Position numbers and translations under genes: made by a program | Shown here: in pieces, positions 1 through 64,000 of the stretch | How positions within the stretch are numbered: the stretch's first letter is position 1 | Layout: every line of letters starts with the position of its first letter | Source of the DNA: a virus | Direction: 5' to 3' (one strand) | IMG/VR virus record: IMGVR_UViG_3300036861_000805 | Location: 1-64,000 of that record | Length of the DNA: 64,000 nucleotides | Notes under the pieces: model-generated | What the model was told of the DNA's origin: nothing | What the model saw: only the letters and a program-made list of their open reading frames with translations | The model's database searches: none

Positions 1-50
1 GCGCTCATCGGCGGCATGTCCACGACTTCGCCCTTTTTGCTCGCGCTCAT
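1..50 (-). CDS. N-terminus of a gene running off the window (MSASKKGEVVDMPPMSA...); candidate array-associated protein
   Basis: ATG at 50-48 overlaps the TGA of the 47..166 ORF (ATGA); open to window edge. Confidence 0.45.
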   Translation of the reverse strand, partial: MSASKKGEVVDMPPMS

Positions 51-166
51 CCCGAACACCTTTGTCGGTGTAGACAGATGAGAACAGGCTTCCCGCTCTC
101 TGCCTGCGAGACGGTTACGCCTTTCAGCACTTGCAGAATGTTGTCGGGAATCTCGGTGGTAGTCAT
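47..166 (-). CDS. 39-aa hypothetical protein directly downstream of array 1
   Basis: RBS GAAAGGAG then ATG; MTTTEIPDNILQVLKGVTVSQAESGKPVLICLHRQRCSG; translated by hand. Confidence 0.55.
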   Translation of the reverse strand: MTTTEIPDNILQVLKGVTVSQAESGKPVLICLHRQRCSG

Positions 167-176
167 GGGGCTCCTT

Positions 177-872
177 TCGATCGCTCGTACTTCACGGTTG
201 GCTCAACGGCGACGGCTCGCTCTTCCACGACGGTTGGCTCCAGATCCACGGCTCGCTCGATACTGACGGTGTTCTCAACGGCGACGGCTCGCTCCGTAGA
301 TACGGATGTCTCCCGTAGTACGGCTCGCTCTAGTTCCACGGGTGGCGCCAAGTGGGCGGCTCGCTTCCACGTCTCGGTTTGCTCAGCATCGACGGCTCGC
401 TCGGTCCTGACGGGTTGACTCTCCTTCCCCGCCTCGCTTCGCTGCTTCGGGTGACGCCAGCTTCTCGGCCTCGCTCATTCATCCCGGGCATCTCTCTGCA
501 CGCGGCTCGCTCCCAACCTTCGGTTTGCTCAACATCGACGGCTCGCTCCCAGTTCTCGGATGGCTCTGGGAGGACGGCTCGCTCGGGCGCTACGGGTGAC
601 GCGCTGATCGCGGCTCGCTCATGTACCTCGGGTGACTCCCGAAGTACGGCTCGCTCGTCATCGCCGGGTATCTCCAGCGCGTCGGCTCGCTCGCGCCGGA
701 CGGTTGTCACGCTCGATACGGCTCGCTCTTCGGAAGAGGGTGACTCGCGCAGCGCGGCTCGCTCACTCCAGACGGTTGTCACGTTTGCGACGGCTCGCTC
801 AGGGTTGATGGTGGTCTCGCTGGCTTCGACTCGCTCACCCGCCACGGGCGTCTCAATTCTCACGACTAGCGG
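177..872 (-). ncRNA. TIGR-like dual-repeat guide RNA array 1, 19 units of 36 nt
   Basis: + strand block CGGCTCGCTC (some variant) at 213,249,285,321,357,393,430,466,503,539,575,611,647,683,719,755,791,827 with degenerate ends at 177 and 863; second block CGGDTGDCTC-like midway; 8-nt variable segments between. Confidence 0.88.
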
Positions 873-1039
873 CGCCGCTCGACTGCATCTTGGAGCGCGC
901 CCAGCGCGTTCCCCAGATCGTTCGAGATAGGTTCCGGTTCGGAGGCGAGCATGGCTTCCAGAACGTCGCAGACGAGATGCTTCACTTTCCACCAGCGGTA
1001 GAGCTGGAAGCGGCGCAGGCGAAGCACCCAGTCGTTCAT
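866..1039 (-). CDS. hypothetical protein between arrays (MNDWVLRLRR...)
   Basis: ATG at 1039 overlaps stop of 1036..1317. Confidence 0.6.
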   Translation of the reverse strand: MNDWVLRLRRFQLYRWWKVKHLVCDVLEAMLASEPEPISNDLGNALGALQDAVERRR

Positions 1040-1317
1040 TCGGCGGAATCTGCGTAGTCGGCGGAGATGCCTGGCGCGGATGCAGGCTCGGCCTCCCGGA
1101 TCAGCGCCTGCTGGGAAACCATCACTGTGAAGCTGCGAGTACAAATATCCGCGCTCTCGAGAAGTACGCGCTCTTCGACGCGCACTGTGCGCGAAGACAT
1201 GAAGGTGCCTTCCGCCGGAAGCGTGTCGACGGCCGCGGAGAAGGCCTGGTCGCGGTCATCGAAGCGCTCGCCGGAGTCCTTTCCCGGCAAGATGACTTCC
1301 CAGTACGTGCGTCTCAT
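1036..1317 (-). CDS. hypothetical protein between arrays
   Basis: 93-aa ORF, RBS-like GAAAGGAAAAG upstream. Confidence 0.7.
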   Translation of the reverse strand: MRRTYWEVILPGKDSGERFDDRDQAFSAAVDTLPAEGTFMSSRTVRVEERVLLESADICTRSFTVMVSQQALIREAEPASAPGISADYADSAE

Positions 1318-2426
1318 CGCTTTTCCTTTCGCTTCGGGTCCGGGCGCACGGAGCGCTCAGGGGAGGGAATGTGGATGCGCATATGCTTGCCCTTCGGCAG
1401 TGGATGCACTTTCCCGCAGAGCTTGCATATCGTCCCCGCCGGCGCAGTGGCAAGGCAAGTGCTGCGGCGAGTCTTGGTTCGCTCCAGCGATACGGATGGC
1501 TCAGCAGGCTCGGCTCGCTCACCGAGTGCGGGTTTCTCTCCGTCTTCGGCTCGCTCGTGCGCGACGGGTGGCTCGGCGTAGGTGGCTCGCTCTTCCATGG
1601 CGGGTGGCTCTCGACCCGCGGCTTGCTCGCTTCGGACGGGTGCCTCCAGTCGCACGGCTCGCTCATTCGCGACGGATGGCTCGGCACCGGCGGCTCGCTC
1701 GCCAGGAGTGGGTGACTCTCCTTTATCGGCTCGCTCCCGTCGGCCAGGTGACTTCGCTGGTACGGCTCGCTCTCTCGTGTCGGATGCCTCACCATCGACG
1801 GCTCGCTCACTTGTCGCGGATGACTCAGCACAGACGGCTCGCTTCCGCTGGACGGGTGACTCCGCACTGACGGCTTGCTCCATAGATACGGGTGACTCCC
1901 GACGTCCGGCTCGCTCGCATGTCGCGGGTGACTCCTTTCCTTCGGCGCGCTCACAGCCTGCGGGTGACTCACTATCAGCGGCTCGCTCCTCACAGTCGGA
2001 TGACTCCTCTACTACGGCTCGCTCTGGACTCACGGATTGCTCTCGCATCCCGGCTCGCTCGGCGACCCCGGGTGATTTCTCAGCGGCGGCTTGCTCCTTA
2101 GTCTCGGACGACTCAACTTCGACGGCTCGCTCGTGCTGGAGGGATGGCTCCTGCTTCTCAACTCGCTCTTCGGCTTCGGATGCCTCGCGAAAAACGGCTC
2201 GCTCTGCTTCAACGGGTGGCTTCCTCGAGGTGGCTCGCTTGCAGGCGACGGATGACTCTCTCGGCTCGGCTCGCTCCCAATGGACGGATGACTCCGCGTC
2301 GTCGGCTTGGCTGGCCCTAGCCCCGCCCGGGGAGGCAGGGGCTAGGCCAGCTTTCTCGGGCGCGGGTGCGGCAGGTGGAGTGGGCTCCGCGCCCGATTCT
2401 TCGAGCAGATCGTCGAATTCGTTCAC
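1314..2426 (-). CDS. possible 370-aa ORF reading through array 2 (E-R-A 12-aa repeats, C-terminal CxxCxxxH)
   Basis: GTG at 2426 overlaps upstream TGA; its TGA overlaps ATG at 1317; no internal stop; may be partly a shadow of the RNA array. Confidence 0.4.
   Translation of the reverse strand: MNEFDDLLEESGAEPTPPAAPAPEKAGLAPASPGGARASQADDAESSVHWERAEPRESSVACKRATSRKPPVEAERAVFREASEAEERVEKQEPSLQHERAVEVESSETKEQAAAEKSPGVAERAGMREQSVSPERAVVEESSDCEERAADSESPAGCERAEGKESPATCERAGRRESPVSMEQAVSAESPVQRKRAVCAESSATSERAVDGEASDTRERAVPAKSPGRRERADKGESPTPGERAAGAEPSVANERAVRLEAPVRSEQAAGREPPAMEERATYAEPPVAHERAEDGEKPALGERAEPAEPSVSLERTKTRRSTCLATAPAGTICKLCGKVHPLPKGKHMRIHIPSPERSVRPDPKRKEKR
1475..2312 (-). ncRNA. TIGR-like dual-repeat guide RNA array 2, 23 units of exactly 36 nt
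   Basis: Edge block every 36 nt from 1475 to 2303 with no indel; sense consensus GAGCGAGCCG-N8-GAGTCA(C/T)CCG-N8. Confidence 0.9.
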
Positions 2427-2662
2427 CTGATCTGCCGCAGCTGGAACTTTCCATGCTGGCGCCTGAGCCATCTGATGTGTTCCAGCAGCTCCTTGACTTC
2501 CCGGTTGCGCTGTTCGGCTTCGCCGAGCATGCAGTTGAGCTTGTGCCAGCGCCAGGGTTTGTGGCGCAGCTTTTTCATCACGGGAATGGCTTGCTCGTTC
2601 TCGTGTAGAAGGGCTTGGCAATGTCTGAGCAGTCTGAGGCGTGCCTCTACGAGCTCATCCAC
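2423..2662 (-). CDS. hypothetical protein
   Basis: 79-aa ORF overlapping the RHH gene end. Confidence 0.6.
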   Translation of the reverse strand: MDELVEARLRLLRHCQALLHENEQAIPVMKKLRHKPWRWHKLNCMLGEAEQRNREVKELLEHIRWLRRQHGKFQLRQIR

Positions 2663-2840
2663 GATCGGTCTCGGCCTTGCGCACCCAGGCGTCGATCATG
2701 CTGTTCAGGATTTCCTGCATCGTGCGCCCGTCGTAGGCGAGCGCGACCTTGAGCCGGCGGTGCAGGGAGGCGGGCATGCGGAAGGTGACCTGCTGCAGGG
2801 GCTCGGTAGCGGGGGATTCAGATACCTCGGTATCGGGCAT
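2655..2840 (-). CDS. ribbon-helix-helix DNA-binding protein (ParG/CopG-like)
   Basis: QQVTFRMPASLHRRLKVALAYDGRTMQEILNSMIDAWV fits the RHH pattern; start taken at ATG 2840. Confidence 0.75.
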   Translation of the reverse strand: MPDTEVSESPATEPLQQVTFRMPASLHRRLKVALAYDGRTMQEILNSMIDAWVRKAETDRG

Positions 2841-2900
2841 TCGAGATACCGTAGCAGTTGGGTATTGAGATTTCAAGGTATCTGGGTATGTAGGGTGTTT
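2821..2900. promoter_or_regulatory. 8-bp-phased GGTAT/GATAC repeats, probable RHH operator
   Basis: GGTAT at 2829,2861,2877,2885 and GATACC at 2821,2845, all in one 8-bp phase. Confidence 0.5.
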
Positions 2901-3090
2901 GGTGGAAATATGGTGTGTGTAGAGCGGGAGTTCGCGCTCCCCCTTCAAGCGGCCGGGCTCATCGGGAGCAGCGGAGATCGAGACTGCCCAAGGCAGCATC
3001 GGGGCGCGCCGACGGCGCAGTCCCGGGAGTCGTTATCAGACTGATAACTCCAGGCCTGGAGCGGGCTGGGGAGGATTCCCTCCTAGAGAC

Positions 3091-3119
3091 TTGACAGATG
3101 ATAGGTGAGGCCTCATACT
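3091..3119 (+). promoter_or_regulatory. sigma70-type early promoter
   Basis: TTGACA-17 nt-CATACT. Confidence 0.7.
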
Positions 3120-3276
3120 AGGCAGGCAGCACGGAGCGAGCCGACTACCTTCGGGGACGAGTCCGAGGGATCTTCCCTCACTAGGAACCACCGAGGCGGG
3201 CAGACTCCAGGAACCTTGAAAACTCCAGTTCGCGAGGCTCCCACTAGGGGACTACTCCCCTGGAAACGGAGTCACA

Positions 3277-4071
3277 ATGAGCAAGACTGACGTCCTGACT
3301 GCCGAGCAGGAGACTGCCGAGCAGTCAGCACAGGCCGAGACCGAGCAGAACGAGGCACTCGTCCCGCTCGAACGGGCGATCACCTCCGACATGGAGCGGA
3401 TCGACCGTGCCGAGTCCATGGTCGGACGCCTCTTCACCCGCGTCGGCATTCGTGTAGACAAGGGTGCATTCCGCGTCTCTGACTACGGGCGCGATTGGCG
3501 AGTCTGGGCACGGCCGCTCGTGGGCCGTTCCGACTCGATCCTGTACAAGGTCCGGCAGGCGGGAGCGATCGCCCGAGTCCTCGGATTCGAGGAGACCGCG
3601 AAGCCTGAGGACCTGCCCGGCTACCTGACCCTCGTCCCCTTCTACGCGGTCATCAAGACCGCAAAGACGGACAAGGAGCGAGGGAAGGCGGAGGACAAGA
3701 TCCGCCGCGCGTGGGCGTCGCTCACGAGTGGGGGAACCTTCCCGACACAGGAGCAGGCGCAGGCGAAGGCAGACGCCATCGTCGGGCGGATCCGCCAGGC
3801 ACAGGAGAACGGTGCCGATACCGACCCCGACTCGGAGGAGACTCCGCAGTCTGGTGCGGAGGCTCAGGAGAAGGACTCCCCCGCGGAGATGGTCCGTTTG
3901 GATCCGGCCGCGGTCGAGGCCACTCGAAAGCATCTCGTCCCGTTCTTCAGGCAATGGCACAACGAGTACGGCGTGGAGGAGACCGCTGCCAAGGCGATCA
4001 TGTCTGCCACGCTGCGGCTCGTCGGGTCCGACGGACCCGGCCGGGACCTGATCGAAGCGGCGATCGGCTAA
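3277..4071 (+). CDS. hypothetical protein, first gene of the rightward arm
   Basis: 264-aa ORF, GGAG RBS. Confidence 0.8.
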   Translation: MSKTDVLTAEQETAEQSAQAETEQNEALVPLERAITSDMERIDRAESMVGRLFTRVGIRVDKGAFRVSDYGRDWRVWARPLVGRSDSILYKVRQAGAIARVLGFEETAKPEDLPGYLTLVPFYAVIKTAKTDKERGKAEDKIRRAWASLTSGGTFPTQEQAQAKADAIVGRIRQAQENGADTDPDSEETPQSGAEAQEKDSPAEMVRLDPAAVEATRKHLVPFFRQWHNEYGVEETAAKAIMSATLRLVGSDGPGRDLIEAAIG

Positions 4072-4151
4072 TGATCGTCGCCGCAGTCATCATCACGCTG
4101 TTTGCACTGATCGCGCTGCCCATGCTGGGCGTCGCGATTCTGTCCAGGTAG
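4071..4151 (+). CDS. small membrane peptide
   Basis: MIVAAVIITLFALIALPMLGVAILSR; TAATG coupling. Confidence 0.5.
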   Translation: MIVAAVIITLFALIALPMLGVAILSR

Positions 4152-4183
4152 TTCACCGAGTCTCGCGAGCGGAGTTTTCAGAC

Positions 4184-4214
4184 AGGGCCCCGGGAGACCG
4201 GGGCCCTTCTCTTT
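4184..4214 (+). terminator. intrinsic terminator
   Basis: AGGGCCCCGG-GAGA-CCGGGGCCCT followed by TCTCTTT. Confidence 0.65.
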
Positions 4215-4334
4215 GGTCCGGCCGGATTCCCCTGAGCGGAGCGGCTCGAGCTCGAGCCCTGGCGATCCCTGATCCTCGCGCGCGCGGATAGAAAGGTGTC
4301 CCTCGCGCGCACGCGTCACGCGGCGATGCGAAAC

Positions 4335-4364
4335 TTGACACGTCAAGGATACGGCAGCGACAAT
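4335..4364 (+). promoter_or_regulatory. sigma70-type promoter
   Basis: TTGACA-18 nt-GACAAT. Confidence 0.55.
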
Positions 4365-4441
4365 GTAGAGAGCCGTCGTGCGCCTCTCGCGCACGCGGCG
4401 ACCTGGGATTCTCAGTGTGAGAATCCGGAAAGGAGGCGACG

Positions 4442-4573
4442 ATGATCGCTCTGGCGATCCTCGGCACAGCCGCCTACGCCTGGACTGTCTGGTACCTCGT
4501 CGACTGGCGCCGGCAGTCTCGACGCGAGGAGTGGGCGGACCGCTTCGCCCGCTATTCGCTGCGCGTCTGGTGA
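4442..4573 (+). CDS. small membrane protein
   Basis: AAAGGAGG RBS; MIALAILGTAAYAWTVWYLVDWRR... Confidence 0.65.
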   Translation: MIALAILGTAAYAWTVWYLVDWRRQSRREEWADRFARYSLRVW

Positions 4574-4737
4574 GACGCGAGGCTATGGCGGCCTGCCTTC
4601 GCGCGCGGGACGCCTGGCAGCGAGCCGGACGTCCTGGCGCGGAGGAGCAGCTCGAGCTGTTCCCGGTCCATGTCTGGCGGCGACGCGAGGCCGATCGCGG
4701 GCACTTGGCTGATCGGCCGCATAAGCGCAGGCGCTAG
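4570..4737 (+). CDS. hypothetical protein
   Basis: GTGA coupling to previous gene. Confidence 0.5.
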   Translation: MRREAMAACLRARDAWQRAGRPGAEEQLELFPVHVWRRREADRGHLADRPHKRRR

Positions 4738-4833
4738 CCCTGCGGGTCGTCCCCCGGGAGGGGGATGCGCCCGGAGTGCTGGACACGGATTCTCAGACTG
4801 AGAATTCGGCCGCGCTCCAGAGAGGAGTTTCCG

Positions 4834-5058
4834 ATGAGCCCCGACGAAGAGGAACGCGTCGAACGCTGGCACGCGGAGTGCTTCGTCAACCTCGGGTTCA
4901 ACGGGTCACAGGTCGTCACCCTGCTCAACTGGGGAGTCGATCCGCACGAAGCGGCGCGACTGACCGAGCGCGGCTGTCCGCACGAGACTGCGATGCGGAT
5001 TCTCGTCCCGCTCGACGCGGCCTACGTGGCTCCGCTTGAGCTCGTGAGGTCCTTCTAG
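4834..5058 (+). CDS. conserved hypothetical protein (Thermoleophilia-like family)
   Basis: RBS GAGGAG; ERVERW...VDPHEAARLTERGCPHETAMRIL; family link is from recall. Confidence 0.7.
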   Translation: MSPDEEERVERWHAECFVNLGFNGSQVVTLLNWGVDPHEAARLTERGCPHETAMRILVPLDAAYVAPLELVRSF

Positions 5059-5124
5059 CCCTGCCGCTCCTCGCGCACGCCGCGGGGGGCGGGAGTGCTA
5101 CGCGCTCCGGAAAGGAGGCCACTC

Positions 5125-5379
5125 ATGGCCACTATCACCGACCGCACGAGCCCGCTCGTCGCCGTCCATCACGCCCTCGCCGGCGGTTGCTTTCGCGTCC
5201 GTCTGACGCAGGAGTCACGCGAGCGTGCGCCCGGGGCACGCGTGGGCGTCGTCCTGGACGATGAGGACACGCCGATCGGCTCGGCGAACGACTGGCTCTA
5301 CCAGGGAAGCGGATTCTCCGTCTGGACGCGTCCCTTCGCCGGCTTCGTCCCGCTCGAGCAGATCGAGTTCGTGTTGTAG
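5125..5379 (+). CDS. hypothetical protein
   Basis: AAAGGAGG RBS, ATG 5125. Confidence 0.7.
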   Translation: MATITDRTSPLVAVHHALAGGCFRVRLTQESRERAPGARVGVVLDDEDTPIGSANDWLYQGSGFSVWTRPFAGFVPLEQIEFVL

Positions 5380-5450
5380 CCCTGTGGGTCGAGTCTCAGC
5401 CTGAGAACCGGCCCAGAGCGCTATCCGGCGCTCGGAAAGGAGATACAGCG

Positions 5451-5699
5451 ATGAAAGCTTTCATCGCGCTTATCCTCGTCGTCGCATTCGGGCTCGCGCT
5501 CGCACGCGCCTGGGACTACGAGCAGAGCCGCTACTCGAAGCTTGAGACGCGACTCGTCCAGCTCGAGGTCCACGACTGTGGGCTCACGCAGTACGAGGAC
5601 CTCAGCATCGAGTTCCAGCGTGATGACGACATGAGGTTTGCGTGCGCCGCACTCATGCGCGGCAGTCCCGCTGGCGGGACTGAGCTTGACACGCCCTAG
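5451..5699 (+). CDS. membrane-anchored/secreted hypothetical protein
   Basis: RBS; hydrophobic N-terminus. Confidence 0.7.
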   Translation: MKAFIALILVVAFGLALARAWDYEQSRYSKLETRLVQLEVHDCGLTQYEDLSIEFQRDDDMRFACAALMRGSPAGGTELDTP

Positions 5700-5810
5700 G
5701 GTAAGGCTGGATGCTGCTGTTGTGCCCCTGGGACTGCGGTTTCAGGGGCACTTCGGGAGGCTCCGGCCTCCGGTTCTCAGACTGAGAACCGTCCGCGCGA
5801 AAGGAGTCCA

Positions 5811-5984
5811 ATGTCCACGCAGGAAGCGCCGCTCGCCAGAGGCGACCGCGTTGTTCTCGTCTCTGACGAGACGCGCCGCTACAAGGGCACGGTCGTCGAC
5901 GACGAGTACGTCGGGCGCAAGTTCGTTCGTTGGGATAACGGGCGCACTTGGATCTACACGAACAACGAGTTGCGCCGCGTCTAG
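5811..5984 (+). CDS. small SH3-like beta protein
   Basis: AAAGGAG RBS; MSTQEAPLARGDRVVLV...KGTVV...FVRWDNG. Confidence 0.65.
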   Translation: MSTQEAPLARGDRVVLVSDETRRYKGTVVDDEYVGRKFVRWDNGRTWIYTNNELRRV

Positions 5985-6065
5985 GCGCTGCGCGTCCCGC
6001 CGTCGCGTCTCCCCCCTCGGACGGGCGGCGGGGCGCGGAGCCCCTGGCTCCGGAAAGGAGAGATC

Positions 6066-6248
6066 ATGACTAGCACGCTTCGTCGCCGGATACGCGTCGA
6101 GAGAGATCTGCGCGTCCGCGCACGTCTCGCCGAGGTCTCGTTCTGCCGTGCCTGCGACATGCCGCACGAGTACGGGCAGCTCTGCGATCTGTGCGAGAGC
6201 AGACGCCTGCACCGCAAGGCAACCCGCACGGTTGCGCGTCCCGTATAG
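6066..6248 (+). CDS. small zinc-binding protein
   Basis: RBS; CRAC...CDLC. Confidence 0.65.
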   Translation: MTSTLRRRIRVERDLRVRARLAEVSFCRACDMPHEYGQLCDLCESRRLHRKATRTVARPV

Positions 6249-6426
6249 GCGGGGCGCGGAGTCGTCCGATTCCCCGTTTCTCAGACTGAGAATCGGCATA
6301 GAGAGGAGGAGGCACCGGGTACGCAACTACGGCTCACGCGAGGAGGCACAAGCCCTGGCACGCGAGCACGGTGCCAAGTACATCGAGAACTGATTCTCAG
6401 TCTGAGAATCGGAGGAAGGAGGAGCA

Positions 6427-6636
6427 ATGAAGCCGTACGTCGATCTCACGATCAACGCTGGGACTCTCCGCTCGATGACCGACGAGCAGTTCCACGCGCT
6501 GCGGGACAACGTTCTCGCGGATGGAAAATGGGAGACCGTTGACGGCCCGCTTCGCATCGACGGAGGCGAGTACCTGGGCGTCTACCTGCCCAACATCTTC
6601 ATCGGCATCGAGAAGGACGGATACACGCACTCGTAA
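6427..6636 (+). CDS. hypothetical protein
   Basis: GGAGGAG RBS; ends IFIGIEKDGYTHS. Confidence 0.75.
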   Translation: MKPYVDLTINAGTLRSMTDEQFHALRDNVLADGKWETVDGPLRIDGGEYLGVYLPNIFIGIEKDGYTHS

Positions 6637-6647
6637 AGGAGGATCTG

Positions 6648-7013
6648 ATGGATCTGTACTGCCCACACTGCGGCGAGCCCTGGGATTTCGACTCGCTGCA
6701 TGACGAGGCGCAAGCCGAGTACGGCGTGCCGTACTACATCGAGGACGATCCCTACGGATCGCTCAAGGCTCGCGTCAAGAACACGGCCTACGACTCGGAC
6801 GCCTACGACAAGGTGTTCCAGCGGGTGAGGAAGGAGTTCCAGCGCATCGGCTGCGGGGTGTTCGCGTCGTTCGGTGCGAAGTGCTCGACGCCCTCTACGG
6901 AAGTCGATCGCACGTTCGGGCTCACGCGCCAGGAGGCCGCAGGCGCGTTGTACGACTTGCTCGGCGACGACATGGACGGCGCAGCCGCCATGCTCGACGA
7001 CATGGGGTACTGA
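6648..7013 (+). CDS. hypothetical protein with CxxC
   Basis: RBS; MDLYCPHCGEPWD. Confidence 0.8.
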   Translation: MDLYCPHCGEPWDFDSLHDEAQAEYGVPYYIEDDPYGSLKARVKNTAYDSDAYDKVFQRVRKEFQRIGCGVFASFGAKCSTPSTEVDRTFGLTRQEAAGALYDLLGDDMDGAAAMLDDMGY

Positions 7014-7098
7014 CCGCTGCGCGTCACTCATTCACTTTCTGAATGAGTGCGCGCGGAGTCGTCATCCCGGCGCTCCACGACAGCGAAAGGAGTCCGCT

Positions 7099-7251
7099 AT
7101 GTCTACCACGGCTTCCGATCTTCCCGGCAAGACCGGGCCCGAGATCGCCGCGCTCGTCAAGGGCGGGGAGATCTCGCAGAAGGATGCGGAGAAGTTCGTC
7201 GGCGATCGCGCGGTACGCAAGCTCCGCTCGGCGCTCGACAAGCTGGCATAG
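7099..7251 (+). CDS. hypothetical protein
   Basis: GAAAGGAG RBS, ATG 7099. Confidence 0.65.
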   Translation: MSTTASDLPGKTGPEIAALVKGGEISQKDAEKFVGDRAVRKLRSALDKLA

Positions 7252-7255
7252 TCCC

Positions 7256-7298
7256 AAAAAGCGGTCCCGGACCGGCAATTGTGCGGTCCGGGACCGCT
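7256..7298 (-). terminator. strong hairpin with U-tract on minus strand
   Basis: AAAAAGCGGTCCCGGACCG...CGGTCCGGGACCGCT. Confidence 0.5.
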
Positions 7299-7321
7299 CA
7301 TGCACGTCCGAAGGAGGAATC

Positions 7322-7585
7322 ATGGAGCAGAACACGCTCCGGCACATCGCGGAGGACGCATTCCTCACTGCCGCGAAAATCCGCACGCTCGACGATGATT
7401 ATCTCGGAGTCGAAAATGAACTCGACTCCTATCGACTGGCCGAAATCATCGTAAATCTAGGCGAGCGCATCATCGACCAAGCAGGGATTCCACATGAAGC
7501 TGTATGGGTCCCCGATGCCTTGCGCGACATGCTCGATCCCGATTATCTCGGGCGCACAACCGGTGACCCACCGATCGGTTATTGA
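7322..7585 (+). CDS. hypothetical protein
   Basis: AAGGAGG RBS, ATG 7322. Confidence 0.7.
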   Translation: MEQNTLRHIAEDAFLTAAKIRTLDDDYLGVENELDSYRLAEIIVNLGERIIDQAGIPHEAVWVPDALRDMLDPDYLGRTTGDPPIGY

Positions 7586-7588
7586 CGG

Positions 7589-7615
7589 AAGGGCATCCCG
7601 AGAGGGATGCTTTTC
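7589..7615 (+). terminator. intrinsic terminator candidate
   Basis: GGGCATCCC-GAGA-GGGATGCTTTT. Confidence 0.55.
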
Positions 7616-7670
7616 GATGCCCTGACTCAGACGTTATCAGGCTGAGAATCGACCGAAAGGAGAGCACACA

Positions 7671-7913
7671 ATGGACAACCGCGTCCTGCAAGACGAGCAC
7701 GAGCAGGCGCTCACCCACATCGACAAAGCCGACGAATGGGCGAACAAAGACAACGTCGATCCTGACTATCGACGTGTCGCGGTTGACTACCACCTGCGGC
7801 TCGCACAAATCCACGCGACGCTCGCGACCGCGCAGAAGCTCGACACCCTGATCGGCCTCGTGTTCGACGAGGGTCGCCCCATCTATATGCGCGGGAAGGA
7901 GGTGCCACATTGA
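7671..7913 (+). CDS. hypothetical protein
   Basis: RBS, 80 aa. Confidence 0.7.
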   Translation: MDNRVLQDEHEQALTHIDKADEWANKDNVDPDYRRVAVDYHLRLAQIHATLATAQKLDTLIGLVFDEGRPIYMRGKEVPH

Positions 7914-8104
7914 CCCGCATCCCAGTCGAGGCGATCGAAGGTCTCGAAGAAGTCGTCACGCGCTGGCTCGACCAGCGCATCGGCGAACTGCGCGAGGAAC
8001 TCGGCGCGGAGCGCGTCGAACGCCAGAATGCGGATGAGGCGATCCGCGACTCACTGCAGACGCTCTCGCATCAGCTCGAGAACGTGGCGGGGCAGTTGTC
8101 ATGA
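7910..8104 (+). CDS. coiled-coil hypothetical protein
   Basis: GGAGG RBS, TTGA overlap. Confidence 0.65.
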   Translation: MTRIPVEAIEGLEEVVTRWLDQRIGELREELGAERVERQNADEAIRDSLQTLSHQLENVAGQLS

Positions 8105-8301
8105 GACGGCTGCCGAGTATCGGTGATCGCATCGAGCTCGTTCTCACTCTGAGAAAGCTATTCGGGGTCAAGGAGCTCGGATTCGTCACGTTGCTCGCGC
8201 TCGGTTTCTCAAGCCCGATGTTCGGAGGGCCGTGGCACGCCGCCGCGGCCTTCCTCGCTTACTGCGTGCTCTTCGTCTCGGTTGCACTGGACGGACGATA
8301 G
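8101..8301 (+). CDS. small membrane protein
   Basis: ATGA overlap; two hydrophobic stretches. Confidence 0.55.
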   Translation: MRRLPSIGDRIELVLTLRKLFGVKELGFVTLLALGFSSPMFGGPWHAAAAFLAYCVLFVSVALDGR

Positions 8302-8350
8302 ACCCGGCACGTAGAATGTCGTTAGCCCAGTAGTTCAACCGAAAAGGAGG
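8288..8350 (+). promoter_or_regulatory. promoter plus conserved leader (related copies at 11752-11807 and 18105-18173)
   Basis: TGGACG-18-TAGAAT-GTCGTTAGCCCAG...CAACCGAAAAGGAGG. Confidence 0.55.
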
Positions 8351-8354
8351 CGTC

Positions 8355-8588
8355 ATGCTGACGCTCGAACAGGTGGAGGCGAGAGACTTCACCTTCTGTA
8401 CCGCCGTCTATGGCAACCCGCTTCGCTTCGAGCGGTTTATCGTCGGGACGGGACTGAAGTCCGAGGCGGAACCTCGTGCGAGAGCCTTCGCCACGGAGCA
8501 ATGGGGCGAGCCCGAGAAGCTCTGGCTCTACCCCCGCACCTACATCAAGGATGCGCGGCGGCTGCTCGCGGAGGGTCGCCATGACTGA
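8355..8588 (+). CDS. hypothetical protein
   Basis: RBS, 77 aa. Confidence 0.7.
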   Translation: MLTLEQVEARDFTFCTAVYGNPLRFERFIVGTGLKSEAEPRARAFATEQWGEPEKLWLYPRTYIKDARRLLAEGRHD

Positions 8589-8952
8589 CAGCGCCCTCTA
8601 TATCCTCACTCCGCCCGTACCGTTCCGCGCGGGATTCGTGGGTACAGGCGACGCCAGTCCCTTCTATCACCACTGCGCGGACTGCACCCGCGCCACGTAT
8701 CCGGATATGCCCGACTCGGACGCGGAGCAGCCGATTACGGCTGTGCTCGCTGCGCCCGGGCTCGACACGCTCGTCTGGGATGCCATACGGCTCGTGCAAC
8801 TCGACGAGTCGGACTCGCTCTCGTACACGCCGGCGGTCTTCTGCGCCCAGCACGCGCAGGAGCGTTGGCCGCAGGAGTTCTGCCCGGAATGCGGGCAACC
8901 CGACAACTGCGGCGATTGCGACCACACACCGATTACGGAGGCTGTCGCATGA
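8581..8952 (+). CDS. Cys-rich hypothetical protein
   Basis: ATG 8581; several CxxC. Confidence 0.65.
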   Translation: MTDSALYILTPPVPFRAGFVGTGDASPFYHHCADCTRATYPDMPDSDAEQPITAVLAAPGLDTLVWDAIRLVQLDESDSLSYTPAVFCAQHAQERWPQEFCPECGQPDNCGDCDHTPITEAVA

Positions 8953-9293
8953 ACACTTACAGAGAGCAGCTCGCGCGACAGGAGGCTTTGCGAGCCTCCC
9001 TGCCCAAGCGCGAGTACATCACGAACCAGGAGTACGCGAAGCTCAAGTCCGCGCTCACGCGTGCGAAGAACTCGGGCGATCCGGCGCGCGTGCTCAAGGC
9101 AGTTGAGGCGGCGGTCGACGTCTTCAATCAGAAGATCTGGCCGGACGATTGGGCGATGTGGCGCATCGCGCTCGAGGATGCCTCGCAACAGGCGAAGTCA
9201 TCGGCGGCCCGTGCGTCCATCCGCGACGGTGAGTACGAGCGGCTGATGACGCTCTCCGACGAACTGTACGCGGCAAGCCTGGTCCTGTTCTGA
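8949..9293 (+). CDS. hypothetical protein
   Basis: ATGA overlap, GGAGG RBS. Confidence 0.7.
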   Translation: MNTYREQLARQEALRASLPKREYITNQEYAKLKSALTRAKNSGDPARVLKAVEAAVDVFNQKIWPDDWAMWRIALEDASQQAKSSAARASIRDGEYERLMTLSDELYAASLVLF

Positions 9294-9496
9294 TGACGCT
9301 GCGCGACTTCATACGAGAGAACCGCGCAGAGATCGACGCCATGATCAACGCGGAGCTATTCCGCTGGGATGGAGAGGGAGGCCGCGGGACGATCCCCAAT
9401 CCGCCGCCTCGACGCAACGACGACGAACGCGGCGCGTGGATAGTGAACTACGAGCCGCTCTACCGATGGGCACGCTCCTGTGGGGTGCCCGTCTGA
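9293..9496 (+). CDS. hypothetical protein
   Basis: TGATG coupling. Confidence 0.7.
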   Translation: MTLRDFIRENRAEIDAMINAELFRWDGEGGRGTIPNPPPRRNDDERGAWIVNYEPLYRWARSCGVPV

Positions 9497-9528
9497 GAAT
9501 CCCGCCTGGCGGGAGAGAGGAGAAAAGG

Positions 9529-10083
9529 ATGAGTGCGTGGGTCGTATCGAAGACGCACATCGACCTGCTCGTACGAGCAGCGCTACACGCTCGCGAGGTC
9601 AGCGGCCACGGCTTTTCATGGTGGGCCGTCGAAGAGAACGGTGGCTACGCCGGCTGGCGAGAGCTCGACGAATTCGCCGAGGAACGGGCGCCTCGCTATG
9701 AAGGGCACGAGTTCGTGAGCCCCTCCGCGCTCGGGCAGATCCTCGTGAACGAGAACGTCATGAGCGTGCATCACCGCTACCCGGACGACAACCCCGATAT
9801 GGGGGAGTTGCCCGGTCCAGTCGACGCCTACTACATGGGTCCCTACGTGTACGAGAATCCGGGCTATACGCTCACACCCGGCGAAGTGTTCGCAGCGATC
9901 GACTGTCTCGACTACCAGAGCTGCGAGCACGATGAGTGGATGCAGTCGGAGGCCTATGCGTTCCTGCGCGCCCTGCGTGTGCGCTATTGCCAGAAGGTCG
10001 AAGGGTACGCCGAGGCTCCTCATGGCTGGGAGCAAGAGGACCTGGCCAAGCGACCGCGTGAGTTCTCGCGGAGGGTCCTCTGA
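9529..10083 (+). CDS. conserved phage hypothetical protein
   Basis: MSAWVVSKTHIDLLV...CLDYQSCEHDEWMQSEA. Confidence 0.8.
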   Translation: MSAWVVSKTHIDLLVRAALHAREVSGHGFSWWAVEENGGYAGWRELDEFAEERAPRYEGHEFVSPSALGQILVNENVMSVHHRYPDDNPDMGELPGPVDAYYMGPYVYENPGYTLTPGEVFAAIDCLDYQSCEHDEWMQSEAYAFLRALRVRYCQKVEGYAEAPHGWEQEDLAKRPREFSRRVL

Positions 10084-10310
10084 TGCGCATCGTCATCGCC
10101 ATTGATCTCGGGAACGAGGCTATGCAGACCATGCAGGACGTCGCCGACGCGCTTGCGAAGTGCCTGACGGCGAGCACGGACATGAACGAGCCGCTGCTCA
10201 TGAACGAGAGCGGCCGCGTTCGCGACCTGAACGGAAATACAGTGGGAGCCTGGGAAGTAGTCGATCTCGCCAACGGCAGCCCGTCATGGTTGACGAGTTT
10301 CTCAGACTGA
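10083..10310 (+). CDS. hypothetical protein
   Basis: coupled start; VRDLNGNTVGAW motif. Confidence 0.7.
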   Translation: MRIVIAIDLGNEAMQTMQDVADALAKCLTASTDMNEPLLMNESGRVRDLNGNTVGAWEVVDLANGSPSWLTSFSD

Positions 10311-10325
10311 GAAAGGAGGAGAAGC

Positions 10326-10616
10326 ATGAACGAGTCCATCATCGACCGCACGGCTGACCAGGCGGTCGGCTTCCTGCGCGTGTTCCACGTGATAGGCAAG
10401 CGGGCAGGTGTCGTGCACTGGCGCCACGACGTCGCAGCCCGTGATGAGAACCACGCTTGTGACCTTGCGCGTGAGTTCATCCTGACCAGCAAAGCGAACA
10501 TCTTGCACGACGTGCGAGGCGATCTGCGCTTCAGCGCCGAGCGTGCACGCATGCTCTCAGAACCCTATGGATGGATCATCGGAGTACGAGATCCAAAAGG
10601 AGAAGACAATGGCTAA
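10326..10616 (+). CDS. hypothetical protein
   Basis: AAAGGAGG RBS. Confidence 0.7.
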   Translation: MNESIIDRTADQAVGFLRVFHVIGKRAGVVHWRHDVAARDENHACDLAREFILTSKANILHDVRGDLRFSAERARMLSEPYGWIIGVRDPKGEDNG

Positions 10617-11754
10617 GTCGTTTACATTCCGCGCGTCCGCGGCCGAGATCCTGGGGGTCGTCAGCCGCGTCACTCGTACCAACAAGAACGCCGTCGAAGT
10701 CCTGAACGGCGTGCATCTCGCGCTTGAGGGCAAAGAGCTGATCGTGCAGGGATCGGACATGAGCCTGATCCTGCGTGAGCGTCTTCCGGTCACGCACGTC
10801 GGCGAGGGCACGCGCGTCGTGCTCAAGGCGGATAAGGTGCTCAAGGGGCTGCGCACGCTCGACGGCATCGTCACATTCGCTGGTCGCAAGAATGTGCTCG
10901 CGATCCGGAACGGCACAACCACGCTCAACTACGCGCTCGGCAACGTCGAGGACTATCCGACGCTGCCCGTTGGCCCGACGGATTCCGCAGTCAGTTGCGA
11001 GCGCAAGGAGTTCGAGCTCACATTCGGCACCGTGAAGGCCGCACTCGGCAAGGACCAGTCGCGGCCGATTCTGTGCTGCGTCAAGCTTGAGATGGACCCG
11101 GAGTGGAAAGGCCGTTTCCGTATGACGGCCACGGACTCCTACCGTCTGGCCTCAGACTCCTGCGCTTCAACGCAGGCGGAGTTCGGCGAGGCGAACGTCG
11201 ACGGCCAGGACTTCGCCAAGGCACTTCAGTTCGTCGGCCACGGCCTCGCGAAGAAGGTCACGCTGTCGCGTTTCGACAAGTGGGTCGTGCTCTCCGAGGG
11301 AGAGCGGAGCGCGTGGCTGCGCGTGATCGAGGGACAGTTTCCGAACTATCGACAGCTCCTCCCGCAAAGTTGGGAGGCCTGCATCGAGCTCAACCGACGG
11401 GAGGCGCTCAAGGCCTTCGATCGCATGAGCAAGCTGAACGAATATAACCGCCCGGCGAAGATCACCTGGGCTGCGGATGCAGTCCTAGCGACCATCGGCT
11501 CGGACATCCCGGACGTGAACCTCGTCGAGTCCAGAATCGAGGCCACGGCCACGGGCGCATATGAGCTGGGGCTCCCGTATGGGATCAACCCAACGTTCAT
11601 GTACGACGCCCTGCAGTCAATCGGCGGAGAGAAGGTGCGTTTCCACTACATCAACCCGCTCCGGCCCTGCCTCATCACCGAGCCGGACTGGAACCACGAA
11701 GGCGGGGGGATGCCGGATCGCTTCTACCTTGTCATGCCGATCCGGTTGCCATAG
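10609..11754 (+). CDS. dnaN: DNA polymerase III beta subunit (sliding clamp)
   Basis: DYPTLP, SRPIL, ATDSYRLA, IEGQFPNYRQLLP, C-terminal YLVMPIR; about 380 aa. Confidence 0.9.
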   Translation: MAKSFTFRASAAEILGVVSRVTRTNKNAVEVLNGVHLALEGKELIVQGSDMSLILRERLPVTHVGEGTRVVLKADKVLKGLRTLDGIVTFAGRKNVLAIRNGTTTLNYALGNVEDYPTLPVGPTDSAVSCERKEFELTFGTVKAALGKDQSRPILCCVKLEMDPEWKGRFRMTATDSYRLASDSCASTQAEFGEANVDGQDFAKALQFVGHGLAKKVTLSRFDKWVVLSEGERSAWLRVIEGQFPNYRQLLPQSWEACIELNRREALKAFDRMSKLNEYNRPAKITWAADAVLATIGSDIPDVNLVESRIEATATGAYELGLPYGINPTFMYDALQSIGGEKVRFHYINPLRPCLITEPDWNHEGGGMPDRFYLVMPIRLP

Positions 11755-11812
11755 ACGAGTGATAGGCCGACAGCTAGAATGTCGGTAGCCCAGACAACCG
11801 AAAGGAGAAACC

Positions 11813-12307
11813 GTGCGTGATCCAATCCCTCCGGGGAGGGTGGCGAATGGCGCATCCCTCGCCGACCGCGTCGAGCACTACCTCAGACGCGTCGTTGTCG
11901 ACGCGGAATCGGGATGCTGGTTGTGGCAAGGGGGAAGAAACGTGTACGGCTATGCAGAGGTGTCTATCCGATACCAGAAACGCCGTGTGCATCTGGTCGT
12001 GTACGAGGTACTCGTAGGCCCTATCCCTGACGGCCACGATCTGCACCATCGCTGTCCAAACAGACACTGCATCTACCCGCGCCACCTAGAGCCGTTGACA
12101 CATGGGCAACATGCGTATCTCCATTTCGCTTCGTTATTTACTGCTGCCAACGAAAGGCGTCGAGCGGCAACACACTGCAAACACAATCATCTGCTGAGCG
12201 GCGACAACCTTTACATCCGTCCTGACGGGCGGAGGTCGTGCAGACGGTGTCGAGCGAATGCGGTAGTTCGATACGAGAGGAGGAGACGCTGTGTACGAGC
12301 CACGTGA
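11813..12307 (+). CDS. HNH homing endonuclease
   Basis: GCWLWQG...LHHRCPNRHCIYPRHLE...THCKHNH...CRRC. Confidence 0.85.
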   Translation: MRDPIPPGRVANGASLADRVEHYLRRVVVDAESGCWLWQGGRNVYGYAEVSIRYQKRRVHLVVYEVLVGPIPDGHDLHHRCPNRHCIYPRHLEPLTHGQHAYLHFASLFTAANERRRAATHCKHNHLLSGDNLYIRPDGRRSCRRCRANAVVRYERRRRCVRAT

Positions 12308-12533
12308 TCCTCTGCCCCCGGGCCATGGAGAGCCGCGGTCATTGAACCCCCGCGGCACCTTCGACACCGATCCTGGTGTTCAGTTCCGCTGCCCCGAGTG
12401 CGGTGTGATGGTCCAGAACCTGCGCCCAGATGCTCATGGCGAGTGGGAAGGCTACTGTCCGTCCCACGGAACGGTTCCGGCAGTCGCTCTGGGTTCTCAG
12501 ACTGATAACGACGACGAGGATCAGGATGAGTGA
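12291..12533 (+). CDS. zinc-ribbon hypothetical protein
   Basis: CPEC...CPSH. Confidence 0.6.
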   Translation: MYEPRDPLPPGHGEPRSLNPRGTFDTDPGVQFRCPECGVMVQNLRPDAHGEWEGYCPSHGTVPAVALGSQTDNDDEDQDE

Positions 12534-12795
12534 GCCACTCGACTGGCCGATGAGGCTGGCTAAGGTCGCCTCGCTACTCGACGACGAAACCGTAGACGTT
12601 GTGCTCGACGAGGACGATGGCTACTGCCACATCGTCGACGCAGATGGGCTCACGTACTACTGCGGCAAACCGCGTGTGGGCGAGGTCGCCTGCAAGACCT
12701 ACGAGGGCGAGGCGATCTGCCCGACATGCGGACTCCCAACGTGCCCGACGTGTGCGGTGCGCTCGGATCTCGCCGTACGACTGGAGGGAACATGA
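12526..12795 (+). CDS. Cys-rich hypothetical protein
   Basis: ATG 12526; CPTCGLPTCPTC. Confidence 0.65.
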   Translation: MSEPLDWPMRLAKVASLLDDETVDVVLDEDDGYCHIVDADGLTYYCGKPRVGEVACKTYEGEAICPTCGLPTCPTCAVRSDLAVRLEGT

Positions 12796-13061
12796 CGAGC
12801 GAAGAGCAGACGGAGCGTCGCCTGAAGCGTGAGGCGGACACGCTCCTGAAGACGATCAAGGTGGGCGACAAGTCCGTAAACGTCGCCCGTGTCGAAGTCA
12901 CCTACCAACGCCCAGGCGACATCGAGCACGCGGGACACCTCGTCGTCGTTATGCCGGGAGACGTGGATCCCTGGCAGATGGCGCGTGAGCAGGGCTACCG
13001 CTACCTCGAGAGCCTGGGGGAACTGGAGTACAGCAGTGTCGACGACATCTACGCGATCTAA
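12792..13061 (+). CDS. hypothetical protein
   Basis: GGAGG RBS; ATGA overlap. Confidence 0.65.
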   Translation: MTSEEQTERRLKREADTLLKTIKVGDKSVNVARVEVTYQRPGDIEHAGHLVVVMPGDVDPWQMAREQGYRYLESLGELEYSSVDDIYAI

Positions 13062-13277
13062 GCCGCTGGAGTTCAAGGGGCGCCACCGCGTCTCAATCAT
13101 CCTCCGCGCCCCCGACCTGACGCCCGTAGAGGCGAAGGAACTCGTGAAGGAACTTCGCGACGCGCTCCGCTATGTCCGGAACGGAAGCGGCGGCAGACCA
13201 ATCCAAGCCACGGTCAGCTGGACAGACCTGGATGATCTCGGAACCTACGCACTAAGGCTGCGGAGGAGGCGGGTGGT

Positions 13278-13709
13278 ATGACGCGATCTGAGCACAACGT
13301 GCTCTGCCCGGATTGCAGGCAGCCGGTGCGCCCCTGCAATCTGAACCGTCACCGTCGCACGCACCTGCCGCGGCCGGTGAGAAGGACGACGGCGGGCTAC
13401 CAGTGGACGAAGTTCACGCGCCCGAAGCGGCCGCTCATTCAGTACCGAGATCATGACCGGCGCTACGACGAGGCGTTCCCGCGCGGCGAGGGACGTTATC
13501 GCTTCCGTGTGTACCGTCTGCGCGCCGGCGAGTTGCAGCTGCTCGCCGCTGCTCCCGATCCACCTGGCTACGGAGTCGCGCTCTTCGAGCTCTACGAGGA
13601 CGGTGAGTACATCGTCGACGACGCGACGGGCATCCTCGACACGATCGAAGATCCGGGCGACTGGATCGTGCACCCGTTCGCGCTCGGTAGACGAAGGGAG
13701 GCGGCATGA
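13278..13709 (+). CDS. C2H2-like zinc finger hypothetical protein
   Basis: CPDC...LNRHRRTH. Confidence 0.65.
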   Translation: MTRSEHNVLCPDCRQPVRPCNLNRHRRTHLPRPVRRTTAGYQWTKFTRPKRPLIQYRDHDRRYDEAFPRGEGRYRFRVYRLRAGELQLLAAAPDPPGYGVALFELYEDGEYIVDDATGILDTIEDPGDWIVHPFALGRRREAA

Positions 13710-13864
13710 ACGCAACGAACGAAACAGACATTGAAAGACTGTGCGGAGAGATCGCGCAGCTCATAAAAGCCCTGCGAGCCGTGGAGGAAATTGCACTGGA
13801 TCACCGCGAGCGCCATATCGCGTTTCAGCTGATCCTCCGCGAAATCCAAAGGGTGCTTCCGTGA
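13706..13864 (+). CDS. small hypothetical protein
   Basis: GGAGG RBS, ATGA overlap. Confidence 0.55.
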   Translation: MNATNETDIERLCGEIAQLIKALRAVEEIALDHRERHIAFQLILREIQRVLP

Positions 13865-13992
13865 CACACGAGCCGACACCCGCGAAGTTGTCATGACCCA
13901 TCCGTGGCCGTATCTGCTCGGCGTCGGCATCGGCTGGGTTACAGCAGGCGGCTTCGTCGCCGCGGCCTTCTGGTTGGAGAAGAAGGTGGGAC

Positions 13993-14538
13993 GTGACGCG
14001 CGTCGCCGCCGCTAACGCCTGGCTCGACGAGTACCGCGAGCGGGTGCCCGAACGGGTCCTCGAGATGGCTCGCCTACACGTGGAGGAGTGCTTAAGCTAC
14101 GCGCAGATCGGGGAGCGCTACGGGATTTCCAGGCAGCGCGTCGGGCAGCTGCTCACGCCGCTTGACCTCGCGCATCCCGAGGTTCAGCGCAGAGATGAGG
14201 AGGGACTGCGCAAGGCAGCCAGGCGCATCGAGCAACGGCGCTCGACACTCGCAGTCGAAGCGGAGAAGCTCGGCTACAGCTCAGGGGACTCGTTGCGCAC
14301 GGCGCTCTGGAGGATCGGGCTCAAGGTGCACGAACCCCCTCCGGCCATGCCGAAACACGGGACTGTCGCCCGCTATCGACGCGGATGCCAGTGCACGCGC
14401 TGCCGCAGAGCGAACGCCGACTATGCCCGCGAGCGCTACCAGGAAGCTCGCTCAACGGCTGAGGCCCGAGAGCAGGCGCGCGTGAAAGCACGCGCGAAAC
14501 GCGCCGAGAAGCGGCGCAGGAAGGAGATGATGGAATGA
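13993..14538 (+). CDS. sigma70 region-4-like HTH DNA-binding protein
   Basis: SYAQIGERYGISRQRVGQLL; HGTVARYRRGCQCTRCRRAN. Confidence 0.75.
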   Translation: MTRVAAANAWLDEYRERVPERVLEMARLHVEECLSYAQIGERYGISRQRVGQLLTPLDLAHPEVQRRDEEGLRKAARRIEQRRSTLAVEAEKLGYSSGDSLRTALWRIGLKVHEPPPAMPKHGTVARYRRGCQCTRCRRANADYARERYQEARSTAEAREQARVKARAKRAEKRRRKEMME

Positions 14539-14777
14539 CCAGCCACACATATCACGAGGACTCGCACACGCATGGGCTAGCAGACGATTGCCCGCGCTGT
14601 TACGAGCATTCTCTGCATCCGTTCGAGTCGCTCGACGAGAGCAACATCCGCAACCTCGCACTCCGCGTCGAGCAGAACCTAGACGCGCGCTCGGAGAACG
14701 AGCGCACGGCCATGAACGTCATCGACATGGTGCTCTTCCGCGCCAGGCGGCTTAAGGCCATGGGAATCGAGATCTGA
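14535..14777 (+). CDS. hypothetical protein
   Basis: ATGA overlap; CPRC. Confidence 0.7.
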   Translation: MTSHTYHEDSHTHGLADDCPRCYEHSLHPFESLDESNIRNLALRVEQNLDARSENERTAMNVIDMVLFRARRLKAMGIEI

Positions 14778-14794
14778 AAGGAGGCGTATCGACG

Positions 14795-15037
14795 TTGACA
14801 GTCCACAACGCCGTATTGCAAGTCGGGGACGAGGTCTTTCACTTCTCGTCTCTCGACGGGGAGTCCTGGCTGCCCGTGACGCGGCCGGGGAACGAAGGTG
14901 AAGAGGAGAAGATCCACAATCTCTTTGAGGGCGACGGCAATTTCAAGCCGATGGCCTTCACGAAGTCCTACCTAGAAGGGCAGGGCGCACTGTTCACGAT
15001 GGATTCTCAGACTGAGAATCAGGAGGAGGCAGGATGA
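14795..15037 (+). CDS. hypothetical protein
   Basis: AAAGGAGG RBS, TTG start. Confidence 0.65.
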   Translation: MTVHNAVLQVGDEVFHFSSLDGESWLPVTRPGNEGEEEKIHNLFEGDGNFKPMAFTKSYLEGQGALFTMDSQTENQEEAG

Positions 15038-15327
15038 CACGCACCGAAGTGCTCAACCTGGTGCACCCCTCGGTGCTCGTCTACTTCGAGCAACCGCTCA
15101 GAAGCGCAGCGGGCACCGACTTGTTCCAGGCCGGTGAAGTCGGAGCGATTGAGCTTCGTCGGATCGACTCCTGGGGCGACGAAATCGCGCTCTACAACTC
15201 GCCACTCTTGCCGAAGCACGCGATCGGCTTTTGCACAGCGAACGAACTAGCGGGCAAGGTGAGACTCGCGACACGCGATGAAGAGATCGCGTGGATCATA
15301 AGAGCAGCACGAAAGGAGGCGTCATGA
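15034..15327 (+). CDS. hypothetical protein
   Basis: RBS, ATGA overlap. Confidence 0.65.
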   Translation: MTRTEVLNLVHPSVLVYFEQPLRSAAGTDLFQAGEVGAIELRRIDSWGDEIALYNSPLLPKHAIGFCTANELAGKVRLATRDEEIAWIIRAARKEAS

Positions 15328-15530
15328 TGACGCTTGCAGAGGAACTGCTGCGTGAGTCCGGAGGCGATCCCGTGCAGGCTGCGGTGATCATGGCCGAGGC
15401 CCTCATGCAGGACGATCCCGCCACCTTCAAGGCGGGATACACCCAGGCCAACGCGGAGATCGCCGCGGCCGAGTACATGGGCGTCGACCGGGAAACCGTG
15501 CACGATGCCCTAGAAAGGAGAAAGAGCTAG
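15324..15530 (+). CDS. hypothetical protein
   Basis: RBS, ATGA overlap. Confidence 0.65.
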   Translation: MMTLAEELLRESGGDPVQAAVIMAEALMQDDPATFKAGYTQANAEIAAAEYMGVDRETVHDALERRKS

Positions 15531-17360
15531 ATGGCCATTGGAACCCAACGACTCCCCGCTCCCGCCTACGACACAGACGGGTGCCCGACGTGCATCGGGA
15601 TGGGGACGCTCGAGGCCACAGATCTCTTCTGTGGCGCCGGCGGGTCGAGCCTCGGGCTCGAATTCGTGCGCTGTCCCGACTGCGGGCGGCAGCTCATCGA
15701 GGTGACGCAGTGCCTGAACCACTGGGACCTCGCAGTCGAGGCGCACAACGCGAACTTCCCGCACGCAGACCACGACGTGCATGACGTCGAGGTTGTCCCC
15801 GCATCGCGCTTCCGCAGGACGCCGCTTCTGTGGGCTTCCCCGGAGTGCGTGCATCACGCCTACTGCCGGGGGCGCAAGTCGGACGACGACTCCGCCGAGC
15901 GCTCCCGCATGACGATGAGCGACGTCGTCCGCTTCACAGAGTTCCACCGCTACGACGCCGTCATCGTCGAGAACGTGATCGAGGCGCGACTGTGGGAGCC
16001 CTTCGATCGCTGGTTCGAGGCGATCTGCAACCTGGGCTACTCAGGCCGGATCGTCTACTTCAACTCGCAATTCGCGCTTCCGACGCCGCAGTCTCGAGAT
16101 CGCATGTATGTCGTCTTCTGGCGCGACGGTCTTCCTGAGCCGGACCTCGACTTCCGGCCCACGTCTTGGTGCTCGAACTGCGAGACCATCGTCCGCGGCA
16201 TGCAGTGGTGGAAGAAGGCGAGCAAGGGGTCGCTTCGGGACACGCCCGGAAAGTTCCACTGGGGCCGTTACGGCGCTCAGTACCTGTACGTGTGTCCCCG
16301 CTGCTACCAGAACGTCGCTCCGGCCGTCGTCGGCGCGAAGTCGATCATCGACTGGGGTCTCGCCATGACGCGCATCGGAGACCGGGAGAAGCCGCTCGCC
16401 ACGAAGACGAGGGAGCGGATCCGCACGGGCCTCAAGCGTCTGGCGACGACGGAGCCGGTCACCGTGCAAGTCGGTGGCCATCTGTACGAGCGGCCGGGTT
16501 ACGCTCGCGTGTGGAGCGTGCACGATCCTCTGCGGACGGTCACGGGCACGCCCTACATGGGTCTCGTCGTGCCCGAGAAGATCAACGGGGTCGTGCTCCG
16601 AGTAGGCGGACAGTCCGCAGTGCCGCGAACACCCGGCGAGCCGACGAACACGCTCACGGCCCACGACCGACAGATGGCCCTCGTCATCCCGAACCGCGAG
16701 AACGGTGTTGGCGACGCCATCGAGGAGCCTATGCGTACCGTCACGACAGCGCCCGCGCAGCACATGCTCGTGCGAGTGAATCGCGGCGGCGATCGCAGGC
16801 CGCTGGCGATCGAGGAGCCCGTGCCAACCGTCGCCGGACACGGAGAGATGGCGCTCGTCTCTTTCCGAAATCACGGAGACGCGGCGCCGGTCGAGATCCC
16901 GGCGCACACGGTGACGAGCGGCGCCTATCACCACGGGCTCCTTGTCTACAACGGCGTGCCCGGATTCGTGCGCTCACTCGAGGACGCGGCGGGCACGGTG
17001 ACGAGCCGCGACAAGCAATCACTTCTCGTCCCCTACTACACGAACGGAAACGGCAAGAGCACGGAGATGCCGATGGGGGCGGTGACGGGCAAAGATCGGG
17101 AGGCGCTCGTCATCAGCGAGGAGGACATCAATGACTGCCTCTTCCGGATGCTGCAGTGGCCGGAACTCCTGGCCGCTCAGCAGATGCACCTGCGACCCGA
17201 CGGCAAGGCCTACAACCTGAACGCGCGGCGACGGAACAAGCGCGGCAAGTTCGTCGAGCTCTCGAACGAGCTGCGAGTGAGGATGATCGGGAATGCGGTC
17301 TCCTCGCCCGTGGCGACGATGCTCGGCAGGGCGGTCGTCCAGTCCCTCATGGCGACATGA
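15531..17360 (+). CDS. DNA (cytosine-5) methyltransferase
   Basis: DLFCGAGG, WASPEC, ENV, PQSRDR, IGNAV motifs; repeated EPxxTVT modules. Confidence 0.92.
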   Translation: MAIGTQRLPAPAYDTDGCPTCIGMGTLEATDLFCGAGGSSLGLEFVRCPDCGRQLIEVTQCLNHWDLAVEAHNANFPHADHDVHDVEVVPASRFRRTPLLWASPECVHHAYCRGRKSDDDSAERSRMTMSDVVRFTEFHRYDAVIVENVIEARLWEPFDRWFEAICNLGYSGRIVYFNSQFALPTPQSRDRMYVVFWRDGLPEPDLDFRPTSWCSNCETIVRGMQWWKKASKGSLRDTPGKFHWGRYGAQYLYVCPRCYQNVAPAVVGAKSIIDWGLAMTRIGDREKPLATKTRERIRTGLKRLATTEPVTVQVGGHLYERPGYARVWSVHDPLRTVTGTPYMGLVVPEKINGVVLRVGGQSAVPRTPGEPTNTLTAHDRQMALVIPNRENGVGDAIEEPMRTVTTAPAQHMLVRVNRGGDRRPLAIEEPVPTVAGHGEMALVSFRNHGDAAPVEIPAHTVTSGAYHHGLLVYNGVPGFVRSLEDAAGTVTSRDKQSLLVPYYTNGNGKSTEMPMGAVTGKDREALVISEEDINDCLFRMLQWPELLAAQQMHLRPDGKAYNLNARRRNKRGKFVELSNELRVRMIGNAVSSPVATMLGRAVVQSLMAT

Positions 17361-17370
17361 CCAGCGAACC

Positions 17371-17649
17371 ATGACGACGGGACCGGAACGTGGGTCGGAG
17401 GAATATCTCGTCATCCTGGAGCGCAGGATCAAGGAGCAGCGTGATCACATCGAGAGCCTGAACGCACTACGCGAGACCGTAAGCAACCGACAGGAGCGCA
17501 AGCGCATGGAAAAGCTCGAGCGAGCTCTCGGCCGCGCGACACTCAAAATCGAGGAGCAGAAGCGGGCAATCGCTTACCTTCGCGACAGGCTCGCTGAGCA
17601 CGGAGAGGAACCAGTTCGGCGCGGTCCCCCGAAGATCCATGTGCCATGA
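17371..17649 (+). CDS. coiled-coil hypothetical protein
   Basis: heptad-rich ORF. Confidence 0.6.
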   Translation: MTTGPERGSEEYLVILERRIKEQRDHIESLNALRETVSNRQERKRMEKLERALGRATLKIEEQKRAIAYLRDRLAEHGEEPVRRGPPKIHVP

Positions 17650-17665
17650 GTAGCGGCGTGAAGTT

Positions 17666-18124
17666 GTGAAACTCTCCGCCTGGCAGCAGGTCGCGATCGA
17701 GAACTGGACGCTGATCCCAGAGGAACAAGCGCGGCCGATCTTCGGTCATCGCTCAATCGCGGGCACGCTCGTCCTAACGGTGCGCGCGGGCTGGGGCTGA
17801 GTAGCCGAGAAGTTCGGCGGACCCGTGTGGCACGCGAGCGGAAGCACACCGGACAGGAATCCACGAGAAGGTCGCCGTCTTGCACGGGCGGGGCTCTCTG
17901 GTGTTGGTGACGCCGAGCTGGGCGAGTGGGCATATGAGGGCGAGCGACCCGGCATTTTCCACGTCCTGCGTCGGCTAACCACCGAGGAGCGCGAGGCTTT
18001 CGGCGTTCCCGAGCCCTACGACATCAGGGGTACTCCCGAGGAGCAGCGACGCGTCGCTGCCGTACTCAACGAAGCTTCGTATCTCCGTGCACACTTTCCC
18101 TGGCTTGACGAGCAGCGCCGCTAG
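17666..18124 (+). pseudogene. ORF interrupted by a single in-frame TGA at 17798-17800
   Basis: GTG 17666 frame resumes after TGA and joins the 17825..18124 ORF. Confidence 0.45.
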
Positions 18125-18177
18125 GCTTCATGCTGTCAGCGTAAGACCAGCCCGTAGTTCAACCGAAAGGAGGCCAC

Positions 18178-18360
18178 GTGGCCACCCTCGTTACTGCGGC
18201 GACGCACTTCCCGCGGAAGAAGTCGAAGTCGCTGTCGTCACTGAACTCCACAGTGATAGAGGAGGTCGCCGAGGTCGCCATGCACGGCGACGATGAGATC
18301 GGCGAACCGGCTCGTGCGGACGGCACCATCGAAGTTTCCTGGGACGTGCAAGATGAGTGA
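18178..18360 (+). CDS. hypothetical protein
   Basis: AAAGGAGG RBS, GTG. Confidence 0.65.
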   Translation: MATLVTAATHFPRKKSKSLSSLNSTVIEEVAEVAMHGDDEIGEPARADGTIEVSWDVQDE

Positions 18361-18532
18361 ACTCGGGTCGCCGATGGCCGAAATGTCGCGGGCGATCCGC
18401 ACCACCGTCCAAAAGCACGGCCCGCGCCTTCGTGACCTGCCGAGTGAAGTGCTGAAAGACTTCGAGCAGATCGTAAGCGCCTACGCGCTCGATCTCCGTG
18501 CCGAGATCGAGCGACGGAAGGAGCAGTCATGA
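18353..18532 (+). CDS. hypothetical protein
   Basis: overlapping start ATG 18353. Confidence 0.6.
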   Translation: MSELGSPMAEMSRAIRTTVQKHGPRLRDLPSEVLKDFEQIVSAYALDLRAEIERRKEQS

Positions 18533-18753
18533 ATCTCAAACTTTCCTACGCACAGGAGCGCAACCTCATAACGCTCGTGGACCTATATCCCAAGTGGATC
18601 CGCCCCGGATATCTGCATACACGCGCGAACACGCTCGAATCACTGGCGCGGTTTGGACTCGCCCAAGAGCGAATGCGAACGGGCGTCGGCCTTTACTGGG
18701 AATACCGGGCAACGAATGAGGGCATCGCTCTCTGCAACTCGATGGGGGACTGA
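18529..18753 (+). CDS. small winged-helix-like hypothetical protein
   Basis: TLESLARFGLA...YRATNEG. Confidence 0.6.
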   Translation: MNLKLSYAQERNLITLVDLYPKWIRPGYLHTRANTLESLARFGLAQERMRTGVGLYWEYRATNEGIALCNSMGD

Positions 18754-18971
18754 TGAAACCGACACCGATGACAAGCGAGACCCTGGCTGCAGTTCTTCGA
18801 CACATGGCCGAGCGAGTCGAAAAGCATGACTCGTTCGAGGGCAGCATCCAGTACCTCATGCCCACTACCGAGAACGTACCGGACGATACGTACACACTCG
18901 TTCAGGCGAGCTACCGCATCGGAAACACGGACGGGCAAGGCGGCGTCCGGCTGATCGGAGAGGAGATCTGA
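18753..18971 (+). CDS. hypothetical protein
   Basis: coupled; YRIGNTDGQGGVRLIG. Confidence 0.7.
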   Translation: MKPTPMTSETLAAVLRHMAERVEKHDSFEGSIQYLMPTTENVPDDTYTLVQASYRIGNTDGQGGVRLIGEEI

Positions 18972-19255
18972 TGAGCGAACTAGGCAAGCGCATCCAACGC
19001 GCGCGGCGCGGCAGCGGGTACACGCAGAAAAGCCTTGCCGAGCGCATGGGCGTGGAGTCGATCACCGTCTCACGCTGGGAGCGCGGCGTCACTCAGCCTA
19101 GCCTGCGCACGCTCGAGCGCATCTCCGCCCTCACGAAGGTACCGCTTTCGGACTTCGTCTCGGGCGACGGTGCCCCTAACGTCATCCTCGACGAGCTCAA
19201 GCGCATGCGCGAGGACATCGCGGAGATCAAGCGCGCGCTCATTCCAAGACGATGA
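18971..19255 (+). CDS. XRE-family HTH regulator (Cro/CI-like)
   Basis: TQKSLAERMGVESITVSRWERGVTQPS. Confidence 0.9.
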   Translation: MSELGKRIQRARRGSGYTQKSLAERMGVESITVSRWERGVTQPSLRTLERISALTKVPLSDFVSGDGAPNVILDELKRMREDIAEIKRALIPRR

Positions 19256-19503
19256 AGGAAACCATGACGAAAACGAGCAACCTCGATCAGGGCCTACTGG
19301 CGCAGGTGCGGCCCTCGGGCAAACACGACTCCGCGGCAAGACGCCGAACAGTGCGACGAGGCCGGGAACGCGGCTGTTGGTTGTATGTCCCCGCTGAGGT
19401 GATGGCCGAGGTCGGCGTGCGGCCGACCGATCCTCCGCCCTTCTACCGCACATGGGCGGGACACAAGCGAACCGTACTCGTCCAGTTCTACGACGAGCGA
19501 TGA
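19252..19503 (+). CDS. hypothetical protein
   Basis: ATGA overlap. Confidence 0.6.
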   Translation: MKETMTKTSNLDQGLLAQVRPSGKHDSAARRRTVRRGRERGCWLYVPAEVMAEVGVRPTDPPPFYRTWAGHKRTVLVQFYDER

Positions 19504-19686
19504 GGGAGTAGCTGTGTATATCGACGAGCAGCAGCAGTTGAAGCAGGAGCTTCTTGCTCTCCGCCAGTCTCTTACACCGCCACCCAGCTGCGCACAAGGG
19601 CACCTATTCAGGAAGAAGAAAGGAGGCGTACTCGAATGCGAGCGCTGTCTAATGACCCCCTTCGGCGTGCTCAGAGAGGAGGACCG

Positions 19687-19875
19687 ATGAGCAGTTGGGA
19701 AGTCTTCAGCCAGGAGGTGGCGTGCCCGGGGTGCGGCGCGCAGTACACATATCTCGTGGAAGCTCCGCCGATCGCAATGGTCGTGCGGCGCTTCGTGAAC
19801 GACGAAGGGCGCGAAGTCGGGGAGGACTGCCCACGCTGCTGGGAGCCGCTGCCCGTACCCGAGGAAGCGCTGTGA
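19687..19875 (+). CDS. zinc-ribbon protein
   Basis: GAGGAGG RBS; CPGC...CPRC. Confidence 0.65.
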   Translation: MSSWEVFSQEVACPGCGAQYTYLVEAPPIAMVVRRFVNDEGREVGEDCPRCWEPLPVPEEAL

Positions 19876-20087
19876 TCCCTTTGGAACGTGAAGTGCTGAG
19901 CGAATGGCGCGGTGCCGAGGCGGTTGCCCTCTACGGCGTCTGCGCATGCGAGAAAGCCACGCTCCAGAACCAGACGTGGTATGTGGTGCGCGAGAGCCGC
20001 CTGGAGCGGGACGGCCACATCTCGACTCACGGCTACGTCAGGTGCGCCCTCTGCCGCCGACCCTTGGGCTGGTGGGATCGTGCCTAG
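19872..20087 (+). CDS. Cys-containing hypothetical protein
   Basis: GTGA overlap. Confidence 0.55.
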   Translation: MIPLEREVLSEWRGAEAVALYGVCACEKATLQNQTWYVVRESRLERDGHISTHGYVRCALCRRPLGWWDRA

Positions 20088-20319
20088 CTCTCAGACTGAT
20101 AACGCATTTGAAGCCAAGCTCCGTCGCCTCGCCGAGGCCCTGCCGGCGGCAGTCTACGTCGGCCCACGGATCCTCCAGCATCCCCAGGGACGCTCCGAGT
20201 GGCACGTCGTGTCCGTGATGCACGAGAACGGTCGTTGGCAGGCCGTCTACTGCAAGACGCAGGAGATGGCCCAGGCGATCGAGCAGGCAGCCCGCTATGC
20301 CGAAAGGATCTCCAAGTGA
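20080..20319 (+). CDS. hypothetical protein
   Basis: GTG 20080 overlapping previous stop region. Confidence 0.55.
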   Translation: MPSSQTDNAFEAKLRRLAEALPAAVYVGPRILQHPQGRSEWHVVSVMHENGRWQAVYCKTQEMAQAIEQAARYAERISK

Positions 20320-20609
20320 AGACGATCTGGAAGTTCCCGCTGCATCATGCTGCCGACGAGGTCAGTATCGACATGCCTAAGGGGGCACGGATTCTCACGG
20401 TTCAGATGCAGGGAGAGACGCCCTGCCTATGGGCGGGCGTCGACCCCAACGCCGTGCTCGAGGCGCGAAGGATCTTGATCATGGGTACCGGACACCCGCG
20501 CCATGAACTGCAGTGGCTCGACGGCGACGAAAGCTCCCTGCGCTACATCGGCACTGTGCAAATGGCTGGCGGACAGCTCGTCTACCACTTCTTCGAGTGG
20601 CGGGGCTAG
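20316..20609 (+). CDS. conserved phage protein
   Basis: MKTIWKFPL...MPKGARILTVQMQ...GTGH...YIGTVQ...LVYHFFE. Confidence 0.75.
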   Translation: MKTIWKFPLHHAADEVSIDMPKGARILTVQMQGETPCLWAGVDPNAVLEARRILIMGTGHPRHELQWLDGDESSLRYIGTVQMAGGQLVYHFFEWRG

Positions 20610-20613
20610 CGTG

Positions 20614-20638
20614 TCCGAGTCAGCGCGTAAAGTTACCG
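20614..20638 (+). repeat. 25-bp intergenic element (copy at 27815-27839; inverted core at 32157-32171)
   Basis: TCCGAG(T/A)CAGCGCGTAAAGTTACCG, 24/25 identical. Confidence 0.7.
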
Positions 20639-20639
20639 C

Positions 20640-20930
20640 ATGCTTCGTCGCTTCCTGAACCATCTCCAGGGGATCGACCCCGAGTTGAACTCTCTGTCCG
20701 ACGAGCTCGGCGCTCCGAGGGAGTGGGTGGTGTGTCCTCATTGCGGTGCGCAATCTTGGCGGCTCCCGCCCCATGGAATCACGGAGCCCTGTCCGCTCGT
20801 TCAGGGAATGGTCGATTCCGTTGGTCTCAAGTTCGATGCCGAGCGCAACCTCGTGATCGGTTCGCGTCAGCAGATGGAGGCCATAACCAGGCTCTTCAAT
20901 CAGCAGCTCGGAGAAGGAGACGATCAATGA
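20640..20930 (+). CDS. hypothetical protein
   Basis: CPHC; 96 aa. Confidence 0.6.
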   Translation: MLRRFLNHLQGIDPELNSLSDELGAPREWVVCPHCGAQSWRLPPHGITEPCPLVQGMVDSVGLKFDAERNLVIGSRQQMEAITRLFNQQLGEGDDQ

Positions 20931-21127
20931 GAGGAATCGCCTCGTACACCCTTGAGGTCCTCGCACCGAGCGAGGTTCCCGCAGAGGAGGGATCAGCCTA
21001 TAACGCCGAACAACAGGAGCGGCGCGTTCTCTCCAAGCTGCCAGCCCTCGTCGAGGAGGCGGAGGAGAACTTGAGTGACATGCTTCCCGAAGGATTTCGG
21101 GTGCGGATCTCCGAAGCCCAATTCTAA
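20927..21127 (+). CDS. hypothetical protein
   Basis: AAGGAG RBS, ATGA overlap. Confidence 0.65.
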   Translation: MRGIASYTLEVLAPSEVPAEEGSAYNAEQQERRVLSKLPALVEEAEENLSDMLPEGFRVRISEAQF

Positions 21128-21142
21128 TCGAAAGGAAGAGAA

Positions 21143-21334
21143 ATGAAAAAGCAGCTGCTCGTCTGTGATCAATGCGGGAATGAAGTCGACTCTGACGGTG
21201 GAGTCCTGCGCTTCAACTACACCGACGGCCGGCGTGGATCCAAAGTTGCGGATCTCTGCGGGGTCTGCGCCAACAACCTCCCTGGTTCTCCAACAGCTCG
21301 CCGAGGGCGCCCGAAGAAGGAAGCACAGGAATGA
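21143..21334 (+). CDS. Lsr2-like small DNA-binding protein with AT-hook
   Basis: VCDQC...ADLCGVC...RRGRPKK. Confidence 0.6.
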   Translation: MKKQLLVCDQCGNEVDSDGGVLRFNYTDGRRGSKVADLCGVCANNLPGSPTARRGRPKKEAQE

Positions 21335-21732
21335 GTCGAAGCGTCGCAATGGGAAATTCGCTACCCCCGTGCAACAAGTGCGGCGGAGACTTGGTCCAGG
21401 AGCCCGAGCATCACAATGATCCGCGCGGCCCGGAGACGATCTTCCGTTGCACGAGTTGCGATCAAGTCATAGGTGTCCGCCCCGACGGCTCGCTTTGGGA
21501 GACGATCACAACCATCTACGGCAGGCCCACCACTGCGCAAGAACACCACGACCTCGCGGACGGGCAGGAGAAGGACAAGATCTTCTTCTCACAGCTTCGG
21601 CTCGCCGCTCACTACCAGACACTGTCCGAGCACATGCATTTCGTGAACGGGATGATGGACGCCGTCGAACGCTACAAGGCAGAGCATCCGCTTCCCGTCA
21701 GTCTCTGGCGACGGATCAAAGAAAGGATTTAG
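21331..21732 (+). CDS. zinc-ribbon hypothetical protein
   Basis: CNKC...CTSC. Confidence 0.65.
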   Translation: MSRSVAMGNSLPPCNKCGGDLVQEPEHHNDPRGPETIFRCTSCDQVIGVRPDGSLWETITTIYGRPTTAQEHHDLADGQEKDKIFFSQLRLAAHYQTLSEHMHFVNGMMDAVERYKAEHPLPVSLWRRIKERI

Positions 21733-21735
21733 AGC

Positions 21736-22257
21736 ATGAGCGACGGAGCAAACCTGGGCATCACCGCAGGACGAGCCCTCGGGACGATCCTCGGAGACGA
21801 CCCGCAGCCCTCAGACGACGGACGCGCAACGCCAGAAGAGGTCCGGGCTCGCTTGGAGGCTGCACCTCTCTTCGAGGGTCCCGCTCCCTGGGAAGGCGTC
21901 GAGCCTGGTGGTGACGATCCCGAGGGCCGCGACGAGGCTTACAGCGCAGCCTGCGACTCGATCGGGCACGCGTTCCTCATCCTGATCGAGGAGGACCCAT
22001 CCCTACTCGAGCCGCATCCCTATCCAAAGACGTACCCAGACGGAAGCCCTATGCCCGACTGGACGAAGGGAAAGAACCGTGACCAAGACAGCGTGGTCTG
22101 GGATGCGATGAAGGAGCGCTGGCCACATGCGAACGGCTGGCTCGGTGGAGCAAGCGGTTTCCAGGTCGGGTTCGCACTCAACGCTGCCCTCTATGCCTCC
22201 GGCCACAAGCCTGTGCCCAATCCGGCGATCGTGGAAGTGGAGGTCCCGAATGGCTGA
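21736..22257 (+). CDS. hypothetical protein
   Basis: 173-aa ORF in operon. Confidence 0.75.
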   Translation: MSDGANLGITAGRALGTILGDDPQPSDDGRATPEEVRARLEAAPLFEGPAPWEGVEPGGDDPEGRDEAYSAACDSIGHAFLILIEEDPSLLEPHPYPKTYPDGSPMPDWTKGKNRDQDSVVWDAMKERWPHANGWLGGASGFQVGFALNAALYASGHKPVPNPAIVEVEVPNG

Positions 22258-23461
22258 GGAAACCGACACCGATGTCATCGACGCCGAGGTCGTCGAGGAA
22301 GTGAGAAACCTTCCGGCCGTAAGGGCGTCCGAGGCGATCATCACTCGCGCCGAGCTCACCGTCGACGAAGTCGTCGCGCAGAAGGACAAGATCGAGGAGG
22401 TAATGAGGCGCGTCATGAAGCGCGACGTCCATTACGGCGTCATTCCGGGGGTGAACAAGCCGAGCCTGCTCAAGCCTGGCGCCGAGGCGATCAACGTGGC
22501 GTTGCGACTGGCGGCGCATTACGACTCCGAGAAGATCTGGCACGAAGACGGGCACCTCACCGTCGTCGCCAAGTGCGAGCTGCGCCACATTCCCACGGAT
22601 CTCGTCGTCGGCACCGGCGAGGGCCTATGCACGACGAAGGAATCCCGCTACGCGTTTCGCAAGGGCACGCGCCTGTGTCCGAACTGCGGCGAGCCACAGA
22701 TCAAGCGCTCGAAATTCAAGCCCAAGCGGGGCGATTACGACGGCGCGGGCCCGGACGATCCTCCTGGCTGGTACTGCTGGAAGAAGCAGGGCGGGTGTGG
22801 CATGAACTTCGCTCACGACGACGAGCGCATCATCTCGCAGTCCGAGGAGAAGATCCCGAATCCCGATCTAGCGGACACCTACAACACCGTGCTCAAGATG
22901 GCCGACAAGCGCGCACTGATCGCCGCGGATCTGAATGCCACCGCGGCTTCGGACATCTTCACCCAGGACGTCGAGGATGCTCCCGCCAGCGGGAGTGACA
23001 CCCCCGAAGAAGTCGCCAAGGACGAAGCCGTGACTGAAGAGAGGGCATTCGATCCCGGCAAGGATTTGCTCGAAAACGCGATCCAGGGTTCAGGAGAAGA
23101 GCAAGTCGCGGCCGTCCAGGAGGCCCTGCGAAACCTGAATGAGCGGATCGACTGGAGAGCGCTGATCGGGCAGGTGACGAAGCAGCACTTCAACAAGGCA
23201 TGGTCCAAGCTGACCAAGGCCGAGAAGACCGAGTGGTGGATCCGAGTTCGCAACGCGGCCGCAAAGCTCGAAGAGATCTCGCCTCCAGATCTCGGAGCCT
23301 CGCCCGAGTACATCCAGGATGCGTTCGCGTTCGCGTTCAATAGCCTCGCGGTGGAGATCGTCACTCTGGAACCGCCAGAGCCGGAAGAAGCCATCGAAGG
23401 CGTGTTGTCAGAGGAAGACGTAGAGAGACTGGCCGAAGAAGCCAGGGACACGGAATTCTGA
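22250..23461 (+). CDS. putative recombination / single-strand annealing protein
   Basis: HYGVIPGVNKPSLLKPGAE...NTVLKMADKRA...ASDIFTQDVED; function inferred. Confidence 0.6.
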   Translation: MAEETDTDVIDAEVVEEVRNLPAVRASEAIITRAELTVDEVVAQKDKIEEVMRRVMKRDVHYGVIPGVNKPSLLKPGAEAINVALRLAAHYDSEKIWHEDGHLTVVAKCELRHIPTDLVVGTGEGLCTTKESRYAFRKGTRLCPNCGEPQIKRSKFKPKRGDYDGAGPDDPPGWYCWKKQGGCGMNFAHDDERIISQSEEKIPNPDLADTYNTVLKMADKRALIAADLNATAASDIFTQDVEDAPASGSDTPEEVAKDEAVTEERAFDPGKDLLENAIQGSGEEQVAAVQEALRNLNERIDWRALIGQVTKQHFNKAWSKLTKAEKTEWWIRVRNAAAKLEEISPPDLGASPEYIQDAFAFAFNSLAVEIVTLEPPEPEEAIEGVLSEEDVERLAEEARDTEF

Positions 23462-23614
23462 TGCCAGTAGCCGAAGGGCCCCTCCCGGGGCCCTTCTCCC
23501 TCCAGCACCTTTCGCCGCGCCGGCGAAAGTTGTAGTCTCTCGGACGCCTATGAACGAAAGACTGGAAAGACCGTAGCACGTCCGGCGGTTGTTACGCAGC
23601 TTGTAGAAGCTGCA

Positions 23615-24472
23615 ATGCGTGACCGGATGGTGTATCGGGATCGCATCTGCTTCGCATCGAAAGCGACACTCGCGCAAGCCGCTGGCTGCTCGACGCGCTC
23701 GGTGCAACGGGCTTGGCGCGAACTCGAGCTCTCTGGCCGCTGGGAATGTGTCAAATCCCTACCTTCTGGAAAAGCCCCCAAGACCAGGGTGTGGAGAGCC
23801 GTGTCCGAGGAGACCACCGGAATCGTCGAGCGGGCCGTGGTAACCGAGACTACCGGAGCTGTCGAGCGAGCCGCGAGATCCGAGAACACCGGAGCGTACG
23901 AGCGTTATTTTGTCTCCCGACGTACTTCGTACAGAAAACCTCAAACCCCTCGGCCTTCTGATCTCAGGATCAGCGCTAGCGAAGGACCACGGCCGAGGCG
24001 CGCGAGCGCGCCGACCATCCGCTGCGGTAGGAGGAGAAGACTCGTGGAACGACACCCAGAAAAACTCTCCGAAGGGGTGGTGCGGCGGAATGGCGAGGTA
24101 ACTCCCTGGAATGCTGGAGACGCCGTAGCTGCCACGGTGGACTTCTGCCGCACACGCGGCATACCCCTTGCTCCCTCGATCCGAGCGCGACTGGGGAAGG
24201 CAGCGAAGGCGCTGCTCGAATCAGACTTCCCTCCGAACGTCGTCGTCGCTTCCTGTGTCGTTGCGATCAGGACTGGCTGGTTCGGATCTGTGGAGACGAT
24301 CGCGCAGGAAATGGCTGTAGCTCAGGCGGGGGAGCGGATGACGCGGCAGGCCTATGTTCAGGCGATGCACGAGACATCGAGGGAGATGGAACATTCAGAG
24401 AGCGAAGTGTGGAAAACGCTACGTGAGGAAACGCAAAGACGAGCAGAGAAATCGAAAGGAGCCGAAGCATGA
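23615..24472 (+). CDS. phage replication initiator-like HTH protein
   Basis: CFASKATLAQAAGCSTRSVQRAWRELE; upstream of loader-like gene. Confidence 0.65.
   Translation: MRDRMVYRDRICFASKATLAQAAGCSTRSVQRAWRELELSGRWECVKSLPSGKAPKTRVWRAVSEETTGIVERAVVTETTGAVERAARSENTGAYERYFVSRRTSYRKPQTPRPSDLRISASEGPRPRRASAPTIRCGRRRRLVERHPEKLSEGVVRRNGEVTPWNAGDAVAATVDFCRTRGIPLAPSIRARLGKAAKALLESDFPPNVVVASCVVAIRTGWFGSVETIAQEMAVAQAGERMTRQAYVQAMHETSREMEHSESEVWKTLREETQRRAEKSKGAEA
23792..23904 (+). repeat. three-unit TIGR-like mini-array inside the initiator gene
   Basis: TGGAGAGCCG-N8-GAGACCACCG-N8-GAGCGGGCCG-N8-GAGACTACCG-N8-GAGCGAGCCG-N8-GAGAACACCG-N8-GAGCG. Confidence 0.75.
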
Positions 24473-24960
24473 CGCAGATCGTGATCGACCTAGGCGAGGT
24501 CTGGGCTGATGAGCAAACCGTGGCTGAGGCGATCCTCGAACGGGCCGTGACGAGTCTGTTCGGAAGATACGAGTTACAGAAAGCCGTCGAGAAACGCGTG
24601 GCCGAGATGGCGGAGGAGCAGATCCGCGAGGCTGTCGCGCCGCTTGTCGCCAAGGCGCTCGAGAGGCCGTACCAGCCGACGAACGCCTACGGCGACAGGG
24701 TCGGCGAACCGACTGAACTCCGCGAAGTCATCGTCACGAGGGTCGAGTCGGAGTTAAAGCAGTCGCGCGCGGATTCTGGTGGTTTCAGCAGCTCTCGCCG
24801 CGAGACGCTGCTCGATGAAATCATCGGGCGCCAACTCGGGAAGGTGGTCGGCGAAGACCTGCGTCAGGCGATGGATGCTGCGCGCAAGAAGGTTCGGGAG
24901 GCGGTAGAAGCAAAAGGCGCAGAGGTGCTAGCGGAGACGATTGCGAGGATGGCGCGATGA
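24469..24960 (+). CDS. conserved phage hypothetical protein
   Basis: RBS; PTNAYGDRVGEPTELRE. Confidence 0.75.
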   Translation: MTQIVIDLGEVWADEQTVAEAILERAVTSLFGRYELQKAVEKRVAEMAEEQIREAVAPLVAKALERPYQPTNAYGDRVGEPTELREVIVTRVESELKQSRADSGGFSSSRRETLLDEIIGRQLGKVVGEDLRQAMDAARKKVREAVEAKGAEVLAETIARMAR

Positions 24961-25160
24961 GCCTTACTGCTGAGCAGATCCAGGACCTGCCCTGGGCCAC
25001 ACTGGACGATCTTCTCGACGCGAAAGAAGATGTAGCTGCCTACGGGCGCTGTTACGCGGAGATCTTGGACATCGAGGGGGACATGCGGATGCGGCGCATC
25101 TTGCCGGGGAGTCGCGCGACACCCATTCACCCTCCGCCTCAAGTGGGGGAGACTGGATGA
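24957..25160 (+). CDS. hypothetical protein
   Basis: ATGA overlaps at both ends. Confidence 0.6.
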   Translation: MSLTAEQIQDLPWATLDDLLDAKEDVAAYGRCYAEILDIEGDMRMRRILPGSRATPIHPPPQVGETG

Positions 25161-25684
25161 AGATCGGAGAGGCAGCAGAGCTTGTGGGCGTGATGGCCGC
25201 AATGACGAGCACCCGCTTGCTCGAGCAGGAACGGGAAGTCTGGATCGAGCAGGTATCGCCACTCGATGCGGATCTGGCGACGAAAGCCGTGCTCGAAGGT
25301 CGCCGGGAGTGGAAGCGCTTTCCCTCCTGGGCCCAATTCCATGAGGCATATGCGCTACAGAAGAAGCTCTCCGAGCCCGTCGGCGAGCAGCGGGACATGA
25401 TCGAGGTCCAAGGTAAGCGAGGCATAGCGACGCCGGAATGGGTCTACGTGTGGTGGTGGGCGCGCCGTTCGCGTACGCCCCGTTCTCTCATCCCCTTCCC
25501 GCAGGAGAAGGGTTTCGCGGACGACGCTGACATCATGTCCCAGGAACGCTACGACAAGCTGCTCGCAGAATGGGTAGCCGCCGGCTCTCCGAAGAAGGAT
25601 GTCGCTGAGGCGATGATCGGAAAGACCTCGAAGGGATCCACAGTCGACGACACGATCGCCGTGCTGAAGGAGACTGCGGAATGA
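25157..25684 (+). CDS. helicase loader/inhibitor-like protein (G39P-like)
   Basis: W...LDADLATKAV...KRFPSWAQF pattern and position. Confidence 0.5.
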   Translation: MKIGEAAELVGVMAAMTSTRLLEQEREVWIEQVSPLDADLATKAVLEGRREWKRFPSWAQFHEAYALQKKLSEPVGEQRDMIEVQGKRGIATPEWVYVWWWARRSRTPRSLIPFPQEKGFADDADIMSQERYDKLLAEWVAAGSPKKDVAEAMIGKTSKGSTVDDTIAVLKETAE

Positions 25685-25700
25685 TCCCGCTGGCGGGACA

Positions 25701-26426
25701 ATGAGTGCGCCGGCGGGACCCATGACAGCACAGGAGGTGAAGGATCGCCTGCGTGTCCACTATCCAGGGGGTGTCTTCGCAGGGATGCCCGGGCCGTGGA
25801 CGGTGATCGAGGAGTGGCGCAACATCGATTTTCTTGCCTGGAGCGCATGGGGGTCAAAAGGAAAGTTCATGCGTATCGGCCACGAGATCAAGGTGAGCCG
25901 CGCGGATCTGCGATCTGAACTTTTAGATCCAGGCAAGCGTGTGCTGAACGTGAACTGGTGCCACGAGTTCTACTTCGTCGTTCCCAGCGGACTTCTCACA
26001 GAGGAAGAGTTGGACTATCAGGAGCCTGAGTGGGAGGGCACGGACTTCCTAGGTGAGCGCTGCCCGGGGTTGTGGGGGAAGCAATGCCAGACATGGGGGC
26101 GACGAAGGACGCACTACGTCTACGTGCCGCTCCCGTACGTCGGCTCATGGACTCACGCCTGGGACTACATCGTCTGCCCCACCTGCAAGGGCAGGGGCGT
26201 CGTCCAGATTTCCCGTGTCGAGCGCGAGGCTCCAACATGTTGGGTTCCTCGAGACGTGGGGCTCCTGCAAGTCAGCAGGCGCGGGGTGTCGATCTTCAAG
26301 CGGAGCCCAAGACGTACCGAGGTTCCGCATCTGAGTGATCGCGAGTTCGGACAACTCGTTCGCTGGATCAGCATGCGTCCGGATTTGCGGCACCATCAGC
26401 AAACCGCCCTTTCACTGGCCGTGTGA
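25701..26426 (+). CDS. MmcB-like PD-(D/E)xK nuclease with zinc-finger insert
   Basis: IDFLA...HEIKVSRADL...WCHEFYFVVP...VGLL. Confidence 0.65.
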   Translation: MSAPAGPMTAQEVKDRLRVHYPGGVFAGMPGPWTVIEEWRNIDFLAWSAWGSKGKFMRIGHEIKVSRADLRSELLDPGKRVLNVNWCHEFYFVVPSGLLTEEELDYQEPEWEGTDFLGERCPGLWGKQCQTWGRRRTHYVYVPLPYVGSWTHAWDYIVCPTCKGRGVVQISRVEREAPTCWVPRDVGLLQVSRRGVSIFKRSPRRTEVPHLSDREFGQLVRWISMRPDLRHHQQTALSLAV

Positions 26427-26477
26427 TGAATCTCTCCGTTTGGCAGCGCATCGCGATCGAGAACTAGGGATGCTGCC

Positions 26478-26801
26478 GTGAGCAAACTCACCTGTGGAGG
26501 TGGCATCTTCGGCGAGGACCGCAGCGCGCTGTGTCTGGAGGAGCCGTTCCTGCACGCGCTTTTCTTGGACGAGACCGACACTTTGTGCTGTACGAAGCAT
26601 GTGCGGGTACTGAAGTACATGCGGATCATGGAGTTCAACGGGACGCCTCAGGTGCACGAGGTGACGTCAGAATGCCTTGATCCCGAGTCCGTCTGGGACG
26701 TTGAGGAGAACTGCTGCGTGCTCGAGGAGGACGAGCCGCTGGAGATCTCCGAGCGAGAGCAGATGCTCGCCCAAGCGCGACGTCGATACCTACACAGATG
26801 A
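26478..26801 (+). CDS. hypothetical protein
   Basis: 107 aa, Cys-rich. Confidence 0.6.
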   Translation: MSKLTCGGGIFGEDRSALCLEEPFLHALFLDETDTLCCTKHVRVLKYMRIMEFNGTPQVHEVTSECLDPESVWDVEENCCVLEEDEPLEISEREQMLAQARRRYLHR

Positions 26802-27313
26802 CGCGGAACAGAAAGATTCCGACCGAAGTGTGGGTGCTTCCGCGCCCTCGTCGCGACGCCTATGTCGGCTCCTTCCCGCTCCATTTCGAGCAGCGCTGGT
26901 GGCGTGTCGTCGGCAAGCCCGAGAGAGTGCTACAGCCGTTCGGCGGGCTGTGCGAGATCGGGGACTCTGTGGATCTGAATGAGAGCACCGCGCCTACCTG
27001 GGTCGGTGACGCACACGATCTGCACTGGATCGCCGACGATACATACGACGCCGTGCTCCTCGATCCGCCGTACTCGGACGAGGAGTCGGAGGAGCTCTAC
27101 GGCACGCCGCCGCTTCGCTACGGGAAGTTCGTTCAGGAGGCGGTGCGGGTGTGCAAGCCAGCGGGGCATGTGGCGATCTACCATAAAATCATGGCGCCGC
27201 GGCCGAAGGGCACGATCCTCGTCCATCGCATCGTTGTCCTCACCCGGGTCTGGCACTCCGCCCGCATTTGCATGATCTTCCGGAAGGACGACCGACTCAC
27301 CCTTGACCTATGA
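26798..27313 (+). CDS. short N6/N4 DNA methyltransferase-like protein
   Basis: VLQPFGG, VDLN, DAVLLDPPY. Confidence 0.75.
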   Translation: MTRNRKIPTEVWVLPRPRRDAYVGSFPLHFEQRWWRVVGKPERVLQPFGGLCEIGDSVDLNESTAPTWVGDAHDLHWIADDTYDAVLLDPPYSDEESEELYGTPPLRYGKFVQEAVRVCKPAGHVAIYHKIMAPRPKGTILVHRIVVLTRVWHSARICMIFRKDDRLTLDL

Positions 27314-27486
27314 CACTCTGCTCCGTCTGCCGTACTCCAAGACAATGCCTGCAAGAGGGCTGCTTCGTCGGGCGCGGGAAGAAGCGGCCCCCGAAAGAGG
27401 ACTTGAAACGCGAGCCAGATCGCGCGAGGATGCGCTGGCACAACCGCCACAAACGATTCATTCACTGACGACCCTTGGGAGGGGGA

Positions 27487-27831
27487 ATGTCGCTGTCAGA
27501 TCTCCGCCCGGACCCACCCGCCTGGGCGCTCGAAGCAGGACTGCCAGAGCCAGAAGAGAACGAGAGCTTCGTCGCCTACACTAGGCGTCTCGGGCTCGAC
27601 GTCGAGAAGCTGCTCGCCGATCTCACCGATCAGACGGCACCACTCGCCAACGTGCGCCTCGGCTCACGCCTCATGCGCCTGATACCGGACGCGTACGAGA
27701 GACACTTGGCGCAGCTCGTCGCGAAACATGGTGTCTCCTCGCCAGAGCGCAAGAGGCGGACGGAGAACCTCGCTCGCTCTCTCTTCGGCAAAGACTACCG
27801 TGCGAGGAAGTCCATCCGAGACAGCGCGTAA
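27487..27831 (+). CDS. hypothetical protein
   Basis: GGAGG RBS, ATG 27487. Confidence 0.65.
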   Translation: MSLSDLRPDPPAWALEAGLPEPEENESFVAYTRRLGLDVEKLLADLTDQTAPLANVRLGSRLMRLIPDAYERHLAQLVAKHGVSSPERKRRTENLARSLFGKDYRARKSIRDSA

Positions 27832-27860
27832 AGTTACCGTCATCCACGAAAGGAGAAACG

Positions 27861-28127
27861 ATGTACGACGAGGGATATGCCGACAAGTCGACGCCCGAAC
27901 GCGAGAGTTCCGGGCTCCAGCTCCAGTACGTCTGTGCGGAGCTCTCGAAGGAAGTCGAAATGCTTGAGCAACGACTGGTACCGGTACTGCGGCGAGTCCC
28001 GGAGGACCAGGTAATGCCCTCAACAATGCTGCGGGATTCCTCCGATTCGCCGCTCGCAGATCGAGTGGCCGAGCTACGTGAGGTCCGCGCGAAAATCACC
28101 AATCTGATCCAGCGTCTCGACGTCTAG
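27861..28127 (+). CDS. hypothetical protein
   Basis: AAAGGAG RBS. Confidence 0.7.
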   Translation: MYDEGYADKSTPERESSGLQLQYVCAELSKEVEMLEQRLVPVLRRVPEDQVMPSTMLRDSSDSPLADRVAELREVRAKITNLIQRLDV

Positions 28128-28130
28128 GGA

Positions 28131-28460
28131 ATGAAGCTCGTCGTCAACGAATCGCTCCCGCGCGCGCTCCGCCGGGCTCTCGAGCGGGATGCGCGCGGAA
28201 AGAACACTACGCTGAACGACGTCGCCGGCGAGATTCTCGCGGAGCACTATGGCATCGAGTGGGTGCATTCCGGGAGGAGCTACGAGCGCACCTCGGATCG
28301 CTTTCGGCTCAAAGTCCCCGACGCGATGCACCGCTTGCTCCTGATGGAGGCGGCGGATAGGCTCGGCACCCTCCGAGGCGTCGCGATCGGGACGCTTGAG
28401 GCTCACTACGGAACAAGGAAGAACATCAACGTTGGGCGGAGACCCAGAGGAGGCAAGTAG
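28131..28460 (+). CDS. tandem RHH-like DNA-binding protein
   Basis: two strand-helix-helix patterns (SLPRALRRAL...; LKVPDAMHRLL...). Confidence 0.5.
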   Translation: MKLVVNESLPRALRRALERDARGKNTTLNDVAGEILAEHYGIEWVHSGRSYERTSDRFRLKVPDAMHRLLLMEAADRLGTLRGVAIGTLEAHYGTRKNINVGRRPRGGK

Positions 28461-28462
28461 AC

Positions 28463-28711
28463 GTGGCCGAAACGATGTACGTGATCTTGAAGCAAAACGA
28501 GCTCGCCTCGGTACCGACAGAAGCGACATTCGGCGATACTGGTTGGGTCGAGATCGGCAAGCAGGCTGCGAGCAACCGCGAGGGTGCCATCCGAGCATTC
28601 ATGAACGAAGGCGAGAACGGCGACATGTTCGGCGAGGGCTCTTACCGTGCCGTCTCCGAGACTTCCTGGGGCGAGCCTGTTCCGATCGCGAAGAAGATCT
28701 CGTTCGGCTAA
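28463..28711 (+). CDS. hypothetical protein
   Basis: GGAGG RBS. Confidence 0.65.
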   Translation: MAETMYVILKQNELASVPTEATFGDTGWVEIGKQAASNREGAIRAFMNEGENGDMFGEGSYRAVSETSWGEPVPIAKKISFG

Positions 28712-28714
28712 CCG

Positions 28715-29338
28715 GTGGCGGGCGTTCCTGCCATTCTCCAAGCTGAGGCTTTTGAGGCCGCAGGGATCACGTTTACCGAAACCTCCCTGCAGATCGCGAA
28801 CCCAGAAGGGCTAAGCCGCGACGCCTACCTCCGCCTCGGAGCGTTCCTTGCGACGATCGGACGCGGTTACTGCTTCTGGGTTGGCGATCTTCTCAACAGT
28901 GCCGAAGACAATATCGAGGAGTGGGCACAACTCGAGGCGATCCTGCCTCATTCTCCGCATACCCTCGTCAACTACAAGTCGGTCGCATCCCGCATCCCGC
29001 GCACGCGGCGCCGCAAGATGCTCTCCTTTTCGACCCACGCGGAGGTCGCCTATCTCGACCCTCGAGTGCGAGACCAGTGGCTCGACAAGGCTGAGCGCTA
29101 TGACTGGAAACGAGAGGACATGCGCGCAGCGCTGAACGATGCGGGGCTGAAACCGAAAAGCTCGGGCTCGGTGGGCAATGAGGCCTTAACGAGCAAGAGC
29201 GATCCCTTAGGACGAGCAGGACTGGATCGCGAGGAACGCCTCGGTGCGAATGAGGCGCCTGCCCTTGGTCGCAGGGGTGAACTCGTGCCGAGCCCGAAGA
29301 TCTGCCCGCACTGCGGCCACGTGCTGGAGGAAGAGTGA
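28715..29338 (+). CDS. LmbU-like DNA-binding protein
   Basis: FWVGDLL...RRRKMLSFSTHAEVAYL...WLDKAE. Confidence 0.65.
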   Translation: MAGVPAILQAEAFEAAGITFTETSLQIANPEGLSRDAYLRLGAFLATIGRGYCFWVGDLLNSAEDNIEEWAQLEAILPHSPHTLVNYKSVASRIPRTRRRKMLSFSTHAEVAYLDPRVRDQWLDKAERYDWKREDMRAALNDAGLKPKSSGSVGNEALTSKSDPLGRAGLDREERLGANEAPALGRRGELVPSPKICPHCGHVLEEE

Positions 29339-29536
29339 ATGCCTAGCCATTGGGAACGACTGCTCGCTCAGATCGGACTGTCTGGCCGCACGCGGATGAC
29401 GCCAGCCGGGCCGCGACACGCCTCGCGTGACATCGTGGAGAGCACGAAACCCAATTGCTCCTCAAAGCAGCGAACACGGGATCGTGCTCGCGCCAAGTGC
29501 GCGAAGCAGGCACGCAAGAGGAATCGGAGGCGATAG
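29339..29536 (+). CDS. small basic protein
   Basis: ends KQARKRNRRR. Confidence 0.5.
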   Translation: MPSHWERLLAQIGLSGRTRMTPAGPRHASRDIVESTKPNCSSKQRTRDRARAKCAKQARKRNRRR

Positions 29537-29538
29537 CA

Positions 29539-31296
29539 GTGCTGAAGGTCAGCAAGGATCTCTCGCTGCCGCTTGATCTCGCTGGAGAGGCCACAGCGAT
29601 CCTCGCAAAACGAGGTGCTGGTAAGACGAATACAGCCACCGTCTTCGCAGAGGAACTCATCCGTGAGGGCGTGCAGACGGTGATCCTCGATCCGGTGGGC
29701 GCATGGTGGGGCATTCGCTATGGATCAGATGGCGAATCTCCGGGCCTGCAGGTGCCAGTGCTCGGGGGCGCACACGGTGACGTGCCGCTCGAGCAGACTG
29801 CCGGCGCGCTCATCGCCGACGTCGCAGTCGATTCCGGCCAGTCGCTCCTCCTCGATCTCTCGGATCTGCCCTCCAAGGCAGCAGTCGGCCGCTTCGTCAC
29901 CGACTTCGCGGAGCGCCTCTTCCGACGCAAGGCTCGGGACCACTCGCTCCTGCATCTGATCCTCGAAGAGGCTGACAGCTTCGCTCCGCAGAAGGTGAAG
30001 GGCTCCGAGCGCATGCAGGGCGCGATCGAGCAGATCGTGCGCCGCGGCCGAGCTCGCGGACTCGGTGCCACACTCATCACCCAGCGCTCCGCTGTTCTCT
30101 CGAAGGACGTGCTGACGCAGGCTGACACGCTCGTCGTCATGCGCACGACGGGCCCGCATGATCTGCGCGCAGTGAAGGAGTGGATCGACTCGCGCGGAGA
30201 CGAGCGCGGCGCCGGCGTCATGGATTCACTGCCTTCACTCGCCACAGGAGAAGGATGGATCTGGAATCCCGAGAACGACGTGCTCTCGCGCGTGCAGTTC
30301 CGGGCGCGCAAGACGTTCGACTCCTCACGCACGCCGAAGGCAGGCGAGCACCGGGCGGAACCCGAGAACGCGGCCTCGATCGACATCGCTGCTCTGGGTG
30401 AGAAGATCAAGGCGACGGCCGAGCGCGTGAAGGCTGAGGATCCGCGAGAGCTGAAGACACGCATCCGAGAACTTGAGTCCGAGCTCGCACACAAGAATGA
30501 CGTCACAGTCGTGACGGAAACCGTCGAGGTGCCTGTCTTCAACGGAGAGATCGAGAATCTCGAGACCCTGATGAGACAGCTCAAGCTGCGAGTCGACGAC
30601 GTCGCTGAATTTCAGCATACGATCCACGATTCGTACGAGAGCCTTGTCGCACGCATTGCCGAACTGAAGGGAGTATCGAATGTCCGATCTGACACCCGAG
30701 CAGGAAGAACTGCTGCGCGAGATCGAAGCGCGGCTCGGCCGGATCGAGGGCGTGCTGAACGTCATGCTCATCGCCCGCGGCATCGATCCGAAGACGCTCA
30801 AGCCGCTGAAGGCTTCGAGCCGACCGTCCCGCAGCAGAAGGTCCTCGACGCCCTCGCTTGGCTCGAGTCGATAGAACTCGAAGGAGAGCGTCGCCGCGTC
30901 GGCTTCATCGCGGGCTACTCTCCGAACTCGGGCAACTTCAACAACCTACTTGGGCAGCTCCGTACAGCGAGCATCGTCGACTATCCGAAGGTGGGCACAG
31001 TCGAGCTCACGGATGCAGGACGTGCTCTCGCGCAGGCTCCTGAGGAAACGCCCACAACGTCGGCCCTGCACGCAAAGGTGCTGGAGAAGCTCCCTGGTCC
31101 GCAGCGACGTGTTCTGGAGGCACTGCTTGCTCGCTACCCACATGACGCATCGAAGCAGGAGATCGCCGACGAGGTCGGCTATTCCGCAAACAGCGGCAAC
31201 TTCAACAACATCCTCGGCAAGATGCGCACGCTCGGCATCATCGAGTACCCCGCTCCTGGCTACGTGCGCGCCGAAGACGTGCTCTTCCTCGAATGA
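29539..31296 (+). CDS. HerA/DUF87-like P-loop ATPase with coiled coil and tandem C-terminal winged helices
   Basis: AKRGAGKT, LILEEAD, RGRARG, ITQR; duplicated GYSxNSGNFNNxLG. Confidence 0.85.
   Translation: MLKVSKDLSLPLDLAGEATAILAKRGAGKTNTATVFAEELIREGVQTVILDPVGAWWGIRYGSDGESPGLQVPVLGGAHGDVPLEQTAGALIADVAVDSGQSLLLDLSDLPSKAAVGRFVTDFAERLFRRKARDHSLLHLILEEADSFAPQKVKGSERMQGAIEQIVRRGRARGLGATLITQRSAVLSKDVLTQADTLVVMRTTGPHDLRAVKEWIDSRGDERGAGVMDSLPSLATGEGWIWNPENDVLSRVQFRARKTFDSSRTPKAGEHRAEPENAASIDIAALGEKIKATAERVKAEDPRELKTRIRELESELAHKNDVTVVTETVEVPVFNGEIENLETLMRQLKLRVDDVAEFQHTIHDSYESLVARIAELKGVSNVRSDTRAGRTAARDRSAARPDRGRAERHAHRPRHRSEDAQAAEGFEPTVPQQKVLDALAWLESIELEGERRRVGFIAGYSPNSGNFNNLLGQLRTASIVDYPKVGTVELTDAGRALAQAPEETPTTSALHAKVLEKLPGPQRRVLEALLARYPHDASKQEIADEVGYSANSGNFNNILGKMRTLGIIEYPAPGYVRAEDVLFLE
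30680..30874 (+). CDS. nested overprinted small protein within the ATPase gene
   Basis: AAGGGAG RBS, GC3-rich codons, amphipathic helix. Confidence 0.5.
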   Translation: MSDLTPEQEELLREIEARLGRIEGVLNVMLIARGIDPKTLKPLKASSRPSRSRRSSTPSLGSSR

Positions 31297-31517
31297 TGTA
31301 CTCAGTCGGATATGCAATCCGCGATGCTCGCCAGACGCGGGGCATGTCGCAAGTCGCTCTCGCCAGGACAGCAGGTGTCACTGATCGTGCGATCAGCTAC
31401 TGGGAGGCAGGTGTAAAGATCCCCAATCTCATGCTGCTCGTGAAGCTCGCTGGCGCTCTCCACGTGGAGTTCGTATGCATCGGCGACGGAGTCCTCTGGC
31501 GAGAAGATCCACGATGA
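31293..31517 (+). CDS. XRE-family HTH protein
   Basis: MSQVALARTAGVTDRAISYWEAGVKIP. Confidence 0.85.
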   Translation: MMYSVGYAIRDARQTRGMSQVALARTAGVTDRAISYWEAGVKIPNLMLLVKLAGALHVEFVCIGDGVLWREDPR

Positions 31518-31738
31518 GTGTGTTCCCGCTCGAGTGGCGCTGTGCTTGCGGCGCGAGGGGACGATCGGTCAGCTCCGGCTTCGTGGGAGGAAGCATGGCC
31601 GCTCACCTACGGCGCTGCAAGCAGCGTCGGCGGAGCAAGCGCCCGTACTTCCGGCTCGCTCTAGACGATGTCTGGGAGTGCGCGTGGCTTGAGCGCAAGG
31701 ATGATTGGTTCTCGTTCTCGAAACATGCATTCGCCTGA
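31514..31738 (+). CDS. hypothetical protein
   Basis: ATGA overlap. Confidence 0.55.
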   Translation: MSVFPLEWRCACGARGRSVSSGFVGGSMAAHLRRCKQRRRSKRPYFRLALDDVWECAWLERKDDWFSFSKHAFA

Positions 31739-31789
31739 CAGACGGTTTGTTGTCTGCCCTCTCAGGCAACATTAGATTCGTGATCTTCG

Positions 31790-32089
31790 ATGAACGAATC
31801 CTGGGAGAACATCCGAGCGCGGATCATCGATCGCGACCGCGCTTGTAGCGGCCGCTTCCTGGGCGGGCCCTGCTCGCCGCTCATCGACGTCCATCACATC
31901 GTCCCGCGCGACGAGGGCGGGACGGACGAGGATGAGAACCTGCTCGCGCTCTGCCACCGCCACCACCCGATGCTGGAGTCCATGCGCAGGCAGATCCTGC
32001 GCCGCCGGGGATGGAAGACGTGCCCGCACGATCACCGTTATTCGTGGGCTCGCGAGGAATGCGAGGCAAAACTGAACCGTGCGGCATAG
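31790..32089 (+). CDS. HNH endonuclease
   Basis: DVHHIVPRDEGGTDEDENLLALCHRHH. Confidence 0.85.
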   Translation: MNESWENIRARIIDRDRACSGRFLGGPCSPLIDVHHIVPRDEGGTDEDENLLALCHRHHPMLESMRRQILRRRGWKTCPHDHRYSWAREECEAKLNRAA

Positions 32090-32194
32090 GTGGGTCGGGG
32101 GGCGGCAGCGGTGTTCATCCCGAGAGACCGGAGTGGGGCGGGGCGTCCGGTCGATGCGATAACTTTACGCGACCCTAATCGTCAAAGGAGTCCC

Positions 32195-32770
32195 ATGAAG
32201 AAGATTCCAACCATCTTCGAACGCGACTGGGAAGGAGATCGGTCCCGCGTGCTCGACGAGGTTGTGCCCGGCTGCATGTGGGTGATCGCTGGCGAGGGAG
32301 TTGCGACTCGCAAATACGACGGAACGGCCTGTCTCGTCGAAGATGGCAAGCTCTGGAAGCGTCGTGAGCAGCGCGCGGGAACCGGGGCCCCTCCCGAAGA
32401 CTTTAGGCTCGTCGAGCACGATCTGACGACAGACAAGATCATCGGCTGGGTGCCCGTCGGGGATGGCCCCGACGACAAGTGGTATCGCGAGGCACTCAAC
32501 AACGCTGGCGGTATTGGAGGACTCCCAGATGGCACCTATGAACTCCTGGGCCCTAAGGTGCAGGGTAACCCCGAACGCTTCGAGCAGCACACGCTGCTCC
32601 GACACGTGGACGCCGAGCCGTACATCGTTCCTCGCACCTACGCGGGCATGAGAGACCTGCTCAAAGAGCTCGATGTCGAGGGCTTCGTCTTCCATCATCC
32701 TGACGGACGCATGGCGAAGATCAAGGCCCGCGACTTCGGGATCAAGCGCCGGCGGCTTGAGCGTGTCTGA
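32195..32770 (+). CDS. minimal ATP-dependent RNA ligase-like protein (DUF5565-like)
   Basis: TRKYDGT (motif I), YEL, EGFVF (motif IV), AKIK (motif V). Confidence 0.75.
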   Translation: MKKIPTIFERDWEGDRSRVLDEVVPGCMWVIAGEGVATRKYDGTACLVEDGKLWKRREQRAGTGAPPEDFRLVEHDLTTDKIIGWVPVGDGPDDKWYREALNNAGGIGGLPDGTYELLGPKVQGNPERFEQHTLLRHVDAEPYIVPRTYAGMRDLLKELDVEGFVFHHPDGRMAKIKARDFGIKRRRLERV

Positions 32771-33203
32771 GCCAGGCTCAGAACTCGTTCTCGCGCACTC
32801 CGGCGAACTTGTCGACCTCGAGGACGTTACCCAAGTCGCGGTCGCGCTGCGTAACGTGCAGGACATGGAGAAGCAGCTCAGGGAAGCCGTGCGCGTCCTC
32901 AAGAGCGCGCTCGTCTATCACTCGGGAGAAGCGGGCACGAAGACGCTCCACCTGGACGGTGTCGGCACAGTCCAGCTGAAGAACGACACGGTCGTCGAAT
33001 GGGACATTGTCGGGCTCGAGCGGCGCCTGCGGCGCGCCGGCGCACCGGACGATTTGATCGGTGAGATCATCGTGACGACGATCTCGCAGAACGTCGACGC
33101 GAAGCGCGCGAAGCAAGCGGCGAGCGCGAACAAGAAGTACGCGCGCGCGGTCGAACTCTCGCGCAAGGAGATTCCGAAGGTTCCTACGGTCTCGTTTGCT
33201 TGA
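32763..33203 (+). CDS. hypothetical protein
   Basis: GTG 32763 overlapping previous gene end. Confidence 0.7.
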   Translation: MSEPGSELVLAHSGELVDLEDVTQVAVALRNVQDMEKQLREAVRVLKSALVYHSGEAGTKTLHLDGVGTVQLKNDTVVEWDIVGLERRLRRAGAPDDLIGEIIVTTISQNVDAKRAKQAASANKKYARAVELSRKEIPKVPTVSFA

Positions 33204-33245
33204 CGAACGTCCGAGAGACGTGCGAGGATCCGGCAACCTACAAGT

Positions 33246-33333
33246 TCTCCTGATGGGCTTCGCTTGGAGACAGCAAGCCGGACCTGCCGTCAGCAAAGGT
33301 CCGAGGACCTGCCCCCGTCGAAAGGATCGGAGA
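33246..33333 (+). promoter_or_regulatory. multibranch structured 5' leader
   Basis: several nested stems; follows TTGACG-18-GAGGAT at 33200-33229. Confidence 0.45.
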
Positions 33334-33343
33334 CATTCTCAGA

Positions 33344-34024
33344 GTGTTCACGACACTCGTCATCTGCATACTGATCGCATCGCTCAGCATCGCGGCCTCG
33401 AGCCGCACAAGTGCTGCGCCGAAGGCAGCCGCAGGCCTGAAGGTGCGGAAGGGAGCCGGGCCGGACTTCCCAGTTCTCCGGCCCCGCTGCAGCTCTGCCC
33501 GCAGAGCTGTGCCATGGTACCGCTCCGCTACGCATTCGTGGCAGCGTCTGAGAGACGCCGTGCGCCTCGCAGGACCCAGCCCGAAGGTCAGAGGCCACTC
33601 CTGCGGCTTCGCTCGCTACGCGGCCGGAGAATGGCAGAGTCGTGCCCGCACGGCTCGCTTCACATACAAGAAGTGGCTCACGGAGCGTGTGCTCCAAGAG
33701 CAGGAGTCATATCTCGAAGCCGTCGAAGAAGTGCAACGCGTCTATCTAGGAAGCAGAGGCTGGCTTCAGTCTTGCCCTCGTTCAGAGGGCGGTTGGGGTC
33801 GCTGGGTCCTGAACCGCGAGGGCTCTGGTGCAGGCGGTTGGCTTCAGTTCATGGAGTCGACTTTCTGGCGCATGTTCTACGCGGCCAAGGCTGAAGCTGA
33901 GGCAAAGGGATTCGTCGTGCCACGTTCAGCAGCTTCTTGGTACTCGCCGCTCGGACAGGCTCTCGCCGGTGGCTGGGCTCTGACACACGGCGCGACTCAT
34001 GAGTGGAGCGGGAGCACCTGTTGA
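33344..34024 (+). CDS. secreted lytic transglycosylase-like protein
   Basis: signal peptide; SEGG...SGAGGWLQFMESTF...W. Confidence 0.6.
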   Translation: MFTTLVICILIASLSIAASSRTSAAPKAAAGLKVRKGAGPDFPVLRPRCSSARRAVPWYRSATHSWQRLRDAVRLAGPSPKVRGHSCGFARYAAGEWQSRARTARFTYKKWLTERVLQEQESYLEAVEEVQRVYLGSRGWLQSCPRSEGGWGRWVLNREGSGAGGWLQFMESTFWRMFYAAKAEAEAKGFVVPRSAASWYSPLGQALAGGWALTHGATHEWSGSTC

Positions 34025-34428
34025 CGATCCCCGATCCTCGGCCAGCAGGACGCATCCGTGATCCAGATCTTCTGGCTGTCCTGCATCGGGAATGGGAGGA
34101 ATGCGCGCTCTGCTACGAGACCGCGTACTCGTTCGGGCGGCTCTCACTTCACCACATCCACAAGCACCCACGGAACGATGTGCGCGCAAATCTCGTCATG
34201 CTCTGCGGGGACGGCGTGCGCGGCTGTCACGGGCGCATCGAGGCACACGATCCTGAGACGCGTGCCGCACTCTGCGTCTACATCCTGGCCGAGCGGCCAG
34301 ACACGATCCTGTACCTAAACGATCTTCTCGGCGGGGAAGAGCCGACTCGTGAATGGCTTCATCGCGATGTTCGGCTACCATCCCGAGCGGGAAGGGCTGT
34401 CGCTTCTGCCGACGCCCCTTTCGGTTGA
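34021..34428 (+). CDS. HNH endonuclease-like protein
   Basis: CALC...LHHI...NLVMLCGDGVRGCHGRIE. Confidence 0.75.
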   Translation: MTIPDPRPAGRIRDPDLLAVLHREWEECALCYETAYSFGRLSLHHIHKHPRNDVRANLVMLCGDGVRGCHGRIEAHDPETRAALCVYILAERPDTILYLNDLLGGEEPTREWLHRDVRLPSRAGRAVASADAPFG

Positions 34429-34486
34429 AAGGGCTGGGGGAGGCTCCGCTTTGCGGGGCCTCTCTCTTTATCAGTCTGAGAATGCA

Positions 34487-34510
34487 AAGGCCCCGCTGGG
34501 ACGGGGCCTC
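34487..34510 (-). terminator. terminator hairpin between the convergent arms
   Basis: AAAGGCCCCG-CTGGGA-CGGGGCCTC. Confidence 0.45.
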
Positions 34511-34560
34511 CGCACATCACTTGGGGAGAAGATGCGGCTTTCGCCGAAAGCGTACTCCCT

Positions 34561-34995
34561 TCAGACACCTTTCGCTGGCGCCGGACTCTCACCCTTCGTC
34601 CCGAGAGCAACCACAGCGCGGAAGGCTGCGGCGATGGCCCCCGTGATCGCGGCCGTCACCAGGGCACGCCAGGTGCCGAGATCGGGCGCCTGGTTGATGA
34701 GATCCGTCGTCGAGACGATCAGCGTTCCGACAAACGTCACCGAGAAGAGATCGATCCTCGAGACCCACGCTAGCGGCACTCCCAGAGGAGTGAGCAACGT
34801 TCCCCAGGAGAACTCCGAGAGGAAGGCCTTGATGACGAGTAGGCCTGCGGCGATGGACGCTCCCAGAGCGGCCACGCCGAGGGCCCGTGCATCAGCAAGA
34901 TTGGGCGCCTCCCAGATGCCGGGCATATAGGTCAGAAGTGAAGCGAGAAACGCGAGGATGAACCCCTTCCCCGCCTTCTCGAGCCATACGGACAC
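34561..34995 (-). CDS. holin-like membrane protein
   Basis: four hydrophobic helices with an internal duplication (APNL/APDL). Confidence 0.7.
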   Translation of the reverse strand: MSVWLEKAGKGFILAFLASLLTYMPGIWEAPNLADARALGVAALGASIAAGLLVIKAFLSEFSWGTLLTPLGVPLAWVSRIDLFSVTFVGTLIVSTTDLINQAPDLGTWRALVTAAITGAIAAAFRAVVALGTKGESPAPAKGV

Positions 34996-35045
34996 ACCGA
35001 CTCCTTTCGTTGGCTAGCCGAAAGGAAGTCTGACGTGTCTGGCGG

Positions 35046-35474
35046 CTAGATGATCGAGCCGCGACGAAAAAGGAGAGCTACGGCGTGCACGGTATTGCGA
35101 GCACCGAGCTTGCGCGCCGCCTTCTGCTGGTGAAACTTGACGGTCTGAATGGCCAAGCCGAGCTGCGCGGCGACATCCTTCATCTGGTAGCCGTCAGCGA
35201 GCAGCATCATCACTTCTAGCTCACGGGCTGTGAGATCCTCTTCATCAACGCTGGGAGAACGGCGATGAGGCAGTGCCGCCTCGCCATACGCCTCGATAGC
35301 TTTGATTGCCCCCACGATCGCGTCCGTAACCTTCGCGCCAGGATCCGGAGGGTTCCAGCCAGCCTTGAGGAACGCCTTCACTACACGGCCCCAGAAGACG
35401 CGCGGATTCTGCTCCAACAGTCTCTGGAGATCTTCTTGACTCAGGAAGTGGTCTCCATTCTCGAGAGCACACAC
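35046..35474 (-). CDS. LuxR-type HTH regulator
   Basis: LTARELEVMMLLADG...TVKFH...KLGARNTVHAV. Confidence 0.85.
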   Translation of the reverse strand: MCALENGDHFLSQEDLQRLLEQNPRVFWGRVVKAFLKAGWNPPDPGAKVTDAIVGAIKAIEAYGEAALPHRRSPSVDEEDLTARELEVMMLLADGYQMKDVAAQLGLAIQTVKFHQQKAARKLGARNTVHAVALLFRRGSII

Positions 35475-36160
35475 GCCTCGCCGTACTCGCCGAGGAGTCT
35501 CTCCAGAATGGTGAGTTCGAGCCAGACGACGCGCGGGTAGTCCTCGCCCCAGGAATTCAGAAGAGGCACGCCACCTATCTCCGCATAGTTCGGAGAGGCG
35601 AGCGCCTCAAGAATCTCGTCTACGCTTCCAGCCCAGCGGTACTCCCCGATTCCGTAAACGGGATTCGGTTCCTCTTTTTCCCGTCTGCTCCAGAGCACAG
35701 AACCCTGCGAGTTGAGGATGCGTGCGCCGGCGTCGATCGAGGTGCCGTTGTTATCGCCAGGATTGGTGTCGTCCCATTCGTCCGAGGCCTTGGCCTGGTT
35801 CCAGAGCCACGCGCCATCAAAGAGCACCTTGTAGAACTGCGTGATCGCCCTCGAGAGCGAGAAGCCGACGCAGGCCGACAGGCGTCCCTGGTTGTAGAAG
35901 TGGTACCAAGCGTCGCGATCCGGGAGTTGGCCGTTATCGACGAGGATCGCGTGTCCTCCTTCGATTATGCCCAGGTTCGGCCGCCTGACCCACCAACGGT
36001 TGTCGAAGAATTCTGGCTTGTCGCAGCTTGAGTACCAGTTGATCCCGAGGACAACGGGGGTGCGTCGGAAGCGCTCGGGCTCGGGCGCAGCCGCAAGTGG
36101 GTAGCGCTCGACGTGCCGCCAGGTCGTCGGGGTTCTCCTGCCGAATCCTGTTTCGCTCAC
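35441..36160 (-). CDS. papain-like (C1A) cysteine peptidase with rearranged motif order
   Basis: GGHAI, NQGRLSACVGFS, LLNSWG. Confidence 0.75.
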   Translation of the reverse strand: MSETGFGRRTPTTWRHVERYPLAAAPEPERFRRTPVVLGINWYSSCDKPEFFDNRWWVRRPNLGIIEGGHAILVDNGQLPDRDAWYHFYNQGRLSACVGFSLSRAITQFYKVLFDGAWLWNQAKASDEWDDTNPGDNNGTSIDAGARILNSQGSVLWSRREKEEPNPVYGIGEYRWAGSVDEILEALASPNYAEIGGVPLLNSWGEDYPRVVWLELTILERLLGEYGEACVLSRMETTS

Positions 36161-37005
36161 AGCAGCTTCAACTCCTCGTTCGTGAGAGGTGGACGGACGG
36201 TGAACATGTATTCCCCCGGAAAACGGGAGTAACCGCGCAGCGACTCGATTAGCTCCGGCGCTCGCTCAGATCCGTTTGAGCCCCATTCGGCGGTATCGAA
36301 GGTCCCGGGCTTGATGCACTGGATGACGTGGCGCTCGCTGTGGAAGTGAGCCAGGTCCCCAACCCGGAAGGGGCTCCCGATCTTGGGCCAGTCATCCTCG
36401 TGGTCGTCTGTATTCCCTGCGCCCGAGTAGTTGTACTTCGAGGGATCGGGAACAATGATCCCGCTCTTCGTCTGCGCATAGCGGCTCGACTGCACGACCA
36501 TCGCCGAGCAGTCACTCTCACCACCGGCTTCGGGATCGACCGTGGGATCAAACAGCCGATGCTGATCGTAGTGCCAGCGGTCAGCGTTGGCGATGGTCTT
36601 GCGCCAGAAATCGTTGATCCAGAACTGCACCTTGGCAAGAGCCGTTCCCACGGCGATGAGCCCCGCCTCGTCCTGGACGATCTTGCGCGAGTAGAAGTCG
36701 AGCGCATACTCGCCCTTGTGCGGGCCCGTGGGCACGCGTCGCGTGCGGATGTGCTCCCACACCTCCTTGCCATAGCTGCCGTCCCGCGGATCCGTCTTCT
36801 TGCGGATCCCCTGGTTGATCTTGAGGTCGGCAACGAGTTCCCACAGATTGCGGTTGTAGTGCTGGTCGTAGTCCGTCCACTCGAGCTTGCCGATGCGCCC
36901 GAAGAAGCGTTTGAGCGCCTCCGCCGTCGGCCCCTTGGACTTGAGCGGCCCCGCCGCCAGACCATAGGGGACGGTGAACGGGAACTGTTCGGGCGTAAGA
37001 CTCAC
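36157..37005 (-). CDS. NlpC/P60-like endolysin
   Basis: HYDQHR...DCSAMV...GNT...GDL...HV. Confidence 0.7.
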   Translation of the reverse strand: MSLTPEQFPFTVPYGLAAGPLKSKGPTAEALKRFFGRIGKLEWTDYDQHYNRNLWELVADLKINQGIRKKTDPRDGSYGKEVWEHIRTRRVPTGPHKGEYALDFYSRKIVQDEAGLIAVGTALAKVQFWINDFWRKTIANADRWHYDQHRLFDPTVDPEAGGESDCSAMVVQSSRYAQTKSGIIVPDPSKYNYSGAGNTDDHEDDWPKIGSPFRVGDLAHFHSERHVIQCIKPGTFDTAEWGSNGSERAPELIESLRGYSRFPGEYMFTVRPPLTNEELKLL

Positions 37006-37610
37006 AGGACGTACTCACCGAGGTAGTCCACGCCCGGCCAATCGGCCCACTGTGCATAGGACGGAGCCGGTTTGCCTTCGACCGGATAAACCCCGAAGAC
37101 GGGCTGCGAGGTCGGCCATCCGAGATCACGCGCGATCCGATCCATGCTGTCGGGAGTCGCGTTTGGGTTCTCGTTCAGATACGCCTCCACGAGACACGTG
37201 AAGCCCGCGTCGATAAGCGGCCGCGCCGCCTCGCGCGACTGCAGGGGCGTGTTGAAGTTCGTGCAGATGGCGAGCGGACACGAGGGAAGCGATCCACCCC
37301 CAGCGCCCTTGATGACGTTCATGATGCCTTCGTAGTCTCCCGGACCTTCGAGCTCGGCGATCGCGAGATCGGCGTTCCCCGGTGTCTTGTAGATACTCCC
37401 GCCCTCCGTGAACCAACACCCCGCGAGAATGCCGCGCGCGTGGAAAGCGGCCACGTATTCGTTCCAGATCGAGCGGTTGTAGGCCTCCGTCGCAGGGTCG
37501 TCCAGCTCAAGCACGACCCATTCGTAGCCCTTCTGCTGAGCGAGCGCCGCCGTCTCGGCTAGTGAGTGGCGGCCGGAGGTATAACCCTTCATCGGCCCCC
37601 ACGCGAGCAT
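37002..37610 (-). CDS. putative glycoside hydrolase-like lysin
   Basis: alpha/beta barrel-like pattern, lysis cassette position. Confidence 0.45.
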   Translation of the reverse strand: MLAWGPMKGYTSGRHSLAETAALAQQKGYEWVVLELDDPATEAYNRSIWNEYVAAFHARGILAGCWFTEGGSIYKTPGNADLAIAELEGPGDYEGIMNVIKGAGGGSLPSCPLAICTNFNTPLQSREAARPLIDAGFTCLVEAYLNENPNATPDSMDRIARDLGWPTSQPVFGVYPVEGKPAPSYAQWADWPGVDYLGEYVL

Positions 37611-37617
37611 TACGCCT

Positions 37618-37941
37618 CTACGGAAAGGGGCGGGAGGGCGGCGCCTCCTTCAACGCCGCGATCTCTGCTCGCATTTCGATGATGGCCTGCCCGTGTGCGT
37701 CGACGTCCCGCTTGATCGCGTCCGTGAAGTCCGCGTTTGCCTTGACGACATCGCGCAGGCCAGTCACGTCGTATTCCTTCTCGCCGCCGACCCAGCGCTT
37801 CCACAGCGGTAGCTTCGACGTGAAGCCCTTGCCGAGCACCTTCTTCGAGAGGTCGTCGATGCGTACCACGAGCGCGTTCATGTCCGCGCCGGTGGGCGGC
37901 TGTGTCGGCTTAGCGCTTGCCTGAAGCTTCTTCTTCGGCAC
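37618..37941 (-). CDS. hypothetical protein
   Basis: 107-aa ORF in operon. Confidence 0.6.
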   Translation of the reverse strand: MPKKKLQASAKPTQPPTGADMNALVVRIDDLSKKVLGKGFTSKLPLWKRWVGGEKEYDVTGLRDVVKANADFTDAIKRDVDAHGQAIIEMRAEIAALKEAPPSRPFP

Positions 37942-38000
37942 GAGGAGAAGAGTAGTCCTAGTTCAGGACGACGATGGAGGGCACGTCATGCTTATGTGCC

Positions 38001-38684
38001 CTACTTCGACTTGCAGGGTGGCGGCTTCCCGTTCGTACAGGGCTTCGGCGAGGGTGGGTTGGGCGGCTCCGGTGTCCCCGGAGGGCCCGGGTTTCCCGGC
38101 GGCCCCGGCGGCCCGGGTGTCCCCGGCGGCCCCTGACCCTCGGCCCCCGGCGGGCCCTGTGGTCCCGCTGGTCCTGTCGGCCCGGCCGGTCCTGCGGCGC
38201 CCGCTGGCCCCTGTACCCCCCTGCAGATCATCGGGTGCGCCAGGCAGAAAGTGCGAATGGCGACCGCGAGCTCGCGTTCTGTTGGAGCGCGTCCTACCGC
38301 ACCGGTCGTACCCATGCGCCCTCGGCAGGGATCGCTGGCGCTGTTGCAGAAGACCGTGATGGCGCGTACTAGCTGCGCCCGCGTCGGATCGGGCCCGCGT
38401 GCTCCTTGCGGACCTGCCGGCCCGCGCGCCCCGACTTCCCCCGGCTTCACTTTCTTGGCGGCAAAGCGGCGCTCGAGCGCGTCGATACAGGCTTTCTCCC
38501 TCAGTCCTGCGCACACGCCTGTCCGAATGATCCGCTCGGTCGTCTGTACGCGCCGCTCCGTCTGCCACTGCTTATACGCACTCGCCGCCTGGGCGGTGGC
38601 TACGAGAACGAACAGCGCGACAATGACGATGCCTAGGGCATTGCGCGCTCGCATCTCTCCCTGCTCGAACTCAGGTGCGCTCAT
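38001..38684 (-). CDS. membrane-anchored collagen-like protein
   Basis: TM helix plus GPx repeats. Confidence 0.75.
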
Positions 38685-39090
38685 TCGAACCTTTCAGGAT
38701 CCGACGAATGACCTTTCTGTCGTGCCAATCAAGGGAGCTTTGAACCGCGACAAGCAGAGCGATGGCGATCAGTCCTGCCGTGATGATGAGCCCTACGGTA
38801 CTCACGCGGGCTGGGCCTGGAATAGCTGGAGGCTGGAGCCCAGCGTAAAGACCGATCGAGACAACAATCACTGCCTGTGCGATCCGCAGAACCTCACGGC
38901 GCAAGTAGCCGCGCGCGAGCAAGTGCAAGTCCTCCGCTCCTAGCGCTCTCGCATAGCGGTAGTCCAACCAAAGCGCACGAACACGCAGGCTCGCGACGCA
39001 GAGAGCAAGGAGCCCTGCACCAAACCAGATCGCTTCGATCAGCGTCCAATCGCCCCATTGCGGTATCTCGATCAAGGTCGTCGCCATCAT
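38671..39090 (-). CDS. membrane protein
   Basis: three TM helices. Confidence 0.7.
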
Positions 39091-39254
39091 TCGCTCGCGC
39101 TTTTTCTGCGCCGGGGATCGAAGAGATCACGCTCCCGACGCAGATGCTCTACGCGGGCCAAGCGGCGCTCGTGGTCATGGAGCTGCTGCTCATGTTCAAC
39201 GAGCCTCTTCTCAATTGCCTCGTCGCTGATGCGGCGCTTGCGTACTAGTCTCAT
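39087..39254 (-). CDS. small coiled-coil protein
   Basis: ATGA overlaps both sides; MRLVRKRRISDEAIEKRL. Confidence 0.55.
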   Translation of the reverse strand: MRLVRKRRISDEAIEKRLVEHEQQLHDHERRLARVEHLRRERDLFDPRRRKSASE

Positions 39255-39466
39255 CGTTTTCGCTCCGCAGCCTCCAGGGCCCTTTGCGCGATTTCAGCCT
39301 GTTTGTAGACAAGATCCATTGCTCGGTCTCGCTCGGCCAGCACTCTCCCGTGTGCGGCTCCGCTGACGATCCAGCCGCGGATGAAAGCGAGCGCAAAGAA
39401 GGCGAGAATTCCAAGCGCGCCCGCATTCGAGAGCCACTGAAGCAGTGGATCGGGCGTTTGTGCCAA
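39251..39466 (-). CDS. small holin-like membrane protein
   Basis: GALGILAFFALAFIRGWIV. Confidence 0.65.
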   Translation of the reverse strand: MAQTPDPLLQWLSNAGALGILAFFALAFIRGWIVSGAAHGRVLAERDRAMDLVYKQAEIAQRALEAAERKR

Positions 39467-39562
39467 CTCACTGATCAGGGCTTGTCTTTGACACCGGCTG
39501 CCTCCCCATTATCTCCCCGGAAGCGTATGCTCGCCTGCGGACGCCTCTAGTCGGGTTCGGGA

Positions 39563-40156
39563 TCAGCGGTTACTTGCGAAGACCCCATAGAAGCAATCGC
39601 CTACTGCTCCGTCCTCGTTGAGATGAGCCACGAACCCGGGGGCTCCAAGCCATTCCTCAAGTTGCTCTCGATGAAGTTCCTGGGGATGGCCTTCCCTCGC
39701 CGGCATGTTGAGCCACTCGAAGATTCTGATCGTCGCAGCGGCGGCTTTAGCTCGAGCAATGATTCGACCCGGATCTTTCGCATGGGTCAGCACGTTGTAG
39801 ATCCAGGCGTCATCAAATGCTTGCCGCCCGGTGGTGCCGTTCTTGCTCGCAACGAAGTCCTCTCCCTCTTCGGATTTCAAGGCAACTCCATGAGCCTTGT
39901 AGCGAGCCTTCACCCAAGGCGGGTAGGGGGCGGGATCGACTACCAGCACCCGGCCAAAGTTCACGCACTTGAGAAGAAGCGAGACGGGCCCGCCGCCGAT
40001 GTCAACGACAGAACGTCCGCCGAGATCGAAGGTCGGAGGATGCGCACAGTTCCAACTCGCGAGTAATCCCATGCGGGGCGCGTATGCGAGTTGCTTCTGC
40101 TCCTCATGAAAGCTATTGCAACAGTCCCCGAACCACTCAGCGTCGAACGAAGGCAA
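39563..40156 (-). CDS. class I SAM methyltransferase
   Basis: VVDIGGG, VVDP, NVLTH. Confidence 0.8.
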   Translation of the reverse strand: MPSFDAEWFGDCCNSFHEEQKQLAYAPRMGLLASWNCAHPPTFDLGGRSVVDIGGGPVSLLLKCVNFGRVLVVDPAPYPPWVKARYKAHGVALKSEEGEDFVASKNGTTGRQAFDDAWIYNVLTHAKDPGRIIARAKAAAATIRIFEWLNMPAREGHPQELHREQLEEWLGAPGFVAHLNEDGAVGDCFYGVFASNR

Positions 40157-40715
40157 GGCCGCTCCATCTCCAGTAGCCGTGCGGAACGAATTCCATCGTC
40201 TTGCGCGTCAGACGTTTGTCGTGACGGAAGCCGATCTCCGCCAGATGCTCGATCCAGTAGCCGTCATTCTTGCAATTGACGTGGTGGTGGCCGCCTTGCC
40301 CAGGTTGTCCATGCGTCATGAGCAGAATCTTCGCGGCCCGGAAAGTGGCGAAGAAGTTCGACATATAGCGCTCTTCGACGTGCTCCACGAATTCGCATGA
40401 CCAGCAAAGATCGAACTCGCGGCCAGGGACGTAGGGGCCCTTCGTGTAGTCGTGCTGCACAATCCAGGGATCGCCTTGTGGCATACCCTCGACTCCGAGA
40501 ACGTCGCAGCCGAGATCGCGGAAGTAGCGGAGCGCATGCCCCTCACCGCAGCCGACGTCGATCACGGAGCGGACCTTGCGACGCTTCACGATCCAGGACC
40601 ACAGCTGCGGACAGTAGCTTCCGGCGTCTCCTCCGACGAGATAACCGCCGAGATGACCAGCCTTGAGCATGTTGCTGACCATGATGGGCTTCCGAGGAGT
40701 TCCGAATTCACTCAC
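40137..40715 (-). CDS. class I SAM methyltransferase
   Basis: VIDVGCGEG, FDLCWSCEFVEHV. Confidence 0.85.
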   Translation of the reverse strand: MSEFGTPRKPIMVSNMLKAGHLGGYLVGGDAGSYCPQLWSWIVKRRKVRSVIDVGCGEGHALRYFRDLGCDVLGVEGMPQGDPWIVQHDYTKGPYVPGREFDLCWSCEFVEHVEERYMSNFFATFRAAKILLMTHGQPGQGGHHHVNCKNDGYWIEHLAEIGFRHDKRLTRKTMEFVPHGYWRWSGLAFVRR

Positions 40716-40727
40716 CGACTTCTCCTC

Positions 40728-41843
40728 TTACTCGAAGAATCCCGTCGCCCAGAGTGTGTCAAGTTGATCGAACCAACGCATGAACATCGAGCCGACAGCC
40801 TCAAGCGAGAACCGCGTAATCGCATAACTTCGGATCGCCTGTCGGTCGAGACTGACCACCTCCTCGACTGCAGCTGCGCCCTGCTTGGGGGTGCGAAAGA
40901 GTCTCCCGCTGGCGGGACTAAGAAGTTCGGGGAAGGCCCCCCAGTCCGAAGCTACGACCGGCGCACCGGCAAGCATGGCCTCGACGGCGACACCACCGAA
41001 GGGCTCGATGTACTTGGTGGGCACGAGTACGGCTGCGGCTTTGGCCATCAATTCCGCACGTTCGGCGAAGTGCACTTCTCCCACGTATTCGAGATCGCCT
41101 GTGATCTCGTCCCCTTCGTAGTTCACGACCCTGCCCTTGCTCCACTCTCGAGCGCCAGGGCCCGCGATGATGAGCTTGCGTCCTGCACGTTCGGCGATCA
41201 TGGCCGCGATGTCGACACCCTTACGCTGGATCACGCGGCCCATGTAGAGGAGATAATCGCCGGGTTCGGCGAGGTAGAACTGCGCCGGCTCGAAGAAGTT
41301 CGGGATCACCTGGTGGTAAGCGGGGCCATCGGTGATTCGGCGCAACCCGTACACGTGGTGCATCCAGGCATAGCTCTCGAAAGCGGAGAAGGGACTCCAG
41401 AATCCCTCGTAGCCGATTCCGTATTCGACGCAGAGCGGGCCGCGCCGACAGTCATCTCCTGAGATCGCCTGCCCGATCGGCTGCTGCGTTCCGGTGATGA
41501 GGCATAGATAGTCGCGCTCGCGCATGCGTTCTCGGATCGCATCGATGGCCTTGACTGCGGGCTCTTGCCAGTACGGTAGGGCGGCGTCCCACTCGAAGGG
41601 TGTGCCCGCAGTGTTGAAGCCTTCCCCGAAACCCCAGCGCTCGCGGTCGGCTTGGGTCGTGATGACGACGTGCTCGGTCGCGCGGAAGTAGTCATCCGTG
41701 ATGTCCGGTCCGTACGAGAAGACTTCGCAACCCTGATCGAGCATCATCGGACAGAAGCGATGGTGCTTCATGGTGTAGGCACAAGTCGAATGTTGCTCGG
41801 TCAGCGTTGTGTGCGGCAACGAGATGACATGCAGGCGTCTCAT
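40728..41843 (-). CDS. GT4-family glycosyltransferase
   Basis: MGRVIQRKG, EPFGGVAVEAMLAGAPVV. Confidence 0.9.
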   Translation of the reverse strand: MRRLHVISLPHTTLTEQHSTCAYTMKHHRFCPMMLDQGCEVFSYGPDITDDYFRATEHVVITTQADRERWGFGEGFNTAGTPFEWDAALPYWQEPAVKAIDAIRERMRERDYLCLITGTQQPIGQAISGDDCRRGPLCVEYGIGYEGFWSPFSAFESYAWMHHVYGLRRITDGPAYHQVIPNFFEPAQFYLAEPGDYLLYMGRVIQRKGVDIAAMIAERAGRKLIIAGPGAREWSKGRVVNYEGDEITGDLEYVGEVHFAERAELMAKAAAVLVPTKYIEPFGGVAVEAMLAGAPVVASDWGAFPELLSPASGRLFRTPKQGAAAVEEVVSLDRQAIRSYAITRFSLEAVGSMFMRWFDQLDTLWATGFFE

Positions 41844-41856
41844 GCCCGCCAGCAGT

Positions 41857-42342
41857 TCAGCTGGCCCGGATGAAGCCCGCGGACAGATCGACGATGATGT
41901 CGTCCCCGTTCGGAACGGCGTAAGAGCCATTCACGATCAGATCATGGGCGCTGACAGGGACGAGGTTCGCATCCGTACCCGCCGTCGTGTCGTTGTCGTA
42001 GGCGATGAGCATCTGCGCCCAGATGTCACCCGCGGAGATGATCGCGAAGGTCTGCACGGGGATCGCGATGGTGATCGAGTTCGTGGTGTCGTCGACCGTG
42101 TAGGCCGCGAGATCGACATCCGTCAACGTCTTGCGGCCGTACCCCACATTCGTGACCTCGTTCGTTGTGCCAGCCAGAACATCGGCGACGGTGTCCTTCG
42201 TCTTCAGGACTGAGGGCTGCTCGAGTCCAGACTCCGCGAGCACCAGCAGGATGAAGGCGCTGTTCGTGGGATCGTTGTTGTTGACGCGGTTGTAGAGCTC
42301 GACCTCGCGTCCCAGAGAGACATTCGCCTGCCACTGGGGCAT
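41857..42342 (-). CDS. virion structural/minor tail protein
   Basis: NEVTNVGYGRKTLT...PNGDDI; position. Confidence 0.65.
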   Translation of the reverse strand: MPQWQANVSLGREVELYNRVNNNDPTNSAFILLVLAESGLEQPSVLKTKDTVADVLAGTTNEVTNVGYGRKTLTDVDLAAYTVDDTTNSITIAIPVQTFAIISAGDIWAQMLIAYDNDTTAGTDANLVPVSAHDLIVNGSYAVPNGDDIIVDLSAGFIRAS

Positions 42343-42494
42343 TACTTCACCGGCCTGGGCGTGATCGTCTGCGGGCCCTTGATCGTGACCTTGGCGGGTA
42401 GCACAGTGCGCCTGGTTAGAACGAGCTCGGGCCGCATCTGCTGTTCGTTGCCGCTGCGAGTTACGGTAGCCTCAAGAACTTCGCTCTTGGACAC
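42342..42494 (-). CDS. small hypothetical protein
   Basis: GTG start, TAATG coupling. Confidence 0.45.
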   Translation of the reverse strand: MSKSEVLEATVTRSGNEQQMRPELVLTRRTVLPAKVTIKGPQTITPRPVK

Positions 42495-42503
42495 GTCAGG
42501 ATC

Positions 42504-43829
42504 CTAGACTCCGTCACGGACGCCGTCGAAGCCTCTGAGACCTCTACCGAAGCCGAGCCCAGCTCGCCGATCCGCATATCTCCAGTTCATGCCCACGATG
42601 GGCTGGAAATCCTCGCCCACCAACTCCGTTACCGTGCCACGATCGCGTGCGCTGTCGTGCGCGAGCCCGCCCGACTGCCGCTGGAAGCTGCCGAAGGCCT
42701 GTGAGTGCCGGTTACCTGCAGTCTGCGGATGACGAAACGGCGGCGCGTCCACATCCTGGAATGAGACGACGCCTTGGTTGAGGGCTGCATCGCAGACCCC
42801 GAAGCCGATGGACGAGCCGTTCGTCGCTGGACTGTACTCCGTTTCCGCGGACTCGTGGGCCAGATCGTTGGCGAAGAACACCAGTCCGCGCGGCAGGTAC
42901 GGCGTCGTGACGCTGCCCGTCTGGCCGCTCGTGTGGTGGTAGACCCAGCGCCCGACGGCGGCATCCTCGAAGGCCATCCACGCGTACTGTCGCGCGATGC
43001 TCCCCTCAACCTTCGTGAAGTTGAGCGTGAAGCCGTCGGCATCCATGGAGTCCAGCTCGGCTGTCACCTGCAAAACGGGGTGATAGTCGGTCACGCCAGG
43101 GATGGGAGCGAAGACGTTTGCATCGCGGGTCATGGCGATGCACTTATCGCCCTGGGCGATCTGGTTCGTGTAGACGTCACCTGAAAGTGAGCCGCACCAG
43201 ATACTGAACTGGTTATTGGCGTCGTCGGCCGCACCGATCATCACCCGCGCCATGCTCGCGTCCGCGATCTCCAGCGTCGTCACTTGCGTCGTTACGAACA
43301 ACACCGCCCCAGGCGTGAAGCCAAGGCCGCTGATGGACTGCAAGCCGGGAGCGCTCGGTGACAACTCAACGCCGCAGTCGTAGCCACCCTGCCCGGCGAG
43401 CGCCAGGTAGAGCACATCTAGGTCGAAAGGCAGCGGGTTCGGCACATTGAAGGCGAAACCATCATCCGCGAAGCCGTTGAAGTCGGCCAGCTCGGGCAAG
43501 ATCTGAAGCTCGCTGAGCCAAGCGCTGCGCTGCGTCGTCGTGAGATAGGGATGGAAGACCTTGGCCCCAAACTGATGCCCCCTGGCTGCCCCGCCGAGGA
43601 AGAAATAGTTGGAGGCCGCGACACCGTTGCCCGGATAGTGCGCAGTGACGATCAGGGCCTCCGGGCGAAAGGCGAGACCCGTCTGCGCCGGGTAGCTCTC
43701 CTCCGGCAACGCACTGCTGAGAGTAATGACGCCAGCCGCCGACTGCCGCTCGCTTCCCATGAGTGCGAGCCAGTGGCGATAGCGGTCGGCGTTCGAGGCA
43801 TTGACTGCCGTGTACTCGAAGCCACTCAT
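42504..43829 (-). CDS. minor tail protein
   Basis: beta-rich repeats (GFTP, DADGFTLNF); ATG 43829. Confidence 0.65.
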   Translation of the reverse strand: MSGFEYTAVNASNADRYRHWLALMGSERQSAAGVITLSSALPEESYPAQTGLAFRPEALIVTAHYPGNGVAASNYFFLGGAARGHQFGAKVFHPYLTTTQRSAWLSELQILPELADFNGFADDGFAFNVPNPLPFDLDVLYLALAGQGGYDCGVELSPSAPGLQSISGLGFTPGAVLFVTTQVTTLEIADASMARVMIGAADDANNQFSIWCGSLSGDVYTNQIAQGDKCIAMTRDANVFAPIPGVTDYHPVLQVTAELDSMDADGFTLNFTKVEGSIARQYAWMAFEDAAVGRWVYHHTSGQTGSVTTPYLPRGLVFFANDLAHESAETEYSPATNGSSIGFGVCDAALNQGVVSFQDVDAPPFRHPQTAGNRHSQAFGSFQRQSGGLAHDSARDRGTVTELVGEDFQPIVGMNWRYADRRAGLGFGRGLRGFDGVRDGV

Positions 43830-44599
43830 CCGATGATCGTCCCGAAGGTGTAGCCGGCGGCGGAAATGTTCTCCATGACTACCTCGACAGGTACCTGACT
43901 CACGCGCGCCTTTCCAGTTGTCGGCGAGACAACCGCCTCCGTCGGTCCCTGCGACAGTCGCGCCCGCGTATTTGCGGTATAGACGGCAACCGTCCACATC
44001 ATGTTCTGGACCGCAACGGAGACCGCCCACGTACCGGGATCTTCCGTCCCGTCGTCGCTAGTCACCTGTTTCGATGCGCCGAGCACGCCGATGATCGCAC
44101 CTGAAGCGGTGCCGACGAACAAGGTCGCATTGGAGTAGCCGCTTGGCCCCGATGTCAGGGTGGCTGAACGATCGAAGCCTCCGACTGAGAGCCAAAGAAC
44201 GTCATAACCCGATCGAAGCGCATCGAGAGAGGGAGAATTTGGGTTGGCATTGGCGCTGTTCGATGCGGGCGTCCCGATTACAAGCGAGTCGCCCCCCGTG
44301 ATGCGGTAGCAGAGGGCGACGATGGGCCGCGACGTCCCGAGTGTGACGGTGATCGTCGCACCCTCGGTCCCATCGGCGATTCGCCAGGCGCAAGATTGCG
44401 TGTCGTCCGAGGCATCGAGACTTGTCTCGTCTAGCTCCGTCCATCCAGCCGGCCAGGAGATTGTGGTTCCGGCTGTGGCACGGACGACAGCAAAAAGAAT
44501 GTCGCCAGAGGAGATGCTCCCCGGAAGGTTGACCGCTTGACTCAGACTCCCAGTGGGCTGATCGGTCGTCGCTCGAGCGGCATCTACCGGAGCGGCCAT
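43826..44599 (-). CDS. minor tail protein
   Basis: S/T/G-rich beta protein. Confidence 0.65.
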   Translation of the reverse strand: MAAPVDAARATTDQPTGSLSQAVNLPGSISSGDILFAVVRATAGTTISWPAGWTELDETSLDASDDTQSCAWRIADGTEGATITVTLGTSRPIVALCYRITGGDSLVIGTPASNSANANPNSPSLDALRSGYDVLWLSVGGFDRSATLTSGPSGYSNATLFVGTASGAIIGVLGASKQVTSDDGTEDPGTWAVSVAVQNMMWTVAVYTANTRARLSQGPTEAVVSPTTGKARVSQVPVEVVMENISAAGYTFGTIIG

Positions 44600-44603
44600 C
44601 TAA

Positions 44604-45638
44604 CTAGACAGAAACCTTCGCACCGAATTCAGCGCTGTTCACGTCACTGATTGACCACGCCCCTCCACCCGGCTTCGTCTCACGAATATCCGGGTAGTAG
44701 GAATAGCCGACGCTAAGCGCCTTGTCCGAGCTGTCAACCTCCGTTCCCGCAAGCCTTGCGACACTGACGATCGAGCGTGTGCCCGCATCTGTCTTAGCGG
44801 CGTAGGGAAGCGGTTGCACACCGAATACCGTTCCGGCAGTCGGGGTCAGATTGGTCATGGCGTAGGTGTCCTTGTCGCCAACGTCAGGAGATTCGACGTA
44901 ATCCGTGTCGCTGTTCGGCGTAGCCTCGTCGACGAGCAGGTAATTGTCCGTCGAGTTGCCATCTGATCCATCGAACTGGCTGGAATTGCCGTTGCCGTTC
45001 GGGAAGAGAGCCTCGACGCGGACGTCTCCGAGAAAGCTGTTTGTCGGCGAGCCCCCGGTGCCGTCGCAGAGATAAAGATCGTCGAAAAACCAGGTACTCT
45101 GCGCTCCCCCAGAGGATGCTCCCGCCGCATAGAGCCGGAGACGGTCGGCACTTGCGTTTGCCGCGTTCCGCGTATCTCCGGAGAAGTTGATGTCGGTGAC
45201 TCCGTTCACCTTGACGATCGCCACACCGTTGACATCATCGATAATGACCTTCATTTCTATGTAGTACCAAGTGTTCAGGGAGAGCGGAATCGTGCCGGTC
45301 GCGAGCACAGTTCCGTTCCGCGTTGCTTGGAGGAAGGTTCCGTTGAAGCGGAGATCGACGTGGAGTGTGCCGCCGTCGAAGAAGCCGAACAGTCCGCCAG
45401 GGTTGGTGCCCGGCGAGCCGAAGTCGGAAGACGTAAGCGCCGCGCCGACGATCCAGGTCGCTTGCGCGTTGAGGACTTTGATGAGACTCCCGTTGCTCTG
45501 TAGCTGCAGTCGGCTACCGCCAAGTCGTCCCGCTCCGACTACTGCCGGGGCTCCGCCGGAGGTACCCGCAGAAGTCCATTTCTGTGCGAGTTGAGCGGTC
45601 GCATAATGATCCCACCCGTCGATAAAACGAAGCGCCAT
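44604..45638 (-). CDS. minor tail protein (lectin-like)
   Basis: WYYIEMK...FDDLY...FLGDVRV. Confidence 0.7.
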   Translation of the reverse strand: MALRFIDGWDHYATAQLAQKWTSAGTSGGAPAVVGAGRLGGSRLQLQSNGSLIKVLNAQATWIVGAALTSSDFGSPGTNPGGLFGFFDGGTLHVDLRFNGTFLQATRNGTVLATGTIPLSLNTWYYIEMKVIIDDVNGVAIVKVNGVTDINFSGDTRNAANASADRLRLYAAGASSGGAQSTWFFDDLYLCDGTGGSPTNSFLGDVRVEALFPNGNGNSSQFDGSDGNSTDNYLLVDEATPNSDTDYVESPDVGDKDTYAMTNLTPTAGTVFGVQPLPYAAKTDAGTRSIVSVARLAGTEVDSSDKALSVGYSYYPDIRETKPGGGAWSISDVNSAEFGAKVSV

Positions 45639-45641
45639 TTA

Positions 45642-47261
45642 TCAGCTCCTTTGCACCGTAAGCGAAACCGTAACGCGGGTAATGGTCGTCACCGAATCGA
45701 CATTGAAGCCGAGAATGTCGCCGGCGGTGATGCTCGTAGTCCAGCCGGAGAGAGTCGTGTCCTGTGATTTCGTCGCCGAGGAGATGGTGGGTGGCGTCGC
45801 TGAGGTAATCGAGTCCGGGTCCGTTGGAGGATAGTTAGCGTAAGTGTCTTTCCAGATATCGATGACGATGCTCCCACTCTGGTCAGCGAACAGCCGCGCA
45901 GCGGTAATCGTGCAGTTGAAGGGCACTTCCAGATATCCCTTCTGGCCCGTCGTAATCACTACCCCGCCGCCGTCGATGACGAACTCGATGGCCAGAACCG
46001 TTCCGCCAGGGCCTGTCGCGCCAGTAGCTCCGTTCGCTCCAGTCGCTCCCTGTGCCCCGGTCGCTCCAGCGCTTCCGGCCGTACCGGTGGCGCCGGTAGC
46101 TCCCGGCACTCCGGGAGCGAAGGCGACGACGGTGTCGCCGAGCGCAGTCGAGAGCGCGATACCCGAATCGTCGATGTAGGTGACGTGGATGCGGCGGTAG
46201 CCGGAGACAGTGTCGATGGCGTCGATGCGGTAGACGACCCAGCGCGTCGGGTCCGTCTCGCTGAGGATCTTCAGATAGCCCGGGACGGTCGCAAAGAGGT
46301 CGAGCCACGCGGTAACGTCGCTGCCCCACGTGTCGAGCAGGTCTATATACAGCTCCGTGACTGCGGAATAGGTCGCGCTGTTGAAGCGCAGGTTCCCGGA
46401 ACCGGGATCCGCGTCAGTCGTGGAGGAGTCGTCGAAGTTGAACTCGAAGGCGTCTGAACCAAGCGCGCCCTGCGCGCCGGTCGCTCCGGTGGCCCCGCCT
46501 GGCGAGCCAGTCGCCCCTGTCGCGCCAGAATCGCCGTCCGAGCCGTCAATGCCCGCCAAGCCAGTCGCTCCAGTTGCCCCGTCAGGAGGGCCTGCTGGCC
46601 CCGTAGCACCCGTGGCACCCGCTCCGGTCGCTCCGGTTGCGCCTGTGGCTCCCGTGGCTCCTGCGACGCCCGTAGGCCCCGTAGCACCGCCTGGCGAGCC
46701 CGCCGCTCCGGTAGCACCTGTCGCTCCGATGCCGGTCGCGCCAGTGAAACCGCGCACGCCAGTTGCGCCGGTAGCGCCACTTGCACCCGTGTAGCCGCGA
46801 GGCCCGGCGCTTCCCGCCGGGCCTGCCGGGCCCGTTGCACCCGCACTGCCCGAGGCGGGCCAGTAGATGCGCACCTCCCCGTCGTCGTAGTCGATCGTGA
46901 CCCGGCCAACCTGGAACTCAGACGTTGCCGGATCCCAGACGTCAACGAGGAAGGAGACGTTGTGTGGAGGTCGGAAGGTGGGTTCGACTCCCACGACGTC
47001 GGGCAGGATGCAAGCAACTGTTCCCGAGACTCCGGGGATAAGTGTGCCCTTGAACTCGAGCGAGTTGTCCGCATGCAGCCGGTACTGAAAATCTCCGAGG
47101 GAGAGCTCGGGATGCGTGTCGGAGGGCTGCGTCCACGTTCCGAGCAGCGTGGGCGTATTCCAGCGACCGGCGAGCGGCCGGCGCTCCTGTCTCGTTACTC
47201 GCTGATCGACGTATCGCTGACGGCGTTCCGGGTCGTTCTCGTCGTAGACCGGGCGACTCAT
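45642..47261 (-). CDS. collagen-like tail fibre
   Basis: GAT/GPx triplet tracts. Confidence 0.8.
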
Positions 47262-48569
47262 CTAAATTGAATCCTGGTCGGGGGACGTCTCGAACTCACC
47301 AAGCGTCTCGACATCGTCGTCGTCGACGTCCACCGTGTATCCGTAGATGCGCATGCCGCCGGACTCTGTCATGCGGCTCTTCTGACCCATGTTTACGGTC
47401 ACGAGATCGCCGACGTCGAAGTCTCCGGGAAGGAAGATGTCCATGCCCGCGGGCACCGTCGTGAACTGGCTCTTGCGCACGGGCGTGATGTAGAGCATCT
47501 CGCGCGGCTTCGCCCGCAACAGGCTCTCCACCTGCCACTGGCGTACGAACAGAGGATAGGCCGAATCCTCGGAGCCGAAGTTGTCGTAGACGTTGATCAG
47601 CATGAAGACGCCGATTTCGCTGCGGGAGGTCCAGATGAGGTTTCCAAGCGGACCGACGACGGGATACACGCGACCACCGGGAGGGTTGAAGGCGGCAGTG
47701 ATGAGGTCTGGATGATCTGCCGTCACGTTTGCTCGCCAGTGCTGCTGATCCATGCGCTGGCCGAGGAAGTACCAGAGCTTGGTCGCGATCGAGCTCATGT
47801 CCTCGGAGCGACGGAAGCGCGAGATGTTGTCCGCATCCGCCTCGATGCCGTAGTCGAAGTGCACGCTCGAGGTGCGATCGGTGCCGAAATCGCCGTTGTA
47901 GCAGTGCACGATTCCCATGTTCTGAAAGCCTTCGGCTCCGATTCCTCCCACGACCGGCTCGATGTAGATGTCGAGCTCTCCGCTGTTGGTCAGAAGGGTC
48001 GCCACCTCAGCGATCGACATGGGAAAGTCTGTGGGCGCACCCCGGAGATCCGCCCCTCCTGTCGCGTAGGTCGAGGCTGCGAGATCTAGGAAGAGTTGCC
48101 CCTCCGCATCGTCGGGGATCTCCGCGGGGTTTTCCGAGGCGAGGAGGATCTCCTCCATGATCTGCGGCCCTGTCTGGTTGCGGACGATGAACTGCGGGTC
48201 CGAGAAGTCCCCGACCGTGTGCCCGGGAGAAGCGACGCCGTCACGCGCCGGGCGGTAGGGCCAGACCCTCATCGGATCGTAGGACGTGACGCGTGTATAG
48301 GCGATGTCCTCATCCCCTTCGTCCTCCACGATCCAGCAGAGGCCGTGGTGGAAGAGCCCCATGGAATCGAGGTTGAACTCGATCTGGCGATAGCCCGCAC
48401 AGATCAGCGGGCGGCCGTCATCCTGAGTCTCGCCTGCGATCGAGGAAGGAATGCGGAAGGTGCAGGAGCTGGGTCGACTCAGCCGGCGCCTGCCCTGTTT
48501 GTCGAAAGCGTAGGTGTAGATGTCTCCCAGCGAGGTGCCATCTCGCTTCCTAACGACGAGCGAGCCCAT
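47262..48569 (-). CDS. baseplate hub/minor tail protein
   Basis: follows Dit; DFDVGDLVTV; ATG 48569. Confidence 0.7.
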   Translation of the reverse strand: MGSLVVRKRDGTSLGDIYTYAFDKQGRRRLSRPSSCTFRIPSSIAGETQDDGRPLICAGYRQIEFNLDSMGLFHHGLCWIVEDEGDEDIAYTRVTSYDPMRVWPYRPARDGVASPGHTVGDFSDPQFIVRNQTGPQIMEEILLASENPAEIPDDAEGQLFLDLAASTYATGGADLRGAPTDFPMSIAEVATLLTNSGELDIYIEPVVGGIGAEGFQNMGIVHCYNGDFGTDRTSSVHFDYGIEADADNISRFRRSEDMSSIATKLWYFLGQRMDQQHWRANVTADHPDLITAAFNPPGGRVYPVVGPLGNLIWTSRSEIGVFMLINVYDNFGSEDSAYPLFVRQWQVESLLRAKPREMLYITPVRKSQFTTVPAGMDIFLPGDFDVGDLVTVNMGQKSRMTESGGMRIYGYTVDVDDDDVETLGEFETSPDQDSI

Positions 48570-49081
48570 TAGACGGGGAAGCTGCCCGAAGGTGGATAGG
48601 TGACGTAATCCGGATCGGCCGCAATCAGCCCGAAGTTGAAGAGTCGCCACTGGATCCCGGTGAAGCCGACGGGGGGATCGTGGGCGCGCACGATGAGCTG
48701 GTGCTCGCTGAGACCTCGCGGCGTCCAGGTGAGGGTCCCGTCCGCGCGCTCGATGGACTTGAGCGCCGCCTTCAGATACTGCTCCATGAGATTGCGCGCG
48801 ATTCCCGTGGCGTTCGAGTTCGAGTTGCGCGTCGATCGGATGATGATGACGCCGGGGATCGTCAGTACACGAGGGCCCTCAAGGCGACCGTGCACAAGGC
48901 CTCCGTCTGTATTCGGACGGTTGTCCGTCGGGATCCGCAAGGGGGCGCCATCGAGCCCGTCGATCTCATCCCCGATATAGAACTCGTCCTCGCCGTAGGA
49001 GTTGAAGCGATCGAGACCCGTGTGGTTGAAGGTGATCGTTCCCCAAGGGGTGTCGAGCACATACGGAACGGTGACGTCCAT
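48569..49081 (-). CDS. distal tail protein
   Basis: follows tape measure; GLDGAP...LIAADP. Confidence 0.7.
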   Translation of the reverse strand: MDVTVPYVLDTPWGTITFNHTGLDRFNSYGEDEFYIGDEIDGLDGAPLRIPTDNRPNTDGGLVHGRLEGPRVLTIPGVIIIRSTRNSNSNATGIARNLMEQYLKAALKSIERADGTLTWTPRGLSEHQLIVRAHDPPVGFTGIQWRLFNFGLIAADPDYVTYPPSGSFPV

Positions 49082-49084
49082 CTC

Positions 49085-52000
49085 TTACTCCGTGTCCATG
49101 AAGGCGCTCGAAGCTCGCTCGGAGCGACGCGCCTCCGGATGACCCGCACGACGGTTCAAAAGCATGAGCTGGTGCACCATCTGCACCATCAGGGTGATCA
49201 TGCGGGAGGCCTGCGCATGCGAGGAGCCGCGCTCCTGGACTGCAGCTCTCGCAGCCTGATCTTGCAGTGCATTCGTAGGAAGCTTGGCGGCCGCGCCCGC
49301 CATTCGCTCCTGAATGAAATGCTGCGCCGCGATGCCCGAGATCCCAGCCGCCGTGGCTGAGCTAGGTGAAGGAGCCGTCCCGCGCAGGCCGGTACTTGCT
49401 GAGGAGGTGCCGCCAACTGTTCCCGAAAGCGCCTGAGCGGGGAGCAGATTCCCGAGAAGCGTCGCGGCGAATCCCTGTTGTGTCGTCAGGAACTCAAAGG
49501 CCATGGCCCTGAACTCCTCCTTGACCTTCTTCTGCTCGTCCCGCAGGTCCTTCAGCTCCTTCTGCGCCTGACGCAGGGCGAGGATCCAGCGCTTGCGCTC
49601 GAGGCTTCCCGCCCGCGTGGCCTTGATCCGCCCGCGGTAGAAATCGATCTCGGCCTTCAGGGCGCGAGCCAGCGCAGCCTTATTGCCGGTGGTCTCCGCG
49701 ATCTGAACGTCGAGCTCGAGTGATTCCTGCTCACGTTCGAGGGCGGCCCTGCGCTTCTCGCGTGCAGCCTCGTTCTGCTGGCGGATGAGATCCGCGCGTC
49801 GCGCCCTCTCGTCGTTTAGCTGGCGAGTGAGATCGAGGATGACCTCATTGGCAGTCTTCGCATCCCGAATCCGCTTCTTTGCCTCCCGAATCTCAGACTG
49901 ATAGAGCTTGATCAGCGCGTTCGAGAGGTCGAGGTCGTCGGAGAGCTTCTTCGAGGCTTCGATCTTTGCCTTGTTGAGAGTGAGCCTCGTTTCGGCGCGT
50001 GCGAAGGAGTCGATGACGGCCTGGTCGTGCTTGTTGTTGGCCTGGATGATCTTGTTCTTCGCCGTCTCCGCGTCGCGCGCAGCCCGCTCTCTCGCCTGTG
50101 CACGATCATCCAGGATCCCGGTGATTTCGTCGTCCGTCTTCTTGAGCGCATCCGCAGCATTCCGGATCTTGTTCCCTTGCTCTCTGCTGATCCTCCCCGC
50201 CTCCGTTGCGGCTCTCACATCTTCAGCGGTCGCGCTCGGAGGAAGCCCGGCGCCTACAAGAAGTGCAGCAAGTCTCCTCTGCTGTCTTTCGCGTCTTGTT
50301 CTAAGGAGCGCGAGACGTCCGGCTTCATCTCCCCTGGCCTCTGCGATCGCAAGTGCCGTATCGAGCCCGGTTGTAAGTGCTGCTCCGATATCTTCGCCAG
50401 CGGTCTCGGCAGTTGGCTTCGTCGCGTTGGCGAGGTTCGTCAGTAACTCGTTGGTGGTGTCAACGAGATCAGGAAAGGCCGCCCTAAAGGAATCATCGAT
50501 TCCCTTGACGACTCCCTTACCGATGTCCTCGCCTGCCTTCGGTGCTGTGAGCGCGGCGGCGCGCAGCGCGCTCACCATGTCGAGGAGCTTTTCCCGGAGA
50601 GAAGCTGCACTTGGATTGCTGCGATCGAGACCCGCTGCGAGTTTCTGGATCGCGTCCGCCGATCTCTCGAAGGATTCTGCAGTACCTCGTTCTGCCGGAA
50701 GGGCTCTGACGATCTTCTCCACCCCAAGCACGGCATCCTCGAGATTCCCGTCAAGATCTCGCACGGAAGCGCCCATTCGACCGAGGCCTGCTACTCCGAG
50801 GTCGGAGAGACTGATAAATCTCTTTTTCAGCTCTTCGGTCTGCTGTTCGAGACCCTCGAACAACTGCTGCCGGGGGATCTCCAAAGCGACCGGGATCCTG
50901 ATGTCGGGAACGCTGGCTCCGGCCTGTAGTTGCTCGATGACCCCCTGGATATCTCGCGCCAACTGCTGCGCTGCGGGGCTTCCCTTTTCGAGCTCCGTGA
51001 CGATCTTCTGCAGTCCGACTACGGTCTCGTTGAGCCCGACTATCGGTGCACCCTGACCAAAGGGAACATTCTGAGCCTTCTGCAATTCGAGAATGAGGAG
51101 AGCAACTTCCTGACGAGCACTTTCGGCGCTCACTTCCACAGGCTCGAAAAGATCGCGAAGACCAGCGATGGCGAGTCTCGGGATAAGGCCGCCAGAAGCG
51201 GCTGTCTTGAGACTTTCTCGTATGCCTGTCCCGATTCCTTCGCCTAGGAACCCGAGGCCAAGATCGTCGAGGGTTCGGTTGAGATCGCCGAGCACCCCGA
51301 TCCCCTCGTTGGCCGTCGAGATCAGCTCGCTGAGGCCTTCGATGAATCCACCGAGCGGGCCCAAGGTGACGTTTCCGAGATTGACCCCGAGTGTCGCGAG
51401 GCTGTTCTTCAGGGCTTCGAGCTTGCCGTTGAAGCCGGCGGTCTGCGCCCCAGCCAATTCCTGCGCGGCGCCGGCGCGGTTGACTGCCTCGATTTCTTCC
51501 TGCAACTCCTGGGCTGTGACTCGACCGAGAATCCCCTGCGCGACGATCGAACGGGTTGTGAAGATCGTCCCCAGTGCACGGCGCCTCTCGGCTGCACCGA
51601 GACGGTCCGTGGCCTCCTGGATTTGACGGAAGATATTGATGTTCAGGCGCCCAGCGGAGTCAAGAACACGAACCGATGCGCCGCTCTCGAGGCGCAGTTT
51701 TTCGAGTACCGCTCGTGCCTTGTCCGCGGGATTGAGGAGACGCAGCATTGCATTGCGCAGCGTCGTACCAGCTTCGCCACCCTGGCGACCTGCACGAGCC
51801 ATTTCTGTGATGAAGGCCACGAGTTCGTCGATCCCGACCCCGGCGATGCGGGCGACGGCCGCAGAGTTCTCAAGTGCCTCGCCCATTTCGGTGATGCCGC
51901 CCTGCGCTTCTTTGGAAGCATTCGCGAGCAGATCGGCGACATGAATCGCCTCGGTCCCGGATTTTCCGAACGCGTTGAGGGCGGAAGCGACAAGATTTGC

Positions 52001-53455
52001 TGCCTGGGCCTGGTCGATCTCTCCAGCCGTCGCGAGCTGAAGTGTGCCTCTCGCCGCCGCAATAGAGTTTTCGACAGAGAGGCCCGCTTTGGAGAGCTCC
52101 GTCATGGCAGTTGCCGCGTCTCCTGCGTTGACGGCCGGGAGCGTGATGTCTGCACCAAGGGCGACTGCTTGCGCGCGCACACGCTCCATCTCGTCGGCGG
52201 TCGCTTCAGCAGTGACGCGGAACACGTTCAGCTGCTGCTCGAGGTTCGCAGCCGAGCCGACAGCCTTCACGAAGCCGATCGCCGCAGCCGTACCCACGAG
52301 GAAGGGACCACTCGCCGCCAGAACTGCTCCTCGCAGGCCAAGCGTGCCAAGCGAGGCGGCAAGGGCTCCCTTGGCGAGCTGGCGATCTTGGCGGATCCGC
52401 TCATTCAGTGGGCCGAGACCTCTGAGGCGCTCAACAGTCAGGGCCCGCTCGGCCTGCACTTGCTGAAGAAGCGCGGCGTTAGTAGCTTCGAGTTCTGCGG
52501 CTTCCTGCGCCATGACGGTGTTGCCGAGACGTTCAGCCGCGATACGAATCTCCTTCGCCTCGGCGACGGCGGCCTCCAAGGCTCGCTCTGCCTGCAGCTG
52601 CGCGTTGTTCACGGCACGTACTTCCGCGACTTTACGAAGCGACGCCGTTTCGACTCCCGTCGCCGCAGCGGCTGTGCTCGTCGCATCGGCACTTGCGATC
52701 TTCAGTGCGGCATGTCGTGCCTCCGTACGATCTGCAAGCTGCGTCGTTTCGATGCGTTCGAGCTGAGCGGCAAGAGCCTGTCTATCTGTCGCTAGACCCT
52801 CTTGGATCGTGGCCTGACGACGAGCTTCGGCTTCATTCCCGGCATCGAGCGCAGCTTTCCGACGTACCTCGGCGCTGAGTTCCGCGGCGCTCGCCTGGGC
52901 AAGTCCGGCCGCGGATGTCTTCCTGGCGCTTTCGAGCGCGACGGCTCGTTCGTCGGCCGTGGTAACTGATCCCAGAGCGGTTGCATATGCGCGCTCGGAG
53001 GCAATGAGGGCGGCCTGTGTTCCTTGCCGTGCCCTCTGAACATCGCGCAGGATTCGTTCCTCTTCGCTCAGCTTTGCCGCAGCAGCGGCAGCAGCTGGCC
53101 CGGCAGCTCCCGCCGCCGCGGCAGCTGCGCTGACACCCGCAGCCTGCCTTGCCGCAGCAGCCTGCGTGACACCGACGGGAGTGACCTTGACGGGAATCTC
53201 GAGTCCGGCCAGCTGCTCGCGCAACTTGGTGCGGAAACCAGTAACGTCCGGACGAACGGGGACGTCGAAGGCAGCCCGTCCGATCTCCCGCTTCAGCTGC
53301 CGCCGAAAGGCTTGCAGCTCGAGCTTGACGGGGATCTTGAAAACGCCCGCCCGCTTGATCGCACTGTTGACATCAGCCTTTAGCTGCTCGCGGAAGGTGC
53401 TCGCGTCCGGCTTGAGCTTGACCCTGGCGGTCGCGAAATATTCCGTGTTACCCAC
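49085..53455 (-). CDS. tape measure protein
   Basis: 1456 aa Ala-rich helical; AMTELSKAG, GGEAGTTLRNAM core. Confidence 0.92.
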   Translation of the reverse strand: MGNTEYFATARVKLKPDASTFREQLKADVNSAIKRAGVFKIPVKLELQAFRRQLKREIGRAAFDVPVRPDVTGFRTKLREQLAGLEIPVKVTPVGVTQAAAARQAAGVSAAAAAAGAAGPAAAAAAAKLSEEERILRDVQRARQGTQAALIASERAYATALGSVTTADERAVALESARKTSAAGLAQASAAELSAEVRRKAALDAGNEAEARRQATIQEGLATDRQALAAQLERIETTQLADRTEARHAALKIASADATSTAAAATGVETASLRKVAEVRAVNNAQLQAERALEAAVAEAKEIRIAAERLGNTVMAQEAAELEATNAALLQQVQAERALTVERLRGLGPLNERIRQDRQLAKGALAASLGTLGLRGAVLAASGPFLVGTAAAIGFVKAVGSAANLEQQLNVFRVTAEATADEMERVRAQAVALGADITLPAVNAGDAATAMTELSKAGLSVENSIAAARGTLQLATAGEIDQAQAANLVASALNAFGKSGTEAIHVADLLANASKEAQGGITEMGEALENSAAVARIAGVGIDELVAFITEMARAGRQGGEAGTTLRNAMLRLLNPADKARAVLEKLRLESGASVRVLDSAGRLNINIFRQIQEATDRLGAAERRRALGTIFTTRSIVAQGILGRVTAQELQEEIEAVNRAGAAQELAGAQTAGFNGKLEALKNSLATLGVNLGNVTLGPLGGFIEGLSELISTANEGIGVLGDLNRTLDDLGLGFLGEGIGTGIRESLKTAASGGLIPRLAIAGLRDLFEPVEVSAESARQEVALLILELQKAQNVPFGQGAPIVGLNETVVGLQKIVTELEKGSPAAQQLARDIQGVIEQLQAGASVPDIRIPVALEIPRQQLFEGLEQQTEELKKRFISLSDLGVAGLGRMGASVRDLDGNLEDAVLGVEKIVRALPAERGTAESFERSADAIQKLAAGLDRSNPSAASLREKLLDMVSALRAAALTAPKAGEDIGKGVVKGIDDSFRAAFPDLVDTTNELLTNLANATKPTAETAGEDIGAALTTGLDTALAIAEARGDEAGRLALLRTRRERQQRRLAALLVGAGLPPSATAEDVRAATEAGRISREQGNKIRNAADALKKTDDEITGILDDRAQARERAARDAETAKNKIIQANNKHDQAVIDSFARAETRLTLNKAKIEASKKLSDDLDLSNALIKLYQSEIREAKKRIRDAKTANEVILDLTRQLNDERARRADLIRQQNEAAREKRRAALEREQESLELDVQIAETTGNKAALARALKAEIDFYRGRIKATRAGSLERKRWILALRQAQKELKDLRDEQKKVKEEFRAMAFEFLTTQQGFAATLLGNLLPAQALSGTVGGTSSASTGLRGTAPSPSSATAAGISGIAAQHFIQERMAGAAAKLPTNALQDQAARAAVQERGSSHAQASRMITLMVQMVHQLMLLNRRAGHPEARRSERASSAFMDTE

Positions 53456-53893
53456 GCTCGAAGCTCCTCAGGCCTCCGCCACTCATGCCAGACATGCGAG
53501 CTTCGAGCCAAGAGAGCGCGCGATTGTTCATGGCGACGATGTCTTCCTCGGACATCTCCTCGGCCGGTCTCTGGCCCTCGTTCTGTCTGCGAGGGCGAGC
53601 CGCGACAGAACGCTCTCCCTCAAGATCAGGAGGTGGCTCAGAGCTTGGATCGTAGCCTTCGGCCCAGAAGCGGGCCGCGTGAATCGCATCCTCGAGCGAG
53701 AGTCCAGAGATGTTGATGCCGCCAACCTGCCGGGAACGCTGAAGTTCCTTGACGAGCGCTGCGTATGCCAGATTGAGCCACTCGCGGAGGGAAAGGGCAT
53801 TCGGATCCCCCCCTGCGAGCGTTACGCTACCTGCGAGATAGGTGCGGATTCCCCAGGCCCAGCTTCCGAGGGCTCTGGCGTACGCGTAGGGCG
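53448..53893 (-). CDS. tail assembly chaperone, -1 frame extension
   Basis: open -1 frame (...GGDPNALSLREWLNLAYAALV...) with no early start codon. Confidence 0.6.
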
Positions 53894-54310
53894 CTCGGGG
53901 ATCTGGACCTCCTGCAGCCAGACGAGAAGCAACTGCAGCTGCTCAATCGAGATGTGTTTGTCCTTGTCCTCGATGATTTCGGTGAAGCGTGCGCTGTCCG
54001 AGGATTCGATGAGCATCTTGACTCGCTTGACGACGTATTCGAAGCTCTCGATGACCGTCCCACGATCCTCGAGCACGACCGTTTCCGGATCTTCGCCCTT
54101 CGCGGCTGCAGCAGCCTTGAGCTTCGCAAGCTCGGCGTCTCGCTTGCGCTGCTCCTCTTCTTGCTCCGACTGCTGCTTGTCGAGAAATTCGCCCCAAACC
54201 CGCCAGTGCATCTGCACCCAGTGAAAGCGCTGCCCACCCAGAATAAAGTCCCGCGGCGCCGTGAAGACTTCGTCGAAGTTCGGCGCCTCAGCGGTCTCAA
54301 CCTGTGACAC
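53822..54310 (-). CDS. tail assembly chaperone
   Basis: GTG 54310 with GGAGG RBS; precedes tape measure; RPT near C-terminus. Confidence 0.75.
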   Translation of the reverse strand: MSQVETAEAPNFDEVFTAPRDFILGGQRFHWVQMHWRVWGEFLDKQQSEQEEEQRKRDAELAKLKAAAAAKGEDPETVVLEDRGTVIESFEYVVKRVKMLIESSDSARFTEIIEDKDKHISIEQLQLLLVWLQEVQIPERPTRTPEPSEAGPGESAPISQVA

Positions 54311-54324
54311 TCTTACCCTCCTCG

Positions 54325-54897
54325 TTAGGAGCCGATGAGCAGCTCTTCGTAGCCTTCGAGCCCGACTCGAATCACCGCTGTCCAGCCAGCGCACCCGCCG
54401 GCGGGAATCATGGGGATGAGCCCGTCGAAGAACACTTCGTCACACAGGCTAACGAGGTGTTCGGCGCGCACAAGGTTGTGCAGATGGTTCCAGAGTGCCC
54501 ACGCGTCCGCGTAATGTTGTCGGGCGGAGGTCGTCAATGCATCGGCGCTTGGGGGGACGAAGACCGCCGTGGCGCTGCTTGTGCCAGTCGGAATGCACCG
54601 AAAGATGTGAGCGACCATCGTCACGGAGTTTTTCCAGGCCTCACGCACAGCACGTCGCCCGGCGTCGAGACCGCCCGGTGTCGTGTCGAGTTCTCCGATC
54701 GGATCTACTCGGACGACAAGCTGAGTGCAGCAGTCCCGGCCAACGAAATCCGCGACCGGCATCCCCGGCGAAAGGAACTGCCGCTCCGGCGCTCCCTCGA
54801 GTTCGGGGATGAAGTCCGGAATGGTGTCGAGGGCTTCCGCACAGTCGTCGAGGTACGCCTGCGCGATCAGGTAGAGATCGTCAGGGCCCGTCGACAT
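54325..54897 (-). CDS. tail terminator-like protein
   Basis: DCCTQL...RC...GGCAGW; position. Confidence 0.6.
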   Translation of the reverse strand: MSTGPDDLYLIAQAYLDDCAEALDTIPDFIPELEGAPERQFLSPGMPVADFVGRDCCTQLVVRVDPIGELDTTPGGLDAGRRAVREAWKNSVTMVAHIFRCIPTGTSSATAVFVPPSADALTTSARQHYADAWALWNHLHNLVRAEHLVSLCDEVFFDGLIPMIPAGGCAGWTAVIRVGLEGYEELLIGS

Positions 54898-55257
54898 CTA
54901 GGCTCCACGTCTGAATCCGGCAGCAATGAGCGCTGGCGCGAGGAAGGGATACTGATAGAACGCGCCCTGAGGGGTCACGCCGCCGAGTTCGAGTGCGATC
55001 GGGTAATTGAAGTCCGGATGCCCTCTCCAGGGATGAGCCGCATCCGCCAGGACGACGGAATAGAGCGAATCCGCCTCCTGGAAGATGCCAGCGTCGCGAA
55101 GAGACTGGATCGCATCTCCCGAGCGAACATGCGCACTCAGGTTGTTGTGCGCGTACGTCACGATCTCCTGGGACTTGCGGGAGATGTAGCGCCCAAGCTC
55201 TCCTTCCTCGGAGTGGAAGAACTGACGGATCACTCCGTCGTGCAGGATCACACTCAT
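54898..55257 (-). CDS. neck/tail completion protein
   Basis: VRSG...LELG...YPFLAPAL. Confidence 0.6.
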   Translation of the reverse strand: MSVILHDGVIRQFFHSEEGELGRYISRKSQEIVTYAHNNLSAHVRSGDAIQSLRDAGIFQEADSLYSVVLADAAHPWRGHPDFNYPIALELGGVTPQGAFYQYPFLAPALIAAGFRRGA

Positions 55258-56357
55258 ACGGGATGCCTGGGCGCGTAGCGCAATCTCGATGCGGGGCTCA
55301 TGACGGTCGGCGATCGGAGGAGCCCATGCGGATTCACAGTGTTCAGGAAGTAGTCCACCTCGCCGATGCCCGTGGCCCAGACGCCATCTCTGTTGCGCAC
55401 AAAGTAGCTGCGTTCCACGGTGATGCCTTGACGGGTGACGCGGGTCACGCCGCGCGGGAGAGCGCAGGACTCGTCGTTCTGGCAGGACTTGATGATCTCG
55501 CATGCAAGCGCCGCGGCCGCAAGCTGACCCATGACCGGAGGTGCCTTGCCGTAGGTGTAGGTGACTGCGAACGCTCCCGCAGCATCGTCGTCGACATCCG
55601 TGGACTGGCAGCGCGGCCAGAGTGCCCCGTCCTTGCGCACCAGATCGCGATTTCGGCGAACGAAATACGTGTCCGGCTCCACGATCTCGCCGTCAATCAG
55701 TACCTCGGTGATCTCCCGGACATGGCCAGCAAGCTTCACGACAGACTCTGCTCGGCAGCCGCAGACGAACCCGCTCCAGCAGCCTCGCCATTCGTCCCAT
55801 CCGACGAGATGACCACGGGAGAGCACCTGCAGACCGCAGAGGCAGCTATCGGTCCCGCAAGGGCGCACGGTCGTCTCACAAACTCCGGCCCAGCGCTTGC
55901 CGGATGCCAGGTAAAGCAGTTCGCTCGAGCCGACGATCGCAGAGTCAAGTAGGACGATGTCGGAGCCGAGATTGTCGGTATTGCAGCATTCGAGGACGTT
56001 CTCGCTCGTCGTCCAGGCCGAGCACAGAACCGAATCTGAGACGTCAACTCCCAAGGAGGGAAGCGAGAGGCTCGTATCCTGAACTAGGAGTTCATCTTCG
56101 CCCCCGGTGCCCGGATCAAAGCTGCCGTCGTTCGACCAGATGATCGTGTATTGCCCTTCCGTCGCCGGGGCTGTGAGCATGGCCCGGTAGCTGCCCGTCG
56201 GATTGCCGGCGATCGTCAGCTCGATGATGCCGACTGTAGTCGGCCCGAGCACGGTGTTGTTCTGATTATCGTTGATCGCGACGGCAAGTGCACCCACGAG
56301 ACCACTGACGCCGGCGTCGTAGGTCGCCTCGAAAACCGCACTCGGTTCCTGCTGCAT
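55254..56357 (-). CDS. head-to-tail adaptor
   Basis: TVRPC...WPRCQ...CALPRGVTRVTRQGIT...TGIGEVD. Confidence 0.75.
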   Translation of the reverse strand: MQQEPSAVFEATYDAGVSGLVGALAVAINDNQNNTVLGPTTVGIIELTIAGNPTGSYRAMLTAPATEGQYTIIWSNDGSFDPGTGGEDELLVQDTSLSLPSLGVDVSDSVLCSAWTTSENVLECCNTDNLGSDIVLLDSAIVGSSELLYLASGKRWAGVCETTVRPCGTDSCLCGLQVLSRGHLVGWDEWRGCWSGFVCGCRAESVVKLAGHVREITEVLIDGEIVEPDTYFVRRNRDLVRKDGALWPRCQSTDVDDDAAGAFAVTYTYGKAPPVMGQLAAAALACEIIKSCQNDESCALPRGVTRVTRQGITVERSYFVRNRDGVWATGIGEVDYFLNTVNPHGLLRSPTVMSPASRLRYAPRHPV

Positions 56358-56367
56358 GGCGCTCCTT

Positions 56368-56676
56368 TTAGGCGCTTGCTCGGCTTGCTGCGGCGGCGAT
56401 CGACCGCTTCTTCGTCAAGGCAGTCGCGTCGCCTGTGAGATCGGCGAAGACGGCCACGTTGTTGAAGGCCCCGAAGGCATTGTTCGCAAGTAGCGCGGCG
56501 AGCTCAGTGTTCGTGAGTGTGACACCGTCCTTGTAGGAGTAGGCGTCCACGTCCGTCCCGCCCGCGTTCACGTTCACGAGCTGCTCGTCGCTTCCATTCA
56601 CGATCGTGTAGTTGACGTTGAAGACCTCGAGCCGACCGTCAATATCGAACTCGTCGAAGTGATGCCAATGCTCCAT
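56368..56676 (-). CDS. hypothetical structural protein
   Basis: GGAGG RBS. Confidence 0.65.
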   Translation of the reverse strand: MEHWHHFDEFDIDGRLEVFNVNYTIVNGSDEQLVNVNAGGTDVDAYSYKDGVTLTNTELAALLANNAFGAFNNVAVFADLTGDATALTKKRSIAAAASRASA

Positions 56677-56732
56677 CTTTCCTCCTAGCTTTCGCTGCTA
56701 TTGCCGTCGAGTTTGACATTTGTGGCGGACAT

Positions 56733-57512
56733 TCAGATCACCGCTCTCTCGGGAACCCACAGATCCGGTACGAAGATCCCACTCTTGCGACGATGCCAGG
56801 ATTCGCGTGCCTTGCGGAGTCCTCCCATGAAGACGGCGGTGGAAGCGAAGCCGAGCCCGTGATAGCTCCGCTCCTGTGATTCAAGCTCGACGCCGACACT
56901 GGCGAATGCGGTGGAAGTGGTACCGCCGAAGGTCAATGTGGCGGCGTTCTCGCCGCTGTCGAGGACAGCCGAGCCGAGGCCGGTCGCCGGGGTGTTATAG
57001 CCACCATCAGCTCCCTCGATGTATCCCGTGCGCGGATTCATCACGGCGGCGTTCGCGCCCGCTGCAACGGCAATCAGCATGGGATTGCGATCATGTGGCG
57101 TTTGGTTTAGGACCGGCGCAGGTGTCGTGCCCGCTACGCCGCTCGACTCTCCGCCATTCGAGCGGACGGCCGAAGCTCCTGTAAGCGTCATGCCCGACAG
57201 TCTGTAGACGTGTAGCCCGCCGCCGGTCGATCCCGCCTGCGCCGCCGTGAAGATCGTGCTGCTCGCTGCCGGGATGAGCGCAGTCCGCACCCAGACCGTG
57301 AGAACGCCAGTGGTCGAAAAGCCCGTGCGGTCGGAGTCGGCCTGCGTGTAAGTGCCCGAGGAATTGTTGTCGGTGACGGCCGTGGTACCGCCCGACAGGC
57401 CCGAGGATGCCGCGATTATCACGATCAGGTCACCTATCGCAGGCGTAGCGGTAACGGTCTTATCCCCCGCCGCAGTCGTCCAGGTCGATCCCGCGAATGT
57501 CCAGGCAGGCAT
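56733..57512 (-). CDS. virion structural protein
   Basis: T/G/A-rich beta protein. Confidence 0.65.
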   Translation of the reverse strand: MPAWTFAGSTWTTAAGDKTVTATPAIGDLIVIIAASSGLSGGTTAVTDNNSSGTYTQADSDRTGFSTTGVLTVWVRTALIPAASSTIFTAAQAGSTGGGLHVYRLSGMTLTGASAVRSNGGESSGVAGTTPAPVLNQTPHDRNPMLIAVAAGANAAVMNPRTGYIEGADGGYNTPATGLGSAVLDSGENAATLTFGGTTSTAFASVGVELESQERSYHGLGFASTAVFMGGLRKARESWHRRKSGIFVPDLWVPERAVI

Positions 57513-57515
57513 CTC

Positions 57516-59366
57516 TTACGTCCTCGTGTAGTTGATGACCACGCCGATCAGCTTGGCATCGACCGCGAGGTTGTCGTTCGCCACGTCACGCCGGATTCGG
57601 ATCACCACAAGTTCGCCCGCGGCCGCACCAGTGAGTGTGACCGCGGGTGTAGCGTCCGACTTCTGCGCCTGAAGAGCTGTCGCCGTGTGAGCATCGGAGA
57701 TCACCTGTGCCGTGCCAGGAGCCGCATCGATTGTTTCCGAGTCACCGTAAGAGCGCCCAGCAATCTCCCACTGCACGTTGTTGGTCGAGACGCCAGTCGC
57801 GGTCCACCAGAATTCGGCCGTGACCGTGCCGCCATCCCAGTCCGAGGGCATCGCGAACGTCGCCCACGCGATCTCCTGCGTCGTCGTGTCGAAGTCGAGC
57901 GTGTAGTAGTTGAGGACGTTCGTGACCTCGACGTTCTTGACGAGCTGCGGACCGTTTGTCGTTGCCGGAATGAGACCCTGTGCGCTCAGATAGATGACGC
58001 CACTCGCCTTCGGGCCAGTTGCTCCCTGTGCCCCGGTCGCTCCCGTTGCCCCGGCAGAACCCGTTGCCCCGGTGGCACCCTGCGCACCGGCTGTCCCCGT
58101 GGCACCCGTCGCCCCATCGAGACCGTCCAAACCATCGAAGCCCGTTCCCCCCTGCGGACCAGTAGCGCCCGTCGCCCCCTCTACCCCTGTTGCCCCTGCT
58201 GCTCCTGTGGCTCCTTGAGTGCCTGTAGCCCCGGTAGCTCCATCCAGGCCGTCCAGACCGTCGGATCCGGTAGCTCCTGCGGAGCCGGTGGGACCAGTCG
58301 CACCCTGGATACCGGTCGCCCCCTGGGGGCCCGAAGCTCCAGTCGCACCATCAGCACCCGTGGCCCCGGTGCTGCCCTGAGTTCCGGTAGCCCCTTGGGT
58401 TCCCGTTGCTCCGGTAGCACCTTGGATTCCGGTAGCACCTGTCGACCCCTGAGTGCCCATCGCACCTGTACTACCTGTCTCTCCTTGCGCACCGGCTATC
58501 CCCGTCGCGCCAGTAGCTCCATCCGGTCCCTCAAGGCCATCCATACCCGTAGCCCCTGTTGCTCCAGCACTACCCGCAGTGCCGGTAGCTCCGGTTGCGC
58601 CCTGCGTGCCCACGATTCCCGTCGCCCCCGTCGCTCCATCGACCCCTGCGCTTCCTGTAGCGCCGGTCGCCCCCTGGGTCCCCGTGGCTCCGGTCGAACC
58701 CGTACCCGTTGATCCTTGCGCACCAGTAGCTCCCGTGCTTCCCTGGATTCCCGTCGGGCCAGTCGCACCCTGCGGCCCCGTAGCTCCCGTGAATCCGTCG
58801 AGACCATCAAGCCCGTCGAGGCCTGTGGCGCCTTGCAGGCCTGTCGCACCTGTTGCTCCCGTCGTTCCCTGAGTACCCGTTGCACCCGTTTCTCCCGCGC
58901 CAGTAGCACCGGTGTTTCCGGCCGCTCCCTGCACACCCGTGGCACCAGTGGCTCCTGCTGTTCCTGCCGTACCCGTCGCGCCGGTAGATCCCTGCGTCCC
59001 CGAGCCTGTAGCACCTGTAGCACCCGTCGCCCCCGTCTCTCCATCGGCACCATCCAGACCGCCGAGACCAGTCGCACCTGTTTCGCCAGCTCCCGTCGCT
59101 CCCGTGATTCCGGTCGCGCCAGTTGCCCCCGCAGTACCGGTTGCGCCAGTAGAGCCAGAACCGGTTCCTCCTGTCGCTCCCGTTGCACCATTAGCCCCGG
59201 TAGCACCCTGGGACCCGGTTGCTCCGGTATTCCCGCCAGCGGGAGGATCGATATAGACGTGCGTCAGACCGTCGCCAGCAACTTGCAGGATCTTGCCCGC
59301 GGCCTGGGCCGAATTGTCGACATCGAACAGAGCTTGCAGGAAGCGAATGACTTGAATCGCTGCCAT
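57516..59366 (-). CDS. long collagen-like head/neck fibre
   Basis: about 400 aa of G-X-Y dominated by GAT. Confidence 0.85.
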
Positions 59367-59428
59367 CAGCGCTCCTTATCCGCGGGTTGCACGACCATGC
59401 CGCGGAGAGTCGCCTTATCCCGAGCCGT

Positions 59429-60328
59429 CTACTGGAGGCTCCAGTCGATGAGGACGCCGACCTGGAGAGCGGTGTCCCAGTCATAGACGACGAAACGCTC
59501 GGGATAGACCGTGACCAGGTTGATCGAGCGATCGAGAGACTCACCGATGGTGACCCTCGGCCCGTCCCCAATCCTGACCTCGAGCGGCCCTGTCGCGAAG
59601 ACCCAATCCTTCGTGTCATCCGGCCCGGGCAGGCCTCCACCACCGAGGGGATGAACTCCGATATATCCGGATCCCGAGACGACGGGGGTCCCGTTACGTG
59701 TGCGGATCCCGGCTTCCGGCGTCTCCTCGTTGATATCCGAGTTGTCGTTCAGAAGCTCGGAGCCGAACCCCCAAGCTGCGACGACAGCGGGGGTCGCATG
59801 GATCATGAACTCTCGCCCTGTGCGGCTGGCGCCTGCGTTCTCGAGATAGCCGAGACCGACTGCCGGACTGACTGCTGCGCCCGCCAGCGCAACGAAATTC
59901 GTGTCTCCGAGAAAACGGTTATTCGACTGCGCGACGCCTCCTGCGATCGCAGCCTCGACACCGTGTGAAAGTGTGGCGTTGAGAGCCAACCGCGCGCGCT
60001 CGATGAAGGACTCGTCGCGTGCGTCGAAGCTCGAGCACTCGAGCGGGAAGTAGATCGCGATCGGATCGAAGCGATCTCCCGGCTGAGGATCCTCGTCCGC
60101 CGCGGTCTCCTTGGTGCGAAACGTTCCTACGGAACAGGGTTCCCAGTCGAAGGGCGTCCCGGCGGGATAGCCATAGACATTGACCCCCGCCATCCACCGG
60201 GGCTCGCCCTCGTCCTCTCCTACTTCTTCGACGACGACCCCGGGTGTCTTTAACAGGCTGTACCGACGAGCAACGGGAAGGGGGCCGTTGATGGCCTGAG
60301 CTTCCCCTACTCCGGTCAACGTTGCCAT
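59429..60328 (-). CDS. capsid pentamer-like / minor capsid protein
   Basis: NGTPVVSGSGY...WVFATG...ER pattern as in two-capsid actinophages. Confidence 0.6.
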   Translation of the reverse strand: MATLTGVGEAQAINGPLPVARRYSLLKTPGVVVEEVGEDEGEPRWMAGVNVYGYPAGTPFDWEPCSVGTFRTKETAADEDPQPGDRFDPIAIYFPLECSSFDARDESFIERARLALNATLSHGVEAAIAGGVAQSNNRFLGDTNFVALAGAAVSPAVGLGYLENAGASRTGREFMIHATPAVVAAWGFGSELLNDNSDINEETPEAGIRTRNGTPVVSGSGYIGVHPLGGGGLPGPDDTKDWVFATGPLEVRIGDGPRVTIGESLDRSINLVTVYPERFVVYDWDTALQVGVLIDWSLQ

Positions 60329-60355
60329 CTTGCGGCCCCCTTACTCGTCGATTCA

Positions 60356-61024
60356 CTAGCTCCCCGGCGTGACGGCGCCGGTAGCGCAGTCAGCTGCGGG
60401 GATGGTGTCGGCCGTCTTCCAGTACGCGCCTTCCATCCCGACGTCGGAGCCGTCCGGCGGACCATCGCCGTACGGGCCCCCACCCCAGAGATCGTTGGAA
60501 CGCGAGAAGCCGGTCAGCACCGGATTCATGTAGTCCTCCTCGGCCGTGTTGTCCGACCACTGCCAGACCGACGCAGGGAAGACCCAGTGGATGTATGGCA
60601 GGGACGAGTCCTTCTTCGATCCGAAGAGGTGCTGCGTCCAGATCTCGACCGCGACCATCTGCGCCTGCTCGTCACAGTCGAGGGCCGTCGGGAAGTGCTG
60701 TCCGACGACTCCATTGCCTTCGGTGGGATCCGTGATGCTCGTCCCGCCCACCATGAGAACCGTCAGCTCAGGCTCGACGGCCCCGTCGGTGAAGGTGAAC
60801 TCCCACCAGTTGAAGATGTCCTCCGACTTGAATCGAGACAGGGAACAGCCACAGCCGTTGCGCTGGCTGAAGGTCGCCCCGGTATCGATGTTCGGAGAGA
60901 AGGCAAACGAGATCTGCTTGTCCGTGACATACGTGTTGTCGCCTGCGGCGACGTTTCCGAGATCGTCGAGCAGAGTGACTCTCAGACCACACAGCCCGAA
61001 GCTCGGCCCACAGCGGATCGCCAT
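60356..61024 (-). CDS. major tail protein
   Basis: LRVTLLD...NGCGC...VAVEIWT...YIHWVFP...WGGGPY. Confidence 0.75.
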   Translation of the reverse strand: MAIRCGPSFGLCGLRVTLLDDLGNVAAGDNTYVTDKQISFAFSPNIDTGATFSQRNGCGCSLSRFKSEDIFNWWEFTFTDGAVEPELTVLMVGGTSITDPTEGNGVVGQHFPTALDCDEQAQMVAVEIWTQHLFGSKKDSSLPYIHWVFPASVWQWSDNTAEEDYMNPVLTGFSRSNDLWGGGPYGDGPPDGSDVGMEGAYWKTADTIPAADCATGAVTPGS

Positions 61025-61128
61025 TTAGAGCACCTCCTTGTTGTGCATGGCGGTCGCGAGGAGAACGGGAGAGCCGCTTGCCTTTATGGCTTTCATCGCG
61101 TCTCTCCCGTCCTTCGTTCCTCGAGTCC

Positions 61129-62976
61129 CTATGCGCACGTCGGCGCGGTCCCCAGTGCCGGGTACACGCCGTTCGGGCAAATGTCCTGAGTGATCCAGAG
61201 AGCGGCCTGTGCTGGGCCGATGCGAGCCACGTTCTCGAAGGACTCCCCAAACAGCTGGAAGTCGTTCGTCGAGTTGAGCGTCGAATCACGGACGAGGCCG
61301 AGCTCGAGCACGCCCATGTCGAGGTGGATGAACTCGCCCTCCGGGAAGAGCGGGTACTGCACCTCGGCCGGAAAGAGCTCCAGCGGGCCCACGGCCTGCG
61401 TGGCCCCGAACGTGTCCGCACCCGTGACGTCGTCGAGCGAGTACGAGATGCGGATGCCATACTGAGCGAGCTTGGCGGTCAGAGCCGCGCGTGCGCGGTC
61501 TGCCGTGTCGAGCTGCTTCAGTGCGTCGTCGGCAGCCAGGATGTCGCCGATCCAGGACGGCATGATCGTCCGGAAGACGACGTTGTCGTCCATCCGGAGA
61601 CGTCGCTTGATGCCCGCCGTCGCCGCGGTGATGGCGTACACGAGGCTCGCGAACGCGTTCATCGTGGCTCCGACGGCTGCCTGCGTGACCTGCACCGACT
61701 GCGTCTTGATCCCGTCGAGCAGGAAGGTGTCCGCCGTTCGTGCCCAGGCGGCCATCGTCAGATCGTTCTCGTGCGCGATCCGCTCCGGCCACGCCCGGGC
61801 GTTCAGATTGCCGTACTCACGGCAGTGGCTGATCACGACAACGGAGGTCTCGACGTAATCGACGCAGTCGAGGTCCTGGCAGGACTTCGTCGCGAAGGTC
61901 CCGCCGAGGGCATCCTCGTCCGCCGTGATCTGCGAGATCGCCGTGGTGATGTCACCGATCGTGGGCGACTCGGGAACGTTCACGCCGCCGCGATCCGCCT
62001 GGAAGGACGCGAGTGCTTCCCGCACCGGCCGCGCCTGCGAGGCGAAATTGACGAGCGTGTAGATGTTCTCGAGCGGTGCACAGAGACCACCGGACGCGAT
62101 CATCCCCATGAGACCCGGAATGCCCGCCGGAATCACCGAGCGGATCTTGCGAGCATTCGCATCCGGATCGCCCGGGAACAGTCTTCGCTCCTCGGGGAAG
62201 GGGAAGTTCGCCGACGCGACGAGGAAGCGCTGCTCGATCCCCGCCTCATGCTTGGTCTGCGGCCCGAGTGAGCGAGCCACCGTCTTGATGGCCTCGGCGA
62301 GGCCCATCCGGTCGAGCATGGTCCCTCCGCGGACACCGGCCTGGCCGGCGACTGCGATCAGGCCCGCACCCGTGGATTCGCCACGGCGCTCGGCAGAGGG
62401 AGCGGGCGGGCGACGAAGCGGCGTACGCTTCGGCGACCGTGGCGTACCGGCCGATGCCGTTGCGGCCTCCTCTTCCTTCTCCTTCTCCTCTTCCTTCTCC
62501 TCGTCTTCCTCGGCCTTGCCTTCGCCCTCGGCAGCGAGCGACTCAGAACCCTCCTCGGAGCTCTCTCCCTCGCCCTCAGACGCCTCGGCTTCGGCTCCGG
62601 CCTCTTCGCCTTCGCCGGCACCTTCCTCTTCGCCTTCGCCGCCGGCATCCTCTTCGCCGCCCTCAGCCGCTTCGTCCTCCTCGACTGCAAGCGCCTGGGC
62701 CGCGCGCTCGGCGAGCTCGTTCTTGCGATCGACGTATTCCTGCGCGAGATCGTCGCGGCGCTTCTGCTCCGCCTTGATCGCCTCGATCTGCCCAATCCCA
62801 CGCTCCATCTCGGCGAGCTCCTCGTCAGGGGAGACGCCCTTCAGGAACTCCTCGTTGCCTTCGTTGATCGCCTCGAGGGCGACCTCGTGCTCCTTCAGTA
62901 GAGCTTCCAGCCTCTCGTCGGTGACGTTCTCGACATCCGACAAGTCCTCAGGAAGCTCGGGGAACAGTGGGTCCAT
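61129..62976 (-). CDS. major capsid (hexamer) protein with acidic N-terminal scaffold region
   Basis: ASGGLCAPLENIY, RGGV, LELGLVRDSTLNSTNDF. Confidence 0.88.
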   Translation of the reverse strand: MDPLFPELPEDLSDVENVTDERLEALLKEHEVALEAINEGNEEFLKGVSPDEELAEMERGIGQIEAIKAEQKRRDDLAQEYVDRKNELAERAAQALAVEEDEAAEGGEEDAGGEGEEEGAGEGEEAGAEAEASEGEGESSEEGSESLAAEGEGKAEEDEEKEEEKEKEEEAATASAGTPRSPKRTPLRRPPAPSAERRGESTGAGLIAVAGQAGVRGGTMLDRMGLAEAIKTVARSLGPQTKHEAGIEQRFLVASANFPFPEERRLFPGDPDANARKIRSVIPAGIPGLMGMIASGGLCAPLENIYTLVNFASQARPVREALASFQADRGGVNVPESPTIGDITTAISQITADEDALGGTFATKSCQDLDCVDYVETSVVVISHCREYGNLNARAWPERIAHENDLTMAAWARTADTFLLDGIKTQSVQVTQAAVGATMNAFASLVYAITAATAGIKRRLRMDDNVVFRTIMPSWIGDILAADDALKQLDTADRARAALTAKLAQYGIRISYSLDDVTGADTFGATQAVGPLELFPAEVQYPLFPEGEFIHLDMGVLELGLVRDSTLNSTNDFQLFGESFENVARIGPAQAALWITQDICPNGVYPALGTAPTCA

Positions 62977-63203
62977 TTCGGTCTCCTTCGACTCGAACTA
63001 ATGAGCGTCGGAGTCCTAAGGACCCAACTGACACGAGAGGTCTAAGCCGTCTCAGCGCTTGCGCAGCAGATTAGACCACCCAGCGGATGTGCGCTAGTAT
63101 CGGTGCCGATACGAGAGCTGCCGAGCTCCCTCCGTCCCTCGACTTCGATAGCCGAACCGCCGAGTTCGAGCAGCCCACTCAGACGACATAGGAGGTAAAA
63201 CCG

Positions 63204-63665
63204 GTGAGCACTCACACGCTCGACGCGAGCGGATCGCGTCCCCTCACTACCATGATCAACGACCCGGCGAGAACGGCGGCGACCGTCGGCGCGAAGCTCG
63301 GAGACGACGTCGTCGCGACGCTCGGCAACTTCGCCTACGTCGAAATTCCGATCCCGACGACTCCCGGCGCGTGCGAGATCGTCGTCCGCCAGCGCGTCGA
63401 GAAGCAGATGAAGCGTGACGAGAAAGGCGACCCGGTCCGCGACGCGGACAAGAACGTCGTCTATGAGGAGGTCGAGGTCGAGAGCCGGACGCTTCGGCTT
63501 CGCGCATTCACCTACGTCATCGGCCGCACCGAGAGCGAGACGCCGCACTCGACCTTCCGTGTCGTCAACCTCGACAAGGATCCCAACCCTCCGATGGCGC
63601 TCTGGGGCGACGTCGTCGCCGAGGCGAAGATCGACCTCGGCTACGGGACGGAGCCGACGCCGTGA
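63204..63665 (+). CDS. hypothetical protein, opposite to structural operon
   Basis: AGGAGGT RBS, GC3-rich. Confidence 0.75.
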   Translation: MSTHTLDASGSRPLTTMINDPARTAATVGAKLGDDVVATLGNFAYVEIPIPTTPGACEIVVRQRVEKQMKRDEKGDPVRDADKNVVYEEVEVESRTLRLRAFTYVIGRTESETPHSTFRVVNLDKDPNPPMALWGDVVAEAKIDLGYGTEPTP

Positions 63666-63883
63666 GCGAGGAGACCGTCATCGGGGGCCCGCTCGACTCT
63701 CGCGGAAGCAAGGCTCACGGAGGATCGCTCTACCTGGACGGATGCGACGTCGATCTCTCGCGCGAGGCGCTTGTCCTCGACGTCCGCATCTCGAAGGTCG
63801 ACTCCAGCAAGCTGGAGACGATCGTCGTCACGATCAAGGGAGTCGAGGTCGCGAGTCTCCCGGCGACTTTCGTCTTAGTCTGA
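63662..63883 (+). CDS. hypothetical protein
   Basis: GTGA overlap. Confidence 0.6.
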   Translation: MSEETVIGGPLDSRGSKAHGGSLYLDGCDVDLSREALVLDVRISKVDSSKLETIVVTIKGVEVASLPATFVLV

Positions 63884-64000
63884 CCAGTCGAGCTCAAGCG
63901 GATTGCGCTCGCCGATGAAATTGAGCGCACAGCGCCCGCGGTCTTTCCCCCAGAGCGCGTTCTGACGTCCCTTCACCGATTCGACGGTGTCCGGATGCTC
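63875..64000 (-). CDS. C-terminal end of a gene entering from the right edge
   Basis: open frame ...ALNFIGERNPLELDWSD-stop. Confidence 0.4.
   Translation of the reverse strand, partial: EHPDTVESVKGRQNALWGKDRGRCALNFIGERNPLELDWSD

What the first reader, a model, noticed from the sequence alone, without database searches (positions are those of the whole stretch)
23792..23904. Three TIGR-like units embedded in frame inside the replication initiator gene, 21 kb from the arrays
Seen: the same 10-8-10-8 pattern with edge blocks (TGGAGAGCCG, GAGCGGGCCG, GAGCGAGCCG, GAGCG) and loop blocks (GAGACCACCG, GAGACTACCG, GAGAACACCG; the last is identical to the array-1 loop at 267-276), on the sense strand just after the HTH. 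Established: phage initiator genes often carry origin iterons in this linker. Inference: either guides are excised from the initiator mRNA (coupling guide processing to replication control), array units can move to new sites, or iterons and array repeats share a binding protein or origin. I know of no description of this arrangement.
Basis: partly seen in the sequence, partly recalled or inferred. Interest (0 to 1): 0.82.

Follow-up and report, generated by a model that had tools for sequence, protein, structure and literature searches.

The report
TIGR guide units inside phage gene
Three units of a TIGR guide-RNA array sit in frame in the flexible linker of a DNA-binding, possibly replication, gene of a soil phage that has two long arrays but no gene for the Tas protein that would use them; this suggests such units can move, but nothing yet shows they do anything here.

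Summary
At 23792-23904 (+) there are three 36-nt units (10-8-10-8), in frame in ORF 23615-24472. With a weight matrix built from the phage's own arrays, units 2 and 3 are the two best non-array hits in the whole 86.7-kb genome, and they lie in exact register.

The arrays are true dual-repeat TIGR arrays. Fifty other viral loci carry the same edge motif, and at least 45 of them lie on a record with a Tas gene (NCBIfam TIGR_Tas_endo, E 3.9e-56).

This phage is complete (terminal repeats) and has no tas.

No homolog of the HTH_36 protein has the segment: 0 of 38 full-length database homologs, and none of 5 further contig-encoded ones. Two array-less relative phages lack it too. So it is most likely an array-derived insertion, translated as about 36 linker residues.

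It looks guide-competent: all six spacers are flanked by intact CCG and GAG boxes. Use would need a Tas supplied in trans, and this is untested.

Origin iterons are unlikely. The "replication initiator" label rests only on weak HTH-level matches.

A 2026 preprint describes in-frame units inside tas genes only. This scan has noted in-frame arrays in non-tas genes of other phages before.

The parts
23792..23904 (+). Three-unit TIGR-like mini-array in mRNA sense. Order: hybrid or 5'-cut edge 23792-23801; spacer A1 23802-23809; loop 23810-23819; spacer B1 23820-23827; full edge 23828-23837; A2 23838-23845; loop 23846-23855; B2 23856-23863; full edge 23864-23873; A3 23874-23881; loop 23882-23891; B3 23892-23899; 3'-cut edge 23900-23904.
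   Evidence: Sequence read. TRF period 36. The repeat finder family D1. Weight matrix: the two best non-array hits genome-wide, in register. No further blocks in register outside these ends.
23615..24472 (+). Host gene: a 285-aa HTH_36 DNA-binding protein, replication-initiator-like. The units code for about residues 60-97 of its linker.
   Evidence: ORF. Pfam HTH_36 E 2.8e-7 at residues 3-40. phrog_8102 'replication initiation protein' E 7.2e-5. No NCBIfam or PDB sequence match. 77 homologs in 1.84 billion cluster representatives.
23621..23734 (+). HTH_36 domain (residues 3-40), upstream of the units.
24041..24448 (+). Conserved C-terminal domain of unknown family (residues 143-278), downstream of the units in the same frame.
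   Evidence: tblastn 58% identity over residues 143-278 to L001 and L002. Invariant columns in alignment A1.
23798..23905 (+). Most likely extent of the inserted material: about 108 nt, or 36 codons. The ends are uncertain by a few nt. 23795-23902 fits equally well.
   Evidence: Homologs have 2-9 residues between the conserved [WY]R and V[TS] motifs where this protein has 38.
23901..23950 (+). Mildly A+T-rich stretch directly after the last cut edge.
   Evidence: 46% G+C in 50 nt, against a genome mean of 62.5% and a first percentile of 48%. It is not among the six stretches at or below 42%.
1475..2312 (-). It is the same edge type as the mini-array and is open in the E-R-A frame.
   Evidence: ORF 1314-2621. 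Open frame of 446 aa.
177..872 (-). TIGR array 1: 16 units aligned in my list, plus broken ones. It holds the two loop cores that also occur in the mini-array.
873..1474 (-). Spacer between the two arrays, at the position where 9 of 38 other loci have tas. Here there are only two small ORFs and no tas remnant.

Best explanation
The 113-nt element is a piece of TIGR array, three 36-nt units of the same edge type as this phage's own arrays. It was most likely copied into the length-variable linker of an HTH_36 DNA-binding gene. There it stays in frame and is translated as about 36 extra hydrophilic linker residues between the HTH and the conserved C-terminal domain.

Shown: the element is real. 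It matches the arrays far beyond chance. It is absent from every homolog examined. It sits in sense orientation and in frame. Arrays of this motif family are Tas-associated. This phage has no tas.

Inferred: the direction of transfer (array to gene); that the source was an array-1-like unit set of the same lineage; and that the peptide is a tolerated floppy linker.

My reading of its present role is that it is a passenger. It has the form of a minimal three-guide array, but in this tas-less phage it can yield guides only if a cognate TasA is supplied by another element in the same cell. It is not the replication origin.
For: 1. Match to the arrays. The two top non-array weight-matrix hits in 86,757 bp lie 36 nt apart in register, at 20.2 and 17.6 bits, against a control maximum of 10.2.

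2. Array grammar. All six spacers are preceded by CCG and followed by GAG. Both full edges have the C...G-closed 4-nt core and the three loops do not. The ends are cut edges. This fits the box C / box D and truncated-end description in PMC12045711 (sections 4 and 8 read) and the edge/loop phasing rule in the preprint's methods.

3. The arrays are true TIGR arrays.
- 50 viral loci have the same edge-N8-loop-N8-edge motif.
- One protein family sits beside them in 39 of 50 loci. One more locus is added by HMM and 4 of 5 further records by profile search. L010 shares a contig with L007. That gives 45 of 50.
- That protein is Tas: NF052498 at E 3.9e-56 and 190 bits against a cut-off of 100; PDB 9mty_A at 1.3e-9 and TasH at 2.8e-8.

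4. Insertion. 0 of 38 homologs of 200 aa or more carry even two ER[AT] triplets. L001/L002, L067, L068 and L072 also lack the segment. Homologs have 2-9 residues where this protein has 38.

5. The array-less relatives G001 and G002 have no arrays, no tas and no insert.

6. Source. Two of the three loop cores (AACA, ACCA) occur in array 1 of this phage and 0 times in the arrays of the 50 other loci.

7. Precedent. In-frame intragenic units in disordered regions are reported inside tas genes (preprint section 5).
Against: - Only one genome carries the insert, so neither its age nor any selection on it can be measured.
- No donor unit was found. Only 1 of the 6 spacers has a one-mismatch match in 1,208 distinct array spacers, where about 0.6 per spacer is expected by chance. 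It is therefore not a fresh copy of a surviving unit.
- Despite that, all 12 box triplets flanking the spacers are intact. This could mean selection rather than passenger status.
- The Arg codons (AGA, CGG, CGA, CGT) and Thr codons (ACC, ACT) differ synonymously between units, and all three spacers B begin with G. Only 11% of array units have G at that position. Both facts hint at protein-level constraint or at duplication in place.
- The linker is an indel hot spot, so 'exactly three units inserted' cannot be fixed to the nucleotide.
Confidence: 0.6

Rival explanations
1. Working mini-array coupled to the message. The same insertion is a functional source of up to three tigRNAs. A TasA made by a co-resident phage or prophage with the same repeat type binds the units in the HTH-gene mRNA and cuts in the edge repeats. 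This releases guides and at the same time severs the message between the HTH and the C-terminal domain.
For: - All six spacers have intact flanking boxes, and the middle unit has two full edges. Minimal arrays of one to three units are processed if they have full edges (PMC12045711 section 5).
- Dual-repeat Tas proteins cut pre-tigRNA themselves in the edge repeat, through a Tyr/His pair seven residues apart (passages). 5 of the 6 TasA sequences printed from this array family keep a Y-x6-H near the C-terminus.
- Units inside a tas coding sequence are expressed and processed (preprint section 11).
- The exact edge motif occurs in 50 viral loci, so a compatible TasA in the same host is conceivable.
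Against: - There is no tas in this complete genome.
- No target was found for any of the 41 guides in 728,619 bases searched. The proper two-strand geometries score no better than the control geometries.
- The units score below every true array unit.
- Three extra guides add little to the 38 or more in the arrays, and cutting one's own replication-module message looks costly.
- 4 of 4 fully listed complete tas-bearing genomes have no remote mini-array.
Confidence: 0.2
2. Origin iterons. The six 10-nt blocks are binding sites of the HTH protein inside its own gene, as in lambda O/ori. The long arrays would then titrate the same protein.
For: - There are direct repeats in the linker-coding part of a putative initiator gene. 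Their position matches the lambda arrangement, which I recall rather than tested.
- A mildly A+T-rich 50 nt follows the units (46% G+C, below the first percentile).
Against: - The repeat type is tied to TasA in at least 45 of 50 other loci. The fetched flanks of those loci share almost no genes with this phage: only 5 ORFs of this genome have any hit there, and none lies near the arrays.
- Homologous genes show no multi-copy repeats at this position: L002, L067, L068 and L072 give only two-copy short matches.
- The blocks are not palindromic, and they alternate in the edge/loop manner of an RNA array.
- The initiator role itself is weakly supported.
- Cumulative G-C skew turns at 2328 and 34014, not here.
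Confidence: 0.07
3. Protein-level repeat. The 12-residue units matter as peptide, or arose as an ordinary coding tandem repeat that only resembles the arrays.
For: - The units differ by synonymous codon changes.
- Array 2 of the same phage is open for 446 aa in the same E-R-A frame.
- The tail of that ORF resembles the tail of an RHH-units-zinc-knuckle ORF in another phage: 16 of 36 identical, pairwise E 2e-6.
- Simple ERA-type coding repeats are common in G+C-rich bacterial genomes and hit the same DNA pattern.
Against: - Conservation is block-wise. The boxes are kept while the A spacers are about as alike as random. This is unlike the near-identical copies in the bacterial ERA repeats.
- Edge and loop blocks alternate as in the phage's arrays, and two loop cores are shared with array 1 only.
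- No homolog has any such repeat.
- Across 696 unique units from 51 sources (the 50 loci plus this genome), the E-R-A frame carries 115 stops, so arrays in general are not ORFs.
Confidence: 0.06

Closest known systems
Dual-repeat TIGR arrays of TIGR-TasA systems (Faure et al. 2025, PMC12045711; sections 4, 5, 6, 8, 10 and 24 read)
   Same: 36-nt units built of edge, spacer A, loop and spacer B. Both repeats begin and end with the same short boxes (here GAG and CCG). The edges have a base-paired core and the array ends are cut edges. The long arrays of this motif family abut a Tas gene on the same strand in 38 of 38 loci examined.
   Different: Only three units. They lie inside a protein-coding gene that is not tas, 21 kb from the main arrays, in a complete phage genome with no tas. 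Spacers are 8 nt, where the paper gives 9 nt as typical.
Intragenic, in-frame tigRNA units inside tas genes (Xu et al., bioRxiv 10.64898/2026.09.09.750476; sections 5, 11 and 13 read)
   Same: Guide units written in frame into a coding sequence, at a poorly structured stretch between folded parts, without breaking the reading frame.
   Different: There the host gene is the effector gene itself, and the units are mostly of stem-loop type. Here it is an unrelated HTH_36 gene, the units are of dual-repeat type, and the effector gene is absent from the genome.
Origin iterons inside phage initiator genes
   Same: Direct repeats in the linker-coding part of a DNA-binding replication-type gene, followed by a somewhat A+T-rich stretch.
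   Different: The repeats here carry the grammar of an RNA guide array shared with phages whose fetched flanks share almost no genes with this one. Homologous genes have no repeats at this position, and the A+T-rich stretch is short and mild.
Virus-borne orphan mini-CRISPR arrays and solitary repeat units
   Same: A mobile element carries guide-array pieces without the effector, and so depends on an effector made by another element.
   Different: A different RNA-guided system. Here the units are also translated as part of a protein.

Membership tests
Dual-repeat TIGR array | Two alternating short repeats with fixed-length short spacers, giving a 36-nt unit | tested here: met
   10-8-10-8 spacing, three times, spaced 36 and 36.
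Dual-repeat TIGR array | The same box D start and box C end on both edge and loop repeats, flanking every spacer | tested here: met
   All six spacers are preceded by CCG and followed by GAG. Only the outermost, non-flanking start of the first edge differs, reading TGG. The criterion is taken from PMC12045711 section 8 and the preprint methods.
Dual-repeat TIGR array | The edge core closes by a complementary pair; the loop core does not | tested here: met
   Full edges have cores CGGG and CGAG (C...G). Loop cores are ACCA, ACTA and AACA. The hybrid first edge, AGAG, does not pair.
Dual-repeat TIGR array | Same repeat type as arrays that accompany a Tas gene | tested here: met
   The exact edge motif is found in 50 viral loci, and at least 45 of them lie on a record with Tas.
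Dual-repeat TIGR array | A Tas gene in the same genome | tested here: not met
   No hit at E up to 10 with PF01798, with a 6-sequence TasA profile or with NF052498. hmmsearch --max gives a best E of 1.4. hhalign gives a best probability of 2.6% over 159 ORFs. The same NF052498 model finds Tas in 4 of 4 complete array-bearing genomes.
Dual-repeat TIGR array | Transcribed and processed into 36-nt RNAs bound by Tas | not testable with these tools
   No RNA data could be laid on this stretch.
Intragenic in-frame tigRNA units (Xu et al. preprint) | Units lie in frame and do not break the ORF | tested here: met
   The HTH_36 domain and the conserved C-terminal domain are in one frame across the units.
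Intragenic in-frame tigRNA units (Xu et al. preprint) | Units fall in a disordered region between folded elements | tested here: inconclusive
   The site is a poorly conserved, length-variable linker, 2-9 residues long in homologs.
Intragenic in-frame tigRNA units (Xu et al. preprint) | The host gene is tas | tested here: not met
   The host gene is an HTH_36 protein with no Tas or Nop similarity.
Origin iterons within an initiator gene (lambda O type) | The gene is the replication initiator | tested here: inconclusive
   HTH_36 at E 2.8e-7 and phrog_8102 at E 7.2e-5, over the HTH region only. One homolog hits phrog_270 at 2.1e-4 and three others have no initiator hit. No PDB or NCBIfam match.
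Origin iterons within an initiator gene (lambda O type) | Iterons at the equivalent place in homologous genes | tested here: not met
   L002, L067, L068 and L072 give only two-copy short matches. No repeat peptide appears in any of the 38 full-length homologs.
Origin iterons within an initiator gene (lambda O type) | Adjacent A+T-rich unwinding region | tested here: inconclusive
   46% G+C over 50 nt at 23901-23950. This is below the first percentile (48%) but is not among the six lowest stretches of the genome.
Origin iterons within an initiator gene (lambda O type) | The initiator binds the repeats and replication starts there | not testable with these tools
   This needs a gel-shift assay and origin mapping.

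The most novel reading that the evidence does not exclude
A tas-less phage uses its guide units as a parasite of other phages' TasA, and the three units in the HTH-gene message act as a sensor. When a compatible TasA appears in the cell, its own RNase activity cuts the message in the edge repeats. That releases guides loaded with this phage's spacers and, at the same stroke, uncouples the HTH from the C-terminal domain of a replication-module protein. Guide borrowing and control of replication would then be linked through one RNA. A second bold reading is that the roughly 108-nt insert descends from a three-unit processing intermediate, that is, that TIGR units spread in whole-unit pieces.
Probability: 0.12. 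Interest if true: 0.85.

Novelty: new variant of a known kind. Interest (0 to 1): 0.55.

Why it matters
How TIGR arrays arise, grow and spread is an open question. Both papers I read state this (PMC12045711 discussion; preprint discussion). Here, insert-free homologs frame a discrete piece of array sitting in an unrelated gene. That is evidence that units can be copied to new places and survive there by being translatable.

The phage also shows that long, well-kept arrays can exist in a complete genome without any tas. Surveys that start from tas loci cannot see this, and TIGRFinder does start from tas loci (preprint section 5).

If such guides are used in trans, TIGR systems would have guide-only parasites, as has been proposed for CRISPR mini-arrays in viruses.

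If the units are inert, the case is still a caution for annotation. Repeat peptides in phage linkers may be array debris, and motif searches also hit ordinary ERA-type coding repeats in G+C-rich bacteria.

Tried and rejected
**RNA evidence.** No RNA holder was listed for window 20000-29000. The two DNA contig sets, X1 (which may be the source sample) and X2, were laid on 15000-30000. They show no indel or variant at the units, and one X1 contig covers 22048-30000 without differences. So no population variant with or without the insert was seen.

**Targets.** I searched 41 guides (38 from the arrays, 3 from the mini-array), joined as 16-mers in the two proper two-strand geometries and in two control geometries. 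The search covered 728,619 bases: this genome, G001, G002 and the 50 loci. With up to 2 mismatches there were 41 and 40 hits in the proper geometries, against 35 and 30 in the controls. With up to 1 mismatch there was 1 proper hit against 3 control hits. No target was found.

**Donor unit.** None was found.

**Tas in this genome.** PF01798, my own HMM of 39 TasA sequences, hhalign against 159 ORFs, a 6-sequence profile and NF052498 were all blank.

**Remnants between the arrays.** tblastn of eight neighbouring or end-of-genome proteins and blastn of the inter-array DNA against the 50 loci found nothing. The HTH protein was in the same query set and hit only translated arrays, through its repeat.

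**Other blanks.**
- Homologs of the L011 RHH-units ORF: none at E up to 0.01.
- Supposed paralogy of the two small ORFs 2423-2662 and 866-1144: E 0.81, so dropped.
- Promoter and terminator scan of 22800-25200: 0 and 0.
- Function of the HTH protein: no NCBIfam match, and the best PDB sequence match is E 0.22.

**Host or prophage.** The pattern scan of 185,579 species genomes gave 97 stretches. My script read 80 loci (L073-L152). By my reading of their printed translations, most are simple ERA-type tandem repeats with identical 'spacers', and about ten look array-like, all on contigs of metagenome-assembled genomes. No host could be inferred.

**Remote mini-arrays elsewhere.** None were found in G004-G007, where all 145 matches lie in the main arrays. 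46 matches of G003 were not listed. G008 does have remote units.

**Literature.** The search 'TIGR-Tas / tigRNA' gave 51 papers, of which 20 were listed. I read sections of two of them and passages of a third. The search 'TIGR array' plus 'orphan' gave one unrelated paper. My statement that units in non-tas genes and tas-less array phages are not described covers these only. Supplementary tables were closed and may list such cases.
Full report
**What is there**

Window 23792-23904 (+) reads as three 36-nt units. The order is:
- a first block whose last four bases match an edge repeat;
- spacer, loop and spacer, then a full edge (one mismatch to the array edge);
- spacer, loop and spacer, then a full edge (exact);
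- spacer, loop and spacer, then the first five bases of an edge.

Tandem Repeats Finder reports period 36, 2.6 copies and 78% matches. The repeat finder reports three copies spaced 36 and 36.

The window is bases 1-64000 of an 86,757-bp viral record with 127-bp direct terminal repeats. It is rated 100% complete.

Two long arrays lie at about 177-872 and 1475-2312. Read on the minus strand they have the same 10-8-10-8 plan and a nearly invariant edge. Of the 60 genome-window matches to the edge with up to one mismatch, 36 are in these arrays and 2 are in the finding. Shuffles give 24.8 +/- 5.0.

**Is it more than chance?**

I built a 36-nt weight matrix from 38 array units and scanned both strands of the whole genome.
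- The two best hits outside the arrays are 23864 (20.2 bits) and 23828 (17.6 bits). They are adjacent and in exact register.
- The third unit scores 6.8 bits.
- The reversed-genome control peaks at 10.2 bits.
- Real array units score 21.3-37.4 bits.

The other weak hits (18810, 11427 and others) are lone edge-like 10-mers without a loop block. There are no further blocks in register on either side of the element.

**Are the arrays really TIGR arrays?**

An exact-pattern scan of viral contigs found the same edge-N8-loop-N8-edge motif in 50 loci.

Clustering all ORFs of these loci gave one family of about 270-350 aa, present in 39 of 50 loci. Three further steps raise the count:
- an HMM of the family adds L026;
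- a profile search of whole records adds 4 of 5 more;
- L010 shares its contig with L007.

So at least 45 of 50 loci lie on a record with this protein. The other five are short loci or loci with the array at an end, or a record rated 23% complete.

The protein is Tas. It matches NCBIfam NF052498 'TIGR-Tas system RNA-guided endonuclease' at E 3.9e-56 and 190 bits, against a cut-off of 100. It also matches PDB chains 9mty_A (1.3e-9) and TasH 21kl_A (2.8e-8).

In 38 of 38 loci the arrays, read GAG...CCG, are on the tas strand and within 88 nt of it. In 9 loci they flank tas on both sides.

This fixes the sense strand. The long arrays of the window are on the minus strand. The three units are in the sense of the mRNA of ORF 23615-24472.

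The grammar agrees with the published description: both repeats begin and end with the same short boxes, the edges have a paired core, and array ends are cut edges (PMC12045711 sections 4 and 8; preprint methods passage).

**No tas in this phage**

Every search was blank:
- Pfam Nop;
- my HMM of 39 TasA sequences run with all filters off on every open frame of 40 aa or more (best E 1.4);
- hhalign of that alignment against 159 coding-like ORFs (best probability 2.6%);
- a six-sequence profile;
- NF052498.

As a positive control, the NF052498 model finds Tas over the cut-off in 4 of 4 complete array-bearing genomes, and nothing in the array-less relative G002.

The 600 nt between the two arrays is where 9 other loci have tas. 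Here it holds two small ORFs with no similarity to tas or to anything in the 50 loci.

**The host gene**

ORF 23615-24472 codes for 285 aa.
- It has a Pfam HTH_36 domain at residues 3-40 (E 2.8e-7).
- It matches phrog_8102 'replication initiation protein' at E 7.2e-5, over the HTH region.
- Its C-terminal domain (residues 143-278) is conserved in relatives but matches no family in NCBIfam or in PDB sequences.
- Of four homologs scanned, one hits another initiator PHROG at 2.1e-4 and three hit none.

The neighbouring genes belong to phage families of mostly unknown function: phrog_10048, phrog_26090 and phrog_5429, the last annotated 'DNA repair protein'.

'Replication initiator' is therefore plausible, not shown.

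**The segment is an insertion**

Homologs came from four searches: 3 proteins, 2 viral loci, 6 metagenome loci and 77 cluster representatives.
- None of the 79 stored proteins has even two ER[AT] triplets, and 38 of them are 200 aa or longer.
- The five contig-encoded proteins with a complete linker (L001 and L002, which are identical, plus L067, L068 and L072) also lack the segment.
- Between a conserved [WY]R and a conserved V[TS], homologs have 2-9 residues. This protein has 38, of which 36 are the units.

The inserted material is about 108 nt: 23798-23905, or equally 23795-23902. It begins and ends inside an edge repeat. Because this linker position varies in length among homologs, the ends cannot be fixed to the base. 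I give little weight to the tempting point that 108 nt equals a three-unit processing intermediate.

The relatives G001 (77 kb) and G002 (101 kb) share scattered stretches of 65-97% nucleotide identity, mostly 65-77%, along the genome. They have no arrays (pattern matches equal the control), no period-36 repeats and no tas.

**Where the units came from**

Two of the three loop cores (AACA, ACCA) occur in array 1 of this phage. Neither occurs in the arrays of the 50 other loci. The third core (ACTA) occurs once elsewhere. This points to the phage's own lineage.

No surviving unit shares the spacers. One of the six spacers has a one-mismatch match, which is the chance level.

All three spacers B start with G. 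Only 11% of 696 unique units have G at that position. So part of the triplet may have grown by duplication in place, or the glycine codon is kept for the protein.

**What it does**

Origin iterons are unlikely, for three reasons:
- the repeat type belongs to TasA in phages whose fetched flanks share almost no genes with this one;
- homologous genes have no repeats here;
- the A+T-rich stretch after the units is short and mild (46% G+C).

In form, the element is a minimal three-guide array. Published work bears on whether it could be used:
- minimal arrays are processed if their edges are full (PMC12045711 section 5);
- dual-repeat Tas proteins themselves cut in the edge, through a Tyr/His pair (passages);
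- five of the six TasA sequences of this array family that I printed keep Y-x6-H near the C-terminus;
- units inside a tas coding sequence are expressed and processed, in regions described as disordered (preprint sections 5 and 11).

So if a compatible TasA is present, the message of this gene could be cut and yield guides. With no tas in the genome, that requires another element in the same cell. I found no target and could get no RNA data.

My best reading, at 0.6, is an array-derived insert tolerated as linker. The same insert acting as a working mini-array gets 0.2.

**Relation to what is known, and to this scan**

In-frame intragenic units are described in the September 2026 preprint, but inside tas. 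I found no description of units in another gene, or of a complete tas-less phage with long arrays, in the papers I read or searched. Supplements were closed.

Earlier notes of this scan, unchecked by me, report similar cases on other DNA:
- in-frame arrays in a primase gene, a methyltransferase gene, a partner-gene linker and a late ORF of other phages;
- one tas-less phage with stem-loop units.

The phenomenon therefore recurs. This case adds an insertion framed by many insert-free homologs, and the absence of the effector.

**A parallel seen here**

In G008 (47 kb, rated 92% complete) the main array abuts tas at 37.4-38.6 kb. About 18 kb away, at 18.9-19.7 kb, lie further units. About six of these units sit in the E-R-A frame of a 158-aa ORF, which has an RHH-like start and a Cys/His tail.

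That tail resembles the tail of the ORF that runs through array 2 of this window: 16 of 36 identical, pairwise E 2e-6. By eye, several of the shared residues use different synonymous codons.

Across all 696 unique units the E-R-A frame has 115 stops, against 163 +/- 9 under column shuffling. So arrays in general are not ORFs, but this frame is the friendliest to translation. That may be why units survive inside genes.

Noticed in passing
whole genome G000 (window 1-64000 plus 64001-86757): A complete, terminally redundant 86.7-kb phage carries two long TIGR arrays (38 units in my list) but no tas gene by five different searches. The same models find tas in the other array-bearing genomes tested. 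Where 9 other loci have array-tas-array, the 600 nt between the arrays here holds two small unrelated ORFs.
   Followed up: yes
window 1314-2621 (-): Array 2 is open for 446 aa in the E-R-A frame. It ends in a Cys-rich tail that resembles the tail of an ORF in another phage (L011): 16 of 36 identical, pairwise E 2e-6. Array 1, by contrast, is broken in this frame.
   Followed up: partly
L011 5132-5608 (-), which is G008 about 19.4-19.9 kb: A 158-aa ORF with an RHH-like N-terminus, about six TIGR units in frame, and a Cys/His tail. It lies about 18 kb from the only tas of that 47-kb record, which has its main array next to tas. Further units lie just downstream, at 18877-18958 and 19332-19377 of G008. 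No protein homolog was found at E up to 0.01.
   Followed up: partly
L073-L152 (bacterial and archaeal genome contigs): By my reading of the printed translations, most matches of the exact TIGR edge-loop-edge pattern in cellular genomes are plain tandem coding repeats of the ERA type (9- or 18-nt periods with identical 'spacers'), mostly in G+C-rich Actinomycetota and Myxococcota. About ten look like arrays, all on contigs of metagenome-assembled genomes. Motif-only searches for this array type will therefore give false positives.
   Followed up: partly
window 177-2312 compared with L007-L056: The loop cores of this phage's arrays are mostly of the form xCAy (TCAC is the commonest). The family-wide commonest cores are AGAA (238), AGCA (72) and AGTA (30). 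The edge is the same throughout.
   Followed up: no
arrays of L007-L056 and G000: Stop codons are depleted in all three frames of 696 unique units, relative to column-shuffled units. The depletion is strongest in the E-R-A frame: 115 observed against 163 +/- 9. In several loci the array runs in frame into the next gene (tas, a methyltransferase, or an ORF I judged by eye to be YqaJ-like).
   Followed up: partly
window 2655-2999 (-): A ribbon-helix-helix protein lies two genes upstream of array 2 on the array strand. It matches Pfam RHH_10 at E 1.5e-7, with a weak ParG match.
   Followed up: no
G010:C1:8466-9287 (record of L015): The tas match in this complete 40-kb record contains one in-frame TAA.
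   Followed up: no
window 10543-11754 and 15531-17360 (+): The phage encodes a DNA polymerase III beta clamp (three Pfam domains) and a protein with a C-5 cytosine methylase domain.
   Followed up: no
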